Position numbers and translations under genes: made by a program. The notes beneath the pieces are model-generated. The model saw nothing but the letters and a program-made list of their open reading frames with translations, did no database searches and was not told where the DNA came from. Below are positions 1 through 64,000 of a DNA stretch of 64,000 bases, in pieces (positions within the stretch are counted from its first letter, which is position 1; every line of letters begins with the position of its first letter). The stretch is from an uncultured Acidobacteriota bacterium (GTDB lineage Bacteria; Acidobacteriota; Thermoanaerobaculia; Multivoradales; UBA5704): the NCBI GenBank assembly GCA_963700145.1, contig OY969474.1, forward strand, positions 4,928,001 through 4,992,000, written 5' to 3'.

Positions 1-2
1 CC

Positions 3-473
3 GAGCTCGTCGCCCGCCTCGTGCTGATCGACGCCGGCGGCTACCGCGAGCAGGACTGGGCGAAGATCCAGTACCTGGTGACGGTGGACGACCTGGCCGG
101 CGTCGAGCGCCTCTACCGCGCCCTCTTCGTCAAGGTCCCCTGGTCGTTTGACCACGGCCGCCGCAGCTTCCTCGAGGCCTACACCTCGAAGAGCGTGCGC
201 ACGGTCCTCGAGACGACGCGCGAGGAGGACACCTACGACGACGGCGACCTCGGGCGCGTCCGCGTGCCGGCGGCGGTCGTCTGGGGGGAGGGCGACGGCA
301 TCTTCCCGCTCGCCACGGCGCGCGCCATGGCCGCCGCCCTGCCGCAGGGGAGCCTGCGCGTCCTCGAAGGGTGCGGCCACGGCGTCCACTGGGAGTGCCC
401 GCGGGCGCTGGTCGAGGCGATCCAGGAGTTCCGGCGCGAGACGGCCGGCGCGGGGGTGGCGCGGGCGGCGTAG
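3..473 (+). CDS. alpha/beta-fold hydrolase, C-terminal part (5' end outside window)
   Basis: Frame is open from the window edge (ELVARLVLIDAGG). VVWGEGD and GCGHGVHWE match the acid and His loops of alpha/beta hydrolases. Confidence 0.8.
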   Translation, partial: ELVARLVLIDAGGYREQDWAKIQYLVTVDDLAGVERLYRALFVKVPWSFDHGRRSFLEAYTSKSVRTVLETTREEDTYDDGDLGRVRVPAAVVWGEGDGIFPLATARAMAAALPQGSLRVLEGCGHGVHWECPRALVEAIQEFRRETAGAGVARAA

Positions 474-482
474 AGTAGCTCC

Positions 483-647
483 ATGGCCGAGCCCGACTAC
501 GTCGTCTGCCTCGACTGCGAGACCCCCTGCTACGTCTTCGAGTGGGAGGCGGGGAAGCTCACCGAGTGCATCTGCGCGGCCTGCGGCAACGACGACCTCG
601 ACCAGTTCGCGCTGCCGGAGGACTTCGAGGACCTGATCGGCGCCTAG
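483..647 (+). CDS. small Cys-rich zinc-ribbon-like protein (54 aa)
   Basis: Not in the ORF track. Translates MAEPDYVVCLDCETPCYVFEWEAGKLTECICAACGNDDLDQFALPEDFEDLIGA, with two CxxC pairs and host-like codon usage. Confidence 0.7.
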   Translation: MAEPDYVVCLDCETPCYVFEWEAGKLTECICAACGNDDLDQFALPEDFEDLIGA

Positions 648-659
648 CGGCCGGCGCCG

Positions 660-1748
660 TCAGATCTCGTCGCCGAAGGCGACCCCGAGCGCGCGGGCGG
701 CGCGCACCATCTCCCCCTGCGGGTCGACGGTCTTGATCGCCCGCACCGCCTGCTCGATCTCGCAGTCCCCGACCCGGCCGTTGAGCAGCCGCACCATCCG
801 CCCGAGCTGCCCCTCCATCGCCAGGTGGGCGGCCCGCTCGCCGAAGAGAGTGGCGAGGAGGCGGTCGAAGGGGACCGGCCGGCCGCCGCGCTGGAGGTGC
901 CCGAGGACGGTGGCGCGCACCTCGATCGACGGCGGCAGCAGCTCTCTCAGCTCGTGCTTGAGCCGCTCGCCCGCCCCGCCGAGCCGCTCCTGACCGGTGA
1001 CCGCGTCCACCTCGGCGACGCTGGCCTCGCCGCCCCGCCGCACCGCCCCTTCCGCCACCACGACGATCGAAGAGGCACGCCCGCGGTTGCCGCACCGTTC
1101 GACCGCCGCCGCCACCGGCTCCAGGGCGTAGGGGATCTCCGGGATCAGGATGACGTCGGCCGCGCCGGTCAGGCCGGCGTGGAGGGCGATCCAGCCGGCG
1201 TGCCGGCCCATGACCTCGAGCAGCATCACCCGGTGGTGGCTCTCGGCGGTGTCGCGCAGCCGGTCGAGGGCGTCGGTCGCCACCTCGATGGCGGTCCAGA
1301 AGCCGAAGGTGTAGTCAGTGGCGGCGAGATCGTTGTCGATCGTCTTGGGCACTGCCACGACGTGGACGCCCATCTTTCCCAGCTCGGCGGCGATCCCCAG
1401 CGTGCCGTCGCCGCCGATCACGATCAGCGCGTCGATCCCGGCGGCGCGCACGTTCTCGACCACCTCGGCGGAGCGGTCGGCGGCGCCGCCGCCCGGCAGC
1501 GGGTAGGCGAAGGGGTTGGCGCGGTTGGTGGTGCCGAGGACGGTGCCGCCGAGACCGATCAGGTGGCGGACGTCGGCGGCGCAGAGCGGGCGGAAGCGCC
1601 GCTCGATGAGGCCTGCGAAGCCGTCCAGCACCCCCACGACCTCGGCGCCGTAGACCCGCTCGGCGGTGCGGACGACGGCGCGGATCACGGCGTTGAGGCC
1701 GGGGGCGTCGCCGCCGCCGGTGAGGATGCCGAGGCGCTTGGCGGGCAT
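660..1748 (-). CDS. pfkA: 6-phosphofructokinase
   Basis: LTGGGDAPGLN, GGTVLGTT, IGGDGT, PKTIDND and EVMGRHAG motifs. Start placed at ATG 1748. Confidence 0.93.
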   Translation of the reverse strand: MPAKRLGILTGGGDAPGLNAVIRAVVRTAERVYGAEVVGVLDGFAGLIERRFRPLCAADVRHLIGLGGTVLGTTNRANPFAYPLPGGGAADRSAEVVENVRAAGIDALIVIGGDGTLGIAAELGKMGVHVVAVPKTIDNDLAATDYTFGFWTAIEVATDALDRLRDTAESHHRVMLLEVMGRHAGWIALHAGLTGAADVILIPEIPYALEPVAAAVERCGNRGRASSIVVVAEGAVRRGGEASVAEVDAVTGQERLGGAGERLKHELRELLPPSIEVRATVLGHLQRGGRPVPFDRLLATLFGERAAHLAMEGQLGRMVRLLNGRVGDCEIEQAVRAIKTVDPQGEMVRAARALGVAFGDEI

Positions 1749-1817
1749 GTAGGTGATCCTACCCCGGGCGCCGGCGCTTAAAATCTGCGCAGAAGCAGCT
1801 AAGATCACTGCCGGCGC

Positions 1818-1846
1818 TTGACACGATCTTAGCCTTGGAATATCAT
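1818..1846 (+). promoter_or_regulatory. sigma70-type promoter of hsp20
   Basis: TTGACA (1818-1823), 17-nt spacer, TATCAT (1841-1846), then an AAGGAG RBS before ATG 1893. Confidence 0.7.
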
Positions 1847-1892
1847 TCTTTGTGTCTGGCGGCGAGAGAAACCGCCGCGAAAGGAGACAGTC

Positions 1893-2336
1893 ATGATGCG
1901 CAATTCCATGTCCCGTTGGACCCCCGCCCCCCCGGCCGGGAGGGAGCCGTTCTACCGCCTGTTCGAGACCCTCTTCAACCAGGATCAGGGTGAGGACATC
2001 GGCACCCGCTCCTGGGCGCCGCCGGTCGACGTCAGCGAGACCGAGGACGCCTATGTGGTCAAGGCCGAGCTTCCCGGCATGAGCCGTGAGGACCTCGACA
2101 TCACCCTCGAGAACAACGTCCTCCGCATCGCCGGCGAGCGCAAGTTCGACCGCGACGAGAAGAAGGAGAACTACCACCGGATCGAGCGCTCCTACGGCGC
2201 GTTCTCGCGCGCCTTCGCGCTGCCGACCCAGGTGGACGCCGAGAAGGTGGAGGCGACGTTCAAGGACGGCGTGCTGACCGTCACCGTCCCCAAGGCCGAG
2301 CAGGCGCGGCCGCGCAAGATCAACATCGCCGCCTGA
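1893..2336 (+). CDS. Hsp20/alpha-crystallin small heat-shock protein
   Basis: PPVDVSET..ELPG, ERSYGAFSRAFALP and ATFKDGVLTVTVPK motifs. Confidence 0.95.
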   Translation: MMRNSMSRWTPAPPAGREPFYRLFETLFNQDQGEDIGTRSWAPPVDVSETEDAYVVKAELPGMSREDLDITLENNVLRIAGERKFDRDEKKENYHRIERSYGAFSRAFALPTQVDAEKVEATFKDGVLTVTVPKAEQARPRKINIAA

Positions 2337-2363
2337 GCGCCGTAAGGCGCCCGAGCGTGTTTC

Positions 2364-2392
2364 CGGTCGGCCCCCGCGAGGGGGCGCCGACC
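2364..2392. terminator. GC-rich hairpin between convergent genes, probable terminator
   Basis: Imperfect inverted repeat cggtcgg-ccccc-gcga-ggggg-cg-ccgaccg downstream of hsp20. No clear U tract. Confidence 0.4.
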
Positions 2393-2422
2393 GCGCGCTT
2401 GCTCAGTTTGCCCTCCGGATTC

Positions 2423-3538
2423 TTATTTGGTCCCGAACGGGCTTCCTACGAAGGCGCTGAAGGTCCACGCTTCGGTATCGGAGCGCCACCCCACGGCCAC
2501 GCCGCCATTGAGTAAGCCGGAGTCATTGCGGAGGACCCATACAGGGAGCTCGGCCCCGGTGACGTCATTCTCGAAGTCGCGTGTGAGGCGCAGGCCAATA
2601 GCTGCGGTTGCCCGCGGAAAGAAGCGACGGGACTCTAGCTGGAGGAGCTGCTTCTCGACTCGACCGGGCGCGCCGAGCGCGAGACTCTGGCAACGCAACG
2701 AGCCCACGGGACCGAAGGGTTCGCAGACCTGCTGTTTCACCTTACCCTCGAATGAGTCTTCGTAGGTGAAGGAGAGTCCGACGTAAGGCAGCGGACTCAC
2801 GACTGGCAGCCAGCCAGCACTGATGGTACCGCTGTAGCCGTCATGCTTTTCTTGCCGGCGCTCGAGCGTCTCTGCCACCGCGAAGTTGAAGGTTGTGGGC
2901 GTCGCATACGTGGCCTCGCTGGCGAAGAAGAAACTGCCGCCAGTGGCTCCTATGCCTTTGAGGAAATTTCTGCGGCCACGCGGCGAGAGATCGTCCGTCG
3001 AGACATCGCTGGGGACAGCTTTCGCGGGGTTTTCTTTGCTCCACGCTACGTCGAGTTTCTCTCTGAAGGCCGCTGCGTCCTTACCTATCGCAGCAGTCAG
3101 TTTCTCCACAACGTCTTGCCGTATCTCCTCGGGCGTCTTTCCCAGTCGTCGGAAGCCCAGAGTCACGCTGGTTTGGTCGGCAAGTCCCTTCAAGGTCGCA
3201 AGCTCAGAGCGGTCGGAGTCTCGGCTAACCGGACCGGCGAGCTTCAGGGTGGCCCGGAGCCGTTCTGGCTCTTCACGGCCTGCGAAACCGATCTCAATGG
3301 CGGCGCGGGAGTCTGTCTGCGTCGCTTCAACGATCGCCTGGAGATTCGTCCTTCTCACCGGCGAGGAGAGGCTCGGATCTTCGAGCGTCTTGAGATCGTT
3401 TTCGATCAGTTCGTCGACACCGGACCCGTCCACGGAAGGAGCTGTGACCTGGGCAGTCTCACGGCCGCTCTGGGCGGCCGCCATCGATTCCATTGAGACG
3501 ACAAGTACCAACGGCAAAATCAGGCAGCGTGTTTTCAT
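2423..3538 (-). CDS. hypothetical secreted protein
   Basis: 371-aa ORF with signal-peptide-like N-terminus and GGAG RBS. Beta-strand-rich C-terminus. Lower GC than the flanks. Confidence 0.65.
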   Translation of the reverse strand: MKTRCLILPLVLVVSMESMAAAQSGRETAQVTAPSVDGSGVDELIENDLKTLEDPSLSSPVRRTNLQAIVEATQTDSRAAIEIGFAGREEPERLRATLKLAGPVSRDSDRSELATLKGLADQTSVTLGFRRLGKTPEEIRQDVVEKLTAAIGKDAAAFREKLDVAWSKENPAKAVPSDVSTDDLSPRGRRNFLKGIGATGGSFFFASEATYATPTTFNFAVAETLERRQEKHDGYSGTISAGWLPVVSPLPYVGLSFTYEDSFEGKVKQQVCEPFGPVGSLRCQSLALGAPGRVEKQLLQLESRRFFPRATAAIGLRLTRDFENDVTGAELPVWVLRNDSGLLNGGVAVGWRSDTEAWTFSAFVGSPFGTK

Positions 3539-3551
3539 GACGCCGATCTCC

Positions 3552-3824
3552 TCACTCGTTCACTGAAAACTTCTTGGTTCCAACGGTGACTCCGTCGCTT
3601 GGCACCCGGTGTTTCCGTGACCACACCGCCTCGGGGGGTGCTTTGATCTCCATCTCGAATTCGGTCCCAGGCGCCGCGACCAGGAAGTAGACGAGCACGT
3701 GCATGCCGGGTTCGACTTGTGTCTTCGCAGTGCCGGCCGAATCGAAGACGAGCTTCTTCATATCGATCTGAGCGTGGACATCCGCATCCTTCGGCGACCG
3801 TTTCACGATCACTTCTTTGGCCAT
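3552..3824 (-). CDS. hypothetical protein (90 aa)
   Basis: ATG 3824 preceded by GAAAGGAGA. Stop lies just before the RBS of the 2423-3538 gene. Confidence 0.65.
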   Translation of the reverse strand: MAKEVIVKRSPKDADVHAQIDMKKLVFDSAGTAKTQVEPGMHVLVYFLVAAPGTEFEMEIKAPPEAVWSRKHRVPSDGVTVGTKKFSVNE

Positions 3825-4030
3825 GTCGCGTCTCCTTTCGTCGCGGGTGGAACGGCCCGCGCTAGCAGTCTTCCGGGAGGTTCCCGGCATTGAGACGGAC
3901 GTAGACCGTGGATTCCGGCGGCGGGACGCCAACGTCTAGCGATGCGCCAAGCGCCTACCCGCGACAGGCACGCCGGTGTCACCAAGGGGGCCCAAGACCT
4001 TGGCTGCCAGGCGAGAGATGCGGTGTACGC

Positions 4031-4702
4031 TTAGGAGCGAGGGCCCGGCGAGAAAAATCGTCGCGCTCGTGAACCGCCCGATCGGATGTATGAGACTGGT
4101 GGCCGGTCGAGCAGGAGCCGCACGTAGAAGCCCGCCCAGAGCACGAAGGGCAGCGCCAGCTTGAGCGGCAGGTCGAGCAGGTGCTCGGCGAGCCCCCAGG
4201 CGTTGCGCGCGAAGGGGCCGTAGTGGGCGAGGCTCCAGGCGCCGAGCCCGGTGGCGTAGACCGACTGCACGAAGACGACGAGGAGTAGCAGGTCGAAGAC
4301 CGCCGTGGCGAGGGCGCCCCAGCCGAGGTTGCGCAGCCGCTCCCGCCAGGGCACGCCGGGGACCGCTAGGAAGAGCGCGCCGAGCAGCACCAGGTGGAAG
4401 TGGAGGTCGGTGACGCGGAAGCCGCGCACCAGCGTCCGGGCCGGCGGGAAGTCGCGCCGCGCGAGATAGGCGTCGTGGCCGCCGGCGCGCGGCAGGAGGT
4501 CGCTGACGTTCGGGCTCTCGGCGAGGTGGAGGAGCGCTTCGCCGCTGGCGAGCAGGAGCCGGTTGTAGCCGGGCGCGGCGAGCGCCCAGACCGCCCAGAC
4601 GGGCAGGAGCCACAGAAGGGCGTTGCGCAGCAGGCGGACCGCCCAACCGGCGCGGCGGCCGGCGGCGGGCGGCCTAGCCGGGCGCGGTCCGGCGGAGCGC
4701 AA
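4031..4702 (-). CDS. exosortase-associated membrane protein
   Basis: Several hydrophobic segments, directly downstream of and overlapping the exosortase gene. Start uncertain. Confidence 0.6.
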   Translation of the reverse strand: MRSAGPRPARPPAAGRRAGWAVRLLRNALLWLLPVWAVWALAAPGYNRLLLASGEALLHLAESPNVSDLLPRAGGHDAYLARRDFPPARTLVRGFRVTDLHFHLVLLGALFLAVPGVPWRERLRNLGWGALATAVFDLLLLVVFVQSVYATGLGAWSLAHYGPFARNAWGLAEHLLDLPLKLALPFVLWAGFYVRLLLDRPPVSYIRSGGSRARRFFSPGPRS

Positions 4703-5171
4703 CCCGGTCGGCCCAGAGGACCCAGAGCAGGACGCCGCAGAGGACGACGAGCGTCTGCCAGACGACCGTGTGGGACGTGTCGAAGAAGCGCGGCAGGTAG
4801 GCGCCGGTCAGGAAGAGCGCCACCACCCGCACGAGATTCACGAGCTGGATCAGCACCGCGCCGGCCGCCAGGCCCAGCAGGCGCGCCCGCCAGGAGGCCG
4901 GGAAGGCGAGCACCGCGGCGCCGAAGATGAGCAGCGTCTCGACGCCGTTGCAGCCGTTGCGGATGTTGACCGCGAAGCGGTCGCTGCGGATGACCGTCCC
5001 CTCCATCCGTACGTCCTGTCCCAGGAGGTCGAGCGCCACCCCGCTCGCCCGCGCCACCCAGCCGGTGAACGGCTCGATCGCATGGTCGTTCACCCAGTTG
5101 AGCGAGACCACCGTGAACCCGCCGGCCAGGAGCAGGAGGAAAATCCCGAGAAAACGTGCTTCGCGTCGCAG
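4674..5171 (-). CDS. xrtH: exosortase H family protein
   Basis: [12 protein letters not shown] (catalytic Cys), NLVRV (Arg) and HTVVWQ (His). The hydrophobic N-terminal helix extends upstream of GTG 5111 to a CTG at 5171. Confidence 0.8.
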
Positions 5172-5188
5172 GCGGTCAGTTTATCGAA

Positions 5189-5217
5189 TTGACACTCCGC
5201 AGGCCCGCCACTACGAT
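5189..5217 (+). promoter_or_regulatory. sigma70-type promoter of the pyrRBC operon
   Basis: TTGACA (5189-5194), 17-nt spacer, TACGAT (5212-5217), 20 nt before the pyrR start. Confidence 0.7.
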
Positions 5218-5237
5218 GCCGCGGACCCGGAGCAAGC

Positions 5238-5794
5238 GTGGCCCACCCCCACCTGACGCCGAAGACCACCCTCCTCGACGCCGACCAGATGTCCCGCGCG
5301 ATCCGCCGTATGGCGGAGGAGATCGTGGAGCGCAACCGCGGAGTGGGGGACCTGCTGCTGGTCGGCATCCGCACCCGCGGCGTGCCGCTCGCCGAGGCCC
5401 TCGCCGCCGAGATCGGGCGCCTGGCGGGGACGGCGGTCCCGCTCGGCGTCCTCGACATCACCCTCTACCGCGACGACCTCTCGCTCATCGCCGCGCAGCC
5501 GATCGTACGCGAGAGCCGGCTGCCCGGCTCGATCGACGACCGCGTCATCGTCCTCTGCGACGACGTCCTCTACACCGGCCGCACCGTGCGCGCCGCCCTC
5601 GACCAGCTCGTCGATTACGGCCGCCCGCGGCAGGTGCAGCTCGCGGTGCTGGTCGACCGCGGCCACCGCGAGCTGCCGATCCAGGCCGACTTCGTCGGCA
5701 CGCGGGTCGAGACGGCGCCCGACGAGGTCGTCGAGGTCAACTTCCAGTCCACCGACGGCGTCGAGCAGGTGCGTCTCCTCGAGCGGGCCGCCTG

Positions 5795-5795
<1 letters not shown>
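5238..5795 (+). CDS. pyrR: bifunctional pyrimidine regulator / uracil phosphoribosyltransferase
   Basis: [28 protein letters not shown] and [15 protein letters not shown]. Confidence 0.96.
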
Positions 5796-6744
<949 letters not shown>

Positions 6745-6748
<4 letters not shown>

Positions 6749-8034
6749 GCCGGCCGCTGCTCGTCGCCGGCGGGCGGCTGGTCGACCCGTCGCAGGGGCT
6801 CGACGGCCGCTTCGACCTGCTGCTCGAGGACGGCAAGGTGGCGCGCGTCGAGGAGCGGCTGGAGGCTCCCGAAGGGGCCGAGACGCTCGACGCCTCGGGC
6901 CTGGTGGTGGCGCCCGGCTTCATCGACATCCACGTCCACCTGCGCGAGCCGGGGCAGGAGTACAAGGAGACGGTCGAGAGCGGCACCGCGGCGGCGGCGG
7001 CCGGCGGCTTCACCGCCGTCGCCTGCATGGCCAACACCGACCCGGTCAACGACAACCGCTCGGTCACCGAGCTGATCCTCTCTGAGGCACGCCGCTGCTC
7101 GACCGCGCGCGTCTATCCGATCGGCGCGGTGTCCAAGGGGCTGGCCGGCGAGGAGCTGGCCGAGTACGGCGAGATGGCGCGCGGCGGGATCGTCGCCGTC
7201 TCCGACGACGGCAAGCCGGTGCAGAGCGCCGAGCTGATGCGCCGCGCCCTGCTCTACGCCCAGCACTACGGCCTGCCCGTCGTGCAGCACGCCGAGGACC
7301 TCCACCTCGCCGCCGCCGGCGTCATGCACGAGGGGGAGTGGTCGACGCGGCTCGGGCTCCCCGGCCTCCCCGGCGCCGCCGAGGACGTGATGGTGGCGCG
7401 CGACCTCCTGCTGCTCGCGGAGACCGGCGGCCGCTACCACGTCGCCCACCTCTCGACGGCGCGGACGCTGGAGCTGGTGCGGCGGGCGAAGGAGCGCGGC
7501 TTGGGCGTCACCTGCGAGGTGACGCCGCACCACCTCCTGCTGACCGACGAGGAGGTCTGGAAGAGCCAGTTCTCGACCGACACCAAGATGAAGCCGCCGC
7601 TGCGCGCCGAGGCCGACCGGCAGGCGCTCCTCGCCGGCCTCGCCGACGGCACGGTGGACGCCATTGCCAGCGACCACGCGCCGCACCACGCGGACGAGAA
7701 GGACGTCGAGTTCAGCCTGGCGCCGTTCGGGATCGTGGGGCTCGAGACGACGGTGTCGCTCTGCCTCGACCGCCTCGTGCGTCCCGGCCTGATTGCGCTG
7801 TCGCGCCTGGTCGAGCTGCTCTCGACCGGGCCGGCACGCGCGTTCGCCCTGCCGGGGGGGAGCCTCAAGCCCGGCAGCCCCGCCGACCTCACGCTCCTCG
7901 ACCTGGAGCGGCGGGTGAAGGTGGACCCCGCCGCCTTCCGCAGCAAGTCGCGCAACACGCCGTTCCACGGCTGGGAGCTGACCGGCGCGCCGGCCGGCAC
8001 GATCCTCGGCGGCCGGCGGATCGCGCTGCCGTGA
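6745..8034 (+). CDS. pyrC: dihydroorotase
   Basis: [17 protein letters not shown] and ASDHAPH, in operon with pyrB. Confidence 0.95.
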
Positions 8035-9719
8035 CGGCGCGCCGTCCGCGCGCACCCTTCCAGCTCGCGCTCGTCCTTCTCCTCGGAGCCTGCGGCGGCG
8101 ACACCGGGCAGGCCCAAGTCCTGGGGGCGGTGCCGGGGACCAAGGCGGTCGTCCTGCGCGGGCGGGAAGATCAGGTCGGGAGACAGGACATCGCGGAGCT
8201 CGCCCGGGCGCTCGACGCCGCGGCGACGGCGATGGCGCGGCGGGTCCCGGTCGAGCTCCAGACGCCCGTCTCGCTGCTCCTCGAGCCGGACTTCGTCGCC
8301 CAGGGGCAGAGCGCCGGCGCGATCGGCGAGGCGGTCCCAGGCCCGGGCGCCGATCTCCATCTGGTGTTCCACCCCCACGATCTCCACGCCTACGAAAACG
8401 CCCTCGCCGCCGTGCTCCTCCGGCGTGCCGGGCTCGCCGACGGGCTTCCCGTCTGGCTCGCCCGCGGCGCCGCGCTCTGGCTCGCCGGCGACTGGTACGG
8501 CCGCTCCTGGCGCGATTGGCTCCCCGCGCTCGCCGCGGCCGGCGCGCTGCCGGCCGCCGACGAGCTCCTCGCCGCCGAGCCGCAGCGGGACTCCTCGGCG
8601 CCGCTCTGGACTCCGGCCGCCGCGGCCGTGGTCGATTCCCTCCCGGGCGCTACCCTGCGCGAGAAGCTCACAGCGCCGCCGACGCGCGCGCAGGTCGAAG
8701 CCGCGCTCGCCGCCCTCTCGCGCCTGCCGGCGCCGCCCGCTCCGACTGCTCGCTCTCTACCCGGCTCTTCCCGCTTCCTCGCCGGCGTCTCGCTCGCCAT
8801 GGCCAACAGCCTCGAAGGCGGCTACCACGCGCCCGGCCTCGAGCGGGCGCTCGACGCGGTGCAGGGGCTCGGCGCGAACGCCGTCTCCCTCATGCCCTTC
8901 GCCTTCCAGCGCGGCGCGGCGAGCCCGGACCTCGGGTTCGTGCACGACCGCCCCGGCGGCGAAACCGACGTCGGCCTGATCCACGCCGCCCGCCGCTGCC
9001 GGGCGCGCGGCATCTCGGTCCTCTGGAAGCCGCACATCTGGGTCGGTCATGAGAGCTGGCCGGGCGAGATCGCGATGGCGAGCGAGGAGGATTGGGCGCG
9101 CTGGTGGCGCGGCTACCGCCGCTACGTCCTCCACCACGCCTTCCTCGCCCGCTGGGCGGAGGCCGACCTCTTCGCGGTCGGTGTCGAGCTGTCGCGCACG
9201 CTGGGGCGGGCGGCGGAGTGGCGGCGGCTGATCGCCGACGTGCGGCGGCTCTACCCGGGGCCGCTCACCTACGCCGGCAACTGGAACGGCGACCTCGAAG
9301 CCGCCCCGTTCTGGGACGACCTCGACCTCCTCGGCGTCGACGCCTACTTCCCGCTGGCGGCCTCGCCGGCGGCGACGCCGGCGGAGCTTCGGGCCGGCGC
9401 CGCGCGGGTGCGCGAGCGGCTCGCCGCCGCGGCGGCGAAGCACGGCAAGCCGCTCCTCCTGACCGAGGTCGGCTTCGCGGCGCGCCGCGGCGCCTGGATC
9501 GAGCCGCACGTCGAAGGCGGCGAGCTGTCGGTCGAGGACCAGGCGCGCGCCTACGAGGCGCTCTTCGCCGGGCTCGGGCGCCCTCCCTGGCTCGCCGGCA
9601 CCTACGTCTGGAAGGTCTTCAGCGGTCCGCGGCGGCGCGGCGGCGGCGAGCCGCGGCCGGACTTCCAGCTCCTCGGCCGCCCGGCCGAAGCCGTGGTGCG
9701 CGCCTACTACGAGCGCTGA
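8031..9719 (+). CDS. lipoprotein with C-terminal GH113-like glycoside hydrolase TIM barrel
   Basis: GTGA overlap with pyrC and lipobox LLLGAC. LWKPHIW, VGVEL, TYAGNW, GVDAYFPL and LTEVGF motifs. Confidence 0.7.
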   Translation: MTARRPRAPFQLALVLLLGACGGDTGQAQVLGAVPGTKAVVLRGREDQVGRQDIAELARALDAAATAMARRVPVELQTPVSLLLEPDFVAQGQSAGAIGEAVPGPGADLHLVFHPHDLHAYENALAAVLLRRAGLADGLPVWLARGAALWLAGDWYGRSWRDWLPALAAAGALPAADELLAAEPQRDSSAPLWTPAAAAVVDSLPGATLREKLTAPPTRAQVEAALAALSRLPAPPAPTARSLPGSSRFLAGVSLAMANSLEGGYHAPGLERALDAVQGLGANAVSLMPFAFQRGAASPDLGFVHDRPGGETDVGLIHAARRCRARGISVLWKPHIWVGHESWPGEIAMASEEDWARWWRGYRRYVLHHAFLARWAEADLFAVGVELSRTLGRAAEWRRLIADVRRLYPGPLTYAGNWNGDLEAAPFWDDLDLLGVDAYFPLAASPAATPAELRAGAARVRERLAAAAAKHGKPLLLTEVGFAARRGAWIEPHVEGGELSVEDQARAYEALFAGLGRPPWLAGTYVWKVFSGPRRRGGGEPRPDFQLLGRPAEAVVRAYYER

Positions 9720-11014
9720 GCGCCGGGCACGCGTCCCGCGCGCAGGAAGACCGGCCAGCGCACGGTACGCACGGGCTCCGGCCCCCAGGCGGCGGCGAGA
9801 TCGTCGCGGATCATGTCGAGCGGGTCGCGGCCGGTCGCCTTGCGGTAGCGCTGGCAGGCCGACCAGGTGGCCAGGTAGCGGAGGAGGCGCTCCAAGTCCC
9901 AGCGCTCCTTCTGCGCCATCGGCTCCATCGCGACCTCGTCGAAAAGAAACGGGATCGTGCGGTACTCCTCGTCCACCCATTTCCGCTCCGGTGGCCAGTG
10001 CTCGCGGACCAGCTCGTAGGCCAGCCGGTCGGTCACCGCATCGACCGCCGGGTCCACCCGCGCCAGGTTGTAGGTCCAGACCGCGATCGCGCCGCCGGGC
10101 GCGAGGACGCGCCGCGCCTCGGCGTAGAAGTCGTCGAAGCGGAACCAGTGCAGGGCTTGCGCCGCGGTCACCAGGTCGACCGAGCCGTCGGCGAGGCCGG
10201 CCCCCTCGGCGCGGGCGAGGCGGTACTCGACGCGCGGGTGGGGCGCGGCGTGGGCGAGCTGCTCGGGGCTGGCGTCGGTCGCGACGACGCGCTCGAAGTG
10301 CGCCGCGAGCCCCACCGCCGCTTGGCCGTTGCCGGTGCCCGCGTCCCAGGCGAGCCGGCGCGCGCCGGGGAGGGCGGCGACGCGGGCGAAGAGCTCGGGC
10401 GGGTAGCCCGGGCGGTGCGCCTTGTAGTCCGCGGCGTGGCCGGAGAAGTGGTCGGGGAAAGCGCGCGAGGCCTCCCACTCGGCGCGCGTCAGGCGGACGA
10501 GGAGGAAGGTGTCCTCGGGTCCCCACTTCGGGTCGGGGTTGCCGCCGACCCCAATCTGCCGGAAGCCGGCGCGCTCGAGCACGGTGCGCGACGCCGGGTT
10601 CCGCTCGAGGCAGGAGGAGCGCAGCTCGTCGAGCCCCAGCTCGCGGAACCCGAAGGCCACCGCCAGCCGCGCCGCCGCGGTGGCGTAGCCGCGCCCCCAG
10701 TAGGGGCGGCCGATCCAGTAGCCCAGCTCCGCGCCGCGCGGCGCGCCGCCGACGCCGTGCAGGCCGACGACGCCGGCGAGCGTCTCGCCGGCGAGGACCG
10801 CGAAGGCGAAGTCGGTGCCCGCAGCGGTCTTGGCCAGAATGTCGCGGATGAACGCGGCGGCGCCGTCGGGCGGATACGGGGCGGGGATGTTCGAGGTCGC
10901 GGCGATCGCCGGGTCGGAGACCAGCGCCTGCACCGCCGGCGCGTGCTCTATCCCGATCGGCGCCAGCCGCACCGCCGGCGCGGCCGCGGCGGGCGGCGGC
11001 GGCGCCGCGCTCAT
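9707..11014 (-). CDS. GNAT (RimJ/RimL-type) acetyltransferase fused to class I SAM methyltransferase
   Basis: [30 protein letters not shown], then [28 protein letters not shown]. Confidence 0.8.
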
Positions 11015-12015
11015 CGCGCCGCGGCCGCCGTCCGGGCCAGCGCGGCCTTCTCGTCGTCGCCGAGGAAGGCGACCGCGAGCGCGTTGGCCTGCGCCCGGCG
11101 CGCCAGCTCCGGGGTGACGCCGCAGGCGGGAGCGGCCACGCGGTACTCGTAGGGCAGGTCGATGCCGCTGATGCCGGGGTCGTCGGTGTTGAGCGTGGCG
11201 CGGAGCCCGCGCTCGAGGAAGGCGCGCAGCGGGCTCCCGGCGTAGCCGCGGACGGTGCTCGTCTGGACGTTGCTCGTCGGGCAGACCTCGAGGCCGATGC
11301 CGCGCTCGGCGAGGTGGTCGAGGAGCGCCGGGTCCTCGGCGGCGCGCACGCCGTGGCCGATCCGCTCCGCCCCCAGCTCGCGCAGCGCCTGCCAGACGCT
11401 CGCCGGCCCCGCCGCCTCGCCGGCGTGGACCGTGATCCGCCAGCCGGCGTCGCGGCCGCGCCGGAAGTGCTCGACGAAGAGGTCGCCCGGAAAGCCCGCC
11501 TCGTCGCCGGCCAGGTCGAGGGCGACGAGGCGGTCGCGCTGGGTCAGGAGCGCCGCCAGCTCCTGCTCGGCGATGTCGGGGCCGTAGGTGCGCGAGAGGA
11601 TCCCGATCAGCCCGACCGGCACCCCGAAGTCGCGCACGCCGGCGGCCACCCCGTCGGCGACCGCCTCGACGACCCCCGCCGGGTCGAGCCCGTGCGGCTC
11701 GGCCATGAACCAGGGCGAGAAGCGCAGCTCGACGTACGCGAGCCCCTCGCGCGCCGCGTCCTCGACGTTCTCGTAGGCGACGCGCCGGCAGGCGTCGTAG
11801 TCGGCCAGCACGCCGACCATCCACTTGAACTTGCCGATGAAGGACATGAGGTCCGGCTCGGGCTCGACCACCTGCACGTGCGGCCGCAGCCCCTCCTCGT
11901 CCCAGGCGGGGAGCGGGAGATCGTGCTTGCGGCCGAGGTCCAGGATCGTCGAAAGACGGACCGAGCCGTCGAGGTGGCGATGGAGGTCGATCAGCGGGAG
12001 CGCGGGATCGATCAC
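11011..12015 (-). CDS. add: adenosine deaminase
   Basis: [24 protein letters not shown] and LNTDDP. Start placed at GTG 12015. Confidence 0.92.
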
Positions 12016-12064
12016 GGGCGGCGGGACTATACTCCCGCGGTTTTGTACCAAGCCGGAGCCCGAG

Positions 12065-13129
12065 ATGCCAACCTCTTCAGTCCGCCTGACCGCCGCCGCC
12101 CTCCTCCCACTAGTCCTCGCCGCCTGCTCGGCGGCGCCTCCGCCCGCGGCGGCGCCACCGGCCGCGAAGCCCGACGAGCCGCAGCGCGTCTCCCTCCTCT
12201 GTCACGAGGGCGCCCGCGCCGCGCTGTTCGACCAGATGGGAGTGCCGGCAGGGGAGCGGCCGGAGCAGGTGGCGCTGGGGGCGGAGCACGTGTGGGTCCG
12301 CTTCGAGAGCGGGCGGCTCCTGCGGCTCACCCTGGCGGGCACCAAGGTGGACGTGGAGATGCGCCTGCCGGAGCCCGGCGAGCGCTGGACGGCGATGGAC
12401 GTGGACCCGGCCGACGGCTCGATCTGGCTGGCGTCGGACCAGCTCCGTCTGGTCCGGATCACGCCCGCCGGGGTCTCTTCACGCATCCCGCTGCAAGGGA
12501 TCACCGGCACGAGCGACTTCCGGGACCTGCGGCTGGAGGGCGACACGGTCTGGGCGGTGCCGATCTGCGCCGGCTACCGCCTGCTCCGCTTCGACCGGAC
12601 GGGGCGGCTGCGCGGCACCGCCCTCCGCATCGAGCCGCGGCCCCAGGGTACCGTCGAAGACATCCAGGAAACCTCCCGCCTCGGCTGCGGCGGCGTGCTC
12701 CTCGAGCGCGACGCCGCGGGGCGCCTGCTCGCCTTCAACCCCGTGGAGCAGCTGACCTACGAGCTCGACGCGCAGGGGGAGTGGGTGGCGAGCGCGAGCC
12801 CGCTGTTCGCCGGCTTTCCCGACTACGAGAGGAGCGTGGTGCAAGGGGTGGACGTCGGCGGCGCCGACGAGCAGTGGTACGTCGGCGGGGACGCCACCGA
12901 CCTCTTCCTGTGGAAAGGACGGCCGGTGTTCCTCGGCCCCGCGGCGTCCGGCAACCGCGTCTCGCGCGTCTTCATCGTGCCCACCGCCGGCGGCGGCACG
13001 AACGCGCTCGTCGAGAGCTGCTACGGCAACCTGATCCTCGATGTCGCCACCGACGGCCGGCGCTACGCCGCGATCACCGAGCGCACCGTCGTCTTCGGCG
13101 ACGTCGCCTCCGCCCCTGACCTACCGTAA
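12065..13129 (+). CDS. hypothetical lipoprotein, beta-propeller-like
   Basis: Lipobox VLAAC after a hydrophobic leader, then repeated short beta-strand motifs. Confidence 0.65.
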
Positions 13130-13138
13130 GGGGATCCG

Positions 13139-13561
13139 ATGAAACTCGACATCTATCTCAATTACGCCGGCAACTGCGAGCAGGCGTTTCGCTTCTACGA
13201 GCAGCACCTCGGCGGCAAGATCGCGTCGATGATGCGGCACGGCGAACAGCCGAGCCAGGGCAACATCCCGGCCGACTGGAACAACGCCATCCTGCACGCC
13301 CGCCTGGAGATCGGGGGGACGGTGCTCATGGGAGCGGACATCCCCGGGGCCGAGCCCATGCGCAGCGCCTATCTGACCCTCACTCTGGACAGCGCCGAGG
13401 AAGCCGAACGCGTCTACGCCCTGCTGTCCGACGGCGGCCAGATCTTCATGAAGATGGAGGAGACGTTCTTCGCCTCGCGCTTCGCGATGCTCCGCGACAA
13501 GTTCGGCACCTCCTGGATGCTCCTCCACCAACGCCAGGCGGCAGAGCGCCCGAGCGAGTAG
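13139..13561 (+). CDS. VOC/PhnB-family protein
   Basis: YLNYAGNCEQAFRFY, ILHARL and RFAMLRDKFGTSW. Confidence 0.88.
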   Translation: MKLDIYLNYAGNCEQAFRFYEQHLGGKIASMMRHGEQPSQGNIPADWNNAILHARLEIGGTVLMGADIPGAEPMRSAYLTLTLDSAEEAERVYALLSDGGQIFMKMEETFFASRFAMLRDKFGTSWMLLHQRQAAERPSE

Positions 13562-13584
13562 CGCGGCGCCGAGCGCCGGATCGT

Positions 13585-13965
13585 TCACTGCCGCGCCGCG
13601 AGGAGCGCGTAAGCGCAGGCGCTCCCCACCATGACCACGCCCCCCCAGAGCGAGACGGGGAGGAGGTAGGAGGCGTCGCTGCCGTCGGTCACGATCAGGT
13701 ACACCCACTCGTCGAGCGCCAGGCTCAGCCCGATGCCGAAGACCCCGGCGCAGACGTCGAGCAGGCACTCGGGGCCGCGCCGCACGGCCAGCGGCACGCC
13801 GCCGGCGGTGATCAGGAGGAGGCCGGTGAAGAGGTGGTGGACGTTGTAGCCGGCGACGTCGAGGTTCGACTCCGGTGAAGCGTGGAGGAGCAGGCGGAAG
13901 AGCGCGAACGGCAGGACGAGCGCGAGCAGGAAGAGCCGCAGGCGGCGGCGATCGGTGGCCGGCAT
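13585..13965 (-). CDS. hypothetical membrane protein
   Basis: Four hydrophobic segments with VHHLFTG and LALDEW motifs. Confidence 0.7.
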   Translation of the reverse strand: MPATDRRRLRLFLLALVLPFALFRLLLHASPESNLDVAGYNVHHLFTGLLLITAGGVPLAVRRGPECLLDVCAGVFGIGLSLALDEWVYLIVTDGSDASYLLPVSLWGGVVMVGSACAYALLAARQ

Positions 13966-14004
13966 GGCGGACCCGGCGGAGTCTAGCCGAGGCGCTTGAG
14001 AGCC

Positions 14005-14559
14005 CTAGGAACCGGCGGCGACGGCCGTCACGGGAGCGGGCCGGGGCGCGACCAGAAGCGAGTAGGGATTGATCGCGCCGCCGCCCGGGGCATAGACGCC
14101 GTAGTGGAGGTGCGGTGCACCGCCGGCGGCGTTGCCGCTGTTGCCGACGTAGCCGATGACCTCGCCGGCCTCGACCCAATCGCCCGGACGCGGCGCCGCC
14201 CAGTCGTCGAGGTGCGCGTAATAGTGGCGGTAGCCGCCCGGCCCGAGGACGCTCACCACGCGCCCGCCCAAGCCCAGCTCGCCGCGCTGGATGACGATCC
14301 CCGGCGTGGCGCTCCCGACCGGCGTGCCCCGGTGCGCGAAGATGTCGATCCCTTCGTGCAGCCGGCCGCCGCTCCGCGGATCGCCGAAGCTGTCGTAGAC
14401 CTTGGCGGCGGCGATCCCGGCCACCGGCACCGGCAGCCAGACCGGCGGCGCGTCGTGCAGCAGCGAAAGCCTCCGCCCGCCCTCCCGCAACGTAGGCAGC
14501 GAGCAGGCAGCAAGCGCCGCAATGGCGGCGAGGGCGACGAAACGGACGGCGGTGCGCAT
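14005..14559 (-). CDS. M23 family metallopeptidase lipoprotein
   Basis: HEGIDIFA (HxxxD), YYAHL and PHLHY (HxH), with lipobox LAAC. Confidence 0.9.
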   Translation of the reverse strand: MRTAVRFVALAAIAALAACSLPTLREGGRRLSLLHDAPPVWLPVPVAGIAAAKVYDSFGDPRSGGRLHEGIDIFAHRGTPVGSATPGIVIQRGELGLGGRVVSVLGPGGYRHYYAHLDDWAAPRPGDWVEAGEVIGYVGNSGNAAGGAPHLHYGVYAPGGGAINPYSLLVAPRPAPVTAVAAGS

Positions 14560-14746
14560 GAGACGGCCCCAGCAACAGCTTTCAGCGCCGCGATATGCCC
14601 GCGGCCCCCTCGGCAAGCCCGTCCTCGTCCTCTGGAAGGGACAACTTTCTGGAAGGGAAGCTCCCTCTCGGTTGAGGACAACGGGACTGACGCCCGGCAC
14701 AAACGCGGAGCCTGTCAAGCCCGTTGAGACAGAGTTCAGAGAGAAA

Positions 14747-15756
14747 TTAGGGAAGTTTCGTCGGGGTGTCCTCCTGGGGTGGGTTGATCCAGACGGCCTG
14801 GGGCAGCTGCCGGGGACGGGGTACGCGGTGGAAGCGTTCTGGGTGGGCGGCGTAGGCCGCACGGAGGACCTCGGCGCGGCGGGTGAGGATCTCGGGAGCG
14901 CGGCCGAAATGGACGTCGGCGGGGGTCAGCAGCGCCAAGCCGGAGTGGTGGTGCTGGTGGTTGTACCAGGGGAAAAAGCCGCGGCAGAAGAGCCGGCCTT
15001 GCTCGAGCGAGCCAAAGCGATCGGGAAACAGCGGGTGGTACTTCAGGGTCTTGAGCTGAGCCTCGGAGTAGGGGTTGTCGTTGCTGGTGTGGGGACGGCT
15101 GTGGCTGTTGAAGATGCCGAGGTCGGCCAGCAGCTGGGCCACCGACTTCGACGTCATGCTCGGGCCGCGATCGGCGTGCAGCGTCAGCGCGCCCGCGACT
15201 ACGGGATACTTGGCGAGGGTCTCGGCAAGCAGACGCTGAGCGAGCAGCTCACTCTCGCGTTGGCCAGCAGCCGGCCGACGACGTAGCGGCTGAAGATGTC
15301 GAGCACCACGTAGAGGCTGTAGTGGATCCCCTTGGCCGGCCCGCGGAGCTTGGTGATGTCCCAGGACCAGACCTGGTTGGGGCCGGTGGCCAAGAGCTCG
15401 GGCTTGCGGTAGAGAGGGTGGCGCAGCTGGTGGCGTCGCTCCCGTACCTCCCCCTGGCGCGCCAGCAGGCGGTACATGGTGCGCACCGAGCAGAGGTAGT
15501 CGCCGTCGTCGAGCAGGGTGGCGTAGACCTCAGCGGGTGAGGCGTCGACAAAGCGCGGGCTGTGGAGGATCGCCAGCGTCTGCCGGCGTTCGTCGGCGCT
15601 CAGAGCCCGCGCCGGCGTGGGGCGGGGCGGCGGCGGCCGCCGAGGCCCGCCGCGGGCCTGGCGGCGGTGACGGTCCAGCGACGAGCGCGGCACACCCAGA
15701 GCCGTGCAGGCCCTCTGGACCCCGACGCGCTCGGCCAGCGCGGGCACAGCGCTCAT
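14747..15756 (-). pseudogene. IS3-family OrfB (rve integrase), frameshifted
   Basis: PNQVWSWDITKL..DIFSRYVVG in one frame and RESELLAQRL..LHADRGPSMTS..SNDNPYSEA in another. One base is missing near 15260. Confidence 0.85.
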
Positions 15757-16181
15757 GCGCTCGTCTCGTCCTCGTCGGGTGCGGTCAGGCGGATGCCCAG
15801 CACCTCCGAGAGTTTTTTTTGCACCTCGACGATGGCCTCGGCCTGCTGCAGCGCGCGCTGCAGGCGCTGGTTGTCGCGCTCGAGCCGGCGCAGCTGCTCG
15901 CGCAAGGCCGTGTCGGGGTCGGGTTTGCGCCCGCGCGGACGACCGAGAGCTGCGGCACCCCCCTGCCGGCGCAGGGCACGCCAGCGGCCGAGATGGGAGG
16001 CGTACAGTCCTTCCCGCCGCAACAGAGCGCCGATCTCGCCGCGGTCCTGGCAGCGGTCGGCCTGCTCGAGGATGCGCAGCTTGTAGGCGGCCGAAAACTG
16101 GCGCCGCCGGGCCTTGGGCTCGACCTCGGAATCCGGCAGCGGAGGCAGCGGTTCAGCATACGCCGGGGTGGCTGGGGAGGG
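15753..16181 (-). pseudogene. IS3-family OrfA, 5'-truncated
   Basis: EVEPKARRRQFSAAYKLRIL..GALLRREGLYASHL. No start codon before the IS256 end. Confidence 0.75.
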
Positions 16182-17638
16182 GGGATGCCCCGTTCCCTGT
16201 TGAAAGCCGAAAGAGGGAAAGCGGCTCGGTTGATCATGCCACGGCCTTGGTGTTCGTCGGTTCCTCGATCGCCGCGAGCGCGAGCTCGAGAGCCCCGAGG
16301 TGCCGATGTCCCTTGACACGCCGGAAGCCAGCCTCCGCGTCACACAGCGCCAGGGCGACCCAGCGCAGCACCATGTCGCCGCCGCGCCAGCGCTTGACGT
16401 TGCGCGTCGTCGTACGGATCGAGCCGATCGTGTTCTCGATCGCGTTGGTCGAGGCGAGCAACCGGCGCAGAGCGTCGGGCAGCTTCAGCCGCAAGGCGGT
16501 GAGGGTCTCGTCGAGGCCCTCGCGCAGGCTGCCCGCGGCGCCCGCGTGGCCTGCGTGCTCGAGCCAGCGGGCAAGCTGCTCGAGGCGACGCTTGGCGAGG
16601 TCGAAGCGAGCGCTCTGGTAGGCCTCGACCATCAGGCGGTCGACCCGGGCTTGGAGCTGCTTGGGCAGGTGGTCGCGGACGTTGCGGCGCTTGTGGAGCT
16701 GGCAGCGCTGGACGTGGGTTGCGTCCCCGAAGACGGCGCGCACGGCCTTGCGCAGCCCCTTGCCGCCGTCGAGCACCGCCAAGAAGCGCGGCGGCATCGC
16801 GAGGCCTCGCTCCAACAGCTCCTGGAGCAGGCCGGTACAGAGCGCCGCGTTCTCCGTCGCGCCTTCACGCAGGCCGAGCACCCGCTTGGTCCCGTCGCGC
16901 GCGATGCCGAGTGCCACCACCAGGGTGTGGCCGGCCACCTCCAGCCCGTCGATCATCAGGATCAGGGGCTGGAAGTCCGACAGGTCTCGGCGCAGCCACG
17001 CGTCCAGCAGACGACGCGTCCCCGCCACCAGCCGGCGCTGGACCGCACTCTTGCTCGTCGCGCGCTCCGGCACCGACTCTGCGAGCGGCTCCAAGCTCCG
17101 ACCGTAGCGGCGCTACGAGACGCCGACCAGCGCCTGCTCGATCACCCGCTCCGTGAAGGGATCTTCGTCCTGAAAGGCGCGCACCGAAGGCAAGCTCATC
17201 TCGCCACCGTCGCGTCGCCGGACGCGCGGTCGCGGCAGCGCCACCTGGCGGCCACCCAGCACGAACTCGCTCGCCGTCGAGCCCCAGCGGTACGCCTCGC
17301 GGGTCGGATTGCGCCGACGCTTCGGACCGACGACGGCCTCGACCTCGTCCGCGAGCTGCCGCCCCAGGGCCTCGACGCCCGCGGCGTGAAACAGCTCCAG
17401 CAGCCCCTGGCGGCTGGCCTCGATGCCCTCGACCATCGGCCGCAGCAGCGCTTGTAGCCCGTGGCTGATGCGCGCCGCACGGCCCCCTTGCCACACCACC
17501 CGCCTTTCTGCTCTCGTCTTCATCACGGCTCCTTGGCCCCCTGGCGGGGCCGGTTATTCGACCAACCCGATTCTCGATCAGGTGGGCCGAGGAGCCGCCT
17601 TCACCTCATTGCTCTTTCAACAGCGGGAGGGACAACCC
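16182..17638 (-). mobile_element. IS256-family insertion sequence
   Basis: Imperfect terminal inverted repeats GGGATGCCCCGTTCCCTGTTGAAAG (16182) and GGGTTGTCCCTCCCGCTGTTGAAAG (reverse strand from 17638) enclose a mutator-type transposase. Confidence 0.85.
16234..17526 (-). pseudogene. IS256 (mutator) transposase with in-frame TAG
   Basis: LMIDG, LDGGKGL, QRCQLHKRRN and STNAIE motifs. GVS*RRY at 17113-17115 joins two in-frame ORFs. Confidence 0.85.
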
Positions 17639-17639
17639 C

Positions 17640-18469
17640 CGCCTCTGACTTTCGGCATCTTCGCGACCATCGGCGACGGCGACCACCAGACGCGAGAGGG
17701 TGGTAGCGGAATCTTCGTAGCACCCTTTCTTGCAATCACCGCGCGGCACGTCACTGATGACCTCTACCGCATAGCTGGCCGCGAGGCGCCTCGCTGGCTC
17801 CATCTCAGCGAGCATGCGGGCCACCTATTCCAGGTTCTTGATCCTTTCCATCCCGACACGAGCTCGAAAGCTCTCTGGCGCGTTAATCGGTCCTGGACAT
17901 CACCTCTTACCGACATGGCCCTACTTCAGGTCTCAGCGGAGAGCGAGGCTGCCAGGGAGCTCCAGAGGAACATGCCGAAGTTCTTTGAATGGCGCCTATG
18001 TCCACCCCCGGTTGGGGCGACAGTTTGGGCGATCGGCTACCCACGCCATAGTGTGACGCCGGTCGACAAGGGCGTTGACATCGGTGCGCCCTTTACGGTT
18101 CATGAGCTGCACGTTACCGAGATCTTCCTCCTCTATCGAGACAGAGGGATGCTGAACTTCCCATGCTTCGAGGTTGATGCCTCAGTCGATCACGGCTTCA
18201 GCGGTGGACCCGTGTTCTATGAGGGGAAGCTCTGCGGCACGATTTCAAGTGGGAGCGGCTTCGATAAGCGGTCGTATGTTGCCCTGCTTTGGCCACTCGC
18301 TCTCATGGACTACGACAATGAAATCAAACAACGGACGCGGTTCGGTGATCTCTTGGACCGGGAAGTGATCGTCTCCAACTGCTGGCAAGAACTCCGAACG
18401 CGAATCTCGAAGGGCGAGGATGAGCTCGGTAACCCTCGCGTCTTCATCGAACCATCTCGCACGGAGTGA
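17640..18469 (+). pseudogene. trypsin-like serine protease, probably 5'-truncated by IS256
   Basis: GSGIFVAP..ITARHV, TDMALL and GFSGGPV (His-Asp-Ser). Lower GC. The frame runs back into the IS end with no own start. Confidence 0.65.
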
Positions 18470-18559
18470 AGGTGCGCTTCCAAGGCGGCGTACGGCCACC
18501 TGCCGCGGTCCTAGCCGGGCGCCATCACTCGGCCCTGTTGACTGCTCCTTGAGAGCCCG

Positions 18560-18958
18560 TCACCGGCGCTCGCGTAAGAAGCCGGCCGGCCGCAGCACCA
18601 GGACTCCCGCCAGACGTTGGCCGAAGTACCGGCCGAAGGCTCGTAGATCACCCGAGAGCAGGTGCGACGCTCGCATCGCGATCGCCGCTGCGAGGATCGG
18701 CTGATCGTCCTCCGGCAAGTCGACTTCCGCGGGAAGCCGCGGCTCGTCCCCGGAAGGAAGACCGATCTCGACGGCGTCCTGCAGGCGCCGGAGGCGTTGC
18801 AGCTGCTCGGGTGATTCGAGGTTGCGGCTCGCCTCCTCCAGGGCGTAGGAAGAGGTCAGGAGCGCTACGTCCTCGAGCTGCCAGAGGCGGTGCAGGGAAG
18901 TCTCGGCGCGGTAGGCGGCCGAGAACAGGACGTTGGCGTCGAGGAAGACCCGATCCAC
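18560..18958 (-). CDS. PIN-domain toxin (VapC-like)
   Basis: VFLDANVLFSA, DDQPILAAA and LLSGD acidic motifs. Confidence 0.88.
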   Translation of the reverse strand: MDRVFLDANVLFSAAYRAETSLHRLWQLEDVALLTSSYALEEASRNLESPEQLQRLRRLQDAVEIGLPSGDEPRLPAEVDLPEDDQPILAAAIAMRASHLLSGDLRAFGRYFGQRLAGVLVLRPAGFLRERR

Positions 18959-18961
18959 GGG

Positions 18962-19249
18962 TCAGGGACGGCGGTGAGGGATCTGCTCCGGGTCGAGCCC
19001 CATCCGGCGAACCTCCTCGACCGCGCCGGCGTAATCCTCCGCATCGACGCTGTTGTTGAGCAGGAACTCGGCCTTACGCTCCGGCGTATAGACCTCGAGC
19101 GGCAACGCAGTCGCCGGTCGGATGGTCAACCCGTCTGGCCCCTCTTCCAGCAGAACCAGCGTCCCTTCCACCAGCCCCAAGCGCTGACGCAGCCGCGCCG
19201 GGATCACGACGGTGCCCCGCTTGCCGATTTTGGCCGTCTCCGAGCTCAT
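18962..19249 (-). CDS. AbrB/MazE/SpoVT-family antitoxin
   Basis: KIGKRGTVVIPARLRQRLGL..GLTIRP, directly upstream of the PIN gene. Confidence 0.88.
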   Translation of the reverse strand: MSSETAKIGKRGTVVIPARLRQRLGLVEGTLVLLEEGPDGLTIRPATALPLEVYTPERKAEFLLNNSVDAEDYAGAVEEVRRMGLDPEQIPHRRP

Positions 19250-22200
19250 GGACTCAGAGTAACAGACTGCTCCACACGCTCCGCCAGCGGACGCAGGAGC
19301 CGGAGGGCGGGGCGGGTGTTGTAGCGCTCGCGGTAGGCGCGGTGCTCGGGGCCGTCGGGGAAGCGCTCGCTCTCCGGGTAGGGGTACTGGCTCATGCCGT
19401 GGAAGGGGAGGGGCTCGACGGTCTGCGAGTAGGCGGTGTTGGCGTCGCCGTCCTTGGCCCAGCCGTCGACCCAGAGGAGGAAGTCGCGGCGCCAGCCGGG
19501 CGGGAGCGGCGGCAAGGTGCGGGCGTCGAAGCGGAGGCGCAGCTCGTCGCCCGAGCCCATCACCACCATGCGGTCGTCCACCGCCGCCAGCAGCTCGCGC
19601 ACGCCGCCGTAGCGGGTGTAGAGGCCCGGCGTCGGGTTCCACATCGAGACCGGCATCCAGCTCTGGTAGTCGAACGACTCGGGCTGCTTCCGCTCCGGGT
19701 GGATGACCGGCCGCGAGAAGCCGCGGAAGCTCAGGTCGGCGCTCTCGGCCGGCACCTCGGCGAGCGCCAGCGGCGGCTCGCCGGCCGCCTCGGCCAGGAA
19801 GATTTCGTCCCAGTAGACGCAGAGGCTGGTGACGATGCGCACCGCACGCGCCGCCGACAGCCACTTGACGGTGAGGTCCACGACGATTGTCTTCGGCTTG
19901 CCGGCCGGGATGCCCATGTCCTCGAGCACCGTCTTCCAGGCGCCGCGCTCGTCCTTGACCTGGAGGTAGGGCATCACCAAGCCGCCGGGCGCGGCCTGCG
20001 CGGCGCCCAGGAAGGTGCTGCCGTCCGCCCAATCGACCCAGCCGGAGAGGACGAGGAGCGCCCGGCCGTCCGGCGCCGCGCCGCCGAAGTCGAGCTCCAG
20101 GTGGTGCAGCTCGGCGATGCCGGCGTGGTCGCGGCGGAAGGCGTCGGGGTAGGCGCGGTCACGGGCGAGGAGGCGCGGCAGGACGTCGTTGCCGAGGTGG
20201 TCGCGCGCCGCCACCGGCGGCAGCCGCCGCTCGACCCCGAAAAGCCGGAACTCGGGGAACGGCGGGCCCTTGAACTTGTCGTTGGTGAGGACCTCCACCG
20301 CCGCCGGGTGATCGACCGCCAGCAGCCGCACCTGGTCGAGGTAGGCCACTTCGCGCAGCTCCTCGGTGATGCGCACCTCGTAGCGGCCGTCCACGGCGGC
20401 GAGCGCCGCGCCGGGCACCTGGATCACCTCGTCGTGGTCGACCGGGAAGTACTGGCCGTCGCCGGCGCTGGCCCCGAGCGGCGCCACGCCGAGCACGTCG
20501 GTGATGAACTCGAAACGCTCACCGTTCCAGGTGAAGATCATCGGGCAGGAGCCGGAGAGGCGCGGCGCCTCCTTGAAGGCCAGGAGCTCGCCCGCGGCCC
20601 GCTTCGGCTCGTTCTGGATGAGGCCGTTCGGCCAGGTGATGCGGACGGTGTCGGCCTCGGGCCGCGCGCCCAGCCCGAAGTGGAGCGGCACGCCGGCGTA
20701 GTGCTTCTTCTGGAAGCTGGTGCCCGCCTTGACCTCCACCTCGGCGCCGGCGGCGAGCTTCAGGTTCTTGACCCCGTCGAGCGCCACGGCGAGCCAGCGG
20801 TGGCCGTTCTCGGTGCGGTTGGCGAGGAGGCGCAGGGCGCCGTCGGCACCGAGGGCGGCCAAGTCCACGCGGCCGTCGGCGTCGAAGTCGGCCGCGGCGG
20901 CGGCCGCCGCCGGGAAGCCGGGCGGCGCCTGTGGCTCGCCGAAGCCGCCGCCGCCGAGGTCGGAGCGGACGCCGGCGGCGGTCGCGAGGTCGCCCGCGCC
21001 CCGGTTGCCGAAGTCGGCGAAGGCGAAGGGAGCCTGGGTCAGAGAGGAGCCCGCCGCCGGCCGCAGCTCGCCGGCGAAGCTCCGCGCGTTGAGCAGCACG
21101 CCGGCGGACGAGACCAGGTCAGTCCAGCCGTCGCGGTCGACGTCCGCCGCGACGAGGCCGCGCGCACCGGCCGGCAGCGCCGGCAACTCCTCCACCTCGA
21201 ACCGGCCGCCGAGCCGGTCGCGGTAGAGGACGCCGGGCCGCCCGGCGAAGGAGACCGCCACGTCGATCCCCTGGCTGTCGGCCACCAGGTCGAGGGCGGC
21301 GGCGTCCAGCGCCTCGCCGGCGACGAAGGGGAAGCGCGCGGTCTCGTCCCCCCACCCAGCCCCCGGTGGTCCGGGCGCCGCCGGCGGCTCCCCCCGTTGC
21401 GCGGGCGTCGGCTGGACCAGATGGTCGGCGCCCTGGTTGCGCAGCAGGCGCGAGTCCTTCCCGAGCAGCAGCAGGTCGAGGTCGTAGTCGTGGTCGAAGT
21501 CGAGCCAGAGGCATTTCAGGTAGGGGCCGGCTGGCAGCGGGGCCGTGACGCGTGTGAAGCGGCCGCCTCCGTTGCGCCAGAGCGCCGCGCCCGGCGCCTC
21601 GCCGCCGGTGAGCACGCAGAGGTCGGCGAGCCCGTCGTTGTCGAAGTCGCCGGGCACGACCGCGACCGCGCCGCGCACCCCCTCGAGCCCGCTCTCCCTC
21701 GGCTCGTTCCCACCTGAAAACAGCTTCGCTCCATTCTCGTCCCAGGCCAGCAGGTCCGGTCGCCGGTCGCCGTCCGCGTCCAGCACGGCCAAGCCCCCGC
21801 CCGTCTTCACTCTCGCGCCCAGCTCCTTCGCCTCCCACGCGAGCGGCCCCGGCGCCGCCGCCGGCTCCCGCGACTCGGGCGGGTCGTAGAGCTCCGCGTA
21901 CCAGCTCCAGTCCACGTCCTCCGGCACCGCCGCGTTCTTCTGCAGCTCCTTGAGGCGGTCGAACTCGGCCTTGACCCGCGCCGCGTCCGCTTCCCGTCCC
22001 GCCTGCCGGTAGACGTTCCAGAGCTGGAAGCGCGGCGCCGCGAAGTTGGGGTCGAGGGCCGCCGCGCGCTCGAAGTGCGGCAGGGCCCTTTCGGCCGCGC
22101 CGGTCAGCTTGTAGAGGTAGCCCAGGTTGTAGTGCGAGATCGGCTCGTCCGGCACCAGCTCGACCATCCTCTCGAACTGCGCCAGCGCCTTCTCGTACTG

Positions 22201-22590
22201 CGACTCGCCCTTCCAGGCGATACCGAGGTTGAACCAGGTGTGGGGGAGCGACGGGTCCTGCCGCTGCACGCGCTCGAGCTCGGCGATCCCCTCCGCCTCC
22301 CGCCCGGCGCGCAGGAGCGCCAGGCCGAGGTTCAGCCGCTCGCGCAGCGAGTCCGGCGCTAGCGCCAGCGCCTTTTCGAGCTCCGCAACCGCCTCGTTGT
22401 GGGTCGTGGGGTTTTCGTAGAAGGCCTTGCCGAGGTTGCGGTGGTGCCAGAGGAGCTCCTCGCGCGGCATCGCGACGGGCGCGCCGCCGTTCGCGATCGC
22501 AGCTAGCGCGCCGTCCTTCGGCGCGACCGCCGCCGCGAGGAGGAGGGCCGCCAGCGCCGCGAGCGGGAGGGCCCCGCGCGGCGGCGTCAC
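19246..22590 (-). CDS. secreted TPR + FG-GAP repeat + ASPIC/UnbV domain protein
   Basis: Signal peptide, TPR helices and DFDNDG/DVDRDG repeats. PLHFGLG..VRITWPNG (ASPIC/UnbV) followed by an SGSCPMIFTWNG domain. GTGA-coupled start. Confidence 0.85.
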   Translation of the reverse strand: MTPPRGALPLAALAALLLAAAVAPKDGALAAIANGGAPVAMPREELLWHHRNLGKAFYENPTTHNEAVAELEKALALAPDSLRERLNLGLALLRAGREAEGIAELERVQRQDPSLPHTWFNLGIAWKGESQYEKALAQFERMVELVPDEPISHYNLGYLYKLTGAAERALPHFERAAALDPNFAAPRFQLWNVYRQAGREADAARVKAEFDRLKELQKNAAVPEDVDWSWYAELYDPPESREPAAAPGPLAWEAKELGARVKTGGGLAVLDADGDRRPDLLAWDENGAKLFSGGNEPRESGLEGVRGAVAVVPGDFDNDGLADLCVLTGGEAPGAALWRNGGGRFTRVTAPLPAGPYLKCLWLDFDHDYDLDLLLLGKDSRLLRNQGADHLVQPTPAQRGEPPAAPGPPGAGWGDETARFPFVAGEALDAAALDLVADSQGIDVAVSFAGRPGVLYRDRLGGRFEVEELPALPAGARGLVAADVDRDGWTDLVSSAGVLLNARSFAGELRPAAGSSLTQAPFAFADFGNRGAGDLATAAGVRSDLGGGGFGEPQAPPGFPAAAAAAADFDADGRVDLAALGADGALRLLANRTENGHRWLAVALDGVKNLKLAAGAEVEVKAGTSFQKKHYAGVPLHFGLGARPEADTVRITWPNGLIQNEPKRAAGELLAFKEAPRLSGSCPMIFTWNGERFEFITDVLGVAPLGASAGDGQYFPVDHDEVIQVPGAALAAVDGRYEVRITEELREVAYLDQVRLLAVDHPAAVEVLTNDKFKGPPFPEFRLFGVERRLPPVAARDHLGNDVLPRLLARDRAYPDAFRRDHAGIAELHHLELDFGGAAPDGRALLVLSGWVDWADGSTFLGAAQAAPGGLVMPYLQVKDERGAWKTVLEDMGIPAGKPKTIVVDLTVKWLSAARAVRIVTSLCVYWDEIFLAEAAGEPPLALAEVPAESADLSFRGFSRPVIHPERKQPESFDYQSWMPVSMWNPTPGLYTRYGGVRELLAAVDDRMVVMGSGDELRLRFDARTLPPLPPGWRRDFLLWVDGWAKDGDANTAYSQTVEPLPFHGMSQYPYPESERFPDGPEHRAYRERYNTRPALRLLRPLAERVEQSVTLSP

Positions 22591-24347
22591 CGCGGCGCTC
22601 TCCCCTCTCCCTCCCGCACCGTCGTGTAGCGCCCGAGGGGCGCGTCGAAGCGCTCGACGCGCCCGTCCGGCCAGCGCACCTCGACGGAATCCACCTTCTC
22701 GACCGCCCCCAGCCCGACGTGCACCCGTGTCGTGCTCTGGCCGGCGTAGCCGTTGCCGCCGTTGACCTCGCGGATCCAGGTCGCGGACCCGGCGCGCACC
22801 GTCACCCGGGCGCCGATCGCGTTGGGGTTCGGGCCGGCGCCGGCGAGCTTCAGCCCCAGCCACCGCCCGGGGCCCGGCGAGGTGTTGCGGTAGAGCAGCG
22901 CCGGCTGGCCGGCGTTGGTCTGGTAGAAGTCGAGCCGGCCGTCGTCGTCGAGGTCGGTGACACCGAGGCCGCGGCCGTCGCGGTCGTTGTCCACGCCCGC
23001 CGCCGCCGCCACCTCCTTGAAGGTGCCGCCGCCCAGGTTGCGGAAGAGCTTCTTCTTCTGGAAGCCGCTCCAGCTCCTGTCGCCGATCGCCGGCCAGAGC
23101 CGCACGTCGGTGAAGTCAACATTCGGGCGCAGGATCAGCTCCAGCACCAGCGGGATGTACTCCTCCGGCCCGGCGGAGCGCAGGCCGTCGGTGGCGAAGA
23201 GGTCCTCCCAGCCGTCGTTGTCGAAGTCGGCGAACTTGGCCGCCCACCCCCAGAGCGAGTTGCAGGTGCCGGTCTCCTTGGCCACGTCGGTGAAGCGCAC
23301 CCGCCCGTCTGCGCCGCGCCCCTCGTTGTGCCAGAGCATGTTGCACTCGCGCATGTAGTCGTCGGTGATGTTGGTGACGTAGACGTCGAGCCGGCCGTCG
23401 CGGTCGTAGTCGCCGACATCGACGTTCATCCCCTTCTTGGTGTCGAAGCCGATCGCCTCCTTGGTGGCGTCCTCGAACGTCCCGTCGCCGCGGTTCCAGT
23501 ACAGCCGGTCGGTGCCGTAGTCGCCGGCCAGGTAGAGGTCCTGGTCGCCGTCGTCGTCGAGGTCGGCGTGGCCGATGTCGAGCGTCCAGCCGGTGTGCGC
23601 GTTAAGGCCCGCCTTCTCGCTGACCTCGACGAAGCGCGGGCGCCCGGTGCCCGGCTCGGTCGAGTTCCGCCAGAGCGACACGCCGCCGCCGTTGACCGCC
23701 TCGTCGAGGTTGTTGGGCAGCACGTGCGGCGTCGGCAGCTCGATCAGGTTGACCGGCTTGAAGTAGTGGCCGAAGAGGAGGTCGAGGCGGCCGTCGCCGT
23801 CGGCGTCGAAGGCGATGGCGGCGATGGTGTTGCCGAACTCGGTCTCGAGGCCGGAGCCGGCGGTGACGTCGGCGAAGCGGCCGCCGCCGAGGTTGCGGTA
23901 GAGCAGCGGCGTGCCGAAACGGGCCACCAGCAGGTCGGGCCGGCCGTCGCCGTCGGCCTCGAACCAGAGGGCGTCGGCGACGATCGACAGCCGGTCGTTG
24001 CCGCCGGCGACGCCGGCCTGGGCCGCCACCTCGGTGAAGCGCAGGGCGCCGGAGGGCACCCGCTCGTTGCGCAGCAGGCGGTTGGGGCGGCCGGCGTCGG
24101 AGTCGGTGACGAAGAGGTCCTCGTCGCCGTCGCCGTCGTAGTCGGCCACCGCCACCGCCGAGCCGCCGGCGGTGAAGGTCTCGAGCACGTCGGCGTGCGG
24201 CCCGGCGAACTGCCGCAGGTGGTGCGGCAGCCGCGCGCCGGCGGCCTCGCCGATCTCCTCGAAGCGGATGGGCGGCGGCGCGGGCGCGGCGCCGGCCAGG
24301 GCGACGGCGAGGAGCGCCACGGCGCAGGGGCGGCCGCCGGTCGTCAG
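22587..24347 (-). CDS. CRTAC1-family FG-GAP / ASPIC-UnbV protein
   Basis: DxDxDGxxDL repeats and NAIGARV..GNGYAGQS..VHVGLG..VRWPDG. Start is either a coupled CTG at 24347 or GTG 24320. Confidence 0.85.
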   Translation of the reverse strand: MTTGGRPCAVALLAVALAGAAPAPPPIRFEEIGEAAGARLPHHLRQFAGPHADVLETFTAGGSAVAVADYDGDGDEDLFVTDSDAGRPNRLLRNERVPSGALRFTEVAAQAGVAGGNDRLSIVADALWFEADGDGRPDLLVARFGTPLLYRNLGGGRFADVTAGSGLETEFGNTIAAIAFDADGDGRLDLLFGHYFKPVNLIELPTPHVLPNNLDEAVNGGGVSLWRNSTEPGTGRPRFVEVSEKAGLNAHTGWTLDIGHADLDDDGDQDLYLAGDYGTDRLYWNRGDGTFEDATKEAIGFDTKKGMNVDVGDYDRDGRLDVYVTNITDDYMRECNMLWHNEGRGADGRVRFTDVAKETGTCNSLWGWAAKFADFDNDGWEDLFATDGLRSAGPEEYIPLVLELILRPNVDFTDVRLWPAIGDRSWSGFQKKKLFRNLGGGTFKEVAAAAGVDNDRDGRGLGVTDLDDDGRLDFYQTNAGQPALLYRNTSPGPGRWLGLKLAGAGPNPNAIGARVTVRAGSATWIREVNGGNGYAGQSTTRVHVGLGAVEKVDSVEVRWPDGRVERFDAPLGRYTTVREGEGRAPR

Positions 24348-25060
24348 GGCTCGGCCCACAGCGGCGCCAGGCTGGTGTCCACCCGCTCGTTGGAGTCGAG
24401 CTGGTCGTAGATGTAGGCCGAGAGGTCGTCGCCGTCGCGGGCGAGGCGGGCCTGGAGCTGCGCCGTGCCGGGGAAGTGGGTCGCCCCTTCGCGCCAGACC
24501 GCGCGCGCCTTCTCCGGCTGCTCGGTCCGCCAGTAGGCGTCGCCGAGGGCGACGTAGACCCGGGCGTGCACCGGGCGCCGCTTGGGCTCGCGCTTGACCA
24601 GCGCGATTGCCTCCTCCAGGTCGGCGACCGCCAGCGGCCCCTTGCCGAAGACCGGCGGCCAGTAGAGGTAGCTGTTGCCGCGGGTGTAGAGGGCGAGCCA
24701 GGCGCGCTCGAGCTCGATCGACCTGGTGAACTTCTCGAGCGCGTGGTTGGCCAGGATGACGCGGGTGATCGCGCCCGCCGCCGGGATCTTGTCGACGTAG
24801 GCGTAGCCGTAGTTGAGCCAGGCGTTGGCCGACTTCGGGTGCGCGGCGACGAGGCGCTCGAAGAACGCGATGGCGCGATCGTACTCGCCGGCGCGGATGA
24901 CCGCCATGCGGTAGTCGCTGGCCGGGCGCGGGCCGTTGGGGTCGGCGGCGACTGCCTGCTCGAGCTGGGCCAGCGCCGGTGGCGCGTCGGCCGCCGCGGC
25001 GGGCGCGAGCGCTCCCCACAGGAGGAGCGCCGCCGCGCCGCGTAAAGCGTCGTGTCTCAT
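24344..25060 (-). CDS. secreted TPR protein
   Basis: Signal peptide ending AAAA-DAP and TPR-like helices. ATG overlaps the upstream stop. Confidence 0.8.
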   Translation of the reverse strand: MRHDALRGAAALLLWGALAPAAAADAPPALAQLEQAVAADPNGPRPASDYRMAVIRAGEYDRAIAFFERLVAAHPKSANAWLNYGYAYVDKIPAAGAITRVILANHALEKFTRSIELERAWLALYTRGNSYLYWPPVFGKGPLAVADLEEAIALVKREPKRRPVHARVYVALGDAYWRTEQPEKARAVWREGATHFPGTAQLQARLARDGDDLSAYIYDQLDSNERVDTSLAPLWAEP

Positions 25061-26871
25061 CGTCTGCCCTCCTGCGCCGCCGGCAGGGCCTGCAGCTCCG
25101 GCTCCCCTTCGACGATCCGGTACAGCCGCCCGGCGGCGAAGCCGGCGAAGCGCTGCCGCTCGCCCGACGGCCACTGGACCTCCAGCGCCTCGGCGCGCTC
25201 GGCGGCGCCGAGCCCGAAGTGGACCCGGTGGCTGCTCTGGCCGGCGAAGCCGTTGCCGCCGTCCAGCCAGCGGACCAGCCGCCGGCCGCCGGCGGTGAGC
25301 GCCAGGCGCGCTCCCACCGCGTCGCGGTTCGAGCGCCGCCCCTCGAGCTGGAACGCCACCCAGTGGGCGCCGGTCGGCAGGCGGTTGCGGTAGAGGTGCG
25401 GCGCGGCGTTGGCGTTGGCCACGAAGAGGTCCTGGCGGCCGTCGCGGTCGAGGTCGGCGACCGCCACGCCGCGGCCGTCGCGCTGCGAGTCGAGCCCGTG
25501 GCGCGGCGCCTCGTCGCGGAAGGCCCCGCCCTGGTTGTGGAAGAGGCGGTCGCGCTGGTAGCCGGAGAGGCTGCGCTCTCCCATCGGCGGCCAGTTTCGC
25601 ACGTCGGCCAGGTCCACCCCCTCGCGCAGGATCATCTCGAAGATCAGCGGCACGTAGCTCTCCGTCCCCGCCGACACCCAGCCGTTGACCACGAAGAGGT
25701 CGAGCCGGCCGTCGTTGTCGTAGTCGAGGAACTTCCCTCCCCAACCCCACCCGGTGTCGTGAGTGCCGGTCTCGCGGGACACGTCGGTGAAGCGCGGGCC
25801 GCCGCCGTCCGGCGCCGGGCCGTCGTTGTGCCAGAGGAAGTTGCCCTCGCGCATGTAGTCGTCGGTGATGTTGGTGACGTAGACGTCCGGCCGGCCGTCG
25901 CCGTCGTAGTCCCCCCACTCGGCGTTCATCCCCTTCTTGGTGTCGATGCCGAGGGCGGACGCGGTGACGTCGCGGAAGCGCGGCGCCCCCGGCCGGCTGT
26001 CGTTGACGAAGAAGCGGTCGGTGCCGAAGTCGCAGGCGACGTAGAGGTCCTCGTCGCCGTCGCCGTCAGCGTCGCCGTGGCCGAGGTCGAGGGTCCAGCC
26101 GCTCTGCGCCAGGCCGGCGGCGGCGGTCTCGTCGGCGAAGCGCACACGGCCGGCCGCGTCCGGCCCCAGGTTGCGGTAGAAGGTCACGCCGCCGCCATTC
26201 TGGGCGGTCTCGAAGCTCTCGGGGAAGAAGCGCGGCGTCTGCGGCTGGAAGAGGTCGACCGGCTGGAAGTAGGAGCCGACGAGGAGGTCGAGGCGGCCGT
26301 CGCGGTCGGCGTCGAAGGCGAGGGCGGCGAGGGCGTTGGCGTGGCCGTCGAGCCCGGCCTCGCGCGTCACCTCGCGGAAGCGGCCGCGCCCCTCGTTGCG
26401 GAAGAGCAGGCTCCGCCCGCAGCGGGCGACGAAGAGGTCCTGGCGGCCGTCGCCGTCGTAGTCGAGCCAGAGGGCGTCGGTGGTGGCGTTGCGGGCGTCG
26501 TTGCCCGCCGCCACCCCGGCCGCCCGCGCCACGTCGGCGAAGGCCAGTCGCCCGCGCTCGCCGCTCAGGTTGCGGTAGAGGTGGTTGGGGGCGCCGGCGG
26601 CCGAGTCGGTGACGAAGAGGTCCTCCCAGCCGTCGCCGTCGAAGTCGCCCACCGCCACCGCGGCGCCCAAGGCGGTGTAGCCGGCCATGATCTCGGCATA
26701 GGGGTTCTCGAAGGCGCGGTTGGTGTGCCGGGAGGTGATGCCGGCCGCCGCGGCGACCTCCTCGAACCACGCCGCGGCGGGCGCGGCGGCCTCCTGGCCG
26801 GCGACGGCGAGGCTCAAACAGCCGCCGAGGCCGGCGGCGGCGACCAACGATCGGCCCCAGGCGGCCCCCAT
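25057..26871 (-). CDS. CRTAC1-family FG-GAP / ASPIC-UnbV protein (paralog of 22587-24347)
   Basis: Shares DTKKGMN, YVTNITDDYMRE and GWTLD motifs with the downstream paralog. C-terminal ASPIC/UnbV domain. Confidence 0.85.
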   Translation of the reverse strand: MGAAWGRSLVAAAGLGGCLSLAVAGQEAAAPAAAWFEEVAAAAGITSRHTNRAFENPYAEIMAGYTALGAAVAVGDFDGDGWEDLFVTDSAAGAPNHLYRNLSGERGRLAFADVARAAGVAAGNDARNATTDALWLDYDGDGRQDLFVARCGRSLLFRNEGRGRFREVTREAGLDGHANALAALAFDADRDGRLDLLVGSYFQPVDLFQPQTPRFFPESFETAQNGGGVTFYRNLGPDAAGRVRFADETAAAGLAQSGWTLDLGHGDADGDGDEDLYVACDFGTDRFFVNDSRPGAPRFRDVTASALGIDTKKGMNAEWGDYDGDGRPDVYVTNITDDYMREGNFLWHNDGPAPDGGGPRFTDVSRETGTHDTGWGWGGKFLDYDNDGRLDLFVVNGWVSAGTESYVPLIFEMILREGVDLADVRNWPPMGERSLSGYQRDRLFHNQGGAFRDEAPRHGLDSQRDGRGVAVADLDRDGRQDLFVANANAAPHLYRNRLPTGAHWVAFQLEGRRSNRDAVGARLALTAGGRRLVRWLDGGNGFAGQSSHRVHFGLGAAERAEALEVQWPSGERQRFAGFAAGRLYRIVEGEPELQALPAAQEGRR

Positions 26872-26898
26872 CGCGCGACGGCTAAGCGACAACCGAGC

Positions 26899-29358
26899 CT
26901 ACGACGCCGGCCGCGCCGGATAGCGCTTCTCGACCAGCGGGCCGGAGCCCTCGGTGATCTCGACGATGCGGTTGCCGGCGACGCCGGCGAAGCGCTGCAC
27001 GATCCCCGAGGCCGGCCAGCGCACGGTCAGCTCGTCCACCGCCGCCGCGCCGCCGAGGCCGAAGTGCAGGCGCAGGGCGTTCTGCGAGCCGTAGCCGTCG
27101 CCGAGCACGACCTCGCGGCTCTGGGTGATGCCGCCGGCGCGCGCCGTCACCCGCGCCCCCACCCCGTCGCGGTTGGAGCGCGTGCCCACCAGCTCCACCT
27201 GCAGCCAGTGGCGTGGCGTCGCGAGCTGGTTGCGCAGCAGCGCGTGGCGGTCGGTGCTGGCCGCCACCGCGATGTCGAGGGCGCCGCGGTTCCAGAAGTC
27301 GGCCACGGCGATGCCGCGGCTGTTGCGCAGCAGGTCGGTGCCGGCGGCGCGGCCGATCTCGCGGAAGCGCACGCGGCCGTCGTGTCCCGGCCCCAGGCTG
27401 CGCAGGTGGCGGTTGCGCTCCCAGCCGTGCCAGGAGCGGCCGCGGAAGTTCGCGGGGTCGAAGAGGCGGCCGTTCTTGTAGGTCCGCTGGTTCCCCACCA
27501 CCTGGTCGAGGAACTCCAGCTCGATCTCGGTGCCCCGCCGGCCGTAGACCCAGCCGTTGGCGCTGTAGATGTCCTGCCAGCCGTCGTTGTCGAAGTCGTA
27601 GAAGCCGGAGCCCCAGAACCAGCCGAGCGGGTTGGCGCCGGCGTCCCAGGTGACGTCCTCGAAGCGGCCGCCGCCGCGGTTGCGCAGCAGCGTGTTGCCC
27701 GAGGCCATCTTCTGGAACACCCCGACGAAGCCGAAGCCCGACTGGCGGAAGATCTCGAAGTAGAGCGGCATGTCGGTGCGCCACACCCCCTGGCGGAAGG
27801 AATTGGCCATGTAGCGCGCCACCGTCGGGGCCTCGGCGAACCAGGCGTGCTCGGAGCGGATGTCGGCGACGTAGAGGTCGAAGAGGCCGTCGTTGTCGTA
27901 GTCGCCGAAGGAGGCGCTCATGCCGGCGCCGTAGGCGAGAGTGCCGGCGTCCACCGTCACGTCGCTGAAGGTGACCTCGCCGGAGCCGTCGTCGCCGTCG
28001 TTGCGATAGAGGGTGCTGCGCCCGAAGTCGTTGACGGCGTAGAGGTCGGGGTCGCCGTCGTCGTCGTAGTCACCCCACACCGAGCCCAGGCCGAGGCCGG
28101 TGTCCCCCACGCCCGCCGCCGCCGTGACGTTGGTGAAGCGGCCGCCGCCGTCGTTGCGGTAGAGCTGGTTGGGCTCGCCGTTGCGGGCGTAGAAGGTGGT
28201 GGGGATCTTGGTCCGCGGGTCGAGATAGCGGCCGACGTAGAGGTCGAGGTCGCCGTCGAGGTCGTAGTCGGCGAAGGAGGCGACGGTGGTGCAGCAGTCG
28301 GCCCCGAGGCCGGAGCGGGCAGTGGCGTCCGTGAAGCGCACCTGCCCGGCGGCGTCCCGGCCGCGGCTCAGGAAGAGCTGGTTGGGGCGGAAGGTGCGGC
28401 TGACGAAGAGGTCGCGCCAGCCGTCGCCGTCGACGTCGGCGAAGAGCCCGACCGAGGCGCCGTCGAGACCGGCCAGGCCGGCGGCGGCGGTGACGTCGGC
28501 GAAGCGGCCGTCGCCGGTGTTGCGGAAGAGGCGCGACTCGACGCCGTCGGGGACGAAGAGGTCGTAGAGGCCGTCGTTGTCGAAGTCGGCGGCGGTGATG
28601 CCGCCGGGGCCGTAGCGGATCATGCCGAAGCGGAGCGGCTGGTCGAGGAAGCCGGGGTAGTAGCGGTTGCGGAAGGCGATCCCGGCCGCCGGTCCGACAT
28701 CGGCGAAGTGCGGCCGGCCGCCGGCCACCCGCTCTCCTTCGACCAGGGTCGCCTCGACGAGCGCCGGGCGTCCGTCCGCGGCGGTGAAGCGGGCGCGCAC
28801 CAGGGCGCGGTCGATGACCGGCCGGCCGCCGCTCGTGCCCAGCAGCTCGAAGCGCAGGACCGCGCGCAGGTCCCGCGGGTCGCTCCAGCTCTCGACGCGG
28901 TGAAGGTGGACGCCGACCTCCTCGATCCGCTCGAGGCGCGCGAGGTAGTCCCGCCACTCCGCGAGCGCCGCCGCGCGGCCGGCCGTCCCCGCCGCCGGCG
29001 CCCAGCGCAGGGTGGCGACGCCGTCCTTCTCGTCCACCGGCAGGAGGCGGTTGAGGCCCAACGGCCGGCCGCGGTAGCCGGGAGCGTAGTGCTCCGCCAC
29101 ACCCGCCAGGTCGCGCGCCTGGAGTGCCTGCCCGATCTCGCCGAGGACCGCGACCAGCCCGCGGCCGGTCGCGAAGAAACGGCGCCCGCGCCGCTCGGCG
29201 TGCGCCAGGAGCGCCCAGCAGGAAGCGGCGAGCGCGACCAGGGCGAGGACGACGATCCAAGGCGCTCGCCGGCGGCGGCGCGGCGGCGCCTCGGGGCGCA
29301 CCTCCGGTGCCTCTTCGAAGGGCGGGAACTCCTCAGGCTCGGCGGGCAGCGGCAGCAT
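26899..29358 (-). CDS. membrane-anchored CRTAC1-family FG-GAP / ASPIC-UnbV protein
   Basis: N-terminal TM helix, an extra ~150-aa domain, FG-GAP repeats and GDGYGSQN..LHFGLG..VRWP. Confidence 0.85.
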   Translation of the reverse strand: MLPLPAEPEEFPPFEEAPEVRPEAPPRRRRRAPWIVVLALVALAASCWALLAHAERRGRRFFATGRGLVAVLGEIGQALQARDLAGVAEHYAPGYRGRPLGLNRLLPVDEKDGVATLRWAPAAGTAGRAAALAEWRDYLARLERIEEVGVHLHRVESWSDPRDLRAVLRFELLGTSGGRPVIDRALVRARFTAADGRPALVEATLVEGERVAGGRPHFADVGPAAGIAFRNRYYPGFLDQPLRFGMIRYGPGGITAADFDNDGLYDLFVPDGVESRLFRNTGDGRFADVTAAAGLAGLDGASVGLFADVDGDGWRDLFVSRTFRPNQLFLSRGRDAAGQVRFTDATARSGLGADCCTTVASFADYDLDGDLDLYVGRYLDPRTKIPTTFYARNGEPNQLYRNDGGGRFTNVTAAAGVGDTGLGLGSVWGDYDDDGDPDLYAVNDFGRSTLYRNDGDDGSGEVTFSDVTVDAGTLAYGAGMSASFGDYDNDGLFDLYVADIRSEHAWFAEAPTVARYMANSFRQGVWRTDMPLYFEIFRQSGFGFVGVFQKMASGNTLLRNRGGGRFEDVTWDAGANPLGWFWGSGFYDFDNDGWQDIYSANGWVYGRRGTEIELEFLDQVVGNQRTYKNGRLFDPANFRGRSWHGWERNRHLRSLGPGHDGRVRFREIGRAAGTDLLRNSRGIAVADFWNRGALDIAVAASTDRHALLRNQLATPRHWLQVELVGTRSNRDGVGARVTARAGGITQSREVVLGDGYGSQNALRLHFGLGGAAAVDELTVRWPASGIVQRFAGVAGNRIVEITEGSGPLVEKRYPARPAS

Positions 29359-29436
29359 GCGTCGGGGTTAGCCCAAGTACCTAAGCATTTTAACCACCGG
29401 CCGCGCCGCCGTCCAGGCCGGTATATCGTGCCCGCC

Positions 29437-30447
29437 ATGGACGGGAGACTCCGCTACGCCGCCGCCGCCTGCCAGACCGATTTCGGCAACCCCGCCGACC
29501 GCGGCGGCATCAAGCCCCACACCGACCGCATGCTGGCGATGATCGCCCAGGCGGTCGAGGGCTACGCCCCCTTCCTGCCGGTCAAGCTGGTGGTCTTCCC
29601 CGAGTTCGCGCACGCCGCGCCGGTCTACCCCACCGCTCGCGAGCTGCTCGACAAGCTCGCTCTCCCGGTCCCCAACGAGCACACCGAGCGCTACGTCGAG
29701 AAGGCGCGGGAATACGGGGTCTACGTCCAGACCGGGAGCTTCCTCGAGAGCGACGAGCGCTGGCCGGGCGTGGTCTTCAACACCACCTGCCTGATCGGCC
29801 CCGAAGGGATCCTCAGCAAGTACCGCAAGGTCAACCCCTGGATCCCCTGGGAGGTGCACGCCAGCCCGCACGACCTGCCGGGCTACGACGAGGAGATGTT
29901 CCCGGTCGTCGACACGCCGATCGGCAAGCTAGGGGTGGCCATCTGCTACGACTGGCTCTTCCCGGAGGCCCTGCGCCAGCTCACCGCCAACGGCGCCGAG
30001 GTGCTGATCCGGGTCTCGGCCTACATGGACCCCTGGGGGGCGACGCCGCCGATGGATTGGTGGACAGTCGTCAACCGCTGCCGCGCGCTCGAGAACGTGG
30101 CCTACGTCGTGGCCTCCAACCAGGCGGCGAGCCTCGCCCACTACCCCCCGTTCTCCTGGCCCGGCGGCAGCATGGTCGTGGACTTCGAGGGGCGGGTGCT
30201 CGCCCAGGCCGACCCGGGGCCGGGGGAGAAGATCGTCGTCGGCCCGGTGGACATCGACGCCCTGCGCCACGAGCGCGCGGTCCGCCGCGGCCACCAGACC
30301 CTCGCCCACCTGCGCAGCGAGTGCTACCCGATGTACCGCGAGAGCTTCTACCCGCCCGAGCGTGGCGCCGAGCGCGAGAAGCTCAGCGTCGAGGGCAACG
30401 ACGAAGCGATCGCGTCGGCCAAGGGGAAGCTCGGCTACGGCACCTGA
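29437..30447 (+). CDS. nitrilase / carbon-nitrogen hydrolase family protein
   Basis: Glu-Lys-Cys triad: VVFPEF, KYRKV and ICYDWLFPE. Confidence 0.9.
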   Translation: MDGRLRYAAAACQTDFGNPADRGGIKPHTDRMLAMIAQAVEGYAPFLPVKLVVFPEFAHAAPVYPTARELLDKLALPVPNEHTERYVEKAREYGVYVQTGSFLESDERWPGVVFNTTCLIGPEGILSKYRKVNPWIPWEVHASPHDLPGYDEEMFPVVDTPIGKLGVAICYDWLFPEALRQLTANGAEVLIRVSAYMDPWGATPPMDWWTVVNRCRALENVAYVVASNQAASLAHYPPFSWPGGSMVVDFEGRVLAQADPGPGEKIVVGPVDIDALRHERAVRRGHQTLAHLRSECYPMYRESFYPPERGAEREKLSVEGNDEAIASAKGKLGYGT

Positions 30448-30498
30448 CGGCGGCCCCCGGCCCGCGCTCTGATGGTCAGCGGGCTAGGGGGCACCTTT

Positions 30499-31734
30499 CT
30501 ATACGGCGGCCCCCTGACCGGCGCCGGACGCCGCCTCGAGCCGATCCTGCAACCGCTTGTCGGGGTCCTCGAACCGGAGGATGTAGAGATTCGAGAGCGT
30601 GGCGGGGAACGCGCTGACGACGCCGTTCATGCTCATCATCCCGCGGGCGCCGGCGAAGGCTCCGGTCCCCCCGCGGAGCGGCCCGAAGCCACCCATCCGG
30701 AACACCGGGTAAGGCGCGCCCGGCAGGTAGGTGCGAAAGGCGCGCCCCTCCATCATGTTCGCGGACACCGAGCCGAGACTCCGGCCTTGGGAATCGTGGA
30801 AGGTGAAGACGCCTTCGGTGGTCTGCGCGGTGGTGACGGTGAACTGGTTTGCGAAGCTGCAATGGAGCATCGCCGACGCGGTCCCCACGATCTCCCCCGA
30901 CTGGGTGCTGCTTTGCATGCTTTCGTAATCGAAACCGATCCGGACCAGACGAAGGCGCTCGAACACCTGGGCGCCGACCGGCGAGTTGCCGGGCGGCCCG
31001 TGGACCAGCTGGATCGGCCGGTGTGGATCGGCCTCGCCGAGGAAGAACATGAACACGCCGGAGCCGGCGGGCGTCTGGCCTGCTCGCACCAGCGGCGGGA
31101 CGGGCGCTTTGGCCGTGAGCTGGCCGTTTGGATCCATCACTCGCAGAATCAGGTTGAGGGCCAGCGAATTGGGAGGAGTGATGAAGCCGTTGATCACCAT
31201 CGTGGCCCCGGGGAGCGTCTCGTCCGACAGGCCGTAGAGGGCGCCGAACCCCCCCAGGACGTTGATCACGGCACCGATGTTGAGCGAGCCGAACGAGCCG
31301 GCGAGCGGGAACGTGCGGCCGGAGCCGAACGCTTGAATGCCGCTCACCCTCCGGTCATGGAAGCTGAGCTGCCCGTTGAGCATGGTGAACCGCTGCGAGG
31401 TGAAGGGGTTCAGGATCGTGGGCGGGGGGGAGACGCCGGGGCTCGGGGCGTAGCTCTCCGGGATCGGCGTCCAACGGATGTTGACGTTGGCGATGGTTTG
31501 GTCGCTGATCAGGTTGCTTGCGCTCAAGCCCTGCGGCCCCATCGTCGTCACGACTTCGAAGCGGTGGAGCTCTTCGTTGACGTTGACCGCGGTCAAGAGC
31601 AACTGTCCCAGGGTCTGCGTCGCGATCGGCAGCAGCGGCACCGGCTGATTCGGGATCGCGTCAGGGGCGTCACTGTGTTTGTTGAAGATCGGAAAGTAGG
31701 CGGCGCTCTCGAGCAGACGGGTCACTTCGTCCAT
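30499..31734 (-). CDS. hypothetical protein with two dirigent/AOC-like beta-barrel repeats
   Basis: GGTGAFAGARG motif. Full-length similarity to the C-terminal half of 35647-38073. Confidence 0.7.
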   Translation of the reverse strand: MDEVTRLLESAAYFPIFNKHSDAPDAIPNQPVPLLPIATQTLGQLLLTAVNVNEELHRFEVVTTMGPQGLSASNLISDQTIANVNIRWTPIPESYAPSPGVSPPPTILNPFTSQRFTMLNGQLSFHDRRVSGIQAFGSGRTFPLAGSFGSLNIGAVINVLGGFGALYGLSDETLPGATMVINGFITPPNSLALNLILRVMDPNGQLTAKAPVPPLVRAGQTPAGSGVFMFFLGEADPHRPIQLVHGPPGNSPVGAQVFERLRLVRIGFDYESMQSSTQSGEIVGTASAMLHCSFANQFTVTTAQTTEGVFTFHDSQGRSLGSVSANMMEGRAFRTYLPGAPYPVFRMGGFGPLRGGTGAFAGARGMMSMNGVVSAFPATLSNLYILRFEDPDKRLQDRLEAASGAGQGAAV

Positions 31735-31741
31735 TGCGTGC

Positions 31742-32134
31742 TCACTGTTGCCGGCTGGTCCTCGGTGGCTGGACGGGTCCCCATCCGAACAGGCCCTGCT
31801 GTTGTTGCCAGGCGGTGCCGGTCACCCAGTAGACCGTGTCGACCCCCAGTTGGAGGAGACCGAACGCCAGGTTCCCCACTTGGTTGAGCAGACCGGATGC
31901 GGTGCCGGCCGCCTCGGGGAGGCCGAACGCAGCGTCCACCACCGCTCTCTGCAGCCGGTCCCCGCTCTCGAAGGCCGAGCGCAACGTCGGCCCGAGCTGC
32001 CCTTCAGCGGAGCGGGCCACGGCGCCGAAGGCCGTCGCCGCCCGGGGCGGGGCGATCAGGTTGGTCATCTGTTCGACGCCGAGCAGGGACATGGCCCACG
32101 AGAAGCTCGCCAGGGATTCAGCCAACTCACGCAT
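31742..32134 (-). CDS. hypothetical 'SWAMSL' domain protein
   Basis: MRELAESLASFSWAMSLLG.. aligns with the N-termini of 38116-39870 and 42579-42995. GAGGAG RBS. Confidence 0.8.
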   Translation of the reverse strand: MRELAESLASFSWAMSLLGVEQMTNLIAPPRAATAFGAVARSAEGQLGPTLRSAFESGDRLQRAVVDAAFGLPEAAGTASGLLNQVGNLAFGLLQLGVDTVYWVTGTAWQQQQGLFGWGPVQPPRTSRQQ

Positions 32135-32150
32135 CGACGTCGCTCCTCTG

Positions 32151-33377
32151 CTAGAACTGTTCCGGAACCTCGGTCTCGAGGGTCTCGACGCCGGGGATGA
32201 TGCAGCCCTCCTGATAACAGTCGTGTAAGGAGGCGTCGCTGAACCCCTTGTAGATGAGCTCTTCGAGGTGTGTGGGGTCGAGGTTCAACATGCCCAACGC
32301 GCCGCCTCCGAGCTCTTCCCGGGGATGGAAGCGGTGGATGGTCACCGGGCGGTAACTGGTGAGTGACTTCAATCCGCCCAGCGCGAGGACGGCTCCCTTC
32401 CCCAGCCGCTCCAGCTCCAGCTCGGGCAGCGCCTCGCCGCGCCGCAGGCGATCGAAGGCCTCGAGCCCGCGGTTGATTCGGCGCGCCCGGTAGATCTCGC
32501 GATTGACCAGCGCCGCCCACGCAATGGTCTGCAGGCGATAGGACGTGGCAACCGTGCTGTCCAGGGTGCTGAGCGGGATGGAGGCGACGTCCGGATCGAG
32601 GTAGACGACGTAGATAACGTCGGCCTCGTTGAGCGCCGGGCGGAGCGGAGTATTGATCAGGACGCTGCCGTCCACGAAGGGCTCGGCGCCGACGAAGATC
32701 GGGGGCAGGACGCCGGGGACGGCGCTCGACGCCTGGATCGCCAGGGGGCCGAGGTTGTCCGACATGTCCCGGTTGCCGAAGCTCCTCACCCGTCCCGTCG
32801 TCCAGTTCGTAGCGAAAATCCGCAGCTTTCGCGTCGCTTCGGTGCGGCGAATGTTCGGGAAGTTGATGGTCTGCCGGATCGTCTCGCTCCACGGCGCGGT
32901 CGAGACGAAGACCGTGAAGTCGAACAGGTTGGCGACCCTCTCCCTCAGGCCCTCTTGCTCTCCGGTGGCGAGGTAGACCGCTCTCTGGATTCCCTCCCAG
33001 GTGAGATACGCGCTGTCGCGGCCCAGCTCGAGCAGCGGGCGCAGAGGGTTCGGCACGTAGGCCGTGGGATCCAGGAAGAGGCCAGGATCGCCGCGGAAGC
33101 GGTAGATGCCGTTGCGCGCAGGGTCGCCGGCCAGGGTGCCGAGCCACACGCGCTCGAGATTGGCGACCGCCGCCGGGCCGAACTCATCCCATTGCGAGAC
33201 CAGAAAGGCGGCGTTGTAGGAGCCGATCGACGTGCCGAAGAAGTGTCCCGGTTCGATCAGCCCGAGACCCTTGCACTTGCCGCTGAACAGCGCCTTGAGG
33301 ACGCCGACCTCGTAAGCTCCATTGGCGCCCCCGCCGGAGAGAACGATCGCCTGCCGCGGTGCGCTTGGGCCGTTCAC
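32151..33377 (-). CDS. patatin-like phospholipase
   Basis: LSGGGANG, GTSIG (GxSxG), ASSAVPG and FVDGS. Confidence 0.9.
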   Translation of the reverse strand: MNGPSAPRQAIVLSGGGANGAYEVGVLKALFSGKCKGLGLIEPGHFFGTSIGSYNAAFLVSQWDEFGPAAVANLERVWLGTLAGDPARNGIYRFRGDPGLFLDPTAYVPNPLRPLLELGRDSAYLTWEGIQRAVYLATGEQEGLRERVANLFDFTVFVSTAPWSETIRQTINFPNIRRTEATRKLRIFATNWTTGRVRSFGNRDMSDNLGPLAIQASSAVPGVLPPIFVGAEPFVDGSVLINTPLRPALNEADVIYVVYLDPDVASIPLSTLDSTVATSYRLQTIAWAALVNREIYRARRINRGLEAFDRLRRGEALPELELERLGKGAVLALGGLKSLTSYRPVTIHRFHPREELGGGALGMLNLDPTHLEELIYKGFSDASLHDCYQEGCIIPGVETLETEVPEQF

Positions 33378-33435
33378 CTCAACCCCCCGTCACGGCCGGA
33401 GAAGCTTCCATGGACGTGTCTCGTCCTCCTGCAGC

Positions 33436-34323
33436 TCAACGCCGGGGCCGGCTGCCGGTCGGCGCGGTGCCCTTGCCAGGCGCCGGGGCCTTGCCAGGGG
33501 CGGCTGTCTCGCCAGACGTCTGGGAGGCGCCGGCTCCGCCGCCGAAGTATGCTCCCACGCTGTGGACCAGCAGGTAGTCCGCCGATCGATAGTGCGGGTA
33601 CTCCCTAGCGATCCGGCCGATCGCCTCCTGCGCCGTTTTCGATGACTCGACCGCGGCGATGAAGAAGCAGATATAGGTCCGCAGCTCGTCGAAGATCGAG
33701 GTATCGACCGGGAACTCTCCGTGCCCCCCGAAAACGCTCCGGATCGACCGCCCTGTCGGTATCTCTTCGAGGTGACGGAGCCACATGCCGGGCTGCTTCC
33801 CCGTCAGGAACAGGTGGACACGGTTGTAGACCAGGTCGCCGGCGACGAGCGTTCTGGCGCGCGGGATGTAGAAAGCTGTCTGGTGGCTCGCTTCTCCTCC
33901 CGCGTACTGCAGGAGCTGGACCTCCTCCCTGTCGATCCTCAGGCTCGAATCCTGGCAGCTCTCGGGCACGACCAACTCTTCACAGGCCAGCGGTCCATAC
34001 TTTTGCTTCACCAGATCGAGCATGAAAGCGCCCTGCGCCGCGATCGTCGCCGCCACCTCCGGCGCCGCGAGGATCGGGGTGTGCCGAAATTCGTCCCGCA
34101 GGACCTGAAGCCCCCCGAAGTGATCGGGGTGAGGATGGGAGATGTAGATCTGCTTGAGCCGCCAGCCACCCTTCTTGATCAGGGCCGCAAGTTTCTGCGC
34201 CGCCGGCCTTATCACGTGTGCATCGACCAGCATGGCCTCCCGATCGCCCGCGATCAGGACTGCGTTCTCCAGGACGCCCGACTTCCCGTCCAGGTGGTGG
34301 ATCACGTTCAGTGTGAATGGCAT
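33436..34323 (-). CDS. metallo-beta-lactamase-fold hydrolase
   Basis: ISHPHPDHFGG (HxHxDH), AGDLVY and GGHG. GGAGG RBS before ATG 34323. Confidence 0.88.
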   Translation of the reverse strand: MPFTLNVIHHLDGKSGVLENAVLIAGDREAMLVDAHVIRPAAQKLAALIKKGGWRLKQIYISHPHPDHFGGLQVLRDEFRHTPILAAPEVAATIAAQGAFMLDLVKQKYGPLACEELVVPESCQDSSLRIDREEVQLLQYAGGEASHQTAFYIPRARTLVAGDLVYNRVHLFLTGKQPGMWLRHLEEIPTGRSIRSVFGGHGEFPVDTSIFDELRTYICFFIAAVESSKTAQEAIGRIAREYPHYRSADYLLVHSVGAYFGGGAGASQTSGETAAPGKAPAPGKGTAPTGSRPRR

Positions 34324-34363
34324 GTCTACCTCCATCCATCGGTTCTGGCTGCAGCGGTCCCCA

Positions 34364-35653
34364 TCACAATCCTCTTCCCGAGAGGACCCAGGCCGGCAGC
34401 TCAGGGCTGAGCCAATCCGGTACCTGCCGCCAGGTCATGAGCGAGCCGGTGATCAGCGTGTAATGTTGCATGAAGTGTTGGACCAGCATGTCTTTTTCTA
34501 GCTGCGCTCTCGAGATGCAGAGATCCTCGGCCGCGCGGCCCCCGGTGAGGGCGTTGACGAGATCGACGTAGCCGAAGAGCGGATCGAAGCCGGGCGCCGC
34601 GCGCGAGGTCTGTTGGAGCAGGGCATAAAAGGGGGCAAACACGCGCGAGGTGAGCCCGAGCGACACAAGGTTGGCGAGCTGAGCGCCCCAGGTGAAAGGA
34701 TCCAGGGGGACGTCGAGGATCTGCTGCGGCCGGTTGATGACGAACGTGAGGCAGACGCGGATCTCGCCACTGTCACGGATCTTGAAATCGATGAGCTGGA
34801 AACCGGGGCCGAAGCGGCCTGGGCCGTAGACGAGCGGGCCGCGGGCCAGGGGGTTGCGGAGCACCGCGTAGCCGAACCCGTACTCCGCGAGCAGCCCCGG
34901 CCCCGGGTCGTCGACGGCGCGGATGAACGGTTTCGCCAGGACGATCGGGGTCTCCTCGCTAAGCGGTATCGTGAGGTACGGCTGCTCACCACCGAACGGC
35001 CGGAAGGTCAAGGTGAAGTCGAAGATGCGGACGCTCGCGACGATCCATTCGTAGATCGGGCCGATCTCGCGCAAGTCCACGATGGCGCCTTGCTGCGCGG
35101 GCGGAAATTTGCCGACGCGCCCCGAGCGGCGCAGCTTGTAGAAGAGCTGCCGGTAGCCGAATCCCTGGCGGGTTTCCTCCGGCCGTGGGCACCAGCTCAG
35201 GCCTGGGATGTGGAGCCCCCGCCCCTCCCGGTTCTCGTCGACGAAGGCCTCCGGGGCGCGGTAGTCGCTGACGCGCATGAAGTAGCGCAGCACGAACGCA
35301 CGGAGCTGGTCGCGATAGACCATGGCCTCTGCCGCCTTCGGGCGGTCGTAGGACAGGTCCTGGAAGCATCCCATGACCGGCAGCTCCCGATCGCCGGGCA
35401 GCGTCGCCACGTCGAAGAAGCCGAAGCTCGTGTCGGCGGGGTTGAAGGTCCGCATGATCTGGAACTTGTCGCTGTATGCCCCGGCGCGGTCGACTGCCTC
35501 CCACCAGTGCTGCAGCGCCACGGCCTCGGCCACGGCCTGCTCGACACCGCCGAGCAGCGCCGAGTCGTCCTCCGTCAGCAGCCCGCCGGGCTGATCGAAT
35601 CCCGACGTCTGGTCGGTGGGAGGACCGATCGAAACCTGAGGCTCGCTCAACAC
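34364..35653 (-). CDS. hypothetical protein
   Basis: 429-aa ORF with coding-like composition, overlapping the upstream stop. No family recognised. Confidence 0.7.
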   Translation of the reverse strand: MLSEPQVSIGPPTDQTSGFDQPGGLLTEDDSALLGGVEQAVAEAVALQHWWEAVDRAGAYSDKFQIMRTFNPADTSFGFFDVATLPGDRELPVMGCFQDLSYDRPKAAEAMVYRDQLRAFVLRYFMRVSDYRAPEAFVDENREGRGLHIPGLSWCPRPEETRQGFGYRQLFYKLRRSGRVGKFPPAQQGAIVDLREIGPIYEWIVASVRIFDFTLTFRPFGGEQPYLTIPLSEETPIVLAKPFIRAVDDPGPGLLAEYGFGYAVLRNPLARGPLVYGPGRFGPGFQLIDFKIRDSGEIRVCLTFVINRPQQILDVPLDPFTWGAQLANLVSLGLTSRVFAPFYALLQQTSRAAPGFDPLFGYVDLVNALTGGRAAEDLCISRAQLEKDMLVQHFMQHYTLITGSLMTWRQVPDWLSPELPAWVLSGRGL

Positions 35654-38073
35654 CAGGCGCTCGCTAGAGCGTCCCCGAACCGGCCGTCGGGATCGGAGAC
35701 GCGCAACACGTACAGGTTCGAAAGCGTCCGCGGAAAGACGCTGATGGCAGCGTTGAGAGACATCATGCCGACGGCGCCGCTGAACTGGCCGGTGCCCGAA
35801 ATGAAAGGCCCGAAGCCGCCGAAGCGGAACACCGGCATCGGCGCGCCGGGGAGCTGGGCCGGGAAGGCGCGGCCTTCGACGATGTCGGCGGTTAGCGTAC
35901 CGATGGTCCCGCCATGGCCGTCGAAGAACTGGAACACGCCGTTGCGCGTCTGGAAGGGGATGGGCGGTTGCAGCCCCGGCGCGAATGGGTTGAAGAGGAG
36001 CTGGCCGTCGAGCCTGCCGACGAGAGTCCCGACGCTCGTCTTGGCAAGCGGCGCCCGGCGGCCTGTGGCCGCCGAGTCGAGGTGGACCAGACGCAGAAGC
36101 TCGTGTACCGAAGCCCCTTGCATCTGGCCGCCCGGGCCGGAGATCGTGGTAGTGGGCTCATCGTCGTTCTCCTCGCCGAGGAAGGTGAGGAACGTCGTGC
36201 CCGGATCGGGGTCCGGGATCGGCACGAGCGCAGGCAGATCCGAGGTGGTGAGCAGATCGCCCGAGGGGTCGAGGACGCGCAGCATGATGTTGAGAGCGAG
36301 GCCGCTGGGGGGCGTGATGTAGCCGTTGACCACCACCGTCCCCTGGTGGTTCTTGAGCTTGCCATAGCCCTCGAGGATGTCGATGACCGCGCCGATGCGG
36401 AGCTGTGGCTGGCCATTGATGCGCATCGGGAAGGTGCGACCGGTCCCGAAGCCGTGAAAACCGCTGTGGCTGGCGTCGTCGAACCTGAACTCGCCGTCGA
36501 GAAAGGTGAAGCGCTGCGAGCGGGTCGGATCGAGGGGTGTCGGCGGCGGATCGCCGTTCGGATTCGCCACGTAGTCGTCGGGGATGGGTCGCCAGATGAT
36601 GTGTACCTTGGCCGCCGGCAGCCCGACGACATTCGCGGCCCGCAGCCCGCGCTCGGCGGTCGGCCGGGCCATCCGCACGTCGAAGCGGTGCAGGTTCTCG
36701 TGGACGTGGACCCCGATCATCTGGCCGTTGGCGATGATCGGCACGTTCGGCTCGGCGCTGTTGGGCATGGAGAAGAACGAGAAGTACGCGGCCCGCCGGA
36801 GCAGGTGCTGCACCACCTGCAGCTTGTAGCTCTCGGGATTGACCCCCGGCGGGAACGTAGGTGGCAGAGGCGGCATTCCGGGCGGCGGGCCCGGCGGCAT
36901 CCCGGCCGCTGCCGCCGCCGCGGGCGGGCCGGCGGGCGCACTGGCGACGGTCGGCGGAGAAGGAGCGCCGCCCGGGCTGCTCGGGCCGCCGGCGGCCGCC
37001 GCAGGGGGACCCTGGGGGATCGGCGCCTGGTTCTGCTTGCGGACGACCCGGAAGACGTCGAAGGTCTTGGCCGGGAACACGGTGTTCGGACCGAAGGGCG
37101 CGCCCGGGGCGAGCTGACCGGAACCGACGGCGCTCTTGACTCCGGAGGCTCCTTCGTACCTGCCCGTGCCGCCGGTGATGATCCCCATGGCGGTGGTCAT
37201 GAAGATCATCGAGCCGTCCGCGAGCGGCGCCAGGAACGCCTGGCTGGCACCGATGGCTGTGATCGAGTCCTCGTCGTTGAACTTCCACGTGGACTTGTAG
37301 TAGCCGCCGATTGGCAGCTGGGGGATCCCTCCGGGCTGGTCGATGGGCATCGACGGCATCGGGGGCTTCGTCATTAGCTGCTGCGGCGTCGCTGCGCCGA
37401 CCGCTGCCTGGATGCCCTCGTAGGAGCCTCCCGGCTGGCCGTCGGGTGTGAAGGTATCGATGCGCAGGATGATGTAGCGGGGATCCTCCAGGATGTAGCC
37501 GTTGCCGGCGCCGTAGCGGATGAGCACCTCTTCGCCCTGGACCCCGGGGTCGGTGACCGCCGGCGAGACCACCCGTCCGCCACCGGTCCGTGGCGACCGC
37601 CCGAAGGTCTCCGGTAGGACGCCGAGCTGCTGCAGCACGTACGCCCGGTCCCAGCCGATCCACGACTCCGCGCGCTTGCCGTTCTCCAGGAACCGGTTGA
37701 AGGCGAGCCCGTGGTACACGAAGGGCAAGTCCGTCGGCGGCAGGCCCATGAATCCGTTGGTCCGCGTGCCCTGGCTGGTGAAGCGCACCACGGTGAAGTT
37801 GTCCTTGGCGATCGCTTGGTCCACCGTGAAGCGGATGTCGGAAAAAGCCTTGAAGAACCCCTCCAGCGCCGCCTGGGCGTTCTCGGCGCCTTCGATTTTG
37901 CCGCCGGGCAAGGTATCGGTGAACCACTGGTAGTCGGGGGTCACCCCGGCGACGAAACCGCTGGCGTCGTGAGCGTTGAAGTTGACCCACCCCTTCAGCG
38001 TCGCCTGCAGATTGCGCTCTTCTGCCTCCTGCCGCCGCTGTTCGCTCGTCATGATCGCCTGTTCGCTCGTCAT
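35647..38073 (-). CDS. SnoaL-like (ester cyclase) domain + dirigent/AOC-like barrels, multidomain protein
   Basis: NAHD..FFKAFSDIRF..GTRTNGFMGLPPT..QQLG (SnoaL), TGGTGRYEGASG, a Pro-rich linker, then a region paralogous to 30499-31734. Confidence 0.75.
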   Translation of the reverse strand: MTSEQAIMTSEQRRQEAEERNLQATLKGWVNFNAHDASGFVAGVTPDYQWFTDTLPGGKIEGAENAQAALEGFFKAFSDIRFTVDQAIAKDNFTVVRFTSQGTRTNGFMGLPPTDLPFVYHGLAFNRFLENGKRAESWIGWDRAYVLQQLGVLPETFGRSPRTGGGRVVSPAVTDPGVQGEEVLIRYGAGNGYILEDPRYIILRIDTFTPDGQPGGSYEGIQAAVGAATPQQLMTKPPMPSMPIDQPGGIPQLPIGGYYKSTWKFNDEDSITAIGASQAFLAPLADGSMIFMTTAMGIITGGTGRYEGASGVKSAVGSGQLAPGAPFGPNTVFPAKTFDVFRVVRKQNQAPIPQGPPAAAAGGPSSPGGAPSPPTVASAPAGPPAAAAAAGMPPGPPPGMPPLPPTFPPGVNPESYKLQVVQHLLRRAAYFSFFSMPNSAEPNVPIIANGQMIGVHVHENLHRFDVRMARPTAERGLRAANVVGLPAAKVHIIWRPIPDDYVANPNGDPPPTPLDPTRSQRFTFLDGEFRFDDASHSGFHGFGTGRTFPMRINGQPQLRIGAVIDILEGYGKLKNHQGTVVVNGYITPPSGLALNIMLRVLDPSGDLLTTSDLPALVPIPDPDPGTTFLTFLGEENDDEPTTTISGPGGQMQGASVHELLRLVHLDSAATGRRAPLAKTSVGTLVGRLDGQLLFNPFAPGLQPPIPFQTRNGVFQFFDGHGGTIGTLTADIVEGRAFPAQLPGAPMPVFRFGGFGPFISGTGQFSGAVGMMSLNAAISVFPRTLSNLYVLRVSDPDGRFGDALASAWC

Positions 38074-38115
38074 GATCGTCTCCTTGATCGAGGTCTCGAG
38101 GACGCTCTCCCCGCT

Positions 38116-39870
38116 TCAGCGGGCCGGCGAGCCGGTCCGTACCGCCGGAAGGTTGCGATACCACTCCGCCATTGCCGTGCCAACGAGGTACGGATTCGTC
38201 TCATGCGGGTAGTGCAGGCCGGGCCCAACGTTGACGGAGACCAGATTCTTCAGGTTCTGCTGCAGCCAGCGGACGCTGTCGGAGGTGATGATCATCCCCG
38301 GCACGACATAGATGAGGAGCTTCGGCAGGTCGGTCCCGACGAGCCAGGGAATGTACCCGTCGACGATCCGGGCCACGGCAGCGGGCTGACCTTCGATCGG
38401 GATCTCGTTGACCCAGCGCCAGATGACCTCGCGGTTGACCTTCTCGCGGTACGGCAGGCGCGTCCATTCCATCTCTTCCTGGGTGACCGCCCGCCCCATG
38501 ATGCTGGGAGTCAGCACCTCAATGAAGATGTTCTGGTCGACGATCGCCTTGTAGCCGAAGCTGTCCTTGCTTGGATACCCCTCGCGGAAGAGGCGGAAGT
38601 TCTCGCGCACGAACTGGGGCGCGTCCGGCTCGGGGAACGTGCTCCACTGCGGATAGCTCTTGTACACCGCTTCCATGAAGATGAGGCCACGCACGTTGTC
38701 GGGATGACGGCTGGCGTAGTCGAAGCCGATGGCCGACCCCCAGTCGTGCATGACGAGAGTGATGTTGCGCAGTCCCTTCCGCGAGATGAAGCTCTCGATG
38801 AACTGGATGTGATCCTGGAAGCCGAAGCTGGCGTCCTCGGGTTTGGAGCCCGGTCCCATGCCGATCAAGTCCGGCGAATAGCAGCAGCCGAGCCCGACGA
38901 GGTGGGGAAAGATGTTGCGCCAGGTGTAGGACCAGTTCGGGTTGCCGTGGAGGAACACGAAGGGCTCTCCGGACCCGGCTTCGACGTAGCTCATCTCGAA
39001 GCCCTTGCCGCCGGGGCCTTGCACGTCGATGGTCTGGAGCTGGTAATTCCAGGCGGCCGAGGGGAACTCGACGTCGGCTTGCCGGACGAGCCGGAACGTC
39101 GCGACGGCGTCGCATCGCAGCTCCGCGCCCGGAGCGAACGGCGCGCCGCTGGGGAGGATGCCCCGCCCCAGGAAGGTGGCGCCGCCGAGCAGGCCGCTGT
39201 AGCGGCCGGAGCCGCCCGCGACATTGCCGGCTACCGAGAGGAGGAAGACGCTGGGGCCCTCCTGGTAGCGGGCGAGATTGAGGAGAGCCGGCCCGGAGAA
39301 GCCGACGGAGCCGCCGTCGGAGCTGCCCCAGGTCGCCGCGGCCTGAGCCCGGACCGTCGTGGGGCTCGTCGTGTGGTTGGATGCCCAGGCGTCGTGAAAA
39401 GGCTGCGCCGGCAGGTCGTACCAGGAGTACCACCGGTTGGCGTTCTCCGGCTCGTTCAGGTACGAGACGTCGAACACCACTCGGAGGTCACCGCCGGACT
39501 TCGACTCGAAAACGATCCTGCCGTCCTGGCCGAACTGCAGTGTGCCCTCGCCGGAGAAGGCGAGCGCCGAGTCACCCCCGTCGTCCAGTCCGTGCACCCC
39601 GCTCGCGGCGGCACCGCCCGGCGCGGCCCACAGCCGTGGATCGAAGACCCCGAACATGGTGTCCACCAAGCGCCTTTGCAGCTCGTCGCCGGCATGGAAC
39701 GCATCCGCGAAGAGCCCCTCGAGCTGAGCCTTGGCGGCCCGCGTCACCGCGTCGAGCGATGCCCCGCCGCCGCCGAGGTTTCGCGGGTCCACCAACGAAG
39801 CGAGCTGCCGGGCACCGAAGAGCGACATGGCCCACGAATAGCTGAGCAAAGACTTCGTCAGGTCACGCAT
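38116..39870 (-). CDS. SWAMSL domain + AOC-like barrel + haloalkane-dehalogenase-family hydrolase fusion
   Basis: FLHGNPNWSYTWRN, PDLIGMG, HDWGS, FMEA and GLHYPHE. The middle domain has GGSGRYSGLLG. Confidence 0.82.
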   Translation of the reverse strand: MRDLTKSLLSYSWAMSLFGARQLASLVDPRNLGGGGASLDAVTRAAKAQLEGLFADAFHAGDELQRRLVDTMFGVFDPRLWAAPGGAAASGVHGLDDGGDSALAFSGEGTLQFGQDGRIVFESKSGGDLRVVFDVSYLNEPENANRWYSWYDLPAQPFHDAWASNHTTSPTTVRAQAAATWGSSDGGSVGFSGPALLNLARYQEGPSVFLLSVAGNVAGGSGRYSGLLGGATFLGRGILPSGAPFAPGAELRCDAVATFRLVRQADVEFPSAAWNYQLQTIDVQGPGGKGFEMSYVEAGSGEPFVFLHGNPNWSYTWRNIFPHLVGLGCCYSPDLIGMGPGSKPEDASFGFQDHIQFIESFISRKGLRNITLVMHDWGSAIGFDYASRHPDNVRGLIFMEAVYKSYPQWSTFPEPDAPQFVRENFRLFREGYPSKDSFGYKAIVDQNIFIEVLTPSIMGRAVTQEEMEWTRLPYREKVNREVIWRWVNEIPIEGQPAAVARIVDGYIPWLVGTDLPKLLIYVVPGMIITSDSVRWLQQNLKNLVSVNVGPGLHYPHETNPYLVGTAMAEWYRNLPAVRTGSPAR

Positions 39871-40023
39871 GGCAGAAACCCCTCTTCGCCGGCCTGTGCC
39901 AGCCCAGCGCCTCGCACCCCCGTGCCTCCAGTGGGCGACACAGCGGTCCTGTACGCCGCGAAGCGCGTCCCGGCCCGGGGCCTGGCGCCTCGCGGCGCAT
40001 CCGGCCTTCCGGAAGACGGCGGC

Positions 40024-40656
40024 TTAGGTCGCCGCTGCGCCGGCCTCGCCACCGCCGCGCCGGCCTCGTCCTCCTCCACCGGTCGTCTCGGCGCTCTCGC
40101 CGCCTTCGCGCCCCTTCTCCAAGCAGACGCAGTCCGCGATCCGCTCGAGGGCCGCGAGCTGCCGCGACTCGAAATGCAGGTCCTGCTTGGCCCAACGGTC
40201 CAGGACGTTGTAGTAGACCCGGATGTACATGGCGTCACCAAGCGGGACGGCGTCGCAGCCGTACTTGCGCACGATCCAAGCGGTGAATCCATCCGGCGTG
40301 AGATTGTCCGTGACGAGGTCTTCGCCCTGCGTGAAAACCTGCTCGCCGTCGCGCTTGACGCTGACGAGGCTCCACTGGACGAGCTTCACCATGTCGTCGC
40401 TCAGGTTCCTGTCTCCCATCTTCCTTTCCTCCTTGCGTGTAGAAAGACTGCTCGGTTCCAACCGACGGTTTCCTTCTGCTTCGACAAAGCCTTCACCCGG
40501 CGTCGTGCCGGGATAAGGATCGATCGAGTTCCGCATCCCGCTCATGGTCAGCTCGGCCTGCCGCTCCATGTTCTGCACCGCCCGTGCGATCGCCTCGAGT
40601 CCGTTGGCGAACATCATGAACGGCATCAGCAACAGACGACCGAAGAGCTCCAGCAT
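40024..40656 (-). CDS. hypothetical protein with probable internal start at 40419
   Basis: 210-aa [18 protein letters not shown] precedes the internal ATG (MGDRNLSDDMVKLV). Confidence 0.7.
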   Translation of the reverse strand: MLELFGRLLLMPFMMFANGLEAIARAVQNMERQAELTMSGMRNSIDPYPGTTPGEGFVEAEGNRRLEPSSLSTRKEERKMGDRNLSDDMVKLVQWSLVSVKRDGEQVFTQGEDLVTDNLTPDGFTAWIVRKYGCDAVPLGDAMYIRVYYNVLDRWAKQDLHFESRQLAALERIADCVCLEKGREGGESAETTGGGGRGRRGGGEAGAAAT

Positions 40657-40722
40657 CTCAACCGCTCCCCAGGCGTCTGCCCGCCCAAGGAGCCTTCGTC
40701 ACCTGCCGGAAGAGCTCGAACA

Positions 40723-42393
40723 TCACCCATCTCCGCGAGCGCTCCGGCGGCGCCCGCTCCCTAATCTCCATAGCAACAACCCGCCGAATAGCAGGGCGAC
40801 CGCCGCCCCGGCCGGCTGAGCCCAGGCGAGCCCCGCGCCCGCGAGCTGCCGCACGAGGAGCGTCAGCGCCGCGACCGCGGCGACGAACGCCGCGACCAGC
40901 AAGGTCGCGCCTCGCTCGTCGCCGCGCTCGGGACGGCCGACGTAGCTTGCCGGCTGCCGCGTGCCGTCCGCGGCGCGGGTGAGCGCTTCGTCGAGGTGCC
41001 GTGGGAGCTCGGCCATCAGCACCGCGTAGCGCTCCAAGCTCTCGCGCATCTCGGTCAGCGTCATCATGTCGCGGAGCTGCCCGGCGGTGGTCAGCAGCCG
41101 CACCTCCTGCAGGGCTTCGGCCAGCGCGTCCTGCTCCGGCGCCAGCCGGCGGGCCGCCGCGGCGACCGCGAACAGGCCGCGGTAGAAGGCGACCAGGTGG
41201 GCGCGCGGCCGGTAGCCGCACGCGCGCGCCAGACGCCAGTGCACGAAGAGGTGCTCGGCGAGGCTGTCGCCGCTCGCGCTCCAGGCGCCGTCGCGGAAAG
41301 GGACCACTTGGCGCAGGCGGAGGCGGACCTGCTTCTCGCCGGCGGCCGTGGCGCCGGTCATCTCCCGCAACAGGTAGGTGCACGCCCGGTCGGGATCGCG
41401 CTCCGAGGCCGCGATCAGGTAGCCCCAGAGGTGGCTCTGGGAGAGCGCGGTAGGCGCCGCGAACGGCCCGCCGGTGAAGGCGATGCGGCCTTCCGCGAGC
41501 ACCACGAGCCCGGCGATCGGCTCGACCGGGAACGAAGGGCCCCGCAACGCCCGGTAAAGCCAGGCGATCGCCACCCGCCGTGCCATGCTCAAGCGGTCCT
41601 GGCGCTCGAGGAGAGCGGAGCCCGGCTTCGCGTAGCCGGGCTGCAGCGCTTCGTCCAGAGGCACTCCCCCGACCCACTCGAGGGTGATCGCCTTGGGGCG
41701 CGCGAGCTCCCGCACGACCCGCGGGGTCGAGATCAGGTCCAAGCGGCCCGCATCGGTGGCCAGGGCGTCCAGCGCCGCCGCCTGCGCCGCGAGGTCGAGC
41801 ATGTCGGGCAGAGCCTGGCGGAAGTCGTCCACGGCCACCGCCAGCGGGCGATCGAGCGCCTCGCCGGGGCCCGGGACGTCGGCGAGCAGGTCGAGCAGCT
41901 CCAGGTCCGGCTCGAGCCACGCCTCCAGCCCCGGCCGCACCACCCGCACCAGGACCGGCTCGCCGTTGCGCAGCGTCGCGCGGTGCGCCTGGACGAGGAG
42001 GCGCGACTCGAACGGCGCCTCGTCGAGCTCGGCGTAGAGGTCGCGCGGTTCACGCCCCAGCTCGGCCGCGAGGCGCTCGAGGACGGCGCCGGCCGGCGCC
42101 GGCTGCGCGCGGTCTGGCAGCGCCGCCAGCTCGACGCAGTCGGCGACCGGCAGCAGGTCGGGGCGCGAGCCGAGATAGACCGCGAAGGACGAGAAGACCG
42201 GCCCCAGCCGCTCGAGCGCTCCGCGCAGGCGGCGGCCGAAGCCTCCGTCCTGCGCCGCCGCCGTCGCGGGCCGGGGATCCAGGCCGCGCGGCCCGCCGAA
42301 CAGCTCGCACTCGGCGAAGCAGCGCTGGACCTCCTGCCGGCGCCGCTGCCGCTCGCCGAGCGGCGGCCGCACGCGATCCGCTCGGCTCCTCAT
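40723..42393 (-). CDS. ABC1/UbiB-family pseudokinase
   Basis: LERLGPVF..RPDLLP..L.DR scaffold, but the KxxQ, AxAS, VxK, HxD and DFG equivalents are degenerate. Two C-terminal TM helices. Confidence 0.75.
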   Translation of the reverse strand: MRSRADRVRPPLGERQRRRQEVQRCFAECELFGGPRGLDPRPATAAAQDGGFGRRLRGALERLGPVFSSFAVYLGSRPDLLPVADCVELAALPDRAQPAPAGAVLERLAAELGREPRDLYAELDEAPFESRLLVQAHRATLRNGEPVLVRVVRPGLEAWLEPDLELLDLLADVPGPGEALDRPLAVAVDDFRQALPDMLDLAAQAAALDALATDAGRLDLISTPRVVRELARPKAITLEWVGGVPLDEALQPGYAKPGSALLERQDRLSMARRVAIAWLYRALRGPSFPVEPIAGLVVLAEGRIAFTGGPFAAPTALSQSHLWGYLIAASERDPDRACTYLLREMTGATAAGEKQVRLRLRQVVPFRDGAWSASGDSLAEHLFVHWRLARACGYRPRAHLVAFYRGLFAVAAAARRLAPEQDALAEALQEVRLLTTAGQLRDMMTLTEMRESLERYAVLMAELPRHLDEALTRAADGTRQPASYVGRPERGDERGATLLVAAFVAAVAALTLLVRQLAGAGLAWAQPAGAAVALLFGGLLLWRLGSGRRRSARGDG

Positions 42394-42542
42394 CGCGCCG
42401 CTCGCCGCCGCGCTGCCCGCGCCGGCAGCGGCTGGTACTCGAACACCGAGCCCAGCCTGTTCTCGCGCTTGAGCATGGGATACCAGACCTCGATCGCCAG
42501 CGTCGCCGTCGACGCCCTCCAGCTCGGCAGCGTGTTGTCGCA
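42390..42542 (-). pseudogene. orphan 3' gene fragment
   Basis: Reads CDNTLPSWRASTATLAIEVWYPMLKRENRLGSVFEYQPLP.. with coding-like codons and ends in an ATGA overlap with the pseudokinase. In-frame TAA upstream and no start at its 5' end. Confidence 0.45.
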
Positions 42543-42578
42543 AGAACGTTACCATGATCCAGGGCTGCCGCAGCTCCG

Positions 42579-42995
42579 CTATGCACCGGGCGCGGGGATC
42601 GGCCCCCAGCCCGACTGCGGCTGCGGCGCGGAGGGCACGGCCTGGGTGGAGCGCTGCATCAGGTCGACGCCGGCCTGCGCGGTCTGGCAGATTGCGTCGG
42701 CGCCGGTGCGCATCGCGCCGGTGGCGCCGGGGGCCCAGGCGGCTGGGTTCCAGGTGCCGCCGGAGCCGATCATCCCGAACATCATGTCGACCATCCCCTT
42801 CTGCATGCTGTCGCCAGCCCGGTACAGCGACCGCAGCGTCTGCCCGAGTTGCCCCTCGGTTGTGCTGGACACCCCGTTCAACGAAGAGGCGGCCTGGCCC
42901 CAGGTCTGCGGCATCAGCAGGTTGGCCGCCTGCTTCAAGCCGAACAGTGACATCGCCCACGAGAAGCTCATCATCGACTTCGTCAGTTCGCGCAA
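42579..42995 (-). CDS. hypothetical 'SWAMSL' domain protein
   Basis: MRELTKSMMSFSWAMSLFG..GDSMQKGMVDMMFG..GWGP. AAGGAG RBS before TTG. Confidence 0.8.
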   Translation of the reverse strand: MRELTKSMMSFSWAMSLFGLKQAANLLMPQTWGQAASSLNGVSSTTEGQLGQTLRSLYRAGDSMQKGMVDMMFGMIGSGGTWNPAAWAPGATGAMRTGADAICQTAQAGVDLMQRSTQAVPSAPQPQSGWGPIPAPGA

Positions 42996-43031
42996 GGGAC
43001 AGCTCCTTTCTTCCGGGCTCGCCCGGCTTGG

Positions 43032-44699
43032 TCAGGCGAGCCTGAGCATGATTCGGAACAGCATCGCCAGAGCGGCGCCGGCCAGCACGGCCTCCGCCGT
43101 GAACAGGTTGATCCCGGGCTCGGCGGGTCCCCCCGCCACCAGCATCAGCAGCGACAGTGCGCAGGCCGTGACGGCGAGCTGGAGCGCCCGCTGGCGCGAC
43201 TCTCGATGGGACGCCGGGGCGGACCGCGGTACTTCGGCCGCGCCGGGCGGCCCGTCGGCGGCGAACTGCTCCAGGGCTTTCGCCGCCCGAAACGCTCCGT
43301 CGCGGAGCAACCGGGCGCTGGCGCCGGTCCAGTCGATGAGCCGGTCCTCGGCCACCAGCCGCTGCCACCCCTCCCGCCGCAGGTTGCGCTCGCAGACCTC
43401 GGCGAGGTAGGCGCCGACGTCGAACCCGGGCGCGAAGCGGGTGATGAGGCCGTCGATGGCGATGGCCGAGCGGATGTACTTGATGACGTCCCGCTCCGGC
43501 CAGATGCCGGTGGTGCGCGACAGCCGCAGCATGTCGAGCATCACCAGGGTGAAGTTCTTGCGCAGCTTGCGCTGCTTGCCGCGCTGCTCGTACCAGGCCT
43601 CGGCGAAGCGGTCGAGACCGGCGCGGAAGGCGGCGACGTCCGCGCCGGTGTCGAGAGTGGAGACCTTGAGGAAGGCGGTGCACATCCCGTCGAGGTCGCC
43701 GCGCGTGTAGGCCAGGGTCATGGTGATCAGATGACCGCGGGAGTATTGGCTGAGCACGCCGGTGATGCCGAAGTCGACGTAGCCGACGACGTTGCCGGGC
43801 TGGATCAGCAGGTTCGCCGGATGCAGGTCGGCGTGGAAGATGCCGTGGCGGAAGGCGTCGCCCAGGAAGTTGTCGATCATGTGGCGGCCGAACCGGTCGG
43901 GCTCGAAGCCGGCGGCGGCGAGCCGCCGCGGCAGCAGCTCCTCGCCGCTCTCCAGCGCCCGCAGGTAGTCGAGCACGGTGACGCCTTCGAGGAACTCGAC
44001 CGTCAACACCCGCGGCGTGGTGAGCTCGACGACCAGCTCCGGCACCCGCTCGTGGGGGTTGTCCTGCGCGTTGACCCGCAGCCGCTCCATGTAGCGGGCC
44101 TCGTTGCGGTAGTCGAGCTCCTCCAGAGTCCAGGCCACGAACTCGCTCATCGGCTCGATCACCCACTCGAGCCGGCGGATGCGGAAGCGGCGGATCGCCC
44201 CGACCATCGCGCTCATCAGCCGGATGTCGCCGGCGAAGTCGGTGACGACGATCGGCCGCTGCACCTTGACGGCGAGCTTGCGGCCGCCGCGCCAGGCGAC
44301 GTGCACCTGGCCGATCGATGCGGTAGCCAGGGGCTGCCGCTCGAAGACGTCGAAGAGCTCGTCGGGGCCGCGCCCCAGGTCGGCGCGCACCACCGCCTCG
44401 ACCTCCGCGTACGGGAACGGCGCCACCCGGTCGAGCAGGTCGAAGAGGGCGTTGCAGTACTCCAGCGACAGGATGTCGGGCTGCAGCGCCAGCATCTGGC
44501 CGAACTTGATGAAGGTGCCGCCGAGGTCCTCCAGCAGAGCGGCGAAGCGCCGCGGGCCGGGGAGGTCCCCCGGCGGCAGCCGCCGGGCGAGCGCCGGCCA
44601 GCGCGCCAGCCGCGGGCCGAGCGCGTGCGCCACGCCGTGCGCCGCGAGCACGCGCAGGATGTTCCCGAGCCGGCGGAGGTTGGCGGCGGCGGTCCTCAC
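43032..44699 (-). CDS. ABC1/UbiB/AarF-family kinase
   Basis: LGGTFIKFGQ, LATASIGQVH, AVKVQRP, FHADLHPAN and VDFG. Confidence 0.92.
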   Translation of the reverse strand: MRTAAANLRRLGNILRVLAAHGVAHALGPRLARWPALARRLPPGDLPGPRRFAALLEDLGGTFIKFGQMLALQPDILSLEYCNALFDLLDRVAPFPYAEVEAVVRADLGRGPDELFDVFERQPLATASIGQVHVAWRGGRKLAVKVQRPIVVTDFAGDIRLMSAMVGAIRRFRIRRLEWVIEPMSEFVAWTLEELDYRNEARYMERLRVNAQDNPHERVPELVVELTTPRVLTVEFLEGVTVLDYLRALESGEELLPRRLAAAGFEPDRFGRHMIDNFLGDAFRHGIFHADLHPANLLIQPGNVVGYVDFGITGVLSQYSRGHLITMTLAYTRGDLDGMCTAFLKVSTLDTGADVAAFRAGLDRFAEAWYEQRGKQRKLRKNFTLVMLDMLRLSRTTGIWPERDVIKYIRSAIAIDGLITRFAPGFDVGAYLAEVCERNLRREGWQRLVAEDRLIDWTGASARLLRDGAFRAAKALEQFAADGPPGAAEVPRSAPASHRESRQRALQLAVTACALSLLMLVAGGPAEPGINLFTAEAVLAGAALAMLFRIMLRLA

Positions 44700-46357
44700 G
44701 GCCGCGCTCCTCCCGGCGCCGAAGCGGGCTCGGCGACCGGTCCATCTTCGGCGTCGAAGATGGAGCCCCAGAAGAGGTGCTTGCGCCGCCGCAGCATGTC
44801 GGCGATCGCTTCCTCCAGCCGGCCGCGCACTTCCTGGCTGATCGCCTGGACGATCGCCGGATCGTCCGCCGCCTCGGGCGGGTAGCGGCCGGCGACGTGC
44901 AGCGGCTCGAGGAAGCGAGTGTGCCACTTCGAGGGCAGCGGCAGGCCGGGGAGCGGGAAGTTGGGGCCGAGCGGGAAGTACGGCCACTCGAGGAAGCGGT
45001 GCACCCAGCCGGCGTTGAGGCGCGCGAAGATCGGGTAGATCTCGGCGCTGCCGACGGTGACGAAGGGGACGATCGGCGCGCCGTGCCGCAACGCCATCTT
45101 CACGTACTCGTCGCGCCCGAACTTGCCGAGCAGGTAGGCGCGGCGGTAGGGCGTGAAGGCGCCGTGGATCCCCTCCGGGAACATCCCCAGCAGCTCGCCG
45201 CGCTCGAGCACCCAGTCGCCGTTCTCCTGGCAGGCCGGGATGCCGCCGAGCTTGGTCATGTAGTTGGCCAGGAACGGCTGCTTGACCAGGCAGGGGTGGA
45301 TGAGGAAGCGGATGATCCGCCCGGTCCCCCGCGCCACGGTGTGCAGCGCCATCACTCCGTCCCAGGGCATGAAGCCGCGGTGCACGCCGGTCAGCACGGC
45401 CGCGCCGCGCCGGGGCACGTGCTCGAGGCCGCGCACCTCGATGCGCCAGTAGGCGCGGTGGAGGAAGCGGAAGAGGGTGCGGCCGTAGGCCGCGATGTAC
45501 CGCTCGTCCATGCCGTAGTCGTCGAAGTCGGGGGCGCCGGCCGGGTCGCGCCCGCCGGCGGCGAGGAGCGCCTCGGCGCTCGAGCGCTGCGGCGCCCAGC
45601 CGAGGGCGCGCAGCCGGCGGTCGCCGACCGTCCAGGGGTGGCGCAGGTAGGCCAGCTCGGCGGCGTTGGCCCGCCCAAAGAGGCGGAGCAGCGGCCCGGG
45701 GAGCGGCAGGGCGCTGGCGCCGGCCAGGCGGAGGGCGTCGCGCACCGGCACGACGCCGCGCGGCGCGACGTGGAAGACGCCGTCCGCGTCGCGGTCGACG
45801 ACGCAGCCGACCGCGGCGGCGAGGTCCTCGGGCGCCAGGAGCTGGAGCGAAGGGCCCCAGCCGGCCAGCGGGAAGGCGCGGCGCCGCAGCAGGAAGCGGG
45901 CGAGGGGGTCGCCGCCGTCGCGCGCCACCACCGTCGCCGGCCGCAGCACCGCCAGCCGCCCGCCCCAGCCGGCGGCGGCCGCCGCGGCCATCGCCTCGAG
46001 CTCCAGCCAGCGGCGGGCGATCGGGTTGCGGCCGCGCGGGCGCGTCTCCTCGCCGACGTGGCCGGCGTGCTCGTGCACGGGGTCGTGGACCTGTGCGCTC
46101 GACAGCAGCACCAGCCGCCGCGGCCGGACCGCGCCGAGGGCGTCGAAAAAGCGCGCCGCCGCGTCCAGGTCGGGCCCGCGGCCGGGGAGCGCCCGCGGCC
46201 GGAAGACCACGGTCTCGGTCCCGGCGTCGAGCCGCGCTGCCGCCGCCGGCTCGTCGCCGAGGAGAGCCAGTGCGTCCGCGGCGTCGCCGCCGCGCAGCCG
46301 TTCGGCGATCGCGGCGCTGACGCCGTCCCGCGGCCCGACGAAGGCGACTCTGGCCAT
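44696..46357 (-). CDS. degenerate NAD-dependent epimerase/SDR domain fused to PlsC-type acyltransferase
   Basis: N-terminal Rossmann-like domain (VLLSSAQV, VLRPATV). C-terminal HRGFMPWD (HxxxxxD), FPEG and GAPIVP. Confidence 0.82.
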   Translation of the reverse strand: MARVAFVGPRDGVSAAIAERLRGGDAADALALLGDEPAAAARLDAGTETVVFRPRALPGRGPDLDAAARFFDALGAVRPRRLVLLSSAQVHDPVHEHAGHVGEETRPRGRNPIARRWLELEAMAAAAAAGWGGRLAVLRPATVVARDGGDPLARFLLRRRAFPLAGWGPSLQLLAPEDLAAAVGCVVDRDADGVFHVAPRGVVPVRDALRLAGASALPLPGPLLRLFGRANAAELAYLRHPWTVGDRRLRALGWAPQRSSAEALLAAGGRDPAGAPDFDDYGMDERYIAAYGRTLFRFLHRAYWRIEVRGLEHVPRRGAAVLTGVHRGFMPWDGVMALHTVARGTGRIIRFLIHPCLVKQPFLANYMTKLGGIPACQENGDWVLERGELLGMFPEGIHGAFTPYRRAYLLGKFGRDEYVKMALRHGAPIVPFVTVGSAEIYPIFARLNAGWVHRFLEWPYFPLGPNFPLPGLPLPSKWHTRFLEPLHVAGRYPPEAADDPAIVQAISQEVRGRLEEAIADMLRRRKHLFWGSIFDAEDGPVAEPASAPGGARP

Positions 46358-46374
46358 GCTCCTTCGGCTCCTCG

Positions 46375-47958
46375 CTATCCCGCCCGCGCCCACCCCGCCG
46401 GGCCGGCGCGGCTCGGCACCAGGGACGGCTCCAGCGCCGTCCCGAACGGCTCGTCGAGCGCGGCGTCGCGCCCGTCCAGGATGCGGCGGGCCACCTGCTG
46501 CGCCGAGACGATCACCGGCGTGATCCCGCCCCCCGGCTGCACCCAGTGGCCGACGAGGTGGAGGTTGCGCACCGGGCTCTCGGTCCCCGGCCGGTCCGGG
46601 CCGAGCTGGTCGGGCGACATCTCCCAGCCCAGCATCGCCCCCTGATGGTTGAGGGTGAAGCGCCACGAGGTCTGCGCCGTGGCGCTGCTGCTGACCACGA
46701 TGTGCTCGCCGATCCCGGGGAGCACCCTCTCGAGGTTGCCGAAGACGTACTCCTCGAGCCGCCGCTTGTGCGCCGGCCAGTCGGTGATCCCGTCGTAGTC
46801 GATGTCGAGCACCTTCTGGACGATCAGGACCTTCCCCCCCTCCGGCGCCATCGCCGGCTCGTAGAGGGTGGGCGAGAAGAGCTTGAAGCGCAGCGCGTTG
46901 CGCCCCATCCCCCGCGGGTCCCAGTCGTCCCAGTAGTAGCCCTGCGCCGCGTTCAGCACTTCGTCGGGCACGTCGCGCAGGCCGAGGTGGGTAAGCCAGC
47001 AAGGGAAGGTGCAGCGCAGCTCGCGCAGCGCCGCGAGGTGGCCGTCGGGCAGGTGCTCCTCCCCGACCAGCTCCTCGTAGGTGAGCAGGAGGTCGGCGTT
47101 CGAGACCACGACGTCGCTGCGCACCGCGGCGGGCCCCCGCCACGGGCCGCGCAGCGTCTCGAGCTCCACCCCGCGCGCCGTGCCGTCCTCGATCAGGATG
47201 CGCCGCGCCGCCGTGCTCATCAGCACGTGGCCGCCCTGCTCCTCGAGGCGCAGCGCCAGCTCGTCGGCGAAGGCCTGCGAGCCTCCCTTCGGGTAGTAAT
47301 TGCCGAGGAAGTAGGAGAGCCGCAGCATCGAGTCGAAGACGAAGGAGGTGCGGTCGGGGGGCGAGCCCCAGTGCGGCGCGTCGGCGGTCAGCAGGAGCTT
47401 GAGCTTGGGGTCGCGGAACCACTCGTCGAGCGCGTCCATCACCGTGACTTCGCGCAGCGGCTGGAGCTTCTCGACGCGCGCCGCCGGCAGGCCGCGGAAG
47501 TAGTGCAGGAGGCCGGCGAAGTAGGCCTTCCGCACCGTGCCGAAGAAGCCGTCGAGGGCCGCTTCCTCGTGCGGGAACTCGGCCTTGAGGGCGTCGAGGT
47601 AGGTCTCGAAGTCGGCGGCGACGGCGAAGCGCGTGCCGTCGGGGAAGTGGAAGACGTCGACCGGGTCCATCTTGACCCAGCCCGTCGTGACGCCGAGCTC
47701 GGCGAGGATGCGCCCCGGCAGCGTCTCGGGGTTGCCGAGCAGCGGGTAGAAATGAGTGGCGGCGTCGAAGGTGTAGCCGCCGCGGCGGAAGGTGCTGCAG
47801 AAGCCCCCGGCCATGTAGTGCTGCTCGACGAGCAGTACCTTCATGCCGCCGCGCGCCAGCAGGTTGGCCGCGATCAAGCCGCCGATGCCGGAGCCGATGA
47901 TCACCGCGTCGTAGCGCGGGTCGGGCGGCCGGCGCAGGCCGCGGAAGGGTCGCTTCAT
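46375..47958 (-). CDS. phytoene desaturase (CrtI)-superfamily FAD oxidoreductase
   Basis: IIGSGIGG, AGGFCSTFRRGGYTFD, YYPKGGS and VGHWVQPGGGI. Confidence 0.88.
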   Translation of the reverse strand: MKRPFRGLRRPPDPRYDAVIIGSGIGGLIAANLLARGGMKVLLVEQHYMAGGFCSTFRRGGYTFDAATHFYPLLGNPETLPGRILAELGVTTGWVKMDPVDVFHFPDGTRFAVAADFETYLDALKAEFPHEEAALDGFFGTVRKAYFAGLLHYFRGLPAARVEKLQPLREVTVMDALDEWFRDPKLKLLLTADAPHWGSPPDRTSFVFDSMLRLSYFLGNYYPKGGSQAFADELALRLEEQGGHVLMSTAARRILIEDGTARGVELETLRGPWRGPAAVRSDVVVSNADLLLTYEELVGEEHLPDGHLAALRELRCTFPCWLTHLGLRDVPDEVLNAAQGYYWDDWDPRGMGRNALRFKLFSPTLYEPAMAPEGGKVLIVQKVLDIDYDGITDWPAHKRRLEEYVFGNLERVLPGIGEHIVVSSSATAQTSWRFTLNHQGAMLGWEMSPDQLGPDRPGTESPVRNLHLVGHWVQPGGGITPVIVSAQQVARRILDGRDAALDEPFGTALEPSLVPSRAGPAGWARAG

Positions 47959-47995
47959 TGGAGAGAACCGCCTCCGCGGGGGAGGGAGCGCCGCA

Positions 47996-49219
47996 TCACG
48001 GCTGGTCTCCTTGCGGGCGGTTCCGCCCATAGGTCTCGTGCGCGTTCACGAACTCCCCCGACGCCAGGGCCGCCCCCATCGACAGCTCGCCGGCGAGCAG
48101 CGTCGCGGCGGCGACCTCCGCCAGCTTCCGCGCCCCGCCGGCGCCGGCACAGCCCAGCAGCTCCAGGCACTCCTGCGCCGTCCCCAGAGCGGTGCCGCCC
48201 CCCACCGTCGCCACGGTGAGCGACGGCAGGGTGACGCTGGCGTAGAGGTCGCCTCCCGCGAGCTCCTCGAACTGTGTCATGCCGACGGCCGAGTTGGCCA
48301 GGTTCGCCACGTCCTGGCCGCAGGCGATGAAGAGCGCCGCCAGGCCGTTGGCGTAGTGGCCGCTGTAGCCGATCGCGCCCGCCTGGATCTTGCCCGTCAC
48401 GGTATGTCGCCAGAGCTCCGCCAGCTCGCCGGCCGAGACGTGCAGGTAGGTCTGCAACAGCCGCGCCGGCAGGCGCGCGCCGGCCACCACGCGCTTCCCC
48501 TTGCCGCCGGCCAGGAGGCCGCCCCCGGCCTGCTTCTCGCCGTCGAGGCCGCTGAAGATCGAGTAGCCGCGGGCGCGGCCGTGGGCGACGATCCAGCGGC
48601 AGGCGGCGTCGGTGGCGCGCACGATCATGTTCATGCCGTGCGCGTCGCCGGTCGAGTAGCAGAAGTTGACCATCACCTCCCGCCCCACCGCCCGCGGCTC
48701 CAGCCGCAGCAGCCGGCCGTGGCGGGTGGTGGCCTCGGCGGCGGCGCGGATCTCGGCGAAGTCGGCCGCCAGCTCGTCGACGAAGCGGCAGGCCTCCTCG
48801 ACGCTGTCGAGGAAGAAGGCGGGGGCGACGCGGTTCTCGTCCTGGTAGAGGTGGACGGCGGCGCCGCCGGCGCGCGTCAGCGTGACCATGCCGCGCTCGT
48901 AGGAGCGCACCAGCGCCCCCTCGTTGGTCGCCAGCGGCACGTAGAAGAGCCCCCGGGCGTGCTCGCCGTGGACGAGCAGCGGCCCGGCCAGGCCGAGCGG
49001 CACTTGCGCCACGCCGATCGGGTTCTCCACCTTGCCGCGCATCGCCAGGGTGGGAAGCGGCTCAGAGCCGACGTGCCGCAGCGCCACGCCCGCGCGCTCT
49101 TCGATCCAGCGCCGCCGCGCCGCGACCTGCGCGTCGCCGTACCCCTGCTCCTCGAAGCGCGGCACCAGGTCGGCCGCGCGCATCGCCGACGGGAAGGCGG
49201 TGACGGTCGTGCGCGCCAC
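47996..49219 (-). CDS. HMG-CoA reductase-like protein, copy 1
   Basis: ENPIG..PLGLAGPL, ATNEG, DAHGMNM, GQDVA, TVGGGT, LAGELS and a C-terminal His. Confidence 0.88.
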   Translation of the reverse strand: MARTTVTAFPSAMRAADLVPRFEEQGYGDAQVAARRRWIEERAGVALRHVGSEPLPTLAMRGKVENPIGVAQVPLGLAGPLLVHGEHARGLFYVPLATNEGALVRSYERGMVTLTRAGGAAVHLYQDENRVAPAFFLDSVEEACRFVDELAADFAEIRAAAEATTRHGRLLRLEPRAVGREVMVNFCYSTGDAHGMNMIVRATDAACRWIVAHGRARGYSIFSGLDGEKQAGGGLLAGGKGKRVVAGARLPARLLQTYLHVSAGELAELWRHTVTGKIQAGAIGYSGHYANGLAALFIACGQDVANLANSAVGMTQFEELAGGDLYASVTLPSLTVATVGGGTALGTAQECLELLGCAGAGGARKLAEVAAATLLAGELSMGAALASGEFVNAHETYGRNRPQGDQP

Positions 49220-49262
49220 GCTCAGACCTCCGCCCCGTCCCCCGCGAGGGCCACGCGCCCTT

Positions 49263-49541
49263 TCATCCCTCCACCGCCTGGGCCTTCCGCGCCAGCTCGC
49301 CCAGCCGCCCCTGGACGAGGGCGACCATCGCCGGCAGGTTGTCGATCTCCTTGTAGCGGTCGTCCGCCAGCCCGAGCTGGAAGTTGTAATCGACGTCGAC
49401 GCCGATCTCGAGCAGCGACAGGGAGTCGAGGTTGAGATCGTCGCGGAGCGTCGCCTCGTCGGGGATGCGCGCCGGGTCGAGGCCGGCGACGTGGGCGATG
49501 ATCTCCTTCAGGCGGGTGCGGATCGCGTCGGTGTCGTTCAT
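49263..49541 (-). CDS. acyl carrier protein, copy 1
   Basis: DDLNLDSLSLLEI phosphopantetheine motif in an acidic 92-aa protein. Confidence 0.92.
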   Translation of the reverse strand: MNDTDAIRTRLKEIIAHVAGLDPARIPDEATLRDDLNLDSLSLLEIGVDVDYNFQLGLADDRYKEIDNLPAMVALVQGRLGELARKAQAVEG

Positions 49542-49766
49542 GCGCCCTCACTGACCGCACGCCGCCACCGGCCGCCGGCGGCGGAGAGCAGTCGAAGTCC
49601 GTGGTGAGCCTGCCGGGCGGCAGGCAAAGGGGCGGCAGCTCGGCGGACGCCGAGCCGCGCATTCGAGTCGACGGTTGAGCGGACGCAAGCGGCAATCCCT
49701 CCGGGCCCTCCGGCCGACTTGCGTCCCGTCAGCCGCGATGGCCGCATTGCCCGTCTTTCAAATGAA

Positions 49767-49775
49767 TTTATAACA
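49767..49775 (-). promoter_or_regulatory. putative extended -10 promoter element for the ACP1 operon
   Basis: TGTTATAAA on the minus strand in an AT-rich patch about 230 nt upstream of ACP1. Confidence 0.4.
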
Positions 49776-49838
49776 TAAGGCCCACGATGCTACCAGGAGT
49801 CTGCGAGGGAAAATCGGGAGCGCCGGCTCCCATAATCT

Positions 49839-51296
49839 CTATGGATGCGGCGCGAACACGGCATGGAAGCCGGGGGTGATCGGGGCGGCCAGCGGCAGGA
49901 CGGCGCGCGGTCCGGCGGCGAGGTCGAAGGCGTCGAAGACCAGCCAGGAGCTGGCGCGGCGCTCGGCATCGAAGAGGTGGCAGACGGCAACGCCGCGCAG
50001 CGAGCCGTCGTGCTCGGTTTCCGGTGCGAGTACCACGACCGGCTCGCTCGCCAGGTACCGTCCCGGCGGCGGCTGCCAGACGTCCTGGGTCTCCGGGTCC
50101 GCCCACGAGAGGCGCACGAGCTGGTCGAAGAACTTGCGCCCCGGCCGGCCGGTGGCGGCGATGCCGAGGAGCCAGAGGTCGTCGCACGGTCGCTCCGCCA
50201 GGCGGAGGTCGATCGACGGGAAGTCCGGCGCGTTGCCGTAGGGCAGCTCGCGCCGCTCGACGAGGGCGCCGGCCTCCAGGTCCACCACCAGCCGCACCGG
50301 CCACCCCTCCGCCACGTCGCGGAAGAGCTCGGGGACCGGCGCGTACTGGTCGTAGACCGGCCGCTCCAGCTCGAGCAGGTCGACGACCAGCCGCCCGCGC
50401 GCGTCCTCGAAGGCGTTTGCCGTGTGCAGGCAGTAGCGGCCGCCGAGCGGCAGCTCGGCCACCGCCTCCAGCGTGTCGCGCGCCACGACGAGCAGCCGGC
50501 TGCCGAGCTCCGGCCGCCAGTCGAGCGCCTCCAGCAGCGGCGCGCCGCCGGCGAGGGCGGCCATGTCGAGCAGGTAGGGCGAGAGGTAGAAGACGGCGTA
50601 TCGCGGCGCCAGGGCGAAGTCGTGGAGCGAGCACGGGTACGGCAGCGGCAGCCGCTTGCGCGCCGCCAGCTTGCCGCCGGCGGTGCAGCGGTAGACGTTG
50701 AGCGCCGGCTCGGCGCCGGCGAAGGAGACGCCGAAGTTCCACAGCTCGCCGGTCGCCGGGTCGAGCTTGGGGTGCGCCGAGAAGGGAGCGATCGGGCCGA
50801 GGCCACCGCCGAAGGTGTAGGGGCCGCGGGTCGCCAGCGTCTCCGGGTCGATCTCCCAGGGTAGCCCCTGCTCGCCGCAGGCGAGGAGCGTGCCGGCGTA
50901 GGGCAGCACGCTGACGTTGACCGGCGACTCCAGGGCGATGCCGCGCAGCAGCCGGTCGCCGGGGAAGGCGGTACCGAAGGCGCGAAAGAGCGCCCGCCCC
51001 GCCTCCTCCTCTGCCGTCCACTTGACGCTGCGCACGAAGCGGCAGGTGAAGCGGACGCCGTCCTCTCCGAAGCGTAGGGCCTCGACCAGCCCGTCGCCGT
51101 CGAGCCAGTGGCGGTAGCGCAGGCCGCCGCGCTCGAACCGCCCGGGGCCGTTGACGTAGAGCGTGCCGCGCAGCCAGTCGGGCAGCTCGCCGGCGACCGC
51201 GACCGCCTCGCTCCGCTCCTCGGGCAGGAAGTCGAAGGCGCGCTCGAGGTGGGGCGCGTAGTCCGCGTCCCCGGGCGCCCGCGCCGGCTCGCTCAT
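49839..51296 (-). CDS. carotenoid oxygenase (RPE65/CCD/lignostilbene dioxygenase) family protein
   Basis: LRGTLYVNGPG, HWLDGDG, four iron-ligand His (SAHPK, LHDF, LHTAN, GFHA) and SEPVV. Confidence 0.9.
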   Translation of the reverse strand: MSEPARAPGDADYAPHLERAFDFLPEERSEAVAVAGELPDWLRGTLYVNGPGRFERGGLRYRHWLDGDGLVEALRFGEDGVRFTCRFVRSVKWTAEEEAGRALFRAFGTAFPGDRLLRGIALESPVNVSVLPYAGTLLACGEQGLPWEIDPETLATRGPYTFGGGLGPIAPFSAHPKLDPATGELWNFGVSFAGAEPALNVYRCTAGGKLAARKRLPLPYPCSLHDFALAPRYAVFYLSPYLLDMAALAGGAPLLEALDWRPELGSRLLVVARDTLEAVAELPLGGRYCLHTANAFEDARGRLVVDLLELERPVYDQYAPVPELFRDVAEGWPVRLVVDLEAGALVERRELPYGNAPDFPSIDLRLAERPCDDLWLLGIAATGRPGRKFFDQLVRLSWADPETQDVWQPPPGRYLASEPVVVLAPETEHDGSLRGVAVCHLFDAERRASSWLVFDAFDLAAGPRAVLPLAAPITPGFHAVFAPHP

Positions 51297-53101
51297 CGCG
51301 CCGCCGCCGCGGCCTCCATCGTCTCCTCCGGCTCGACCTCCACGTCCTCGCCGGCGGGCCGCCGGAAGCGCGCCATGCAAGCGGGCTCGATCTGCCAGGG
51401 GGAATCGCCCGCCGGCAGGTCCTTGCAGGCCTGCCAGCGCGCTGCCATCGCCTCCGGGTCGAAGACCAGGTTCGCGACGTCGATGCCGCGCACGTACTCG
51501 GCGTGGTGGACCAGCCGCGGCTCGTCCAGCACGACGGCGGCGACGTGCGCGGCGACGAAGCGCGCCAGCTCCTCCAGGTTGCCGGTCTGCTCGTCGAGCA
51601 CGCGGAACGCTTCGTTGAAGTCGGCGCCCTGCCGGTAGAAGCAGTCGGCCGCGGCGCGGAGCTGCCAGGCCTCGGTGAACTCGAAGTAGACGGGCCCTTG
51701 CGGCGGCAGCATCCGCCGCTCCTTCTTCCAGTTGTAGAAGCCGACCAGCAGCGTGAGGACCCCGAGGTTGAGCGGCCCGAGGTGGCCGAAGCGCCGCAGG
51801 AAGCCGGGGAGGAACCGCTTGTCGGTGAAGAGGTCGTTGATGAAGGGGAAGACGAAGAAGGCGAAGTAGATCGTCAGCTCCCAGACGTAGCGCAGGGTGT
51901 AGCACTCCTGGTCCCCGAGCAGGTCCTGCGACACCGCGAAGCTCGGCACGTAGGCCTGGTAGACCGCGCGCGCCAGCCCCTCGTAGAGCGGGACCTTCTC
52001 CTCCAGCTCCTTGCGGTCCGCGGTCAGGATGGCGTCCGAGACGATCGTGTTGTAGATCGAGATCAGGTCGCCGCCGGGGCTGTAGAGGGGGTCGGTGAAG
52101 CGGCAGGCCTCGCCGGTCATCGACCAGCCGGCCGCCGAGAGCGTCTCCGCGCAGTCGTGGGCGAAGTCGGCGAAGCCCGAGTGGTAGATGACCTTCCGCT
52201 GTGGCAGGTCGCGGGCGAACATCGGGATGTTGCGGCACACCCAGTCGATCAGCTTGTCGGCGGTGTTGACCTCTTTCCACGGCACGCGCTCGGTGTCGAA
52301 GACCAGCCCCAGGCTGGTCTTGCCGTGCAGCGGGATCTCCCAGAACCAGTAGCCCTCGCCGCAGAAGTGGTTGGTGGCGAGGAACGTCGGGACGTGCCCC
52401 AGATTGTGGCGGTCCTTGCGCTTGCGGATGCCGGCCGCGTCGAGGTCGGTCAGCTTCTCGGGGTCGAGCAGCCCCTCCACCCAGAGGAACGAAGAGCCGT
52501 GGCGGATCGGGCTCTTGCGCATCAGCCCCCTGCGCTTGGCGAGCAGGCGGCCGCGGCCGCTGTTGTCGGCCACCCAGCGCGCGCGGCCGGCGATCGGGCC
52601 GTCGGGGGTCTGGACGCGGAAGGGGTGCGGGCCCTGCTCCTCCTGCAGCTCCAGCTCGATGTTCGTCGCCTCGGTCACCAGCCGGAAGCTCGGGTGCTCC
52701 TGGTTGACGCGCAGCACCTCGGCCTCGAAGGCGTTGCGGTCGAGCTGGTAGGTGACGATGTTCGACAGGTGCCGGATGTAGGACTGGCTCTGCTCCTCCC
52801 AGCGCGTGGCGCCGCCCGGCGGCTGCCAGTAGAAGCGCAGGTTGTACTTCATGTAGTGGTGGCGGAGGAGGTGCTCCTCGAGCTCCAGCACGCGCGCGTA
52901 GTAGTAGCCGGAGACCTGCACCGTGGCCTCCCCCACCTTCTGCTCCAGCGGCGGCACGACCGCCCGCCGGTCGAGCATCAGGATGCGCATCTCGGGGCGC
53001 TTCAAGAGGAGCTGGCGCGCCAGCGTCAGGCCGGCCAGGCCGGCGCCGATCACCAGCACGTCGTAGTCCTCGACCCGGGTTTGCTGCCGCGTCTCATCCA
53101 T
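51293..53101 (-). CDS. flavin-dependent halogenase-like protein
   Basis: GAGLAG, KVGEAT, MKYNLRF, WFWEIP (WxWxIP) and FTDPLYSPG. Confidence 0.8.
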   Translation of the reverse strand: MDETRQQTRVEDYDVLVIGAGLAGLTLARQLLLKRPEMRILMLDRRAVVPPLEQKVGEATVQVSGYYYARVLELEEHLLRHHYMKYNLRFYWQPPGGATRWEEQSQSYIRHLSNIVTYQLDRNAFEAEVLRVNQEHPSFRLVTEATNIELELQEEQGPHPFRVQTPDGPIAGRARWVADNSGRGRLLAKRRGLMRKSPIRHGSSFLWVEGLLDPEKLTDLDAAGIRKRKDRHNLGHVPTFLATNHFCGEGYWFWEIPLHGKTSLGLVFDTERVPWKEVNTADKLIDWVCRNIPMFARDLPQRKVIYHSGFADFAHDCAETLSAAGWSMTGEACRFTDPLYSPGGDLISIYNTIVSDAILTADRKELEEKVPLYEGLARAVYQAYVPSFAVSQDLLGDQECYTLRYVWELTIYFAFFVFPFINDLFTDKRFLPGFLRRFGHLGPLNLGVLTLLVGFYNWKKERRMLPPQGPVYFEFTEAWQLRAAADCFYRQGADFNEAFRVLDEQTGNLEELARFVAAHVAAVVLDEPRLVHHAEYVRGIDVANLVFDPEAMAARWQACKDLPAGDSPWQIEPACMARFRRPAGEDVEVEPEETMEAAAAAR

Positions 53102-54332
53102 CGCTGCCTCCCTCCGGCCGGTTGCGGCCGTACTCCTCGTGCGCGCCCACGAACTCCCCGGAGGCGAGCGCCGCGGCGAGCGACAGCTCGCCGGCCAGCA
53201 GGGTCGCGGCGACGATCTCGGCCAGCTTGCACGCGCCACCGGCACCGGCGCAGCCCAGCAGCTCCAGGCACTCGCGGGCCGTGCCCTCGCCGGTGCCGCC
53301 GCCGACGGTGCCGACGGTGAGCGCCGGCAGCACCACGCTGGCGTAGAGGTCTCCGGCCTCCGTCAGCTCGAGCTGGGTCGTGCCGACCGCGGCGTTGGCG
53401 AGGTTCGCCACGTCCTGGCCGCAGGCGATGAAGATCGCGGCCAGACCGTTGGCGAAGTGACCGTTGTAGCCGACCACGCCCGCCTGCAGGTTGCCGACCA
53501 GCGTCGTGCGCCAGAGCTGCACCAGCCGCCGCGGCTCGCTGTTGAGGTAGGCGCGCACCAGCCGGCCCGGCAGGTGCGCCCCCGCCATCACCGTCTTCCC
53601 CTTGCCGCCGGCGAGGAGCGAGGCGCCGGCGTGCTTCTCCGACTCCATGCCGCTGAACAGCAGGTAGTCGCGCGCCAGCCCCTTGGCGACGATCCAGCGG
53701 CAGGCGCGGTCGGCGGCCTTCGCGATCATGTTCATGCCGTGCGCGTCGCCGGTCGAGAAGCAGAAGTGCACCATCACCTCGCGCCCCACGGCCCGCGGCT
53801 CGAGGCGCAGCAGGCGGCCGTGGCGGGTCGTCGCCTCGGCCTCGGCGCGGATCTCGGGCAGCAGCTCCTGGAGCCGGAGGCAGAGGTCGGCGGCCTGCCC
53901 GACGTCGTCGAGGAAGAAGACGGGCGAGATGCGGTTCTCGTCGCGGGTGACGCGGGCGGCGACGCCGCCGGCGCGGCTGAGCAGCACCATGCCGCGCTCG
54001 TAGGAGCGGACCAGCGCGCCTTCGGTCGTGGCGAAGGGGACGTAGAAGACGCCGCGGGCGTGGTCGCCGTTGACCAGCAACGGCCCGGCCAGGCCGAGCG
54101 GCACCTGCGCGGCGCCGATCGGGTTCTCGACGTTGCCGCGCATCGCGCGGCCGTCGATCGAGTGCGCGCCGACGTGCGCCAGGGGGACGCCGCACCGCTC
54201 CTCGATCCAGCGGCGGCGCGCGGCGATCTGCTCCGGCTCGTACCCCTGCTCCGCGAAGCGCGGCACCAGGTCGGCGCGAGCGGCGTCCGGCTCCAGCGGA
54301 ACGGCGTGCGGGCGCGGCGACGGCGGCGCCAT
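53094..54332 (-). CDS. HMG-CoA reductase-like protein, copy 2
   Basis: NVENPIG, ATTEG, DAHGMNM, GQDVA and LAGELS. Colinear with copy 1. Confidence 0.88.
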   Translation of the reverse strand: MAPPSPRPHAVPLEPDAARADLVPRFAEQGYEPEQIAARRRWIEERCGVPLAHVGAHSIDGRAMRGNVENPIGAAQVPLGLAGPLLVNGDHARGVFYVPFATTEGALVRSYERGMVLLSRAGGVAARVTRDENRISPVFFLDDVGQAADLCLRLQELLPEIRAEAEATTRHGRLLRLEPRAVGREVMVHFCFSTGDAHGMNMIAKAADRACRWIVAKGLARDYLLFSGMESEKHAGASLLAGGKGKTVMAGAHLPGRLVRAYLNSEPRRLVQLWRTTLVGNLQAGVVGYNGHFANGLAAIFIACGQDVANLANAAVGTTQLELTEAGDLYASVVLPALTVGTVGGGTGEGTARECLELLGCAGAGGACKLAEIVAATLLAGELSLAAALASGEFVGAHEEYGRNRPEGGSDG

Positions 54333-55552
54333 CAGGCCGGCCCCGCGAAGACGACGGCGCAGCAGTGGCCGTCCCAGCCGACACCGCTGGCGAGCGCGCG
54401 GCGGGCCGCGACCGGGCGGGCGGCGGCGGCGAGGCCGCCGAGCGCGCAGCCGTCCTCGGTCGCTTCGAGCCCGGCGACGCCGGGCAGCTCACCGGTGCGG
54501 AAGGTCTCGAGCAGCGCCACCGCCTGGAAGCCGCCCGAGGCGCCGAGCGCCTCGCCGAGCGCGCCCTTGACCGCGGTCACCGGCACCGCCGCGGCCGCGC
54601 GGCCGAGCGCCGCCGCCAGCCCCGCCGCCTCGGCGCGGTCGCCCTCCGGGCTGCCGTTGGCCGCCGCGGAGACGCAGTCGATCTCCTCCGCCGCGAGGCC
54701 GGCCTGCCCGAGCGCCAGGCCGACGGCGCGCGCCACCGCGCCGGCGCGGGCGGCGGGAGAGGGGGCGAAGGCCTGGCCGTGCGCCACCACCTCGGCCAGC
54801 ACGGTCGCGCCGCGCGCCGCCGCCGACTCGGCGTCCTCCAGCATCAGCAGGGCCGCGCCCTCGGAGAGGGCGAAGCCGTTGCGCCGCCGGTCGAAGGGGA
54901 CCGGCCGCTCGGCGCCGTCGGGCCGCGGTCCGCAGAGGCGCCCGGCGCGGAAGCAGCCGAGGAACGACTCGAAGCACAGCTCCTCGGCGCCGCCGGCCAG
55001 CAGCGCGTCGGCGCGGCCGCCGGCGATCAGGTCGGCGGCGTGGGCGATCGCCATGAGCCCCGAGGCCTCGCCGCCGGAGAGCGTCGAGTTGACGCCGCGC
55101 AAGCGGTGCCAGATCGCGGCCTGCCCGGCGGCGGCGTTGATGACGCTGTTGGCGAAGTCCATCGGGCTGGCGTACCCCGGCCCCAGCTGCTGCCCGCGCC
55201 GGTCGAACTCCGCGATCGTCCGCACACTGCAGAAGGTGGTGCCCAGGACCAGCCCCACCTCGCGCTCGTCCAGCCGCTCGGGCGTCCAGCCGGCCGACGC
55301 CAGCGCCTGCCCGGCCGCCACGAGCAGCAGCCGCGAGGTGCGGTCGACGGGCCGCAGGTTCCGGTCGCCGAGGTAGGCGCGGGCGTCGAACGGGCGGATC
55401 TCCCCGGCCCGCACGGCCCCCAGGCCGTTGGTCGGAAAGAGCTCCACCGGCTTGAGCGCGCTCTCCCCGGCGCACAGCGCCGCGTGCAGGGCGGAAGGAG
55501 AATCGCCGAGTGGGGAAATAACCCCGGCGCCCGTGACCACGACCCTCCTCAC
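54332..55552 (-). CDS. ketosynthase-like protein lacking the catalytic triad (chain-length-factor-like)
   Basis: KS fold (RRVVVTGAG, PFDRRRNG..EGA), but Cys is Glu (SGGEAS), HGTGT is AANGS and GH is GE. Confidence 0.85.
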   Translation of the reverse strand: MRRVVVTGAGVISPLGDSPSALHAALCAGESALKPVELFPTNGLGAVRAGEIRPFDARAYLGDRNLRPVDRTSRLLLVAAGQALASAGWTPERLDEREVGLVLGTTFCSVRTIAEFDRRGQQLGPGYASPMDFANSVINAAAGQAAIWHRLRGVNSTLSGGEASGLMAIAHAADLIAGGRADALLAGGAEELCFESFLGCFRAGRLCGPRPDGAERPVPFDRRRNGFALSEGAALLMLEDAESAAARGATVLAEVVAHGQAFAPSPAARAGAVARAVGLALGQAGLAAEEIDCVSAAANGSPEGDRAEAAGLAAALGRAAAAVPVTAVKGALGEALGASGGFQAVALLETFRTGELPGVAGLEATEDGCALGGLAAAARPVAARRALASGVGWDGHCCAVVFAGPA

Positions 55553-55569
55553 AGGTCAACCCCCTGCAT

Positions 55570-55747
55570 TGTCATCCTGAGCGAGAGCGAACCCGAATTC
55601 CGGTCAGTGCCTGCTCCGGCAGGCGACCGCTCGGGTAGCGGAGCCCATGAGTGGGCTCCGCAAGGATCTGGGCGGGGGGCGGCGCACAGACGCAGCGATC
55701 TCGCGCCACCCTGCCCCCCAGATCCCTCGCTCTCGCTCGGGATGACA
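55570..55747. repeat. palindromic REP/MITE-like element
   Basis: 21-bp terminal inverted repeat tgtcatcctgagcgagagcga / tcgctctcgctcgggatgaca (one mismatch). Inner hairpin gcggagccca-tgag-tgggctccgc. Confidence 0.75.
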
Positions 55748-55766
55748 GGCAGTCGCGTATCGCCGT

Positions 55767-56984
55767 TCACAGCTCGCAGCTCCGGAAGATCACCGACGCA
55801 TTATTCCCCCCGAAGGCGTAGGCGTTGTTCATCGTCACCCGCACGTCCAGCTTTCGCGCCGCGTTCGGCACCACGTCCAGATCGCACTCCGGGTCCGGCT
55901 CCTCGTAGTTCATCGTCGGCGGCACCCGGCCCGTCGCGATCGCCAACGCGCACACTACCGACTCGATCGCCGACGCCGCCCCCATCGTGTGGCCCAGCAT
56001 CGACTTCACCGAGCTCATCGGCGGCACCCCACCCTCACCAAACACCCGCTGCACCGCGATCGTCTCCAACCGATCGTTCGTCGGCGTCCCCGTGCCGTGC
56101 GCGCTGATGTAGCTCACCTCGTCCGGCGCCACCCCCGCGTCCGCCAGCGCCCGCTCCATCGCCCGCGCCGCTCCGTCACCCTCCGGGTGCGCCGCCGTCA
56201 TGTGGTGCGCGTCGCACGACAGGCCATACCCCGCCACCTCGGCGTAGATCCGCGCTCCCCGCCCGACCGCCCGCTCCAAGGGCTCCAGCACCAGGACCGC
56301 CGCTCCTTCCCCAGGGATCATCCCCTTCCGGTTCTTGTCGAACGGCCGGCAGAGGTCCGGGGCGATCGCCCCGAGACGGAAAAAGCCCGTGTAGGTGATC
56401 CGCGAGAAGGCGTCCGCGCCGCCGGCCAGCATCAGGTCCGCGCGCCCGGCCCGCAGCACGTCCAAGGCGTGCGCCACCGCGTAGTTGCCCGCCGCGCAGG
56501 CCGCCGGGATCATCGTGTTGACCCCGCCGAACCCCAGCTCCTGGCCGACGTGCGCCGCGATCATGTGGCAGGGGTAGAGGCCCATGAACTCCGGACCCAC
56601 TTGGTCCAGCTCGCCGGCGAGATAGCGGTCGTCGAAGCGCTCGACCTCCACCGGCTCGCCCGAGGTCGTCCCCATCGAGACCCCGGCGCGCTCGGGCTCC
56701 ACCGCCTCGGCCTCCAGACCGGCGTCGGCCAGCGCCATTCGCGCCGCCGCCACCGCGAATTGCGAGGCCCGTCCCAGCGCCGCGGGGTCGAGCGTGCGCA
56801 CCCACGCCGCCGGCTCGAAGCCGCGCACCTCGGCGCCGAGGTGGACGTTGAACCGCCCGGTGTCGAAGGACTCGACCGGCGTGAAGCCGCTGCGCCCCGC
56901 CAGCAGCCCCGACCACAGCTCGTCCGCCCCCGTGCCGACCGGCGTCACCGCCCCGAGGCCGGTGACGACGATCCGCCGCTTCAT
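55767..56984 (-). CDS. beta-ketoacyl-ACP synthase II-like ketosynthase (FabF family)
   Basis: Cys-His-His triad intact: PAACAAG, SAHGTGT and LGHTMGA, plus AFGGNN. Confidence 0.93.
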   Translation of the reverse strand: MKRRIVVTGLGAVTPVGTGADELWSGLLAGRSGFTPVESFDTGRFNVHLGAEVRGFEPAAWVRTLDPAALGRASQFAVAAARMALADAGLEAEAVEPERAGVSMGTTSGEPVEVERFDDRYLAGELDQVGPEFMGLYPCHMIAAHVGQELGFGGVNTMIPAACAAGNYAVAHALDVLRAGRADLMLAGGADAFSRITYTGFFRLGAIAPDLCRPFDKNRKGMIPGEGAAVLVLEPLERAVGRGARIYAEVAGYGLSCDAHHMTAAHPEGDGAARAMERALADAGVAPDEVSYISAHGTGTPTNDRLETIAVQRVFGEGGVPPMSSVKSMLGHTMGAASAIESVVCALAIATGRVPPTMNYEEPDPECDLDVVPNAARKLDVRVTMNNAYAFGGNNASVIFRSCEL

Positions 56985-57268
56985 GCCGAGGCCGCCTGCG
57001 CTCCCACGGCCAGCTCCTCGAGGCGCTCGCTGACGAGGGCGACCATGTCGGGGATGCTGCGGACCTCCTTGAAGCGCTCGTCGGGGAGACCGAGCTGGAA
57101 GGCGTAGTCGACGTCGACCCCGATCTCGAGCAGCGACAGCGAGTCGAGGTGCAGGTCCTCCCGCAGGGACGCCTCGTCGCCGATCCGTTCGACGTCGAGC
57201 CCGGCCACGTGTGCGATGACGTCCTTGATGCGGTCCCGGATGGCCGCTTCGTCCGTGCGATGGTCCAT
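56981..57268 (-). CDS. acyl carrier protein, copy 2
   Basis: EDLHLDSLSLLEIGVDVDY with AGGAGG RBS. Stop overlaps the KS start. Confidence 0.92.
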   Translation of the reverse strand: MDHRTDEAAIRDRIKDVIAHVAGLDVERIGDEASLREDLHLDSLSLLEIGVDVDYAFQLGLPDERFKEVRSIPDMVALVSERLEELAVGAQAASA

Positions 57269-57487
57269 GCCCGTCCTCCTGGGATGTGTGAGCCGCGCTC
57301 TCGAAATCAAAAGAGGCGGCGATGTTAACCCGGCCCGTCGCGGGCCTCAAGCCGGCGCGTGCGGCAGTCCGCCGCAAACCGGTGCCTGCTTTGGCGTTGC
57401 GGGCGCCAATGCGTTACAGGCCGCGGCGCGGCAACGTGGCGCGGCAGCGCAAGAGAAAACCTTAACAATCGGAAGGACAGAATGCTC

Positions 57488-58201
57488 TTAAGGGCGCAAC
57501 TTGCGCGCGAGCGCGGCCGGCGCGGCGGCCAGCCAGACGAGTCCGGCGGCGAGCGCGCCCGCGGCCTCGACCGCCAGCGCCGCGAGCCAGAGGAGCGCCG
57601 CGGCGAGCCCCCAGAGCACCAGCCACGGCACGGCGAGGAGGCGCCCGCCGGCGGGGAGCGCCGCGGCGAGACTGGCGAGGACGCCGGGGCCGCTCGTCTC
57701 GACCGGCCCGCACCCCTCCTCGCCGCCGCATTCGTAGCGGCTCTCCGGCGCGCCGGCGACGGCATACGCCGCCTCTTCCATCGGATGGCCGCGGTAGCGG
57801 AAGCGGCACGCCGCGGCGTGCGCCAGGTAGAGGGGGATGAACGGCCGCAGGAGGCCCGGGCCGCGCCCGCTCTCCTGCATCTGCAGGGCGTGGAAGGCCT
57901 CGTGCAGCAGGAGGCTCCTGCCGCCGTGCGACTCTGGGTCCCAGGCGCGCGGGTGGACGTAGATGCGGGCGCGGCGCAGCGACAGCGTCGCCGGCAGCGT
58001 GATGCCGCTGTGCCGCAGGCCCCGCAGCAGGTGCGGGAAGCCGCGGTGGAAGGTGACGGCCGAGAGGTCGAGCGTCGGGTAGACGCGGGCGAGCAGGGCC
58101 AGCAGCTCCGGCGGCGGCTCCGCCCGCTCGGGGAAGAACCAGCGCCAGACCGTAGCGCCCGGCCTACGTGCCGGGCGTTCCCCGGACGGAGGCGCGCTCA
58201 C
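57488..58201 (-). CDS. HExxH (DUF4157-like) membrane-anchored protein
   Basis: LLLHEAFHALQ..HPMEEAAY and a C-terminal hydrophobic tail. GTGA-coupled start. Confidence 0.65.
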   Translation of the reverse strand: MSAPPSGERPARRPGATVWRWFFPERAEPPPELLALLARVYPTLDLSAVTFHRGFPHLLRGLRHSGITLPATLSLRRARIYVHPRAWDPESHGGRSLLLHEAFHALQMQESGRGPGLLRPFIPLYLAHAAACRFRYRGHPMEEAAYAVAGAPESRYECGGEEGCGPVETSGPGVLASLAAALPAGGRLLAVPWLVLWGLAAALLWLAALAVEAAGALAAGLVWLAAAPAALARKLRP

Positions 58202-60372
58202 CGCGGCGCGGCGTAGGTGACGCGGTAGACCGCCCCGGCGCCGTCGTCGGAGACCAGGAGCGACCCGTCCGGCATCTCCTGCACGTCCGCCGGCCGCCCC
58301 CACTCGTCGCCGCCCTGCAGCCACCCCTCGACGAACGGCTCGTACTCGACGGCGCGGTCGCCGTCGAGCTTGACGCGCGTGACGCGGTAGCCGATCGGCG
58401 TCGAGCGGTTCCAGGAGCCGTGCTCGGCGATCAGGATCTGGCCGCGGTACTCGGCGGGGAACATGGCGCCGCGGTAGAAGCGCATGCCGATCGAGGCCAC
58501 GTGCGGGCCGAGCTCGCGGGCCGGGGGCGTGAGCTCGGAGCAGGGGCGCTTGTGGCCGAACTCGGGGTCGGAGATGTCGCGGCCGTGGCAGTACGGGTAG
58601 CCGAAGTGGAGACCGGGGCGCGGCGCGCGGTTGAGCTCGTCGGGCGGCACGTCGTCGCCCAGCAGGTCGCGTCCGTTCTCGGTGAACCAGAGCTCTTTGG
58701 TCTGGGGGTGCCAGTCGAAGCCGACGGTGTTGCGGATGCCGTGGGCGAAGATCTCCCGCTTGCTGCCGTCGGGGCTCATGCGGGTGATGGTGGCGTGGAT
58801 CGGGTCCTCGGACTCGCAGATGTTGCACGGCATCCCGACCGGCACGTAGAGCCAGCCGTCGGGGCCGAAGGCGATGAACTTCCAGCCGTGGTGGCGGCCA
58901 CGCGGGTAGTCGTCGCGCAGGACGACCGGCGCGGGCGGGCTCTGGAGGCGGGCGTCGATGCCGTCGTAGCGCAGGACGCGGTAGACCTCGGCGACGTAGA
59001 GGGCGCCGTCGCGCCAGGCGACGCCGTTGGGCATGCGCAGGCCGCGGGCGATGGTGTGGACGCGCTCGGCGCGGTGGTCGCCGTCGCGGTCGACGGCGGC
59101 GTAGACGACGTCGTCGCGGGTGCCGACGTAGAGGACGCCGTTGGGGGACAGGGCCATGGAGCGGGCGCCGGGGAGCTGGTCGCTCCAGACTTCGATCTTG
59201 AAGCCTGGCGGGAGGCGGAGGGTGTGGAGGGGGAGGTTGGTCGCCGGGGGTGCGGCGGGAACGGCGGTGTCGGCGGCGGGCGCTGCGGCCGGCGCGGCGG
59301 CGGCGGGTGGCGCGGTGCTCTCGCGCGGCGGGGCGGCGGCGCCGTTGCCGGGGGCGCAGGCGGCGAGGAGGATCAAGGCGACGCCGGCGGCCATGGCGAG
59401 GACGGCACCGAAGGCGCGCCAGCCGGAGCGCTCGCCGAAGAGGGTGCGGCCGAGGATCAAGGCCATGACGTTGCCGATGCCGCGCTTGAGGGTTTCCACG
59501 ATTCCCACCCAGAGGCCCTGGAAGGCTAGGAGCTGCAGGGCGAGGGCGAGGGTACTCGAAATGACGGCGAAGGCGAAGACGGCGGGGACGCGGGTGATGG
59601 CGGTTAGCTCTCGGGCGCGGCCTCGGGCGATGAGGATGAGGAGGACGATGAGGGCTACGCCGGCGGTGAGGATGAAAGCGTGGAAGGGGGTGCTGGAGCG
59701 GTCGAGAGCTAGCTTGTCGAGGGGGGGCGTGATCGACCAGGCGAGGGCTGTGAAAGCCATCCAGGCGGCGCCGATTGCGTGGGGCCGGTGGGGGGCGGTC
59801 CCCCCGGGGACCGGCGCGCGCTCTGTGTGGACTGCTGGATCTGAGGCGCGCGCCTGCGCTTCGCTGCGCGCGGGATCGGCGGTGGGCTGCGGCGGGGGTT
59901 GCCGGCGCTTGCTCAGAGCTCCCCGGGGGGACCGCCCCCCACCGGCCTTGGGACCGAGGTCGCTACCCAGAAAAACAGCGCCCAGGACGACGAGGACGAT
60001 GCCGAAGAGTTGGGGTGTCGAGGGGCGCTCGTTGAGGAGGGGGATGGCTACTAGGGTGGTGAAGACCGGGGTGAGGGAGAGGAGCGGCACAGCCAGGGAG
60101 AGGGGGGCGAGGCGCATGCCGCGGAGAAGGGCCAGGTTGGCGGCTACGTTGAGGGCTACGGAGATGGCGGCGGGGAGGAGGTAGCCGGGGCGTGGGGGAG
60201 TGGCTTGGGTGGGGTCTATGGCTAGCCAGGCGGCGAAGGGGAGGGCGGCGCCGCCGGCCAGGAGGACGAGGAGGGCGAGGGGGCGGATCTGGGCGACGAG
60301 GAGCTTGCGGCTCGCGTCGTGGGCGGACCAGGCGATGCCGCAGGCGACGGCTAGGAGGAGGGGGAGGCCCAC
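58198..60372 (-). CDS. EamA/DMT transporter fused to PQQ-dependent glucose/sorbosone dehydrogenase domain
   Basis: APLSLAVPLLSLTPVF..LNERP (EamA) in the N-half. LPPGFKI..GARSM, FGPDGWLY, GIRNTVG and GRPADV in the C-half. No stop between them. Confidence 0.8.
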   Translation of the reverse strand: MGLPLLLAVACGIAWSAHDASRKLLVAQIRPLALLVLLAGGAALPFAAWLAIDPTQATPPRPGYLLPAAISVALNVAANLALLRGMRLAPLSLAVPLLSLTPVFTTLVAIPLLNERPSTPQLFGIVLVVLGAVFLGSDLGPKAGGGRSPRGALSKRRQPPPQPTADPARSEAQARASDPAVHTERAPVPGGTAPHRPHAIGAAWMAFTALAWSITPPLDKLALDRSSTPFHAFILTAGVALIVLLILIARGRARELTAITRVPAVFAFAVISSTLALALQLLAFQGLWVGIVETLKRGIGNVMALILGRTLFGERSGWRAFGAVLAMAAGVALILLAACAPGNGAAAPPRESTAPPAAAAPAAAPAADTAVPAAPPATNLPLHTLRLPPGFKIEVWSDQLPGARSMALSPNGVLYVGTRDDVVYAAVDRDGDHRAERVHTIARGLRMPNGVAWRDGALYVAEVYRVLRYDGIDARLQSPPAPVVLRDDYPRGRHHGWKFIAFGPDGWLYVPVGMPCNICESEDPIHATITRMSPDGSKREIFAHGIRNTVGFDWHPQTKELWFTENGRDLLGDDVPPDELNRAPRPGLHFGYPYCHGRDISDPEFGHKRPCSELTPPARELGPHVASIGMRFYRGAMFPAEYRGQILIAEHGSWNRSTPIGYRVTRVKLDGDRAVEYEPFVEGWLQGGDEWGRPADVQEMPDGSLLVSDDGAGAVYRVTYAAPR
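59783..59947. repeat. palindromic element with 28-bp perfect inverted repeats inside a CDS
   Basis: ggccggtggggggcggtccccccgggga (59783-59810) and its exact reverse complement (59920-59947). Confidence 0.8.
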
Positions 60373-60402
60373 GCGGGCGCTACGCTACACTGCGCGCAGG
60401 CA

Positions 60403-62166
60403 ATGAACCTCACCCCGGAGCAGGTGGCCGAGATCCTGGTGCGGCAGGGGCGGATCACCCCCGAGCAGGGGGAGATCGTCGAGAACGAGGCGAAGCTCGT
60501 GCCGCGGCGGACGCGGTCGCACAGCGCCTACGACCAGCGGGCGGTGGCTTATGAGCTGGTCACCCGGCTGCGGCTGCCCGATCTCAAGGGCACGGGCGGC
60601 ACCCTCGGCGAGCTGGAGATCGCGCAGGCCATCGCCGACGAGGCGAAGCTGCCGCACGTGCGCATCGACACGCTGTCGCTCAACGCCGACCTGATCGAGG
60701 CCAAGGTCTCGCGTCCCTTCGCCAAGCGCCATCGCATGATCCCGCTGGAGATGTCGAACGGCCGCCTGCGGGTGGCCTGCGCCAACCCCTTCGACATCGA
60801 GGGCATCGACTCCTTCCGCCGCATCGCCGGGCGCGAGCTCGAGCTGGTGGTGGCGTCGGAGCCCGACATCCTCAAGGCGATCACCGAGTTCTACGGCCTG
60901 CGCCACTCGGTCAAGCGCGCCGAGCGCGACCTGACGACCGGCATCGACTTGGGCAACCTCGAGCAGCTGGTGCGCATGAAGAGCGAGTCGGAGATCGAGT
61001 CCTCCGACCAGCACGTCGTCAACGCCGTCGAGTTCATGCTCCAGCACGCCTACGACAGCCGCGCCTCCGACATCCACATCGAGCCCAAGCGCGGCGAGAG
61101 CCTGATCCGCTTCCGCATCGACGGCGTGCTCCACGACATCCAGAAGATGCCCAAGATCGTGCACGCGGCGGTGACCTCGCGGATCAAGACCATGTCGCGG
61201 CTCGACATCGCCGAGCGGCGGCGGCCGCAGGACGGGCGGGTGAAGACGACGCGCGCCGGGCGCGACGTCGAGCTGCGCGTCTCGACCCTGCCCGTCGCCT
61301 TTGGCGAGAAGCTGGTGATGCGGATCTTCGACCCCGAGGTCCTGATGCAGGACCTCTCGGGCCTCGGCTTCTACCCCGAAGAGCTGCAGCTCTTCAACGA
61401 CTTCATCACCCGCCCGCACGGCATCATCCTGGTCACCGGCCCGACCGGCTCGGGCAAGACGACCACCCTCTACTCGGCGCTCAAGGTCATCGCCACCCGC
61501 GACGTCAACGTGACCACGATCGAGGACCCGATCGAGATGGTCTACGACGAGTTCAACCAGACGGCGGTGCAGACCAAGGTCGGGATCACCTTCGCCGGCG
61601 CCCTGCGCCACATCCTGCGCCAGGATCCCGACGTCATCATGGTGGGCGAGATCCGCGACGCCGAGACGGCGCAGTACGCCATCCAGGCGGCGCTCACCGG
61701 CCACCTCGTCTTCTCGACGCTCCACACCAACGACGCGCCGTCGTCGGTCTCGCGCCTGGTGGACCTGGGCGTCGAGCGCTTCCTGATCAGCTCGACCCTG
61801 GTCGGCGCGATGGCGCAGCGGCTGGTGCGGAAGATCTGCCCGCACTGCGTCACCGAGCGGTCGCTCTCCGCCGACGAGGTGGCGACCCTGCGCCTGGCGG
61901 TGCCGCCGGGCAAGCGGGTGAAGGTCCACGAAGGCGCCGGCTGCTTCGAGTGCCGCGGCACCGGCTACTTCGGCCGCAGCGGCATCTTCGAGATCCTCCC
62001 CATCGACGACGCCGCCAAGCACCTCATCGTCCGCGGCGCCGACGCCCCCGAGATCAAGCGCGAAGCCATCAAGAACGGCATGCGCACGCTGCGGCAGTCG
62101 GCCCTGCGCAAGCTGGCCGAGGGGGTGACGACGTTCGAGGAAGTGGTGCGGGTGACCGGGATCTAG
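60403..62166 (+). CDS. GspE/PilB-family secretion/pilus assembly ATPase
   Basis: ASDIHIEP, GPTGSGKTTT, LRQDPDVIMVGEIRD, TGHLVFSTLHTN and CxxC..CxxC. Confidence 0.93.
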   Translation: MNLTPEQVAEILVRQGRITPEQGEIVENEAKLVPRRTRSHSAYDQRAVAYELVTRLRLPDLKGTGGTLGELEIAQAIADEAKLPHVRIDTLSLNADLIEAKVSRPFAKRHRMIPLEMSNGRLRVACANPFDIEGIDSFRRIAGRELELVVASEPDILKAITEFYGLRHSVKRAERDLTTGIDLGNLEQLVRMKSESEIESSDQHVVNAVEFMLQHAYDSRASDIHIEPKRGESLIRFRIDGVLHDIQKMPKIVHAAVTSRIKTMSRLDIAERRRPQDGRVKTTRAGRDVELRVSTLPVAFGEKLVMRIFDPEVLMQDLSGLGFYPEELQLFNDFITRPHGIILVTGPTGSGKTTTLYSALKVIATRDVNVTTIEDPIEMVYDEFNQTAVQTKVGITFAGALRHILRQDPDVIMVGEIRDAETAQYAIQAALTGHLVFSTLHTNDAPSSVSRLVDLGVERFLISSTLVGAMAQRLVRKICPHCVTERSLSADEVATLRLAVPPGKRVKVHEGAGCFECRGTGYFGRSGIFEILPIDDAAKHLIVRGADAPEIKREAIKNGMRTLRQSALRKLAEGVTTFEEVVRVTGI

Positions 62167-62381
62167 GCGGGTTTCCGCAGAGGCGAAGAAGTTCCCCGGC
62201 GGAAAATCACCGCCGGCAGGCAAGAGAAGCGGCCTTGCGGCGGTAACAAATCTCCTTCGCGCCGAACAAGCCGGTGCGCGGGTGCCCGTCTCATGGTGAT
62301 TTTTTACCTCTTCTCGTAAATGCCGCACGCACAGACACTTAGATTGAAATGCCGCGAGCTTGGAGCGTATGCTGACAAACG

Positions 62382-62792
62382 ATGCGCAAGAGCGTGCCTG
62401 CCGAAGTTCTCGGCCCCGAGGACTACGCCGCCGCCATCAAGGAGCTGCGGGGCACGCGCAAGCAGAAAGAGGTCGCGGATCGCGCCGGCATCACGCCGAA
62501 CCACTGGAACCGGCTGGAGAGCAGCAGGTCCCGCCTCACCCCGAAGACCCAGGCGAAGGTGGCGCGCGGGCTCGGCGTGGAGTTCGAGCGGTTCGCCCAG
62601 GTCGTGCTCGAGAACGCGTAGCGCCGGCTGCAGCGGCGGCCGGGCGCCGACGGCTCCGCGGTCGCCGAGCCCCCCGCCTCGTACGGGCCCGACGACACCC
62701 GGCTGCGCCAGGTGGAGGCGCACGTCCGGGCCAGCGCCGAGAGCTTGATCCAGGCCTTCCGCCTCTTCCACGAGCTGTCCTCCGCACGCTGA
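62382..62792 (+). CDS. XRE-family HTH regulator with in-frame TAG at 62619-62621
   Basis: IKELRG..KQKEVADRAGITPNHWNRLE HTH. The frame continues 56 codons past TAG with VAEPPASYG and a helical tail. Confidence 0.65.
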
Positions 62793-62856
62793 ACCCGCTG
62801 CCATAGCGAGCTGCCGCGGCGCCGCCGCTGGCAGAGAAGTTGCTCCGGCCGGGGGC

Positions 62857-63925
62857 GTGGCCACCGCCGAAAAGAAGGTCGCCGAGCGCCTCGAGAAGCG
62901 CGAGGACGTGCAGTTCGCGCTCGAGCAGGCCGGCGGCGCCGACGAGCAGGCGGCCCCGAAGGCGCAGGTGTCACGGCGCGACCGCTCCTGGATCGCCGTC
63001 TGGGGGGTCGTCCTCGCCGTCCTCGCCGCCGCCTACCTCTGCTTCCGGCCGCGCTGGCTCCCCTTCTCGCCGCCGGCGCGCGAGATGGGGCTGCGCGTCG
63101 TGCGGGGGCTCGCGATGGTGGTGGGGGATCCTCGCCGCCGAGCGCGTCCTCTCGCTGCTGCTGATCGCGCGGCTGCGCGACCCGGTGTCGCGCTACAACC
63201 TCCACCGCGTCGCCGACCTGGTGGCGGTCCTCGCGGCGGCCTTCGTCGGCATCTCGGTCCTCTTCCGCAACTGGTACGCGGCGATCGTCTCGCTGGGGGT
63301 GATCTCGCTCATCCTGGGCTTCGCCCTGCAGACGCCGATCACCAGCCTACTGGCCTGGATCTACATCCTCATCCGCCGCCCTTACCGCGTCGGCGACCGC
63401 ATCCGCATCGGCGAGGCGACCGGCGACGTCATCGACGTCAGCTACCTCGACACCACCCTCTGGGAGTTCGGCGGCGAGTACCTCTCGACCGACCACCCGA
63501 GTGGCCGGCTGATCAAGTTCCCCAACTCCAACGTCCTGACGACGCCGGTCTACAACTACTCCTGGCCGCTCTTCCCCTACATCTGGAACGAGATCAAGTT
63601 CCACATCGCCTACGACAGCGATCTGGAGTGGGTGGCGGAGGTGATGAAGGAGGTGGCCGAGCAGGAGGTGGGCGAGCAGATGATGCGCCGCGTCCTCACC
63701 TACCGCGAGCTGCTCGCCAAGACCCCCGTCGACCACCTCGAGGTCCGCGAGCACCCGGCGGTGCTCTTCCGCGTCAGCGACAACACCTGGCTCGAGGTCA
63801 TCCTCCGCTACCTCGTCGACCCCAAGCAGGCCGGCCGCGTCAAGACCCGCCTCATCCAGGAGCTCCTCGCCCGCCTCAAGGCCGAGCCGGAGCGGGTGAT
63901 GTTTCCGAAGAGCAACCTGCGGTAG
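62857..63925 (+). CDS. MscS-family mechanosensitive channel, frameshift at the G run 63123-63127
   Basis: GFALQ, PYRVGDRIRIG and FPNS. The N-terminus MATAEKKVAERL.. with TM helices is in another frame, joined by a one-base shift. Confidence 0.8.
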
Positions 63926-63930
63926 GGCGG

Positions 63931-64000
63931 CTAGCCTTCGAACAGCAGGCGAATCAGTCGATCGCGTTCCAGCCCACCATGCTGCGCGACGTCGGCGAGG
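63931..64000 (-). CDS. 3' end of an unknown gene, possibly HicA-like
   Basis: Reads LADVAQHGGLERDRLIRLLFEG*. Too short to assign. Confidence 0.3.
   Translation of the reverse strand, partial: LADVAQHGGLERDRLIRLLFEG

Follow-up and report, generated by a model that had tools for sequence, protein, structure and literature searches.

A helical N-terminal domain common to small proteins and enzymes of an acidobacterial lipid-related gene cluster: a candidate docking tag beside an ABC1/UbiB-type pair

We analyzed a 64,000-nucleotide stretch of DNA from an uncultured Acidobacteriota bacterium (the window) and found three minus-strand genes whose products have in common a helical domain of about 75 amino acids starting at Met1, called the tag here and 'SWAMSL' in the first-pass annotation. 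The first gene (31742-32134) encodes a small stand-alone protein of 130 aa, with the N-domain at 31901-32134 and a GWGPVQ motif at residues 117-122 (31769-31786). The second (38116-39870) encodes a 584-aa fusion in which the tag (residues 1 to about 78, 39631-39870) is followed by a middle region of about 200 aa that includes a GGSGRYSG motif; residues 289-574 (38149-39006) then form an alpha/beta hydrolase of the haloalkane-dehalogenase type. The third (42579-42995, TTG start) encodes another stand-alone protein, 138 aa long, in which a low-complexity linker connects the N-domain (residues 1 to about 78, 42756-42995) to a GWGPIP motif at residues 129-134 (42594-42611). Each gene starts at the first start codon past a stop, with a Shine-Dalgarno-like GAGGAG, AAGGAG or GAGGGG 8-13 nt to its 5' side. 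The first-pass annotation had reported three copies of the domain, a GWGP motif with a Pro-rich tail on both stand-alone forms and a dehalogenase-like fused enzyme, and the data bore this out: all three copies lie where it had placed them, the stand-alone C-termini are GWGPVQPPRTSRQQ and GWGPIPAPGA, and the enzyme matched NCBIfam NF002938 (E 7.8e-88) at 294.6 bits, where the cut-off is 241.

In a MAFFT alignment, the other two copies shared 44% and 41% identity with copy 1 (41-44% pairwise), and 31 columns, nearly all within residues 1-71, were invariant. A profile of the three copies, searched against the whole 5.46-Mb genome, recovered them at E values of 6e-74, 1e-61 and 2e-48, with no fourth match below E 0.07. 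Judged by these sequence comparisons, the likeness of the copies is far beyond chance.

The tag genes belong to a minus-strand cluster. ABC1a (43032-44987; it may instead begin at about 44699) encodes an ABC1/UbiB-family kinase-like protein (Pfam ABC1, E 5.4e-53) in which KxGQ, an A-rich loop, VAVKVQRP, HADLHP and DFG are all legible and two hydrophobic helices lie at the C-terminus; against NCBIfam UbiB it scored 227 bits, under the equivalog cut-off of 487. ABC1b (40723-42393) encodes an ABC1-like protein that is matched by the N-terminal half of the ABC1 profile only, with FSSFAV in place of KxGQ and VLVRVVRP in place of the catalytic-Lys motif; it too has two C-terminal hydrophobic helices, together with a conserved LRQxVPFRDGAWS motif. 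By these motifs, ABC1a is apparently an active kinase; ABC1b, in which neither KxGQ nor the catalytic Lys survives, is a pseudokinase. The 138-aa tag gene is placed between the two, and directly upstream of ABC1a is p565 (44696-46393, start uncertain), a 565-aa protein that contains a PlsC-type acyltransferase domain and matches DAGAT in part. The first reading had left the ABC1/UbiB pair beside the tag unremarked.

Next to ABC1b, p210 (40024-40656) encodes a 210-aa uncharacterised protein, present in six of eight related loci, whose hydrophobic N-terminal helix is connected by a linker to a conserved C-domain of about 100 aa (DDMVKLVxYSIVS). Beyond the dehalogenase fusion are an 808-aa protein (35647-38073) with a SnoaL-like domain, a middle domain in common with that fusion and a C-terminal half paralogous to p411; the uncharacterised 429-aa p429 (34364-35653), with tblastn matches in seven of the eight loci at up to three copies per locus; an MBL-fold metallo-hydrolase of 299 aa (33436-34335); and a 408-aa patatin-like phospholipase (32151-33377; Pfam Patatin, E 2e-25), found in one to four copies in related loci. 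The 130-aa tag gene follows, directly upstream of the uncharacterised 411-aa p411 (30499-31734; one to three copies in related loci), and its closest counterparts in genomes G010 and G019 likewise adjoin a p411 homolog. The paralog numbers of patatin, p429 and p411 differ among close relatives, and GC3 is 0.81-0.89 at 30.5-40.7 kb compared with 0.93-0.98 in the flanks.

We searched the tag domain against Pfam, NCBIfam, PADLOC and PDB sequences and obtained no match; at the level of sequence it is a previously undescribed family. The tag profile finds 988 representative clusters in the database, mostly from Acidobacteriota where the source gives a taxon, and of the best 150 of these, 143 are matched from residues 1-3 onward and none from later than residue 25. 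Across 224 N-domains, R2, K6, S7, W13, G19, Q22, P29, G61, D62, Q65 and D70 are conserved at 92-99%, and T5, S7, S10, S12 and S16 of helix 1 at 70-94%. The conserved residues of helix 1 cluster on one helix face. GWG occurs inside the last 20 residues of 69 of 145 small database representatives, and the small homologs of distant genomes are acidic, largely helical-looking proteins of 120-144 aa without GWGP.

An AlphaFold2 model of the 138-aa protein showed helices at residues 2-27 and 29-77, with pLDDT of 70-81 over residues 1-30 and 41-70 and 69 over residues 31-40; because the global confidence of this monomer model was low (pTM 0.31), the hairpin arrangement is uncertain. In the model of a 444-aa fusion the body was confident (pTM 0.79, most 10-residue blocks with pLDDT above 90) and residues 1-60 were under pLDDT 50. 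The tag is thus modeled as helix 1 (residues 2-27), the conserved Pro29 and more helix to about residue 77. Structure comparison returned an Esx pair at Z 5.1, a generic helical-hairpin resemblance within noise. The first-pass description of the domain as amphipathic-helical applies in part: it is helical and strongly amphipathic at residues ~46-72 (muH ~0.6), but helix 1 (residues 1-27) is moderately hydrophobic (KD ~0.7) with a low hydrophobic moment (muH 0.1-0.35).

The first-pass annotation had proposed building an HMM from the three copies and listing the enzymes fused to it. This HMM detected 31 tag carriers in nine related loci, every one matching from residue 1. Fifteen are small stand-alone forms of 93-189 aa, nine of which end in GWG[P/K] and four more in GW- or GP-type variants; the 16 fusions comprise eight proteins of 430-521 aa, three dehalogenase fusions of 584-632 aa and five proteins of 1129-1173 aa. 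The fusion bodies are the haloalkane-dehalogenase-type hydrolase, a weakly GDSL-like protein of about 1150 aa, an all-alpha family of about 450 aa and one further family, so that the carriers show at least five architectures and at least four unrelated protein bodies. In a Pfam scan of 13 long carriers, Abhydrolase_1 was found in one and Lipase_GDSL_2 in three of the five ~1150-aa proteins, weakly and under the cut-off (E ~1e-3), and the seven scanned carriers of 430-521 aa had no Pfam match. The linkers between tag and enzyme bodies are low-complexity and Gly/Pro/Ala-rich, and in the database protein P0210 the tag is joined directly to the hydrolase, the middle domain being absent. These comparisons support the view that the tag behaves as a portable N-terminal module, although its N-terminal position is perhaps a by-product of fusion origin and not a functional requirement, because a small tag gene sits upstream of enzyme genes.

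The order p565 - ABC1a - small tag - ABC1b was found, with small variations, in all eight related loci and also in the distant loci G033, G233 and G401; in G386b, p565, ABC1a and the small tag are present together. Of 41 relatives, 16 encode a full-length ABC1b ortholog, and precisely these 16 carry the tag, though this co-occurrence overstates independence because the relatives are kin. Both are, however, patchy within genera (for example two of four genomes in g1, two of three in g3 and one of two in g5). In 15 of the 16 genomes no more than about 4 kb separates the ABC1b ortholog from a tag gene; in G016 the distance to the nearest tag gene is less than about 1.5 kb. A counterpoint is that in some distant genomes (G386, G072) the tagged 450-aa gene lies outside the 20-kb stretch around the ABC1 locus. 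By gene neighborhood, the tightest partner of the tag is this kinase and pseudokinase pair, predicted to be membrane-anchored.

The tag had been read at first as a phasin/apolipoprotein-like coat or scaffold subunit of a lipid body that also acts as a targeting tag. The coat part was unsupported. The tag proteins matched no phasin, apolipoprotein or perilipin model (best Phasin_2 E 0.13, in one distant homolog), and the genome search gave no PhaC_N match, with the positive-control genome matched, no Phasin_2 and, in a search run without a positive control, no WS/DGAT. Moreover, conservation peaks mainly at polar residues and glycines (R2, K6, S7, Q22, G19, G61, D62, Q65, D70), which indicates a specific fold or binding site and not a generic amphipathic coat, and the constant partner is the ABC1 pair. 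The targeting part fared better, as portability, N-terminal position, linkers and gene context agree, all of it comparative evidence. Because the tag occurs alone or fused to varied lipid-cutting enzymes, with the UbiB-type pair adjacent in every cluster examined, a shared docking or localisation function is likelier for it than a role as coat of fat droplets.

We give an even chance to the idea that the proteins of one conserved, lipid-related acidobacterial cluster use the tag as a shared handle for docking or localisation. The tag would bring its carriers, the dehalogenase-type alpha/beta hydrolase, the weakly GDSL-like 1150-aa protein and the all-alpha 450-aa protein, to one place, which from the gene neighborhood would most likely be the membrane-proximal ABC1a/ABC1b pair or its membrane patch. 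If the carriers do dock at one site, lipid-active enzymes would be concentrated and co-regulated there. The small stand-alone forms may be adaptors or competitors whose N-domain fills the same putative site. Past a disordered linker they carry, close to the C-terminus, a GWG[P]-type short linear motif that may bind a second partner, possibly an untagged enzyme of the cluster.

The main rival, possible but on balance unlikely, is that the tag binds lipid directly at a membrane interface via helix 1, as an interfacial helix bundle on a membrane or on a neutral- or ether-lipid particle made by the neighboring lipid genes; stand-alone copies would coat the surface and fused copies carry hydrolases there, with no protein receptor needed. 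In its favor, helix 1 combines a basic start with the invariant Trp and a run of hydrophobic residues, and residues 46-72 form a strongly amphipathic segment. The cargo and neighbors (patatin, alpha/beta hydrolase, weakly GDSL-like protein, acyltransferase with a partial DAGAT match) fit as well, and so do the acidic, helical-looking distant homologs. In plants, small helical proteins, the plastoglobule fibrillins, coat plastoglobules and occur together with ABC1-family kinases (ABC1K). However, the failed searches for coat models and PHA genes, conservation at polar and glycine positions that is unusual for coat proteins, and the low hydrophobic moment of helix 1 tell against it, and three copies per genome give no hint of coat-like high abundance.

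Given the run of conserved Thr and Ser in helix 1 (T5, S7, S10, S12, S16) and the adjacent, apparently active ABC1 kinase, it is reasonable to entertain phospho-control of docking as a sub-hypothesis. This switch is speculative because, to our knowledge, UbiB-family proteins are not established as protein kinases acting on other proteins. Taken further, helix 1 could itself be the substrate or recognition element of ABC1a, with one kinase switching potentially dangerous lipases and localisation being secondary. The intact kinase motifs of ABC1a next to the degenerate ABC1b and the strict co-occurrence of tag and ABC1b are consistent with this, but phosphorylation in trans by the UbiB family is disputed, the serines are perhaps just small residues for helix packing, and the cluster proteins scanned contain no phospho-binding module; we consider the proposal decidedly unlikely.

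It is highly unlikely that the tag marks lipase-type effectors and small partners for an unrecognised secretion route, comparable with PE/PPE, WXG100/LXG or MIX. A helical module of ~75-100 aa at the N-terminus, standing by itself or joined to lipolytic enzymes, the variable paralog numbers, the lower GC3 and the hairpin resemblance to an Esx pair would suit such a signal. Against it, the 27 window proteins scanned include no secretion machinery, the T6SS sheath gene is absent from the genome (the control matched), no WXG100 or PE/PPE match was obtained in Pfam, the tag is constantly accompanied by cytoplasm-facing ABC1 proteins and an acyltransferase, and helix 1 has no Sec-like h-region (KD ~0.7 in 18-residue windows and, by hand sum, about 1.3 over the 13 most hydrophobic residues). 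A RiPP-like precursor, with the N-domain of the small proteins as leader and the GWGPMP region as core peptide to be modified, would account for a conserved N-terminal region, a variable linker and a short C-terminal motif, but is hardly credible given that the same domain fronts large enzymes, that no RiPP maturase family was found among the scanned cluster proteins and that the C-terminal motif is conserved and not hypervariable.

Several known systems resemble the proposed docking tag in part. Type VII substrates (PE/PPE and WXG100/LXG, e.g. PE-lipase) likewise have a helical N-terminal domain of up to about 100 residues, alone or on enzymes including lipases, with several paralogs per locus; the tag differs in having no Pfam match, a cluster without secretion machinery, a diderm phylum and a structural resemblance that is only a generic helical hairpin (Z about 5). 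A second group, made up of phasins, perilipins and plastoglobule fibrillins, likewise consists of small helical proteins that accompany lipid enzymes and, in plants, ABC1K kinases; the tag differs in having no phasin-model match, no PHA synthase found in its genome and conservation centred on polar positions. UbiJ and UbiK, as described in PMC10470549, are small helical factors that associate with lipids and have no enzymatic activity; ubiquinone synthesis requires them beside a UbiB-family protein, and they are proposed to organise several hydrophobic-substrate enzymes into one complex; a small helical factor beside a UbiB-family protein with a proposed enzyme-organising role is the likeness here. 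The tag proteins have no SCP2 (UbiJ) or UbiK-type sequence match, the Ubi enzymes carry no covalent tag, and the tag cluster encodes hydrolases and an acyltransferase, not quinone-modifying enzymes, with ABC1a under the UbiB cut-off. The encapsulation peptides of bacterial microcompartments (BMC) and the cargo-loading peptides of encapsulins are likewise short terminal helical elements, found on several different enzymes of one cluster, connected by a poorly conserved linker and thought to gather enzymes in one place. BMC shell and encapsulin genes were not found in the genome (zero matches each, controls matched), and, unlike a helix of ~18 aa or a peptide of ~10 aa, the tag is a multi-helix domain of ~75 aa that also stands alone and whose constant partners are ABC1/UbiB-type proteins.

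The first-pass annotation had described a domain of about 80 aa that occurs three times, twice stand-alone and once fused to an enzyme, and this was confirmed by the ORF listing, an alignment and a genome-wide profile search. The ORF listing placed a protein of 130 aa at 31742-32134, a dehalogenase fusion of 584 aa at 38116-39870 and a protein of 138 aa, with a TTG start, at 42579-42995, all on the minus strand. We refer to the shared N-terminal module of about 75 aa ('SWAMSL') as the tag, and to the stand-alone proteins as small tags. In the alignment, the copy at 31742-32134 was 44% and 41% identical to the other two, and 31 columns were invariant across all three, nearly all of them inside residues 1-71. 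A profile of the three copies picked out just these three genes in the single-contig genome of 5.46 Mb (E 6e-74, 1e-61 and 2e-48), the next-best matches being at E 0.07 and 0.24. In every copy the start is the earliest start codon past a stop, with a Shine-Dalgarno-like motif upstream. Reading the sequences bore out that both small tags end in GWGP and a Pro-rich tail. The fused enzyme, annotated as dehalogenase-like, proved to carry a haloalkane-dehalogenase-type domain: residues 289-574 scored 294.6 bits against the curated cut-off of 241 of the NCBIfam equivalog NF002938, and HGNP, HDWG, FMEA and GLHYPHE, which we take to be the haloalkane dehalogenase catalytic motifs, are legible in its sequence.

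We then asked whether the tag belongs to a known family. Neither Pfam nor NCBIfam matched the small tags or the first ~280 residues of the dehalogenase fusion, and 30 N-domains scanned singly against Pfam at E ≤ 10 gave scattered noise only. A profile of these 30 N-domains (A2) found nothing below E 0.7 among all PDB sequences, and PDB sequence searches with A2, with the cluster proteins p429, p411 and p210 and with the profile A5 found nothing under E 0.1. In these searches the tag matched no known family. PADLOC returned nothing for the tag and only weak generic phospholipase and kinase matches, so that no defence system was recognised. ESM Atlas matches to a small tag were unnamed clusters only, commonest in Acidobacteriota; p429 gave no usable match there. 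A literature search with the motif strings SWAMSL, FSWAMS and GWGPMP, supplementary files being outside its scope, found no paper describing the domain, and among the titles and abstracts listed nothing relevant linked ABC1/UbiB with patatin, bacterial lipid droplets or Acidobacteriota.

The family is sizeable. Against 1.84 billion representatives, A2 matched 988 clusters at E ≤ 1e-3, of which 686 passed E ≤ 1e-10, and among the best 150 representatives the match began at residues 1-3 in 143, the latest start being residue 25. By their source labels the relatives come from Thermoanaerobaculia, 'Holophagales' and Pyrinomonadaceae, with single matches labelled Gemmataceae, Entotheonellia and 'Deltaproteobacteria'. 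The distribution is patchy: the tag was present in 16 of 41 close relatives but in only 10 of the 401 genomes of a phylum-wide sample, for which no more than 14 candidates per genome were scored. Tags grouped by ortholog class and not by genome, so that no concerted evolution within a genome was seen in a tree with 14 of its 28 inner branches unresolved.

The first-pass annotation had also proposed that an HMM of the three copies would list enzymes with an N-terminal fusion. Scanning all stop-to-stop frames of the window and eight related loci with an HMM built from the three copies yielded 31 carriers of at least five architectures, and the domain began at residue 1 in each. They comprised 15 small proteins (93-189 aa), three dehalogenase fusions (584-632 aa), five proteins of 1129-1173 aa and eight of 430-521 aa, the last covering two unrelated families, one of them all-alpha ('FWHGVGR'). 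The linkers after the tag are of low complexity and rich in Gly, Pro and Ala. A Pfam scan of 13 long carriers found Abhydrolase_1 in one; weak Lipase_GDSL_2 matches, below the cut-off, appeared in three of the five ~1150-aa carriers, and the seven mid-sized carriers scanned (430-521 aa) had no Pfam match. In a word-indexed database, where sensitivity was low, a search for fused forms by region gave three proteins and a 'longer' search gave 18. One match, P0210, is a tag-hydrolase fusion that lacks the middle domain, and further matches were fragments of carrier classes already found in the loci. P0218 (957 aa), a candidate Rosetta stone joining tag and ABC1, was rejected as a run-on ORF because Arg-rich wrong-frame stretches lie between its ABC1a C-terminus and an internal MRELTKS.

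The middle of the dehalogenase fusion (39001-39630), the cluster protein p411 (30499-31734) and the C-terminal half of the 808-aa SnoaL-containing protein (35647-36900) have a GG(T/S)G.(F/Y).G-type motif in common and show partial homology. Their GGTGxFxGAxG-type motif suggested a possible dirigent/allene-oxide-cyclase-like barrel; Pfam gave nothing at E ≤ 5, and the likeness was rejected.

AlphaFold2 modelled the 138-aa small tag, with 45 homologs, as two helices (residues 2-27 and 29-77) with a pTM of just 0.31. Its pLDDT was 69-81 in 10-residue blocks across residues 1-70; the linker was disordered, and pLDDT came back up to 69 in the final block, where GWGP lies. In the model of a 444-aa carrier the body was predicted confidently, at a pTM of 0.79 and with pLDDT above 90 in most blocks, whereas residues 1-60 were below pLDDT 50 and the tag was not packed against the body. 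We take this to mean that the tag is an appended module rather than part of the predicted enzyme fold. With the stand-alone model Foldseek found no match in the PDB at E ≤ 10, and a wide VIA-align search reached Z 4.8 at best, all with long coiled coils at an rmsd of 16-27 Å; because of the pTM of 0.31, these fold searches allow no conclusion. When the 444-aa carrier was searched whole, the best Foldseek E was 0.13 and its ARM/importin-like rows had a TM of ~0.18, and VIA-align gave at best Z 5.8, nearly all rows being confined to residues 1-78. An Esx pair stood there at Z 5.1 amid many generic helical hairpins, in a part of the model below pLDDT 50, and every VIA-align row fell below the noise level for helical models (Z 8-13).

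Across 224 N-domains, R2, K6, S7, W13, G19, Q22, P29, G61, D62, Q65 and D70 were 92-99% conserved, the values at positions 1-7 being biased because these sequences were chosen from 249 by an N-terminal pattern. The conserved residues of helix 1 sit on one face. Invariant glycines that occur in pairs, together with the basic and the acidic residues, would suit an antiparallel hairpin. A complex prediction of the small-tag N-domain (residues 1-85) with that of the dehalogenase fusion, run without controls, gave a score of 0.00, which speaks neither for nor against an interaction.

We next examined the gene cluster around the tags. All genes are on the minus strand and, in the direction of reading, follow the order p565 (a PlsC-type acyltransferase-domain protein), ABC1a (an ABC1/UbiB-family kinase-like protein), the 138-aa tag, ABC1b (an ABC1-like protein), p210, the tagged dehalogenase, the 808-aa SnoaL-containing protein, p429, an MBL hydrolase, a patatin lipase, the 130-aa tag and p411. 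ABC1a matched the Pfam ABC1 domain at E 5e-53 (180 bits, cut-off 22.9) and scored 227.2 bits with the UbiB equivalog TIGR01982, below its cut-off of 487.55; judged by these profiles it belongs to the ABC1 family of Pfam and is at most a putative UbiB ortholog. In ABC1b (40723-42393, minus strand) the ABC1 profile match is limited to the first 158 of 244 positions. Aligned with ABC1a, it has FSSFAV in place of KxGQ and VLVRVVRP in place of the catalytic-Lys motif, and both were lost in nine of nine aligned ABC1b orthologs. Since these losses are kept, ABC1b is a pseudokinase, and a conserved subfamily of ABC1/UbiB. The nine share the motif LRQxVPFRDGAWS, of which VPFRDG is invariant and new. 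Two hydrophobic helices, read directly from the sequences, end both ABC1a and ABC1b.

A tblastn search with the cluster proteins recovered the same gene set in much the same order in eight related loci, with 1-4 copies of the patatin per locus, up to three of p429, 1-3 of p411 and at least one tagged enzyme. A small tag lies between or beside ABC1a and ABC1b in all eight, and also in the distant G033, G233, G386b and G401. Of the 41 relatives, exactly the 16 with the tag had a full-length ABC1b ortholog, and in 15 of these a tag gene lay no more than ~4 kb from it; in G016 the distance to the nearest tag gene was under ~1.5 kb. The 25 relatives that lack the tag gave only weaker ABC1b matches, which we take to be other ABC1 paralogs. 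These genomes are kin, yet presence is patchy within genera. In distant Acidobacteriota the core is shrunken to an HMG-CoA-reductase-like gene, a CrtI-family oxidoreductase, p565, ABC1a, one or more small tags lacking GWGP, and ABC1b. A second, apparently decayed core copy was seen at G019:C2:3997-7535, with the ABC1b match in three pieces and an internal TGA in the tag match.

Of 145 small representatives, 69 have the C-terminal GWG motif, as do nine of the 15 small forms of the nine loci. It is missing from the small tags of the distant minimal loci G033, G386b and G401, and the stretches fetched there held no hydrolase match, a loose correlation between the two absences. As a short linear motif, GWG is a candidate for binding a second partner.

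The neighbouring genes were also analyzed. Directly upstream of the cluster lies a lipid/polyketide-like gene set (46375-58201, minus strand) with two HMG-CoA-reductase-like genes (E 1e-100 or better), two ACPs, two ketoacyl synthases, an RPE65/lignostilbene-type dioxygenase, a CrtI-family oxidoreductase and a flavin enzyme. Even in distant Acidobacteriota, ABC1a keeps its linkage to p565 and to the HMGR-like and the CrtI-like gene. Partly on the basis of a preprint (bioRxiv 10.64898/2026.06.23.733905), p565 may be one half (reductase-acyltransferase) of a split ElbD ether-lipid enzyme. The p210 family (40024-40656, minus strand; homologs in the related loci L017, L020, L021, L026, L027 and L028) has an N-terminal hydrophobic helix (M.ELF..L..LP...) resembling helix 1 of the tag in style, after which come a disordered linker and a conserved domain of ~100 aa. 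GC is high across the window (0.63-0.76 in 2-kb steps); at 30000-40700, GC is 0.66-0.69 against 0.71-0.76 in the flanks, and GC3 is 0.81-0.89 against 0.93-0.98, which may reflect a different history or expression level of the hydrolase part of the cluster. Four FG-GAP/ASPIC(UnbV) repeat proteins, one with TPRs, lie at 19246-29358 on the minus strand, and homologs also stand beside the cluster in G036, G033, G013 and G010. Transposase/integrase-like ORF fragments and a PIN-like/AbrB-like gene pair, a possible toxin-antitoxin, were seen by eye in translations at 14747-17526 and 18560-19249.

The tag had been proposed to be both a shared targeting tag and a lipid-body coat. The first half gained support from context: the carriers and their neighbourhood suggest a portable handle at the N-terminus, for docking or localisation, that is tied to the ABC1 pair. 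This fits better than a coat because the tag has no phasin likeness and because PhaC, Phasin_2, a BMC shell, an encapsulin and a T6SS sheath were not found in the genome. The main rival is direct binding of membranes by the tag. Of the amphipathic helices seen at first, residues 46-72 are strongly amphipathic, whereas helix 1 has a low moment and moderate hydrophobicity. The coat half found no support in the searches. The Phasin_2 (PF09361) and Phasin (PF05597) models did not match the three window copies at E ≤ 0.01, nor did any of the 30 N-domains match a phasin model at E ≤ 10; Phasin_2 appeared in one of four distant small homologs, at E 0.13 and 12.9 bits against a cut-off of 24.9. The tag's own genome (95% complete) had no match to PhaC_N, which the positive control found in Caulobacter, and none to Phasin_2, and WS/DGAT was not found in a search run without a positive control. 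As for a shell or sheath subunit, BMC-H (PF00936) and encapsulin (PF04454) had no match in this genome, with positive controls, and no T6SS sheath gene was found in it.

The docking handle could be refined, speculatively, by a phospho-switch worked by ABC1a. In its full form, which we consider unlikely, the tag would be the client handle of the ABC1a/ABC1b pair: the two membrane-anchored proteins would bind the N-terminal hairpin of defined lipid hydrolases and of small GWGP-tailed adaptors, ABC1a would phosphorylate the bound hairpin, and binding and phosphorylation would gate the time and place of membrane or ether-type lipid remodelling. If true, it would give the first defined protein-client set and a recognition code for any UbiB/ABC1 member.

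UbiB/ABC1 proteins occur from bacteria to mitochondria and plastids and are linked to lipid and quinone handling. The target of their action is still unclear, as an excerpt of one paper puts it: 'its exact role remains elusive' (PMC10470549). Here, an unannotated domain family of 988 representative clusters is genetically locked to an ABC1 kinase/pseudokinase pair. The lipid-type enzymes that carry it are few enough to enumerate, and they make up a list of candidate clients that is concrete and can be tested. A handle of ~75 residues can be deleted, swapped and used as bait. The analysis also flags a conserved acidobacterial cluster of 20-30 kb in which most core proteins (p210, p411, p429 and the ~450-aa and ~1150-aa carriers) lack a family assignment. 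If the tag is a portable localisation signal, it would be usable for protein targeting in these hard-to-study soil bacteria.

Among known systems, phasins differ in that the tag matches no phasin family model and its genome has no PHA synthase match, and WXG100/PE-PPE proteins in that none stood among the Pfam matches at E ≤ 10 for the 30 N-domains. The encapsulation peptides of BMCs and the cargo-loading peptides of encapsulins are alike in placing a terminal helical element and a linker on several enzymes per locus, but no shell protein gene was found in the tag's genome. Although no tag copy matched SCP2 (UbiJ) or the UbiK family in Pfam or NCBIfam, the small tag resembles the accessory factors UbiJ and UbiK in that its gene is linked to a UbiB/ABC1-family gene.

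Follow-up and report, generated by a model that had tools for sequence, protein, structure and literature searches.

The window analysed here, a 64,000-nucleotide stretch of DNA from an uncultured Acidobacteriota bacterium, holds a single string of same-strand genes that runs from about position 58186 down to 40723. Two of these genes, HMGR1 and HMGR2, encode homologs of class I HMG-CoA reductase (HMGR). ACP1 ends 43 nucleotides upstream of HMGR1, and ACP2 precedes KS, CLF and HMGR2, where the CLF stop and the HMGR2 start overlap (TGATG). The original prediction had placed each paralog in an ACP operon; both ACP genes are real, but they belong to one gene string and not to two separate operons.

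Table 1 Genes and ORFs of the string, listed in the direction of transcription.
Feature	Position	Strand	Length	Description
Upstream ORF, unknown family	57488..58186	-		Kept in some relatives
ACP2	56981..57268	-		Carrier of the KS-CLF-HMGR2 module; PF00550 38.6 bits; LDSLS; 69% identical to ACP1
KS	55767..56978	-		Active ketosynthase, Cys-His-His triad; motifs ACAAG, SAHGTG, GHTMG
CLF-like inactive ketosynthase partner	54332..55552	-		Glu replaces Cys, both His lost
HMGR2	53094..54332	-	412 aa	Probable HMGR-fold (FcrA-like) thioester reductase; PF00368 347.2 bits; TIGR00533 324.9 bits
FAD-dependent protein	51293..53245 (start uncertain)	-		Weakly like flavin halogenases; PDB 3e1t E 1.1e-7
RPE65 / carotenoid-cleavage-oxygenase family	49839..51290 (start approximate)	-		PF03055 315.7 bits; 160 bits to apocarotenoid oxygenase 6c7k
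ACP1	49263..49541	-		PF00550 31.6 bits; NCBIfam ACP models; LDSLS serine motif
HMGR1	47996..49219	-	407 aa	PF00368 336.7 bits; TIGR00533 310.4 bits; GTG start, GGAGG upstream
CrtI-like flavin amine-oxidase-fold enzyme	46375..48030	-		crtI_fam 145.6 bits, under cut-off; PDB 4rep 84 bits
SDR-fold / PlsC-type acyltransferase fusion	44696..46357	-		PF01553 41.5 bits, residues 305-433
ABC1/UbiB-type atypical kinase a	43032..44987	-		PF03109 180 bits
ORF, no family match in profile scans	42579..43031	-	150 aa	Homologs between two ABC1 genes in relatives
ABC1/UbiB-type atypical kinase b	40723..42300 (start approximate)	-		PF03109 80.7 bits

HMGR1 and HMGR2 are intact ORFs with a third-position GC of 0.92-0.94, and their products are 70% identical. 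Both exceed the PF00368 cut-off of 27 bits, and neither reaches that of the NCBIfam HMGR equivalog TIGR00533, which is 441.8 bits. Matches to known structures comprise 6hr7 (275 bits) and human HMGR (173 bits). The PF00368 match begins at residue 32 or 36, and PF25653, the N-terminal Lad domain, has no match in either protein. The Glu motif reads ATNEGAL in HMGR1 and ATTEGAL in HMGR2, the Asp motif GQDVAN is present in both, and the C-terminal His motif is NAHETYGRN and GAHEEYGRN, respectively. Both proteins have GDAHGMNM, and at the position of the class I loop SGNxCxDKK they carry FSGLDGEKQ and FSGMESEKH, respectively. The earlier description of two HMGR-like paralogs with altered motifs is thereby confirmed, since both ORFs are intact and every motif quoted was found.

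Among the neighbouring genes, the RPE65-family oxygenase is present in 27 of the 52 loci with long flanks, and the FAD-dependent gene accompanies it in relatives. The predicted model of the SDR/PlsC fusion has a pLDDT of 82.6, and its N-terminal ~300 residues match epimerase-type SDRs (Foldseek E 3e-11); the Atlas score obtained for the fusion is 0.93. This domain can be described as an atypical extended-SDR fold that lacks GxxGxxG and has an invariant W117/E121 at the putative YxxxK position. The upstream ORF has no Pfam match at E <= 0.001 (a weak PF13699 line, E 0.0033, is under its cut-off); tblastn matched it in nine loci, at 97% in L009 and at 42-50% in the other eight. The window ORFs from 19246 to 63925 were scanned, and neither a ketoreductase, a dehydratase (FabZ/FabA included) or an enoyl reductase nor a B12 radical SAM gene was found. 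Profile scans found no thioesterase or acyl-CoA ligase in the core operon. Of the relatives, only L079 showed a FabA-like gene. Relative L050, the sole one seen with an AMP-binding gene, also has an aldehyde dehydrogenase near the cluster.

Phylogenetic trees were made using FastTree with midpoint or paralog rooting, and they include no class II outgroup. The window proteins fall within a clade of 33 rows (support 99) that is separate from the canonical clade of 9 rows (support 100); in the unrooted tree, also free of a class II outgroup, a branch with support 100 divides it from the canonical side. This clade is found mostly in Acidobacteriota, and its usual context is ACP-KS-CLF-HMGR-CrtI-like, an arrangement that occurs on all its deep branches. 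Upstream of the reductase, KS was found in 55/66 members, CLF in 52/66 and ACP in 48/64. The CrtI-like gene, directly downstream in 64/72, is the tightest partner of the reductase. KS is absent from the directly upstream position in 11 of the 66 members with enough flank, and for 8 of these 11 the available flanks yielded no homolog of KS, CLF or ACP; a dedicated ACP is therefore not obligatory. Furthermore, 22 representatives of related, more distant HMGR-like clades were scanned, of which four combine AMP-binding, PP-binding and HMGR domains and five combine AMP-binding and HMGR domains.

The active site was compared over 34 clade rows and 9 canonical rows, with the HMG-binding residues Ser684, Asp690, Lys692 and Lys735 taken from PMC7503714 and Leu862 from PMC11948995. 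The catalytic residues E559, K691, D767 and H866 are retained in all 34 clade rows, as are the CoA-contacting residues S565 and R568, and R627 of the NADPH site is kept in the window proteins. Positions 684, 690, 692, 735 and 862 are S, D, K, K and L in all nine canonical rows, and F, E, Q/H, H/T and F in the window proteins, HMGR1 having H and HMGR2 having T in place of K735. Across the clade, position 684 is F in 32/34 rows, 862 is F in 33/34 and 690 is E in 34/34. Position 735, tallied for 32 of the 34 rows, is never Lys (H in 15, R in 12, N in 3, T in 1 and D in 1). Position 567 has changed from N to E in 33/34 rows and position 722 from K to H in 32/34, but in the site table neither change distinguishes free forms from those fused to a carrier. 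HMGR1 and HMGR2 have lost the HMG-binding pocket and kept the catalytic tetrad. Compared with canonical class I HMGR (EC 1.1.1.34; PDB 6HR7, archaeal; 1DQ8 and 2Q1L, human), they share the PF00368 fold, the tetrad and R627; they differ at S684, D690, K692, K735 and L862, score too low for the equivalog and have no link to mevalonate genes.

A precedent for such a change was first shown in 2025. The part of Grossi et al. 2025 (ISME J; PMC11948995) on which we draw describes FcrA, a fatty acyl-CoA reductase derived from class I HMGR, in Natronomonas pharaonis and in Ca. Promineifilum breve (Pb-FcrA). FcrA keeps the catalytic tetrad, and its S684, the HMG salt-bridge Lys and L862 are changed. With NADPH it reduces acyl-CoA of C14 and longer to the alcohol; HMG-CoA is not reduced, and a statin does not inhibit it. 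The same source stresses Ser684 to Glu, reports a bulky residue in place of Leu862 (Trp528 in N. pharaonis) and generally small replacements of the Lys, which is printed as Lys795 and read here as Lys735 of PMC7503714; it assigns the N-terminal Lad domain to certain FcrA only, and mentions ACP-fused forms. The window proteins have in common with FcrA the fold, the tetrad, the lost salt-bridge Lys, a bulky residue 862 and PlsC-like acyltransferase genes nearby. At K735 the match is loose, the clade having mostly H or R where FcrA has small residues. In contrast to FcrA, the window proteins have Phe and not Glu at 684, Phe and not Trp at 862, and no Lad domain, and DAHGMNM, N567E and D690E are specific to their clade. 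They also stand behind ACP-KS-CLF, so that their likely substrate is acyl-ACP, whereas that of FcrA is acyl-CoA. With FcrA and its ACP-fused forms on record in that source, the original view of reductive release by an HMGR fold as an unusual strategy was overstated.

We consider it probable that HMGR1 and HMGR2 are FcrA-like, NADPH-dependent acyl-thioester reductases on a class I HMGR fold and do not form mevalonate. Their most likely substrate is a fatty or polyene chain on a carrier, which they would convert to an alcohol as part of a conserved lipid operon of Acidobacteria. The Phe at S684, where FcrA has Glu, counts against this reading. The thioester-to-alcohol chemistry would follow by analogy with FcrA, and the conserved synteny, together with the adenylation-carrier-HMGR fusions of other clades, suggests a substrate bound to ACP rather than to CoA.

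That the two proteins are instead extra isozymes of true HMG-CoA reductase would agree with their intact tetrad and with the database names of their clade, which in all cases seen are 'hydroxymethylglutaryl-CoA reductase'. The genome does rely on the mevalonate route, since neither Dxr nor IspH was found in it. However, of the four PF00368 matches genome-wide, one, at C1:1.62 Mb, is canonical in its motifs (GDAMGMNM, SGNYCTDKKP) and has IDI-2 on one side and a GHMP kinase on the other, with genes for a polyprenyl synthase, SQS_PSY, an AA_kinase and a decarboxylase close by. A third paralog, at C1:5434611, is of the FcrA type (PF25653 N-terminal domain, 125 bits; E, V and W at 684, 735 and 862) and is only 42-43% identical to the window proteins. 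HMG-CoA synthase gave no match genome-wide for PF01154 or PF08540, and the two mevalonate-kinase-like matches lie outside the window, in agreement with the earlier statement that the window contains neither gene; profile scans of the window ORFs found no mevalonate-pathway gene in the operon. The genome search recovered a nearly complete mevalonate pathway, yet one with its own canonical HMGR, which supports the repurposing of HMGR1 and HMGR2 and does not refute it. HMGR1 and HMGR2 are not the mevalonate enzyme of the cell. Given also the replaced S684, K735 and L862, the scores under the equivalog cut-off, and a clade that travels with KS, CLF, ACP and CrtI-like genes and not with mevalonate genes, an isozyme role is extremely improbable, and the predicted repurposing stands: the canonical enzyme sits in a separate mevalonate cluster, and HMG-binding residues are replaced around a retained tetrad.

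A closer competitor is FcrA-type action on free acyl-CoA, with ACP, KS and CLF feeding the reductases only indirectly, through hydrolysis and re-activation. The only assayed relative, FcrA, uses acyl-CoA and not acyl-ACP (PMC11948995, in the part considered), the CoA-site residues are invariant in the clade, and some members have no KS directly upstream. We nevertheless regard it as rather unlikely, because the core operon contains neither a thioesterase nor an acyl-CoA ligase, an AMP-binding gene is seen in L050 only, ACP1 lies immediately ahead of HMGR1, and the fusions show that the fold is able to serve carrier-bound thioesters. It is also conceivable that the reductases halt at the aldehyde after two electrons, or that they oxidise an alcohol or aldehyde derived from the oxygenase genes, the product being an aldehyde or an acyl thioester. 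The operon does include an RPE65-family oxygenase, which would produce aldehyde, and the aldehyde dehydrogenase near the L050 cluster points the same way; however, the oxygenase occurs in only about half of the long-flank loci. Moreover, in the portion of PMC11948995 used here, HMGR and FcrA both reach the alcohol without aldehyde release, and FcrA does not reduce free C16:1 aldehyde. We attach little probability to an aldehyde or oxidative role.

For ACP-bound reduction, we propose the following scheme of what the chain is and where it goes. The adjacent KS/CLF pair would elongate a chain on the dedicated ACPs. Since the nearest counterparts of KS are polyene-type and anammox-type ketosynthases, this chain probably carries double bonds. 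The reductase would accept the thioester and, using Glu, Lys, Asp and His, carry out two hydride transfers to a primary alcohol (or halt at the aldehyde). The CrtI-like flavoenzyme may modify the chain, and the SDR-like/PlsC acyltransferase may incorporate the product in a lipid of the ester or ether type. Against this scheme, the scanned ORFs include neither a ketoreductase nor a dehydratase or enoyl reductase, so the chain type proposed is tentative.

KS matched PDB 9s5h_B with 488.5 bits and 6kxd_A, the ishigamide KS, with 381.5 bits (48% identity, TM 0.93), while CLF matched 9s5h_C with 241 bits (9S5H is an untitled entry). KS thus resembles that of the highly reducing type II PKS KS/CLF of ishigamide (6KXD), but no ketoreductase or dehydratase is dedicated to it in the window. 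Ishigamide leaves as an amide and is not known to be released by reduction. The order KS (51-53% identical), CLF (34-38%) and CrtI-like (29-33%) was found at 6/6 loci from Planctomycetota genomes, and the five tested for hydrazine-synthase alpha were all positive. One of these loci reads ACP-FabA-KS-CLF-amine oxidase-B12 radical SAM. The anammox FASII 'ladderane-type' cluster, in the part of Rattray et al. 2009 (PMC2649909) drawn on here, contains ACP, FabZ, a divergent FabF pair, a phytoene-dehydrogenase-like enzyme and a radical SAM. Its core and the window have in common an ACP, an active KS, an inactive KS partner and a CrtI-like flavoenzyme in one gene string. However, FabZ and radical SAM are absent from the scanned window ORFs, whereas the HMGR-like gene is in the window only (0/6 anammox loci). 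The myxobacterial ether-lipid enzymes ElbD and MXAN_1675, as presented in the excerpt of PMC9131029 that we use, unite a fatty acyl reductase, an ACP and a PlsC/GNPAT-like acyltransferase, and MXAN_1675 fuses an SDR-type reductase domain to the acyltransferase, like the fusion in the window. Their reductase is an SDR (FAR1-like), whereas the SDR-fold domain of the window lacks the glycine motif and the reductase role would pass to the HMGR fold.

The repurposing of the HMGR fold is already known from FcrA; what is unlike FcrA here is the ACP-KS-CLF context and the Phe at 684 and 862. A more speculative reading, which we think is probably not correct, is that the operon represents a reductive-release version of the unsolved anammox 'ladderane-type' core. 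On a private ACP, KS/CLF and the CrtI-like desaturase would assemble an alkyl chain of unusual kind, polyunsaturated or cyclised. Its release as an alcohol would fall to the HMGR-fold enzyme, and the pseudo-SDR/PlsC protein would make this alcohol part of ether or ester lipids in soil Acidobacteria. If this were true, culturable Acidobacteria would be a tractable system for ladderane-type chain chemistry and for bacterial alkyl-ether formation.

The window has a G+C content of 72% and carries a single unbroken string of minus-strand genes, which was delimited by codon-position G+C. In order of transcription, the first half of this operon comprises an ORF of unknown family, ACP2, the ketosynthase KS, its partner CLF, HMGR2, a halogenase-like flavoprotein (a weak assignment) and a gene of the RPE65/carotenoid-oxygenase family. 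The second half consists of ACP1, HMGR1, a CrtI-like flavoenzyme, an acyltransferase, an ABC1 kinase, a 150-aa ORF and a second ABC1 kinase. A Cys-His-His triad is present in the KS; its partner CLF is catalytically dead, with Glu replacing the Cys and both His residues gone. The stop codon of CLF overlaps the start of HMGR2 in the sequence TGATG, and HMGR1, preceded by GGAGG, lies 43 nt from the end of ACP1. The two HMG-CoA reductase (HMGR)-like proteins are 70% identical to each other, and all the motifs listed for them in the original prediction were found.

Table. Positions of the features discussed, in the window and in other loci.
Feature	Sequence	Position	Strand
Operon (gene string)	Window	~58186 down to 40723	minus
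ACP2	Window	56981-57268	minus
KS	Window	55767-56978	minus
CLF	Window	54332-55552	minus
HMGR2	Window	53094-54332	minus
ACP1	Window	49263-49541	minus
ACP1-HMGR1 gap	Window	49219-49263	
HMGR1	Window	47996-49219	minus
CrtI-like	Window	46375-48030	minus
Acyltransferase	Window	44696-46357	minus
150-aa ORF	Window	42579-43031	
Paralog of the 150-aa ORF	Window	~31745-32284	
Open frame with EamA and GSDH/PVC-type genes	Window	58198-60372	
FG-GAP/ASPIC to hydrolase genes	Window	19246-29367 and 35647-40023	
SnoaL-domain protein	Window	within 19246-29367 or 35647-40023	
Paralog of the SnoaL-protein half	Window	30499-31821	
Second KS-CLF pair	L009 (relative)	15176-17732	
Canonical HMGR cluster (L007)	C1 (own genome)	1612000-1631999	
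Third paralog, locus (L008)	C1 (own genome)	5425000-5444999	
Third paralog, reductase	L008	9603-11879	minus

The window proteins were placed on the numbering of human HMG-CoA reductase by alignment to PDB structures, with lists of functional residues taken from a review (PMC7503714). The clade was represented by 34 alignment rows selected for His at position 655 (Met in the human enzyme) and Glu at position 690, so that these two residues are present in 34/34 rows by selection. The catalytic residues E559, K691, D767 and H866 are likewise retained in all 34. The substrate-binding region has diverged: Ser684 is replaced by Phe in 32 of the 34 rows, Leu862 by Phe in 33, and Lys735 by H, R, N, T or D. 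Furthermore, Asn567 has become Glu in 33 rows and Lys722 has become His in 32. The nine canonical rows all have S, D, K, K, K and L at positions 684, 690, 691, 692, 735 and 862, respectively. Both HMGR1 and HMGR2 score under the NCBI equivalog cut-off for HMGR, and they are distinct from the mevalonate-forming enzyme.

A FastTree phylogeny of 159 rows, rooted at the midpoint and built without a class-II outgroup, places HMGR1 and HMGR2 within a clade of 33 rows (support 99), which is nearly the same set as the 34 selected rows. Its hallmarks are (G/A)DAHGMNM and FSGxxxEK. Apart from it, the canonical enzymes group in a clade of nine rows with a support of 100. Of 8000 candidates scored in the protein search, 7691 were matches; the top 120 of these 7691 have identities of 65-89%, and every name given to them is 'hydroxymethylglutaryl-CoA reductase'. 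Among representatives at 50% identity there were 3420 matches at E <= 0.001, and only two full-length ones exceed 50% identity.

This kind of enzyme, an HMGR-derived thioester reductase, has been known since 2025. In Grossi et al. 2025 (PMC11948995), the class-I-HMGR homolog FcrA converts fatty acyl-CoA of at least C14 to the alcohol, with NADPH as the reductant; HMG-CoA is not reduced, and simvastatin does not inhibit the enzyme. The paper describes a catalytic tetrad that is kept, a change of S684 to Glu, a changed HMG salt-bridge Lys and a bulky residue in place of L862. It also reports FcrA variants that carry an alkyl-binding domain at the N-terminus or an ACP as a fusion, and an association with PlsC-like genes and with ether lipids. 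The salt-bridge Lys is printed there as 'Lys795', which probably corresponds to Lys735 of the review. Like FcrA, HMGR1 and HMGR2 are without this Lys and have a bulky residue, Phe, at 862. However, they carry Phe rather than Glu at 684 and, unlike the FcrA forms with an N-terminal domain, they have none; the window proteins thus match FcrA only in part. A third paralog, at 5.43 Mb of the same genome, agrees with FcrA feature for feature: it has the N-terminal domain PF25653 and carries E at position 684, V at 735 and W at 862. It is followed on the same strand by a beta-CASP/MBL gene, an ABC1 kinase and a PlsC acyltransferase. Identity of the window proteins to this FcrA-type paralog is 42-43%, and to the canonical HMGR of the genome it is 38-40%.

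The genome is a single contig of 5.46 Mb with four PF00368 genes. One of them, at 1.62 Mb, has the canonical motifs GDAMGMNM and SGNYCTDKKP and lies in a cluster with polyprenyl synthase, IDI-2, GHMP kinase, diphosphomevalonate-decarboxylase-like, AA_kinase/IPK-like and SQS_PSY genes. Neither Dxr nor IspH was found in the genome; therefore, the cell appears to depend on the mevalonate route with the canonical HMGR. The proposal that HMGR1 and HMGR2 are repurposed thioester reductases is well supported by the residue changes, by the presence of a separate canonical enzyme and by the precedent of FcrA. Profiles PF01154 and PF08540 gave no match to HMG-CoA synthase in this genome, and PF01154 scored above the cut-off in only 8 of 31 related genomes. 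An alternative role for the operon would be that KS, CLF and ACP, together with an HMGR-like enzyme, substitute for the absent HMG-CoA synthase step. We rejected this idea because the operon has no aldol-type condensing enzyme, its KS is an ordinary Claisen enzyme with the Cys-His-His triad, and the reductases no longer have the HMG-binding residues. The preferred reading remains that of thioester reductases separate from the mevalonate route.

When one genome per species was scanned, 203 relatives came up, and 76 loci were examined. These belong to Thermoanaerobaculia, Holophagales, Blastocatellia/Pyrinomonadaceae, Vicinamibacteria and Terriglobia, with four MAGs labelled Planctomycetota or Verrucomicrobiota. 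Neighbours were counted around 81 reductase matches, restricted for each gene to those with sufficient flank. The KS is directly upstream of the reductase in 55/66 cases, with CLF upstream in 52/66 and ACP in 48/64, and the CrtI-like gene is directly downstream in 64/72. The acyltransferase is found further downstream in 29 of 52; an RPE65 gene (27/52), a halogenase-like gene (21/52) and an ABC1 kinase (19/52) are nearby. The ACP-KS-CLF/CrtI-like context occurs on every deep branch of the reductase tree; the upstream KS is missing in two derived subclades and in the relative L023, where genes are re-ordered. In an even sample of the phylum, only 8/301 genomes have a clade-level match (at least 55% identity), and the operon is therefore accessory rather than a core trait of the phylum.

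The HMGR1/HMGR2 duplication is restricted to close relatives of the window. In L009, a relative with about 95% DNA identity, a second KS-CLF pair of 2.55 kb lies between ACP1 and HMGR1; L010 keeps the KS alone at this position, and the window has no such pair there, only the 43-nt spacer. These three states could mean that the duplicated synthase was lost step by step; a difference between assemblies is less likely.

Several observations concern the surroundings of the reductase genes. Upstream of the operon, an EamA-family transporter and a GSDH/PVC-type heme-binding-like gene share one long open frame, and this pair is kept in many Thermoanaerobaculia loci. Downstream are FG-GAP/ASPIC (CRTAC1-like) proteins, a TPR/FG-GAP protein, a large SnoaL-domain protein and an alpha/beta hydrolase, families that also adjoin the reductase/CrtI-like pair in the distant relatives L018, L066, L075 and L079. 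The 150-aa ORF between the ABC1 kinases has paralogs at about 31745-32284 and within the N-terminal part of the hydrolase gene, and a paralog with 43% identity to the SnoaL-domain protein's C-terminal half lies at 30499-31821; these look like local duplications. L063 is a relative with no KS close by; its reductase/CrtI-like pair has a divergent group of genes upstream, made up of two AA_kinase-family genes, a methyltransferase and a multicopper oxidase. The ORFs of L069 and L072, also without a nearby KS, match those of L063 in size and order; of these ORFs, the family scan covered the multicopper oxidase of L072.

The anammox cluster that has been proposed to make ladderanes has its nearest relatives in the chain-building genes of the operon. 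With the ishigamide polyene KS (6KXD) the KS shares 48% identity, and with FabF and other ketosynthases 36-44%. In PDB entry 9S5H, chain B matches the KS with 488.5 bits and chain C matches CLF with 241 bits. A KS match at E <= 1e-110 is present in 24 of 401 sampled Planctomycetota genomes (23 without the centre genome, G325); the best matches are mostly 51-54% identical, two being 48% and 51%. All five tested genomes with such a match also have hydrazine-synthase-alpha matches. The order KS, CLF, CrtI-like was found in 6/6 fetched Planctomycetota loci, and none of the six has an HMGR-like gene. One of these six loci, with ACP, FabA-like, KS, CLF, amine oxidase and B12 radical SAM genes in that order, fits the clusters of Rattray et al. 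2009 (PMC2649909). The literature search on the operon returned the FcrA paper as its sole relevant find. As far as the literature was searched, the fixed place of the clade in an ACP-KS-CLF-CrtI-like operon related to the anammox cluster is unpublished, as is the product of this operon, putatively a lipid or pigment.

The acyltransferase was modelled with confidence (pLDDT 82.6). Residues 1 to ~300 have an extended-SDR fold (Foldseek E 3e-11; an Atlas lead), followed by a PlsC domain. In its domain layout the protein is reminiscent of the reductase-acyltransferase fusions with which myxobacteria make ether lipids (PMC9131029). The N-terminal domain could be considered a second active reductase on account of its fold. 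This is unlikely, as the glycine-rich motif GxxGxxG is absent and the position assigned to YxxxK is occupied by invariant W117/E121. In contrast to the myxobacterial fusions, the reducing role in the window seems to have been taken over by the HMGR fold.

The substrate of HMGR1 and HMGR2 may be an acyl-ACP. Among 22 more distantly related HMGR-like representatives compared with Pfam, four have the architecture AMP-binding, PP-binding and HMGR, and five have AMP-binding and HMGR. By analogy, the loader-carrier-reductase fusions are the strongest in-silico argument for a substrate bound to ACP, though an indirect one for the window proteins. A C-terminal APH/EcKL kinase domain, present in 6/22, similarly parallels the ABC1 kinases of the operon, again as an indirect likeness. 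Other partners (P0125-P0217, metagenomic) include DUF3419, PilZ, a response-regulator receiver domain and a thioesterase-like domain; this non-canonical branch of the HMGR family is large and mostly unstudied. The CoA-site changes N567E and K722H mark the clade; however, in other clades carrier-fused and free forms are mixed at these positions, so the two residues do not tell an ACP-bound from a CoA-bound substrate. The predicted complex of the HMGR2 dimer with ACP2 scored 0.70, versus 0.58 for a control in which an unrelated protein replaced the reductase, a result that speaks neither for nor against binding.

If acyl-ACP is taken, HMGR1 and HMGR2 would represent a release enzyme for type II synthases that stands alone, does not belong to the SDR family and carries out a four-electron reduction. 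Such a release, if true, would be of use in producing fatty or polyene alcohols. Mevalonate-pathway calls for Acidobacteriota that rest on the database label 'HMG-CoA reductase' for members of this clade would be wrong.
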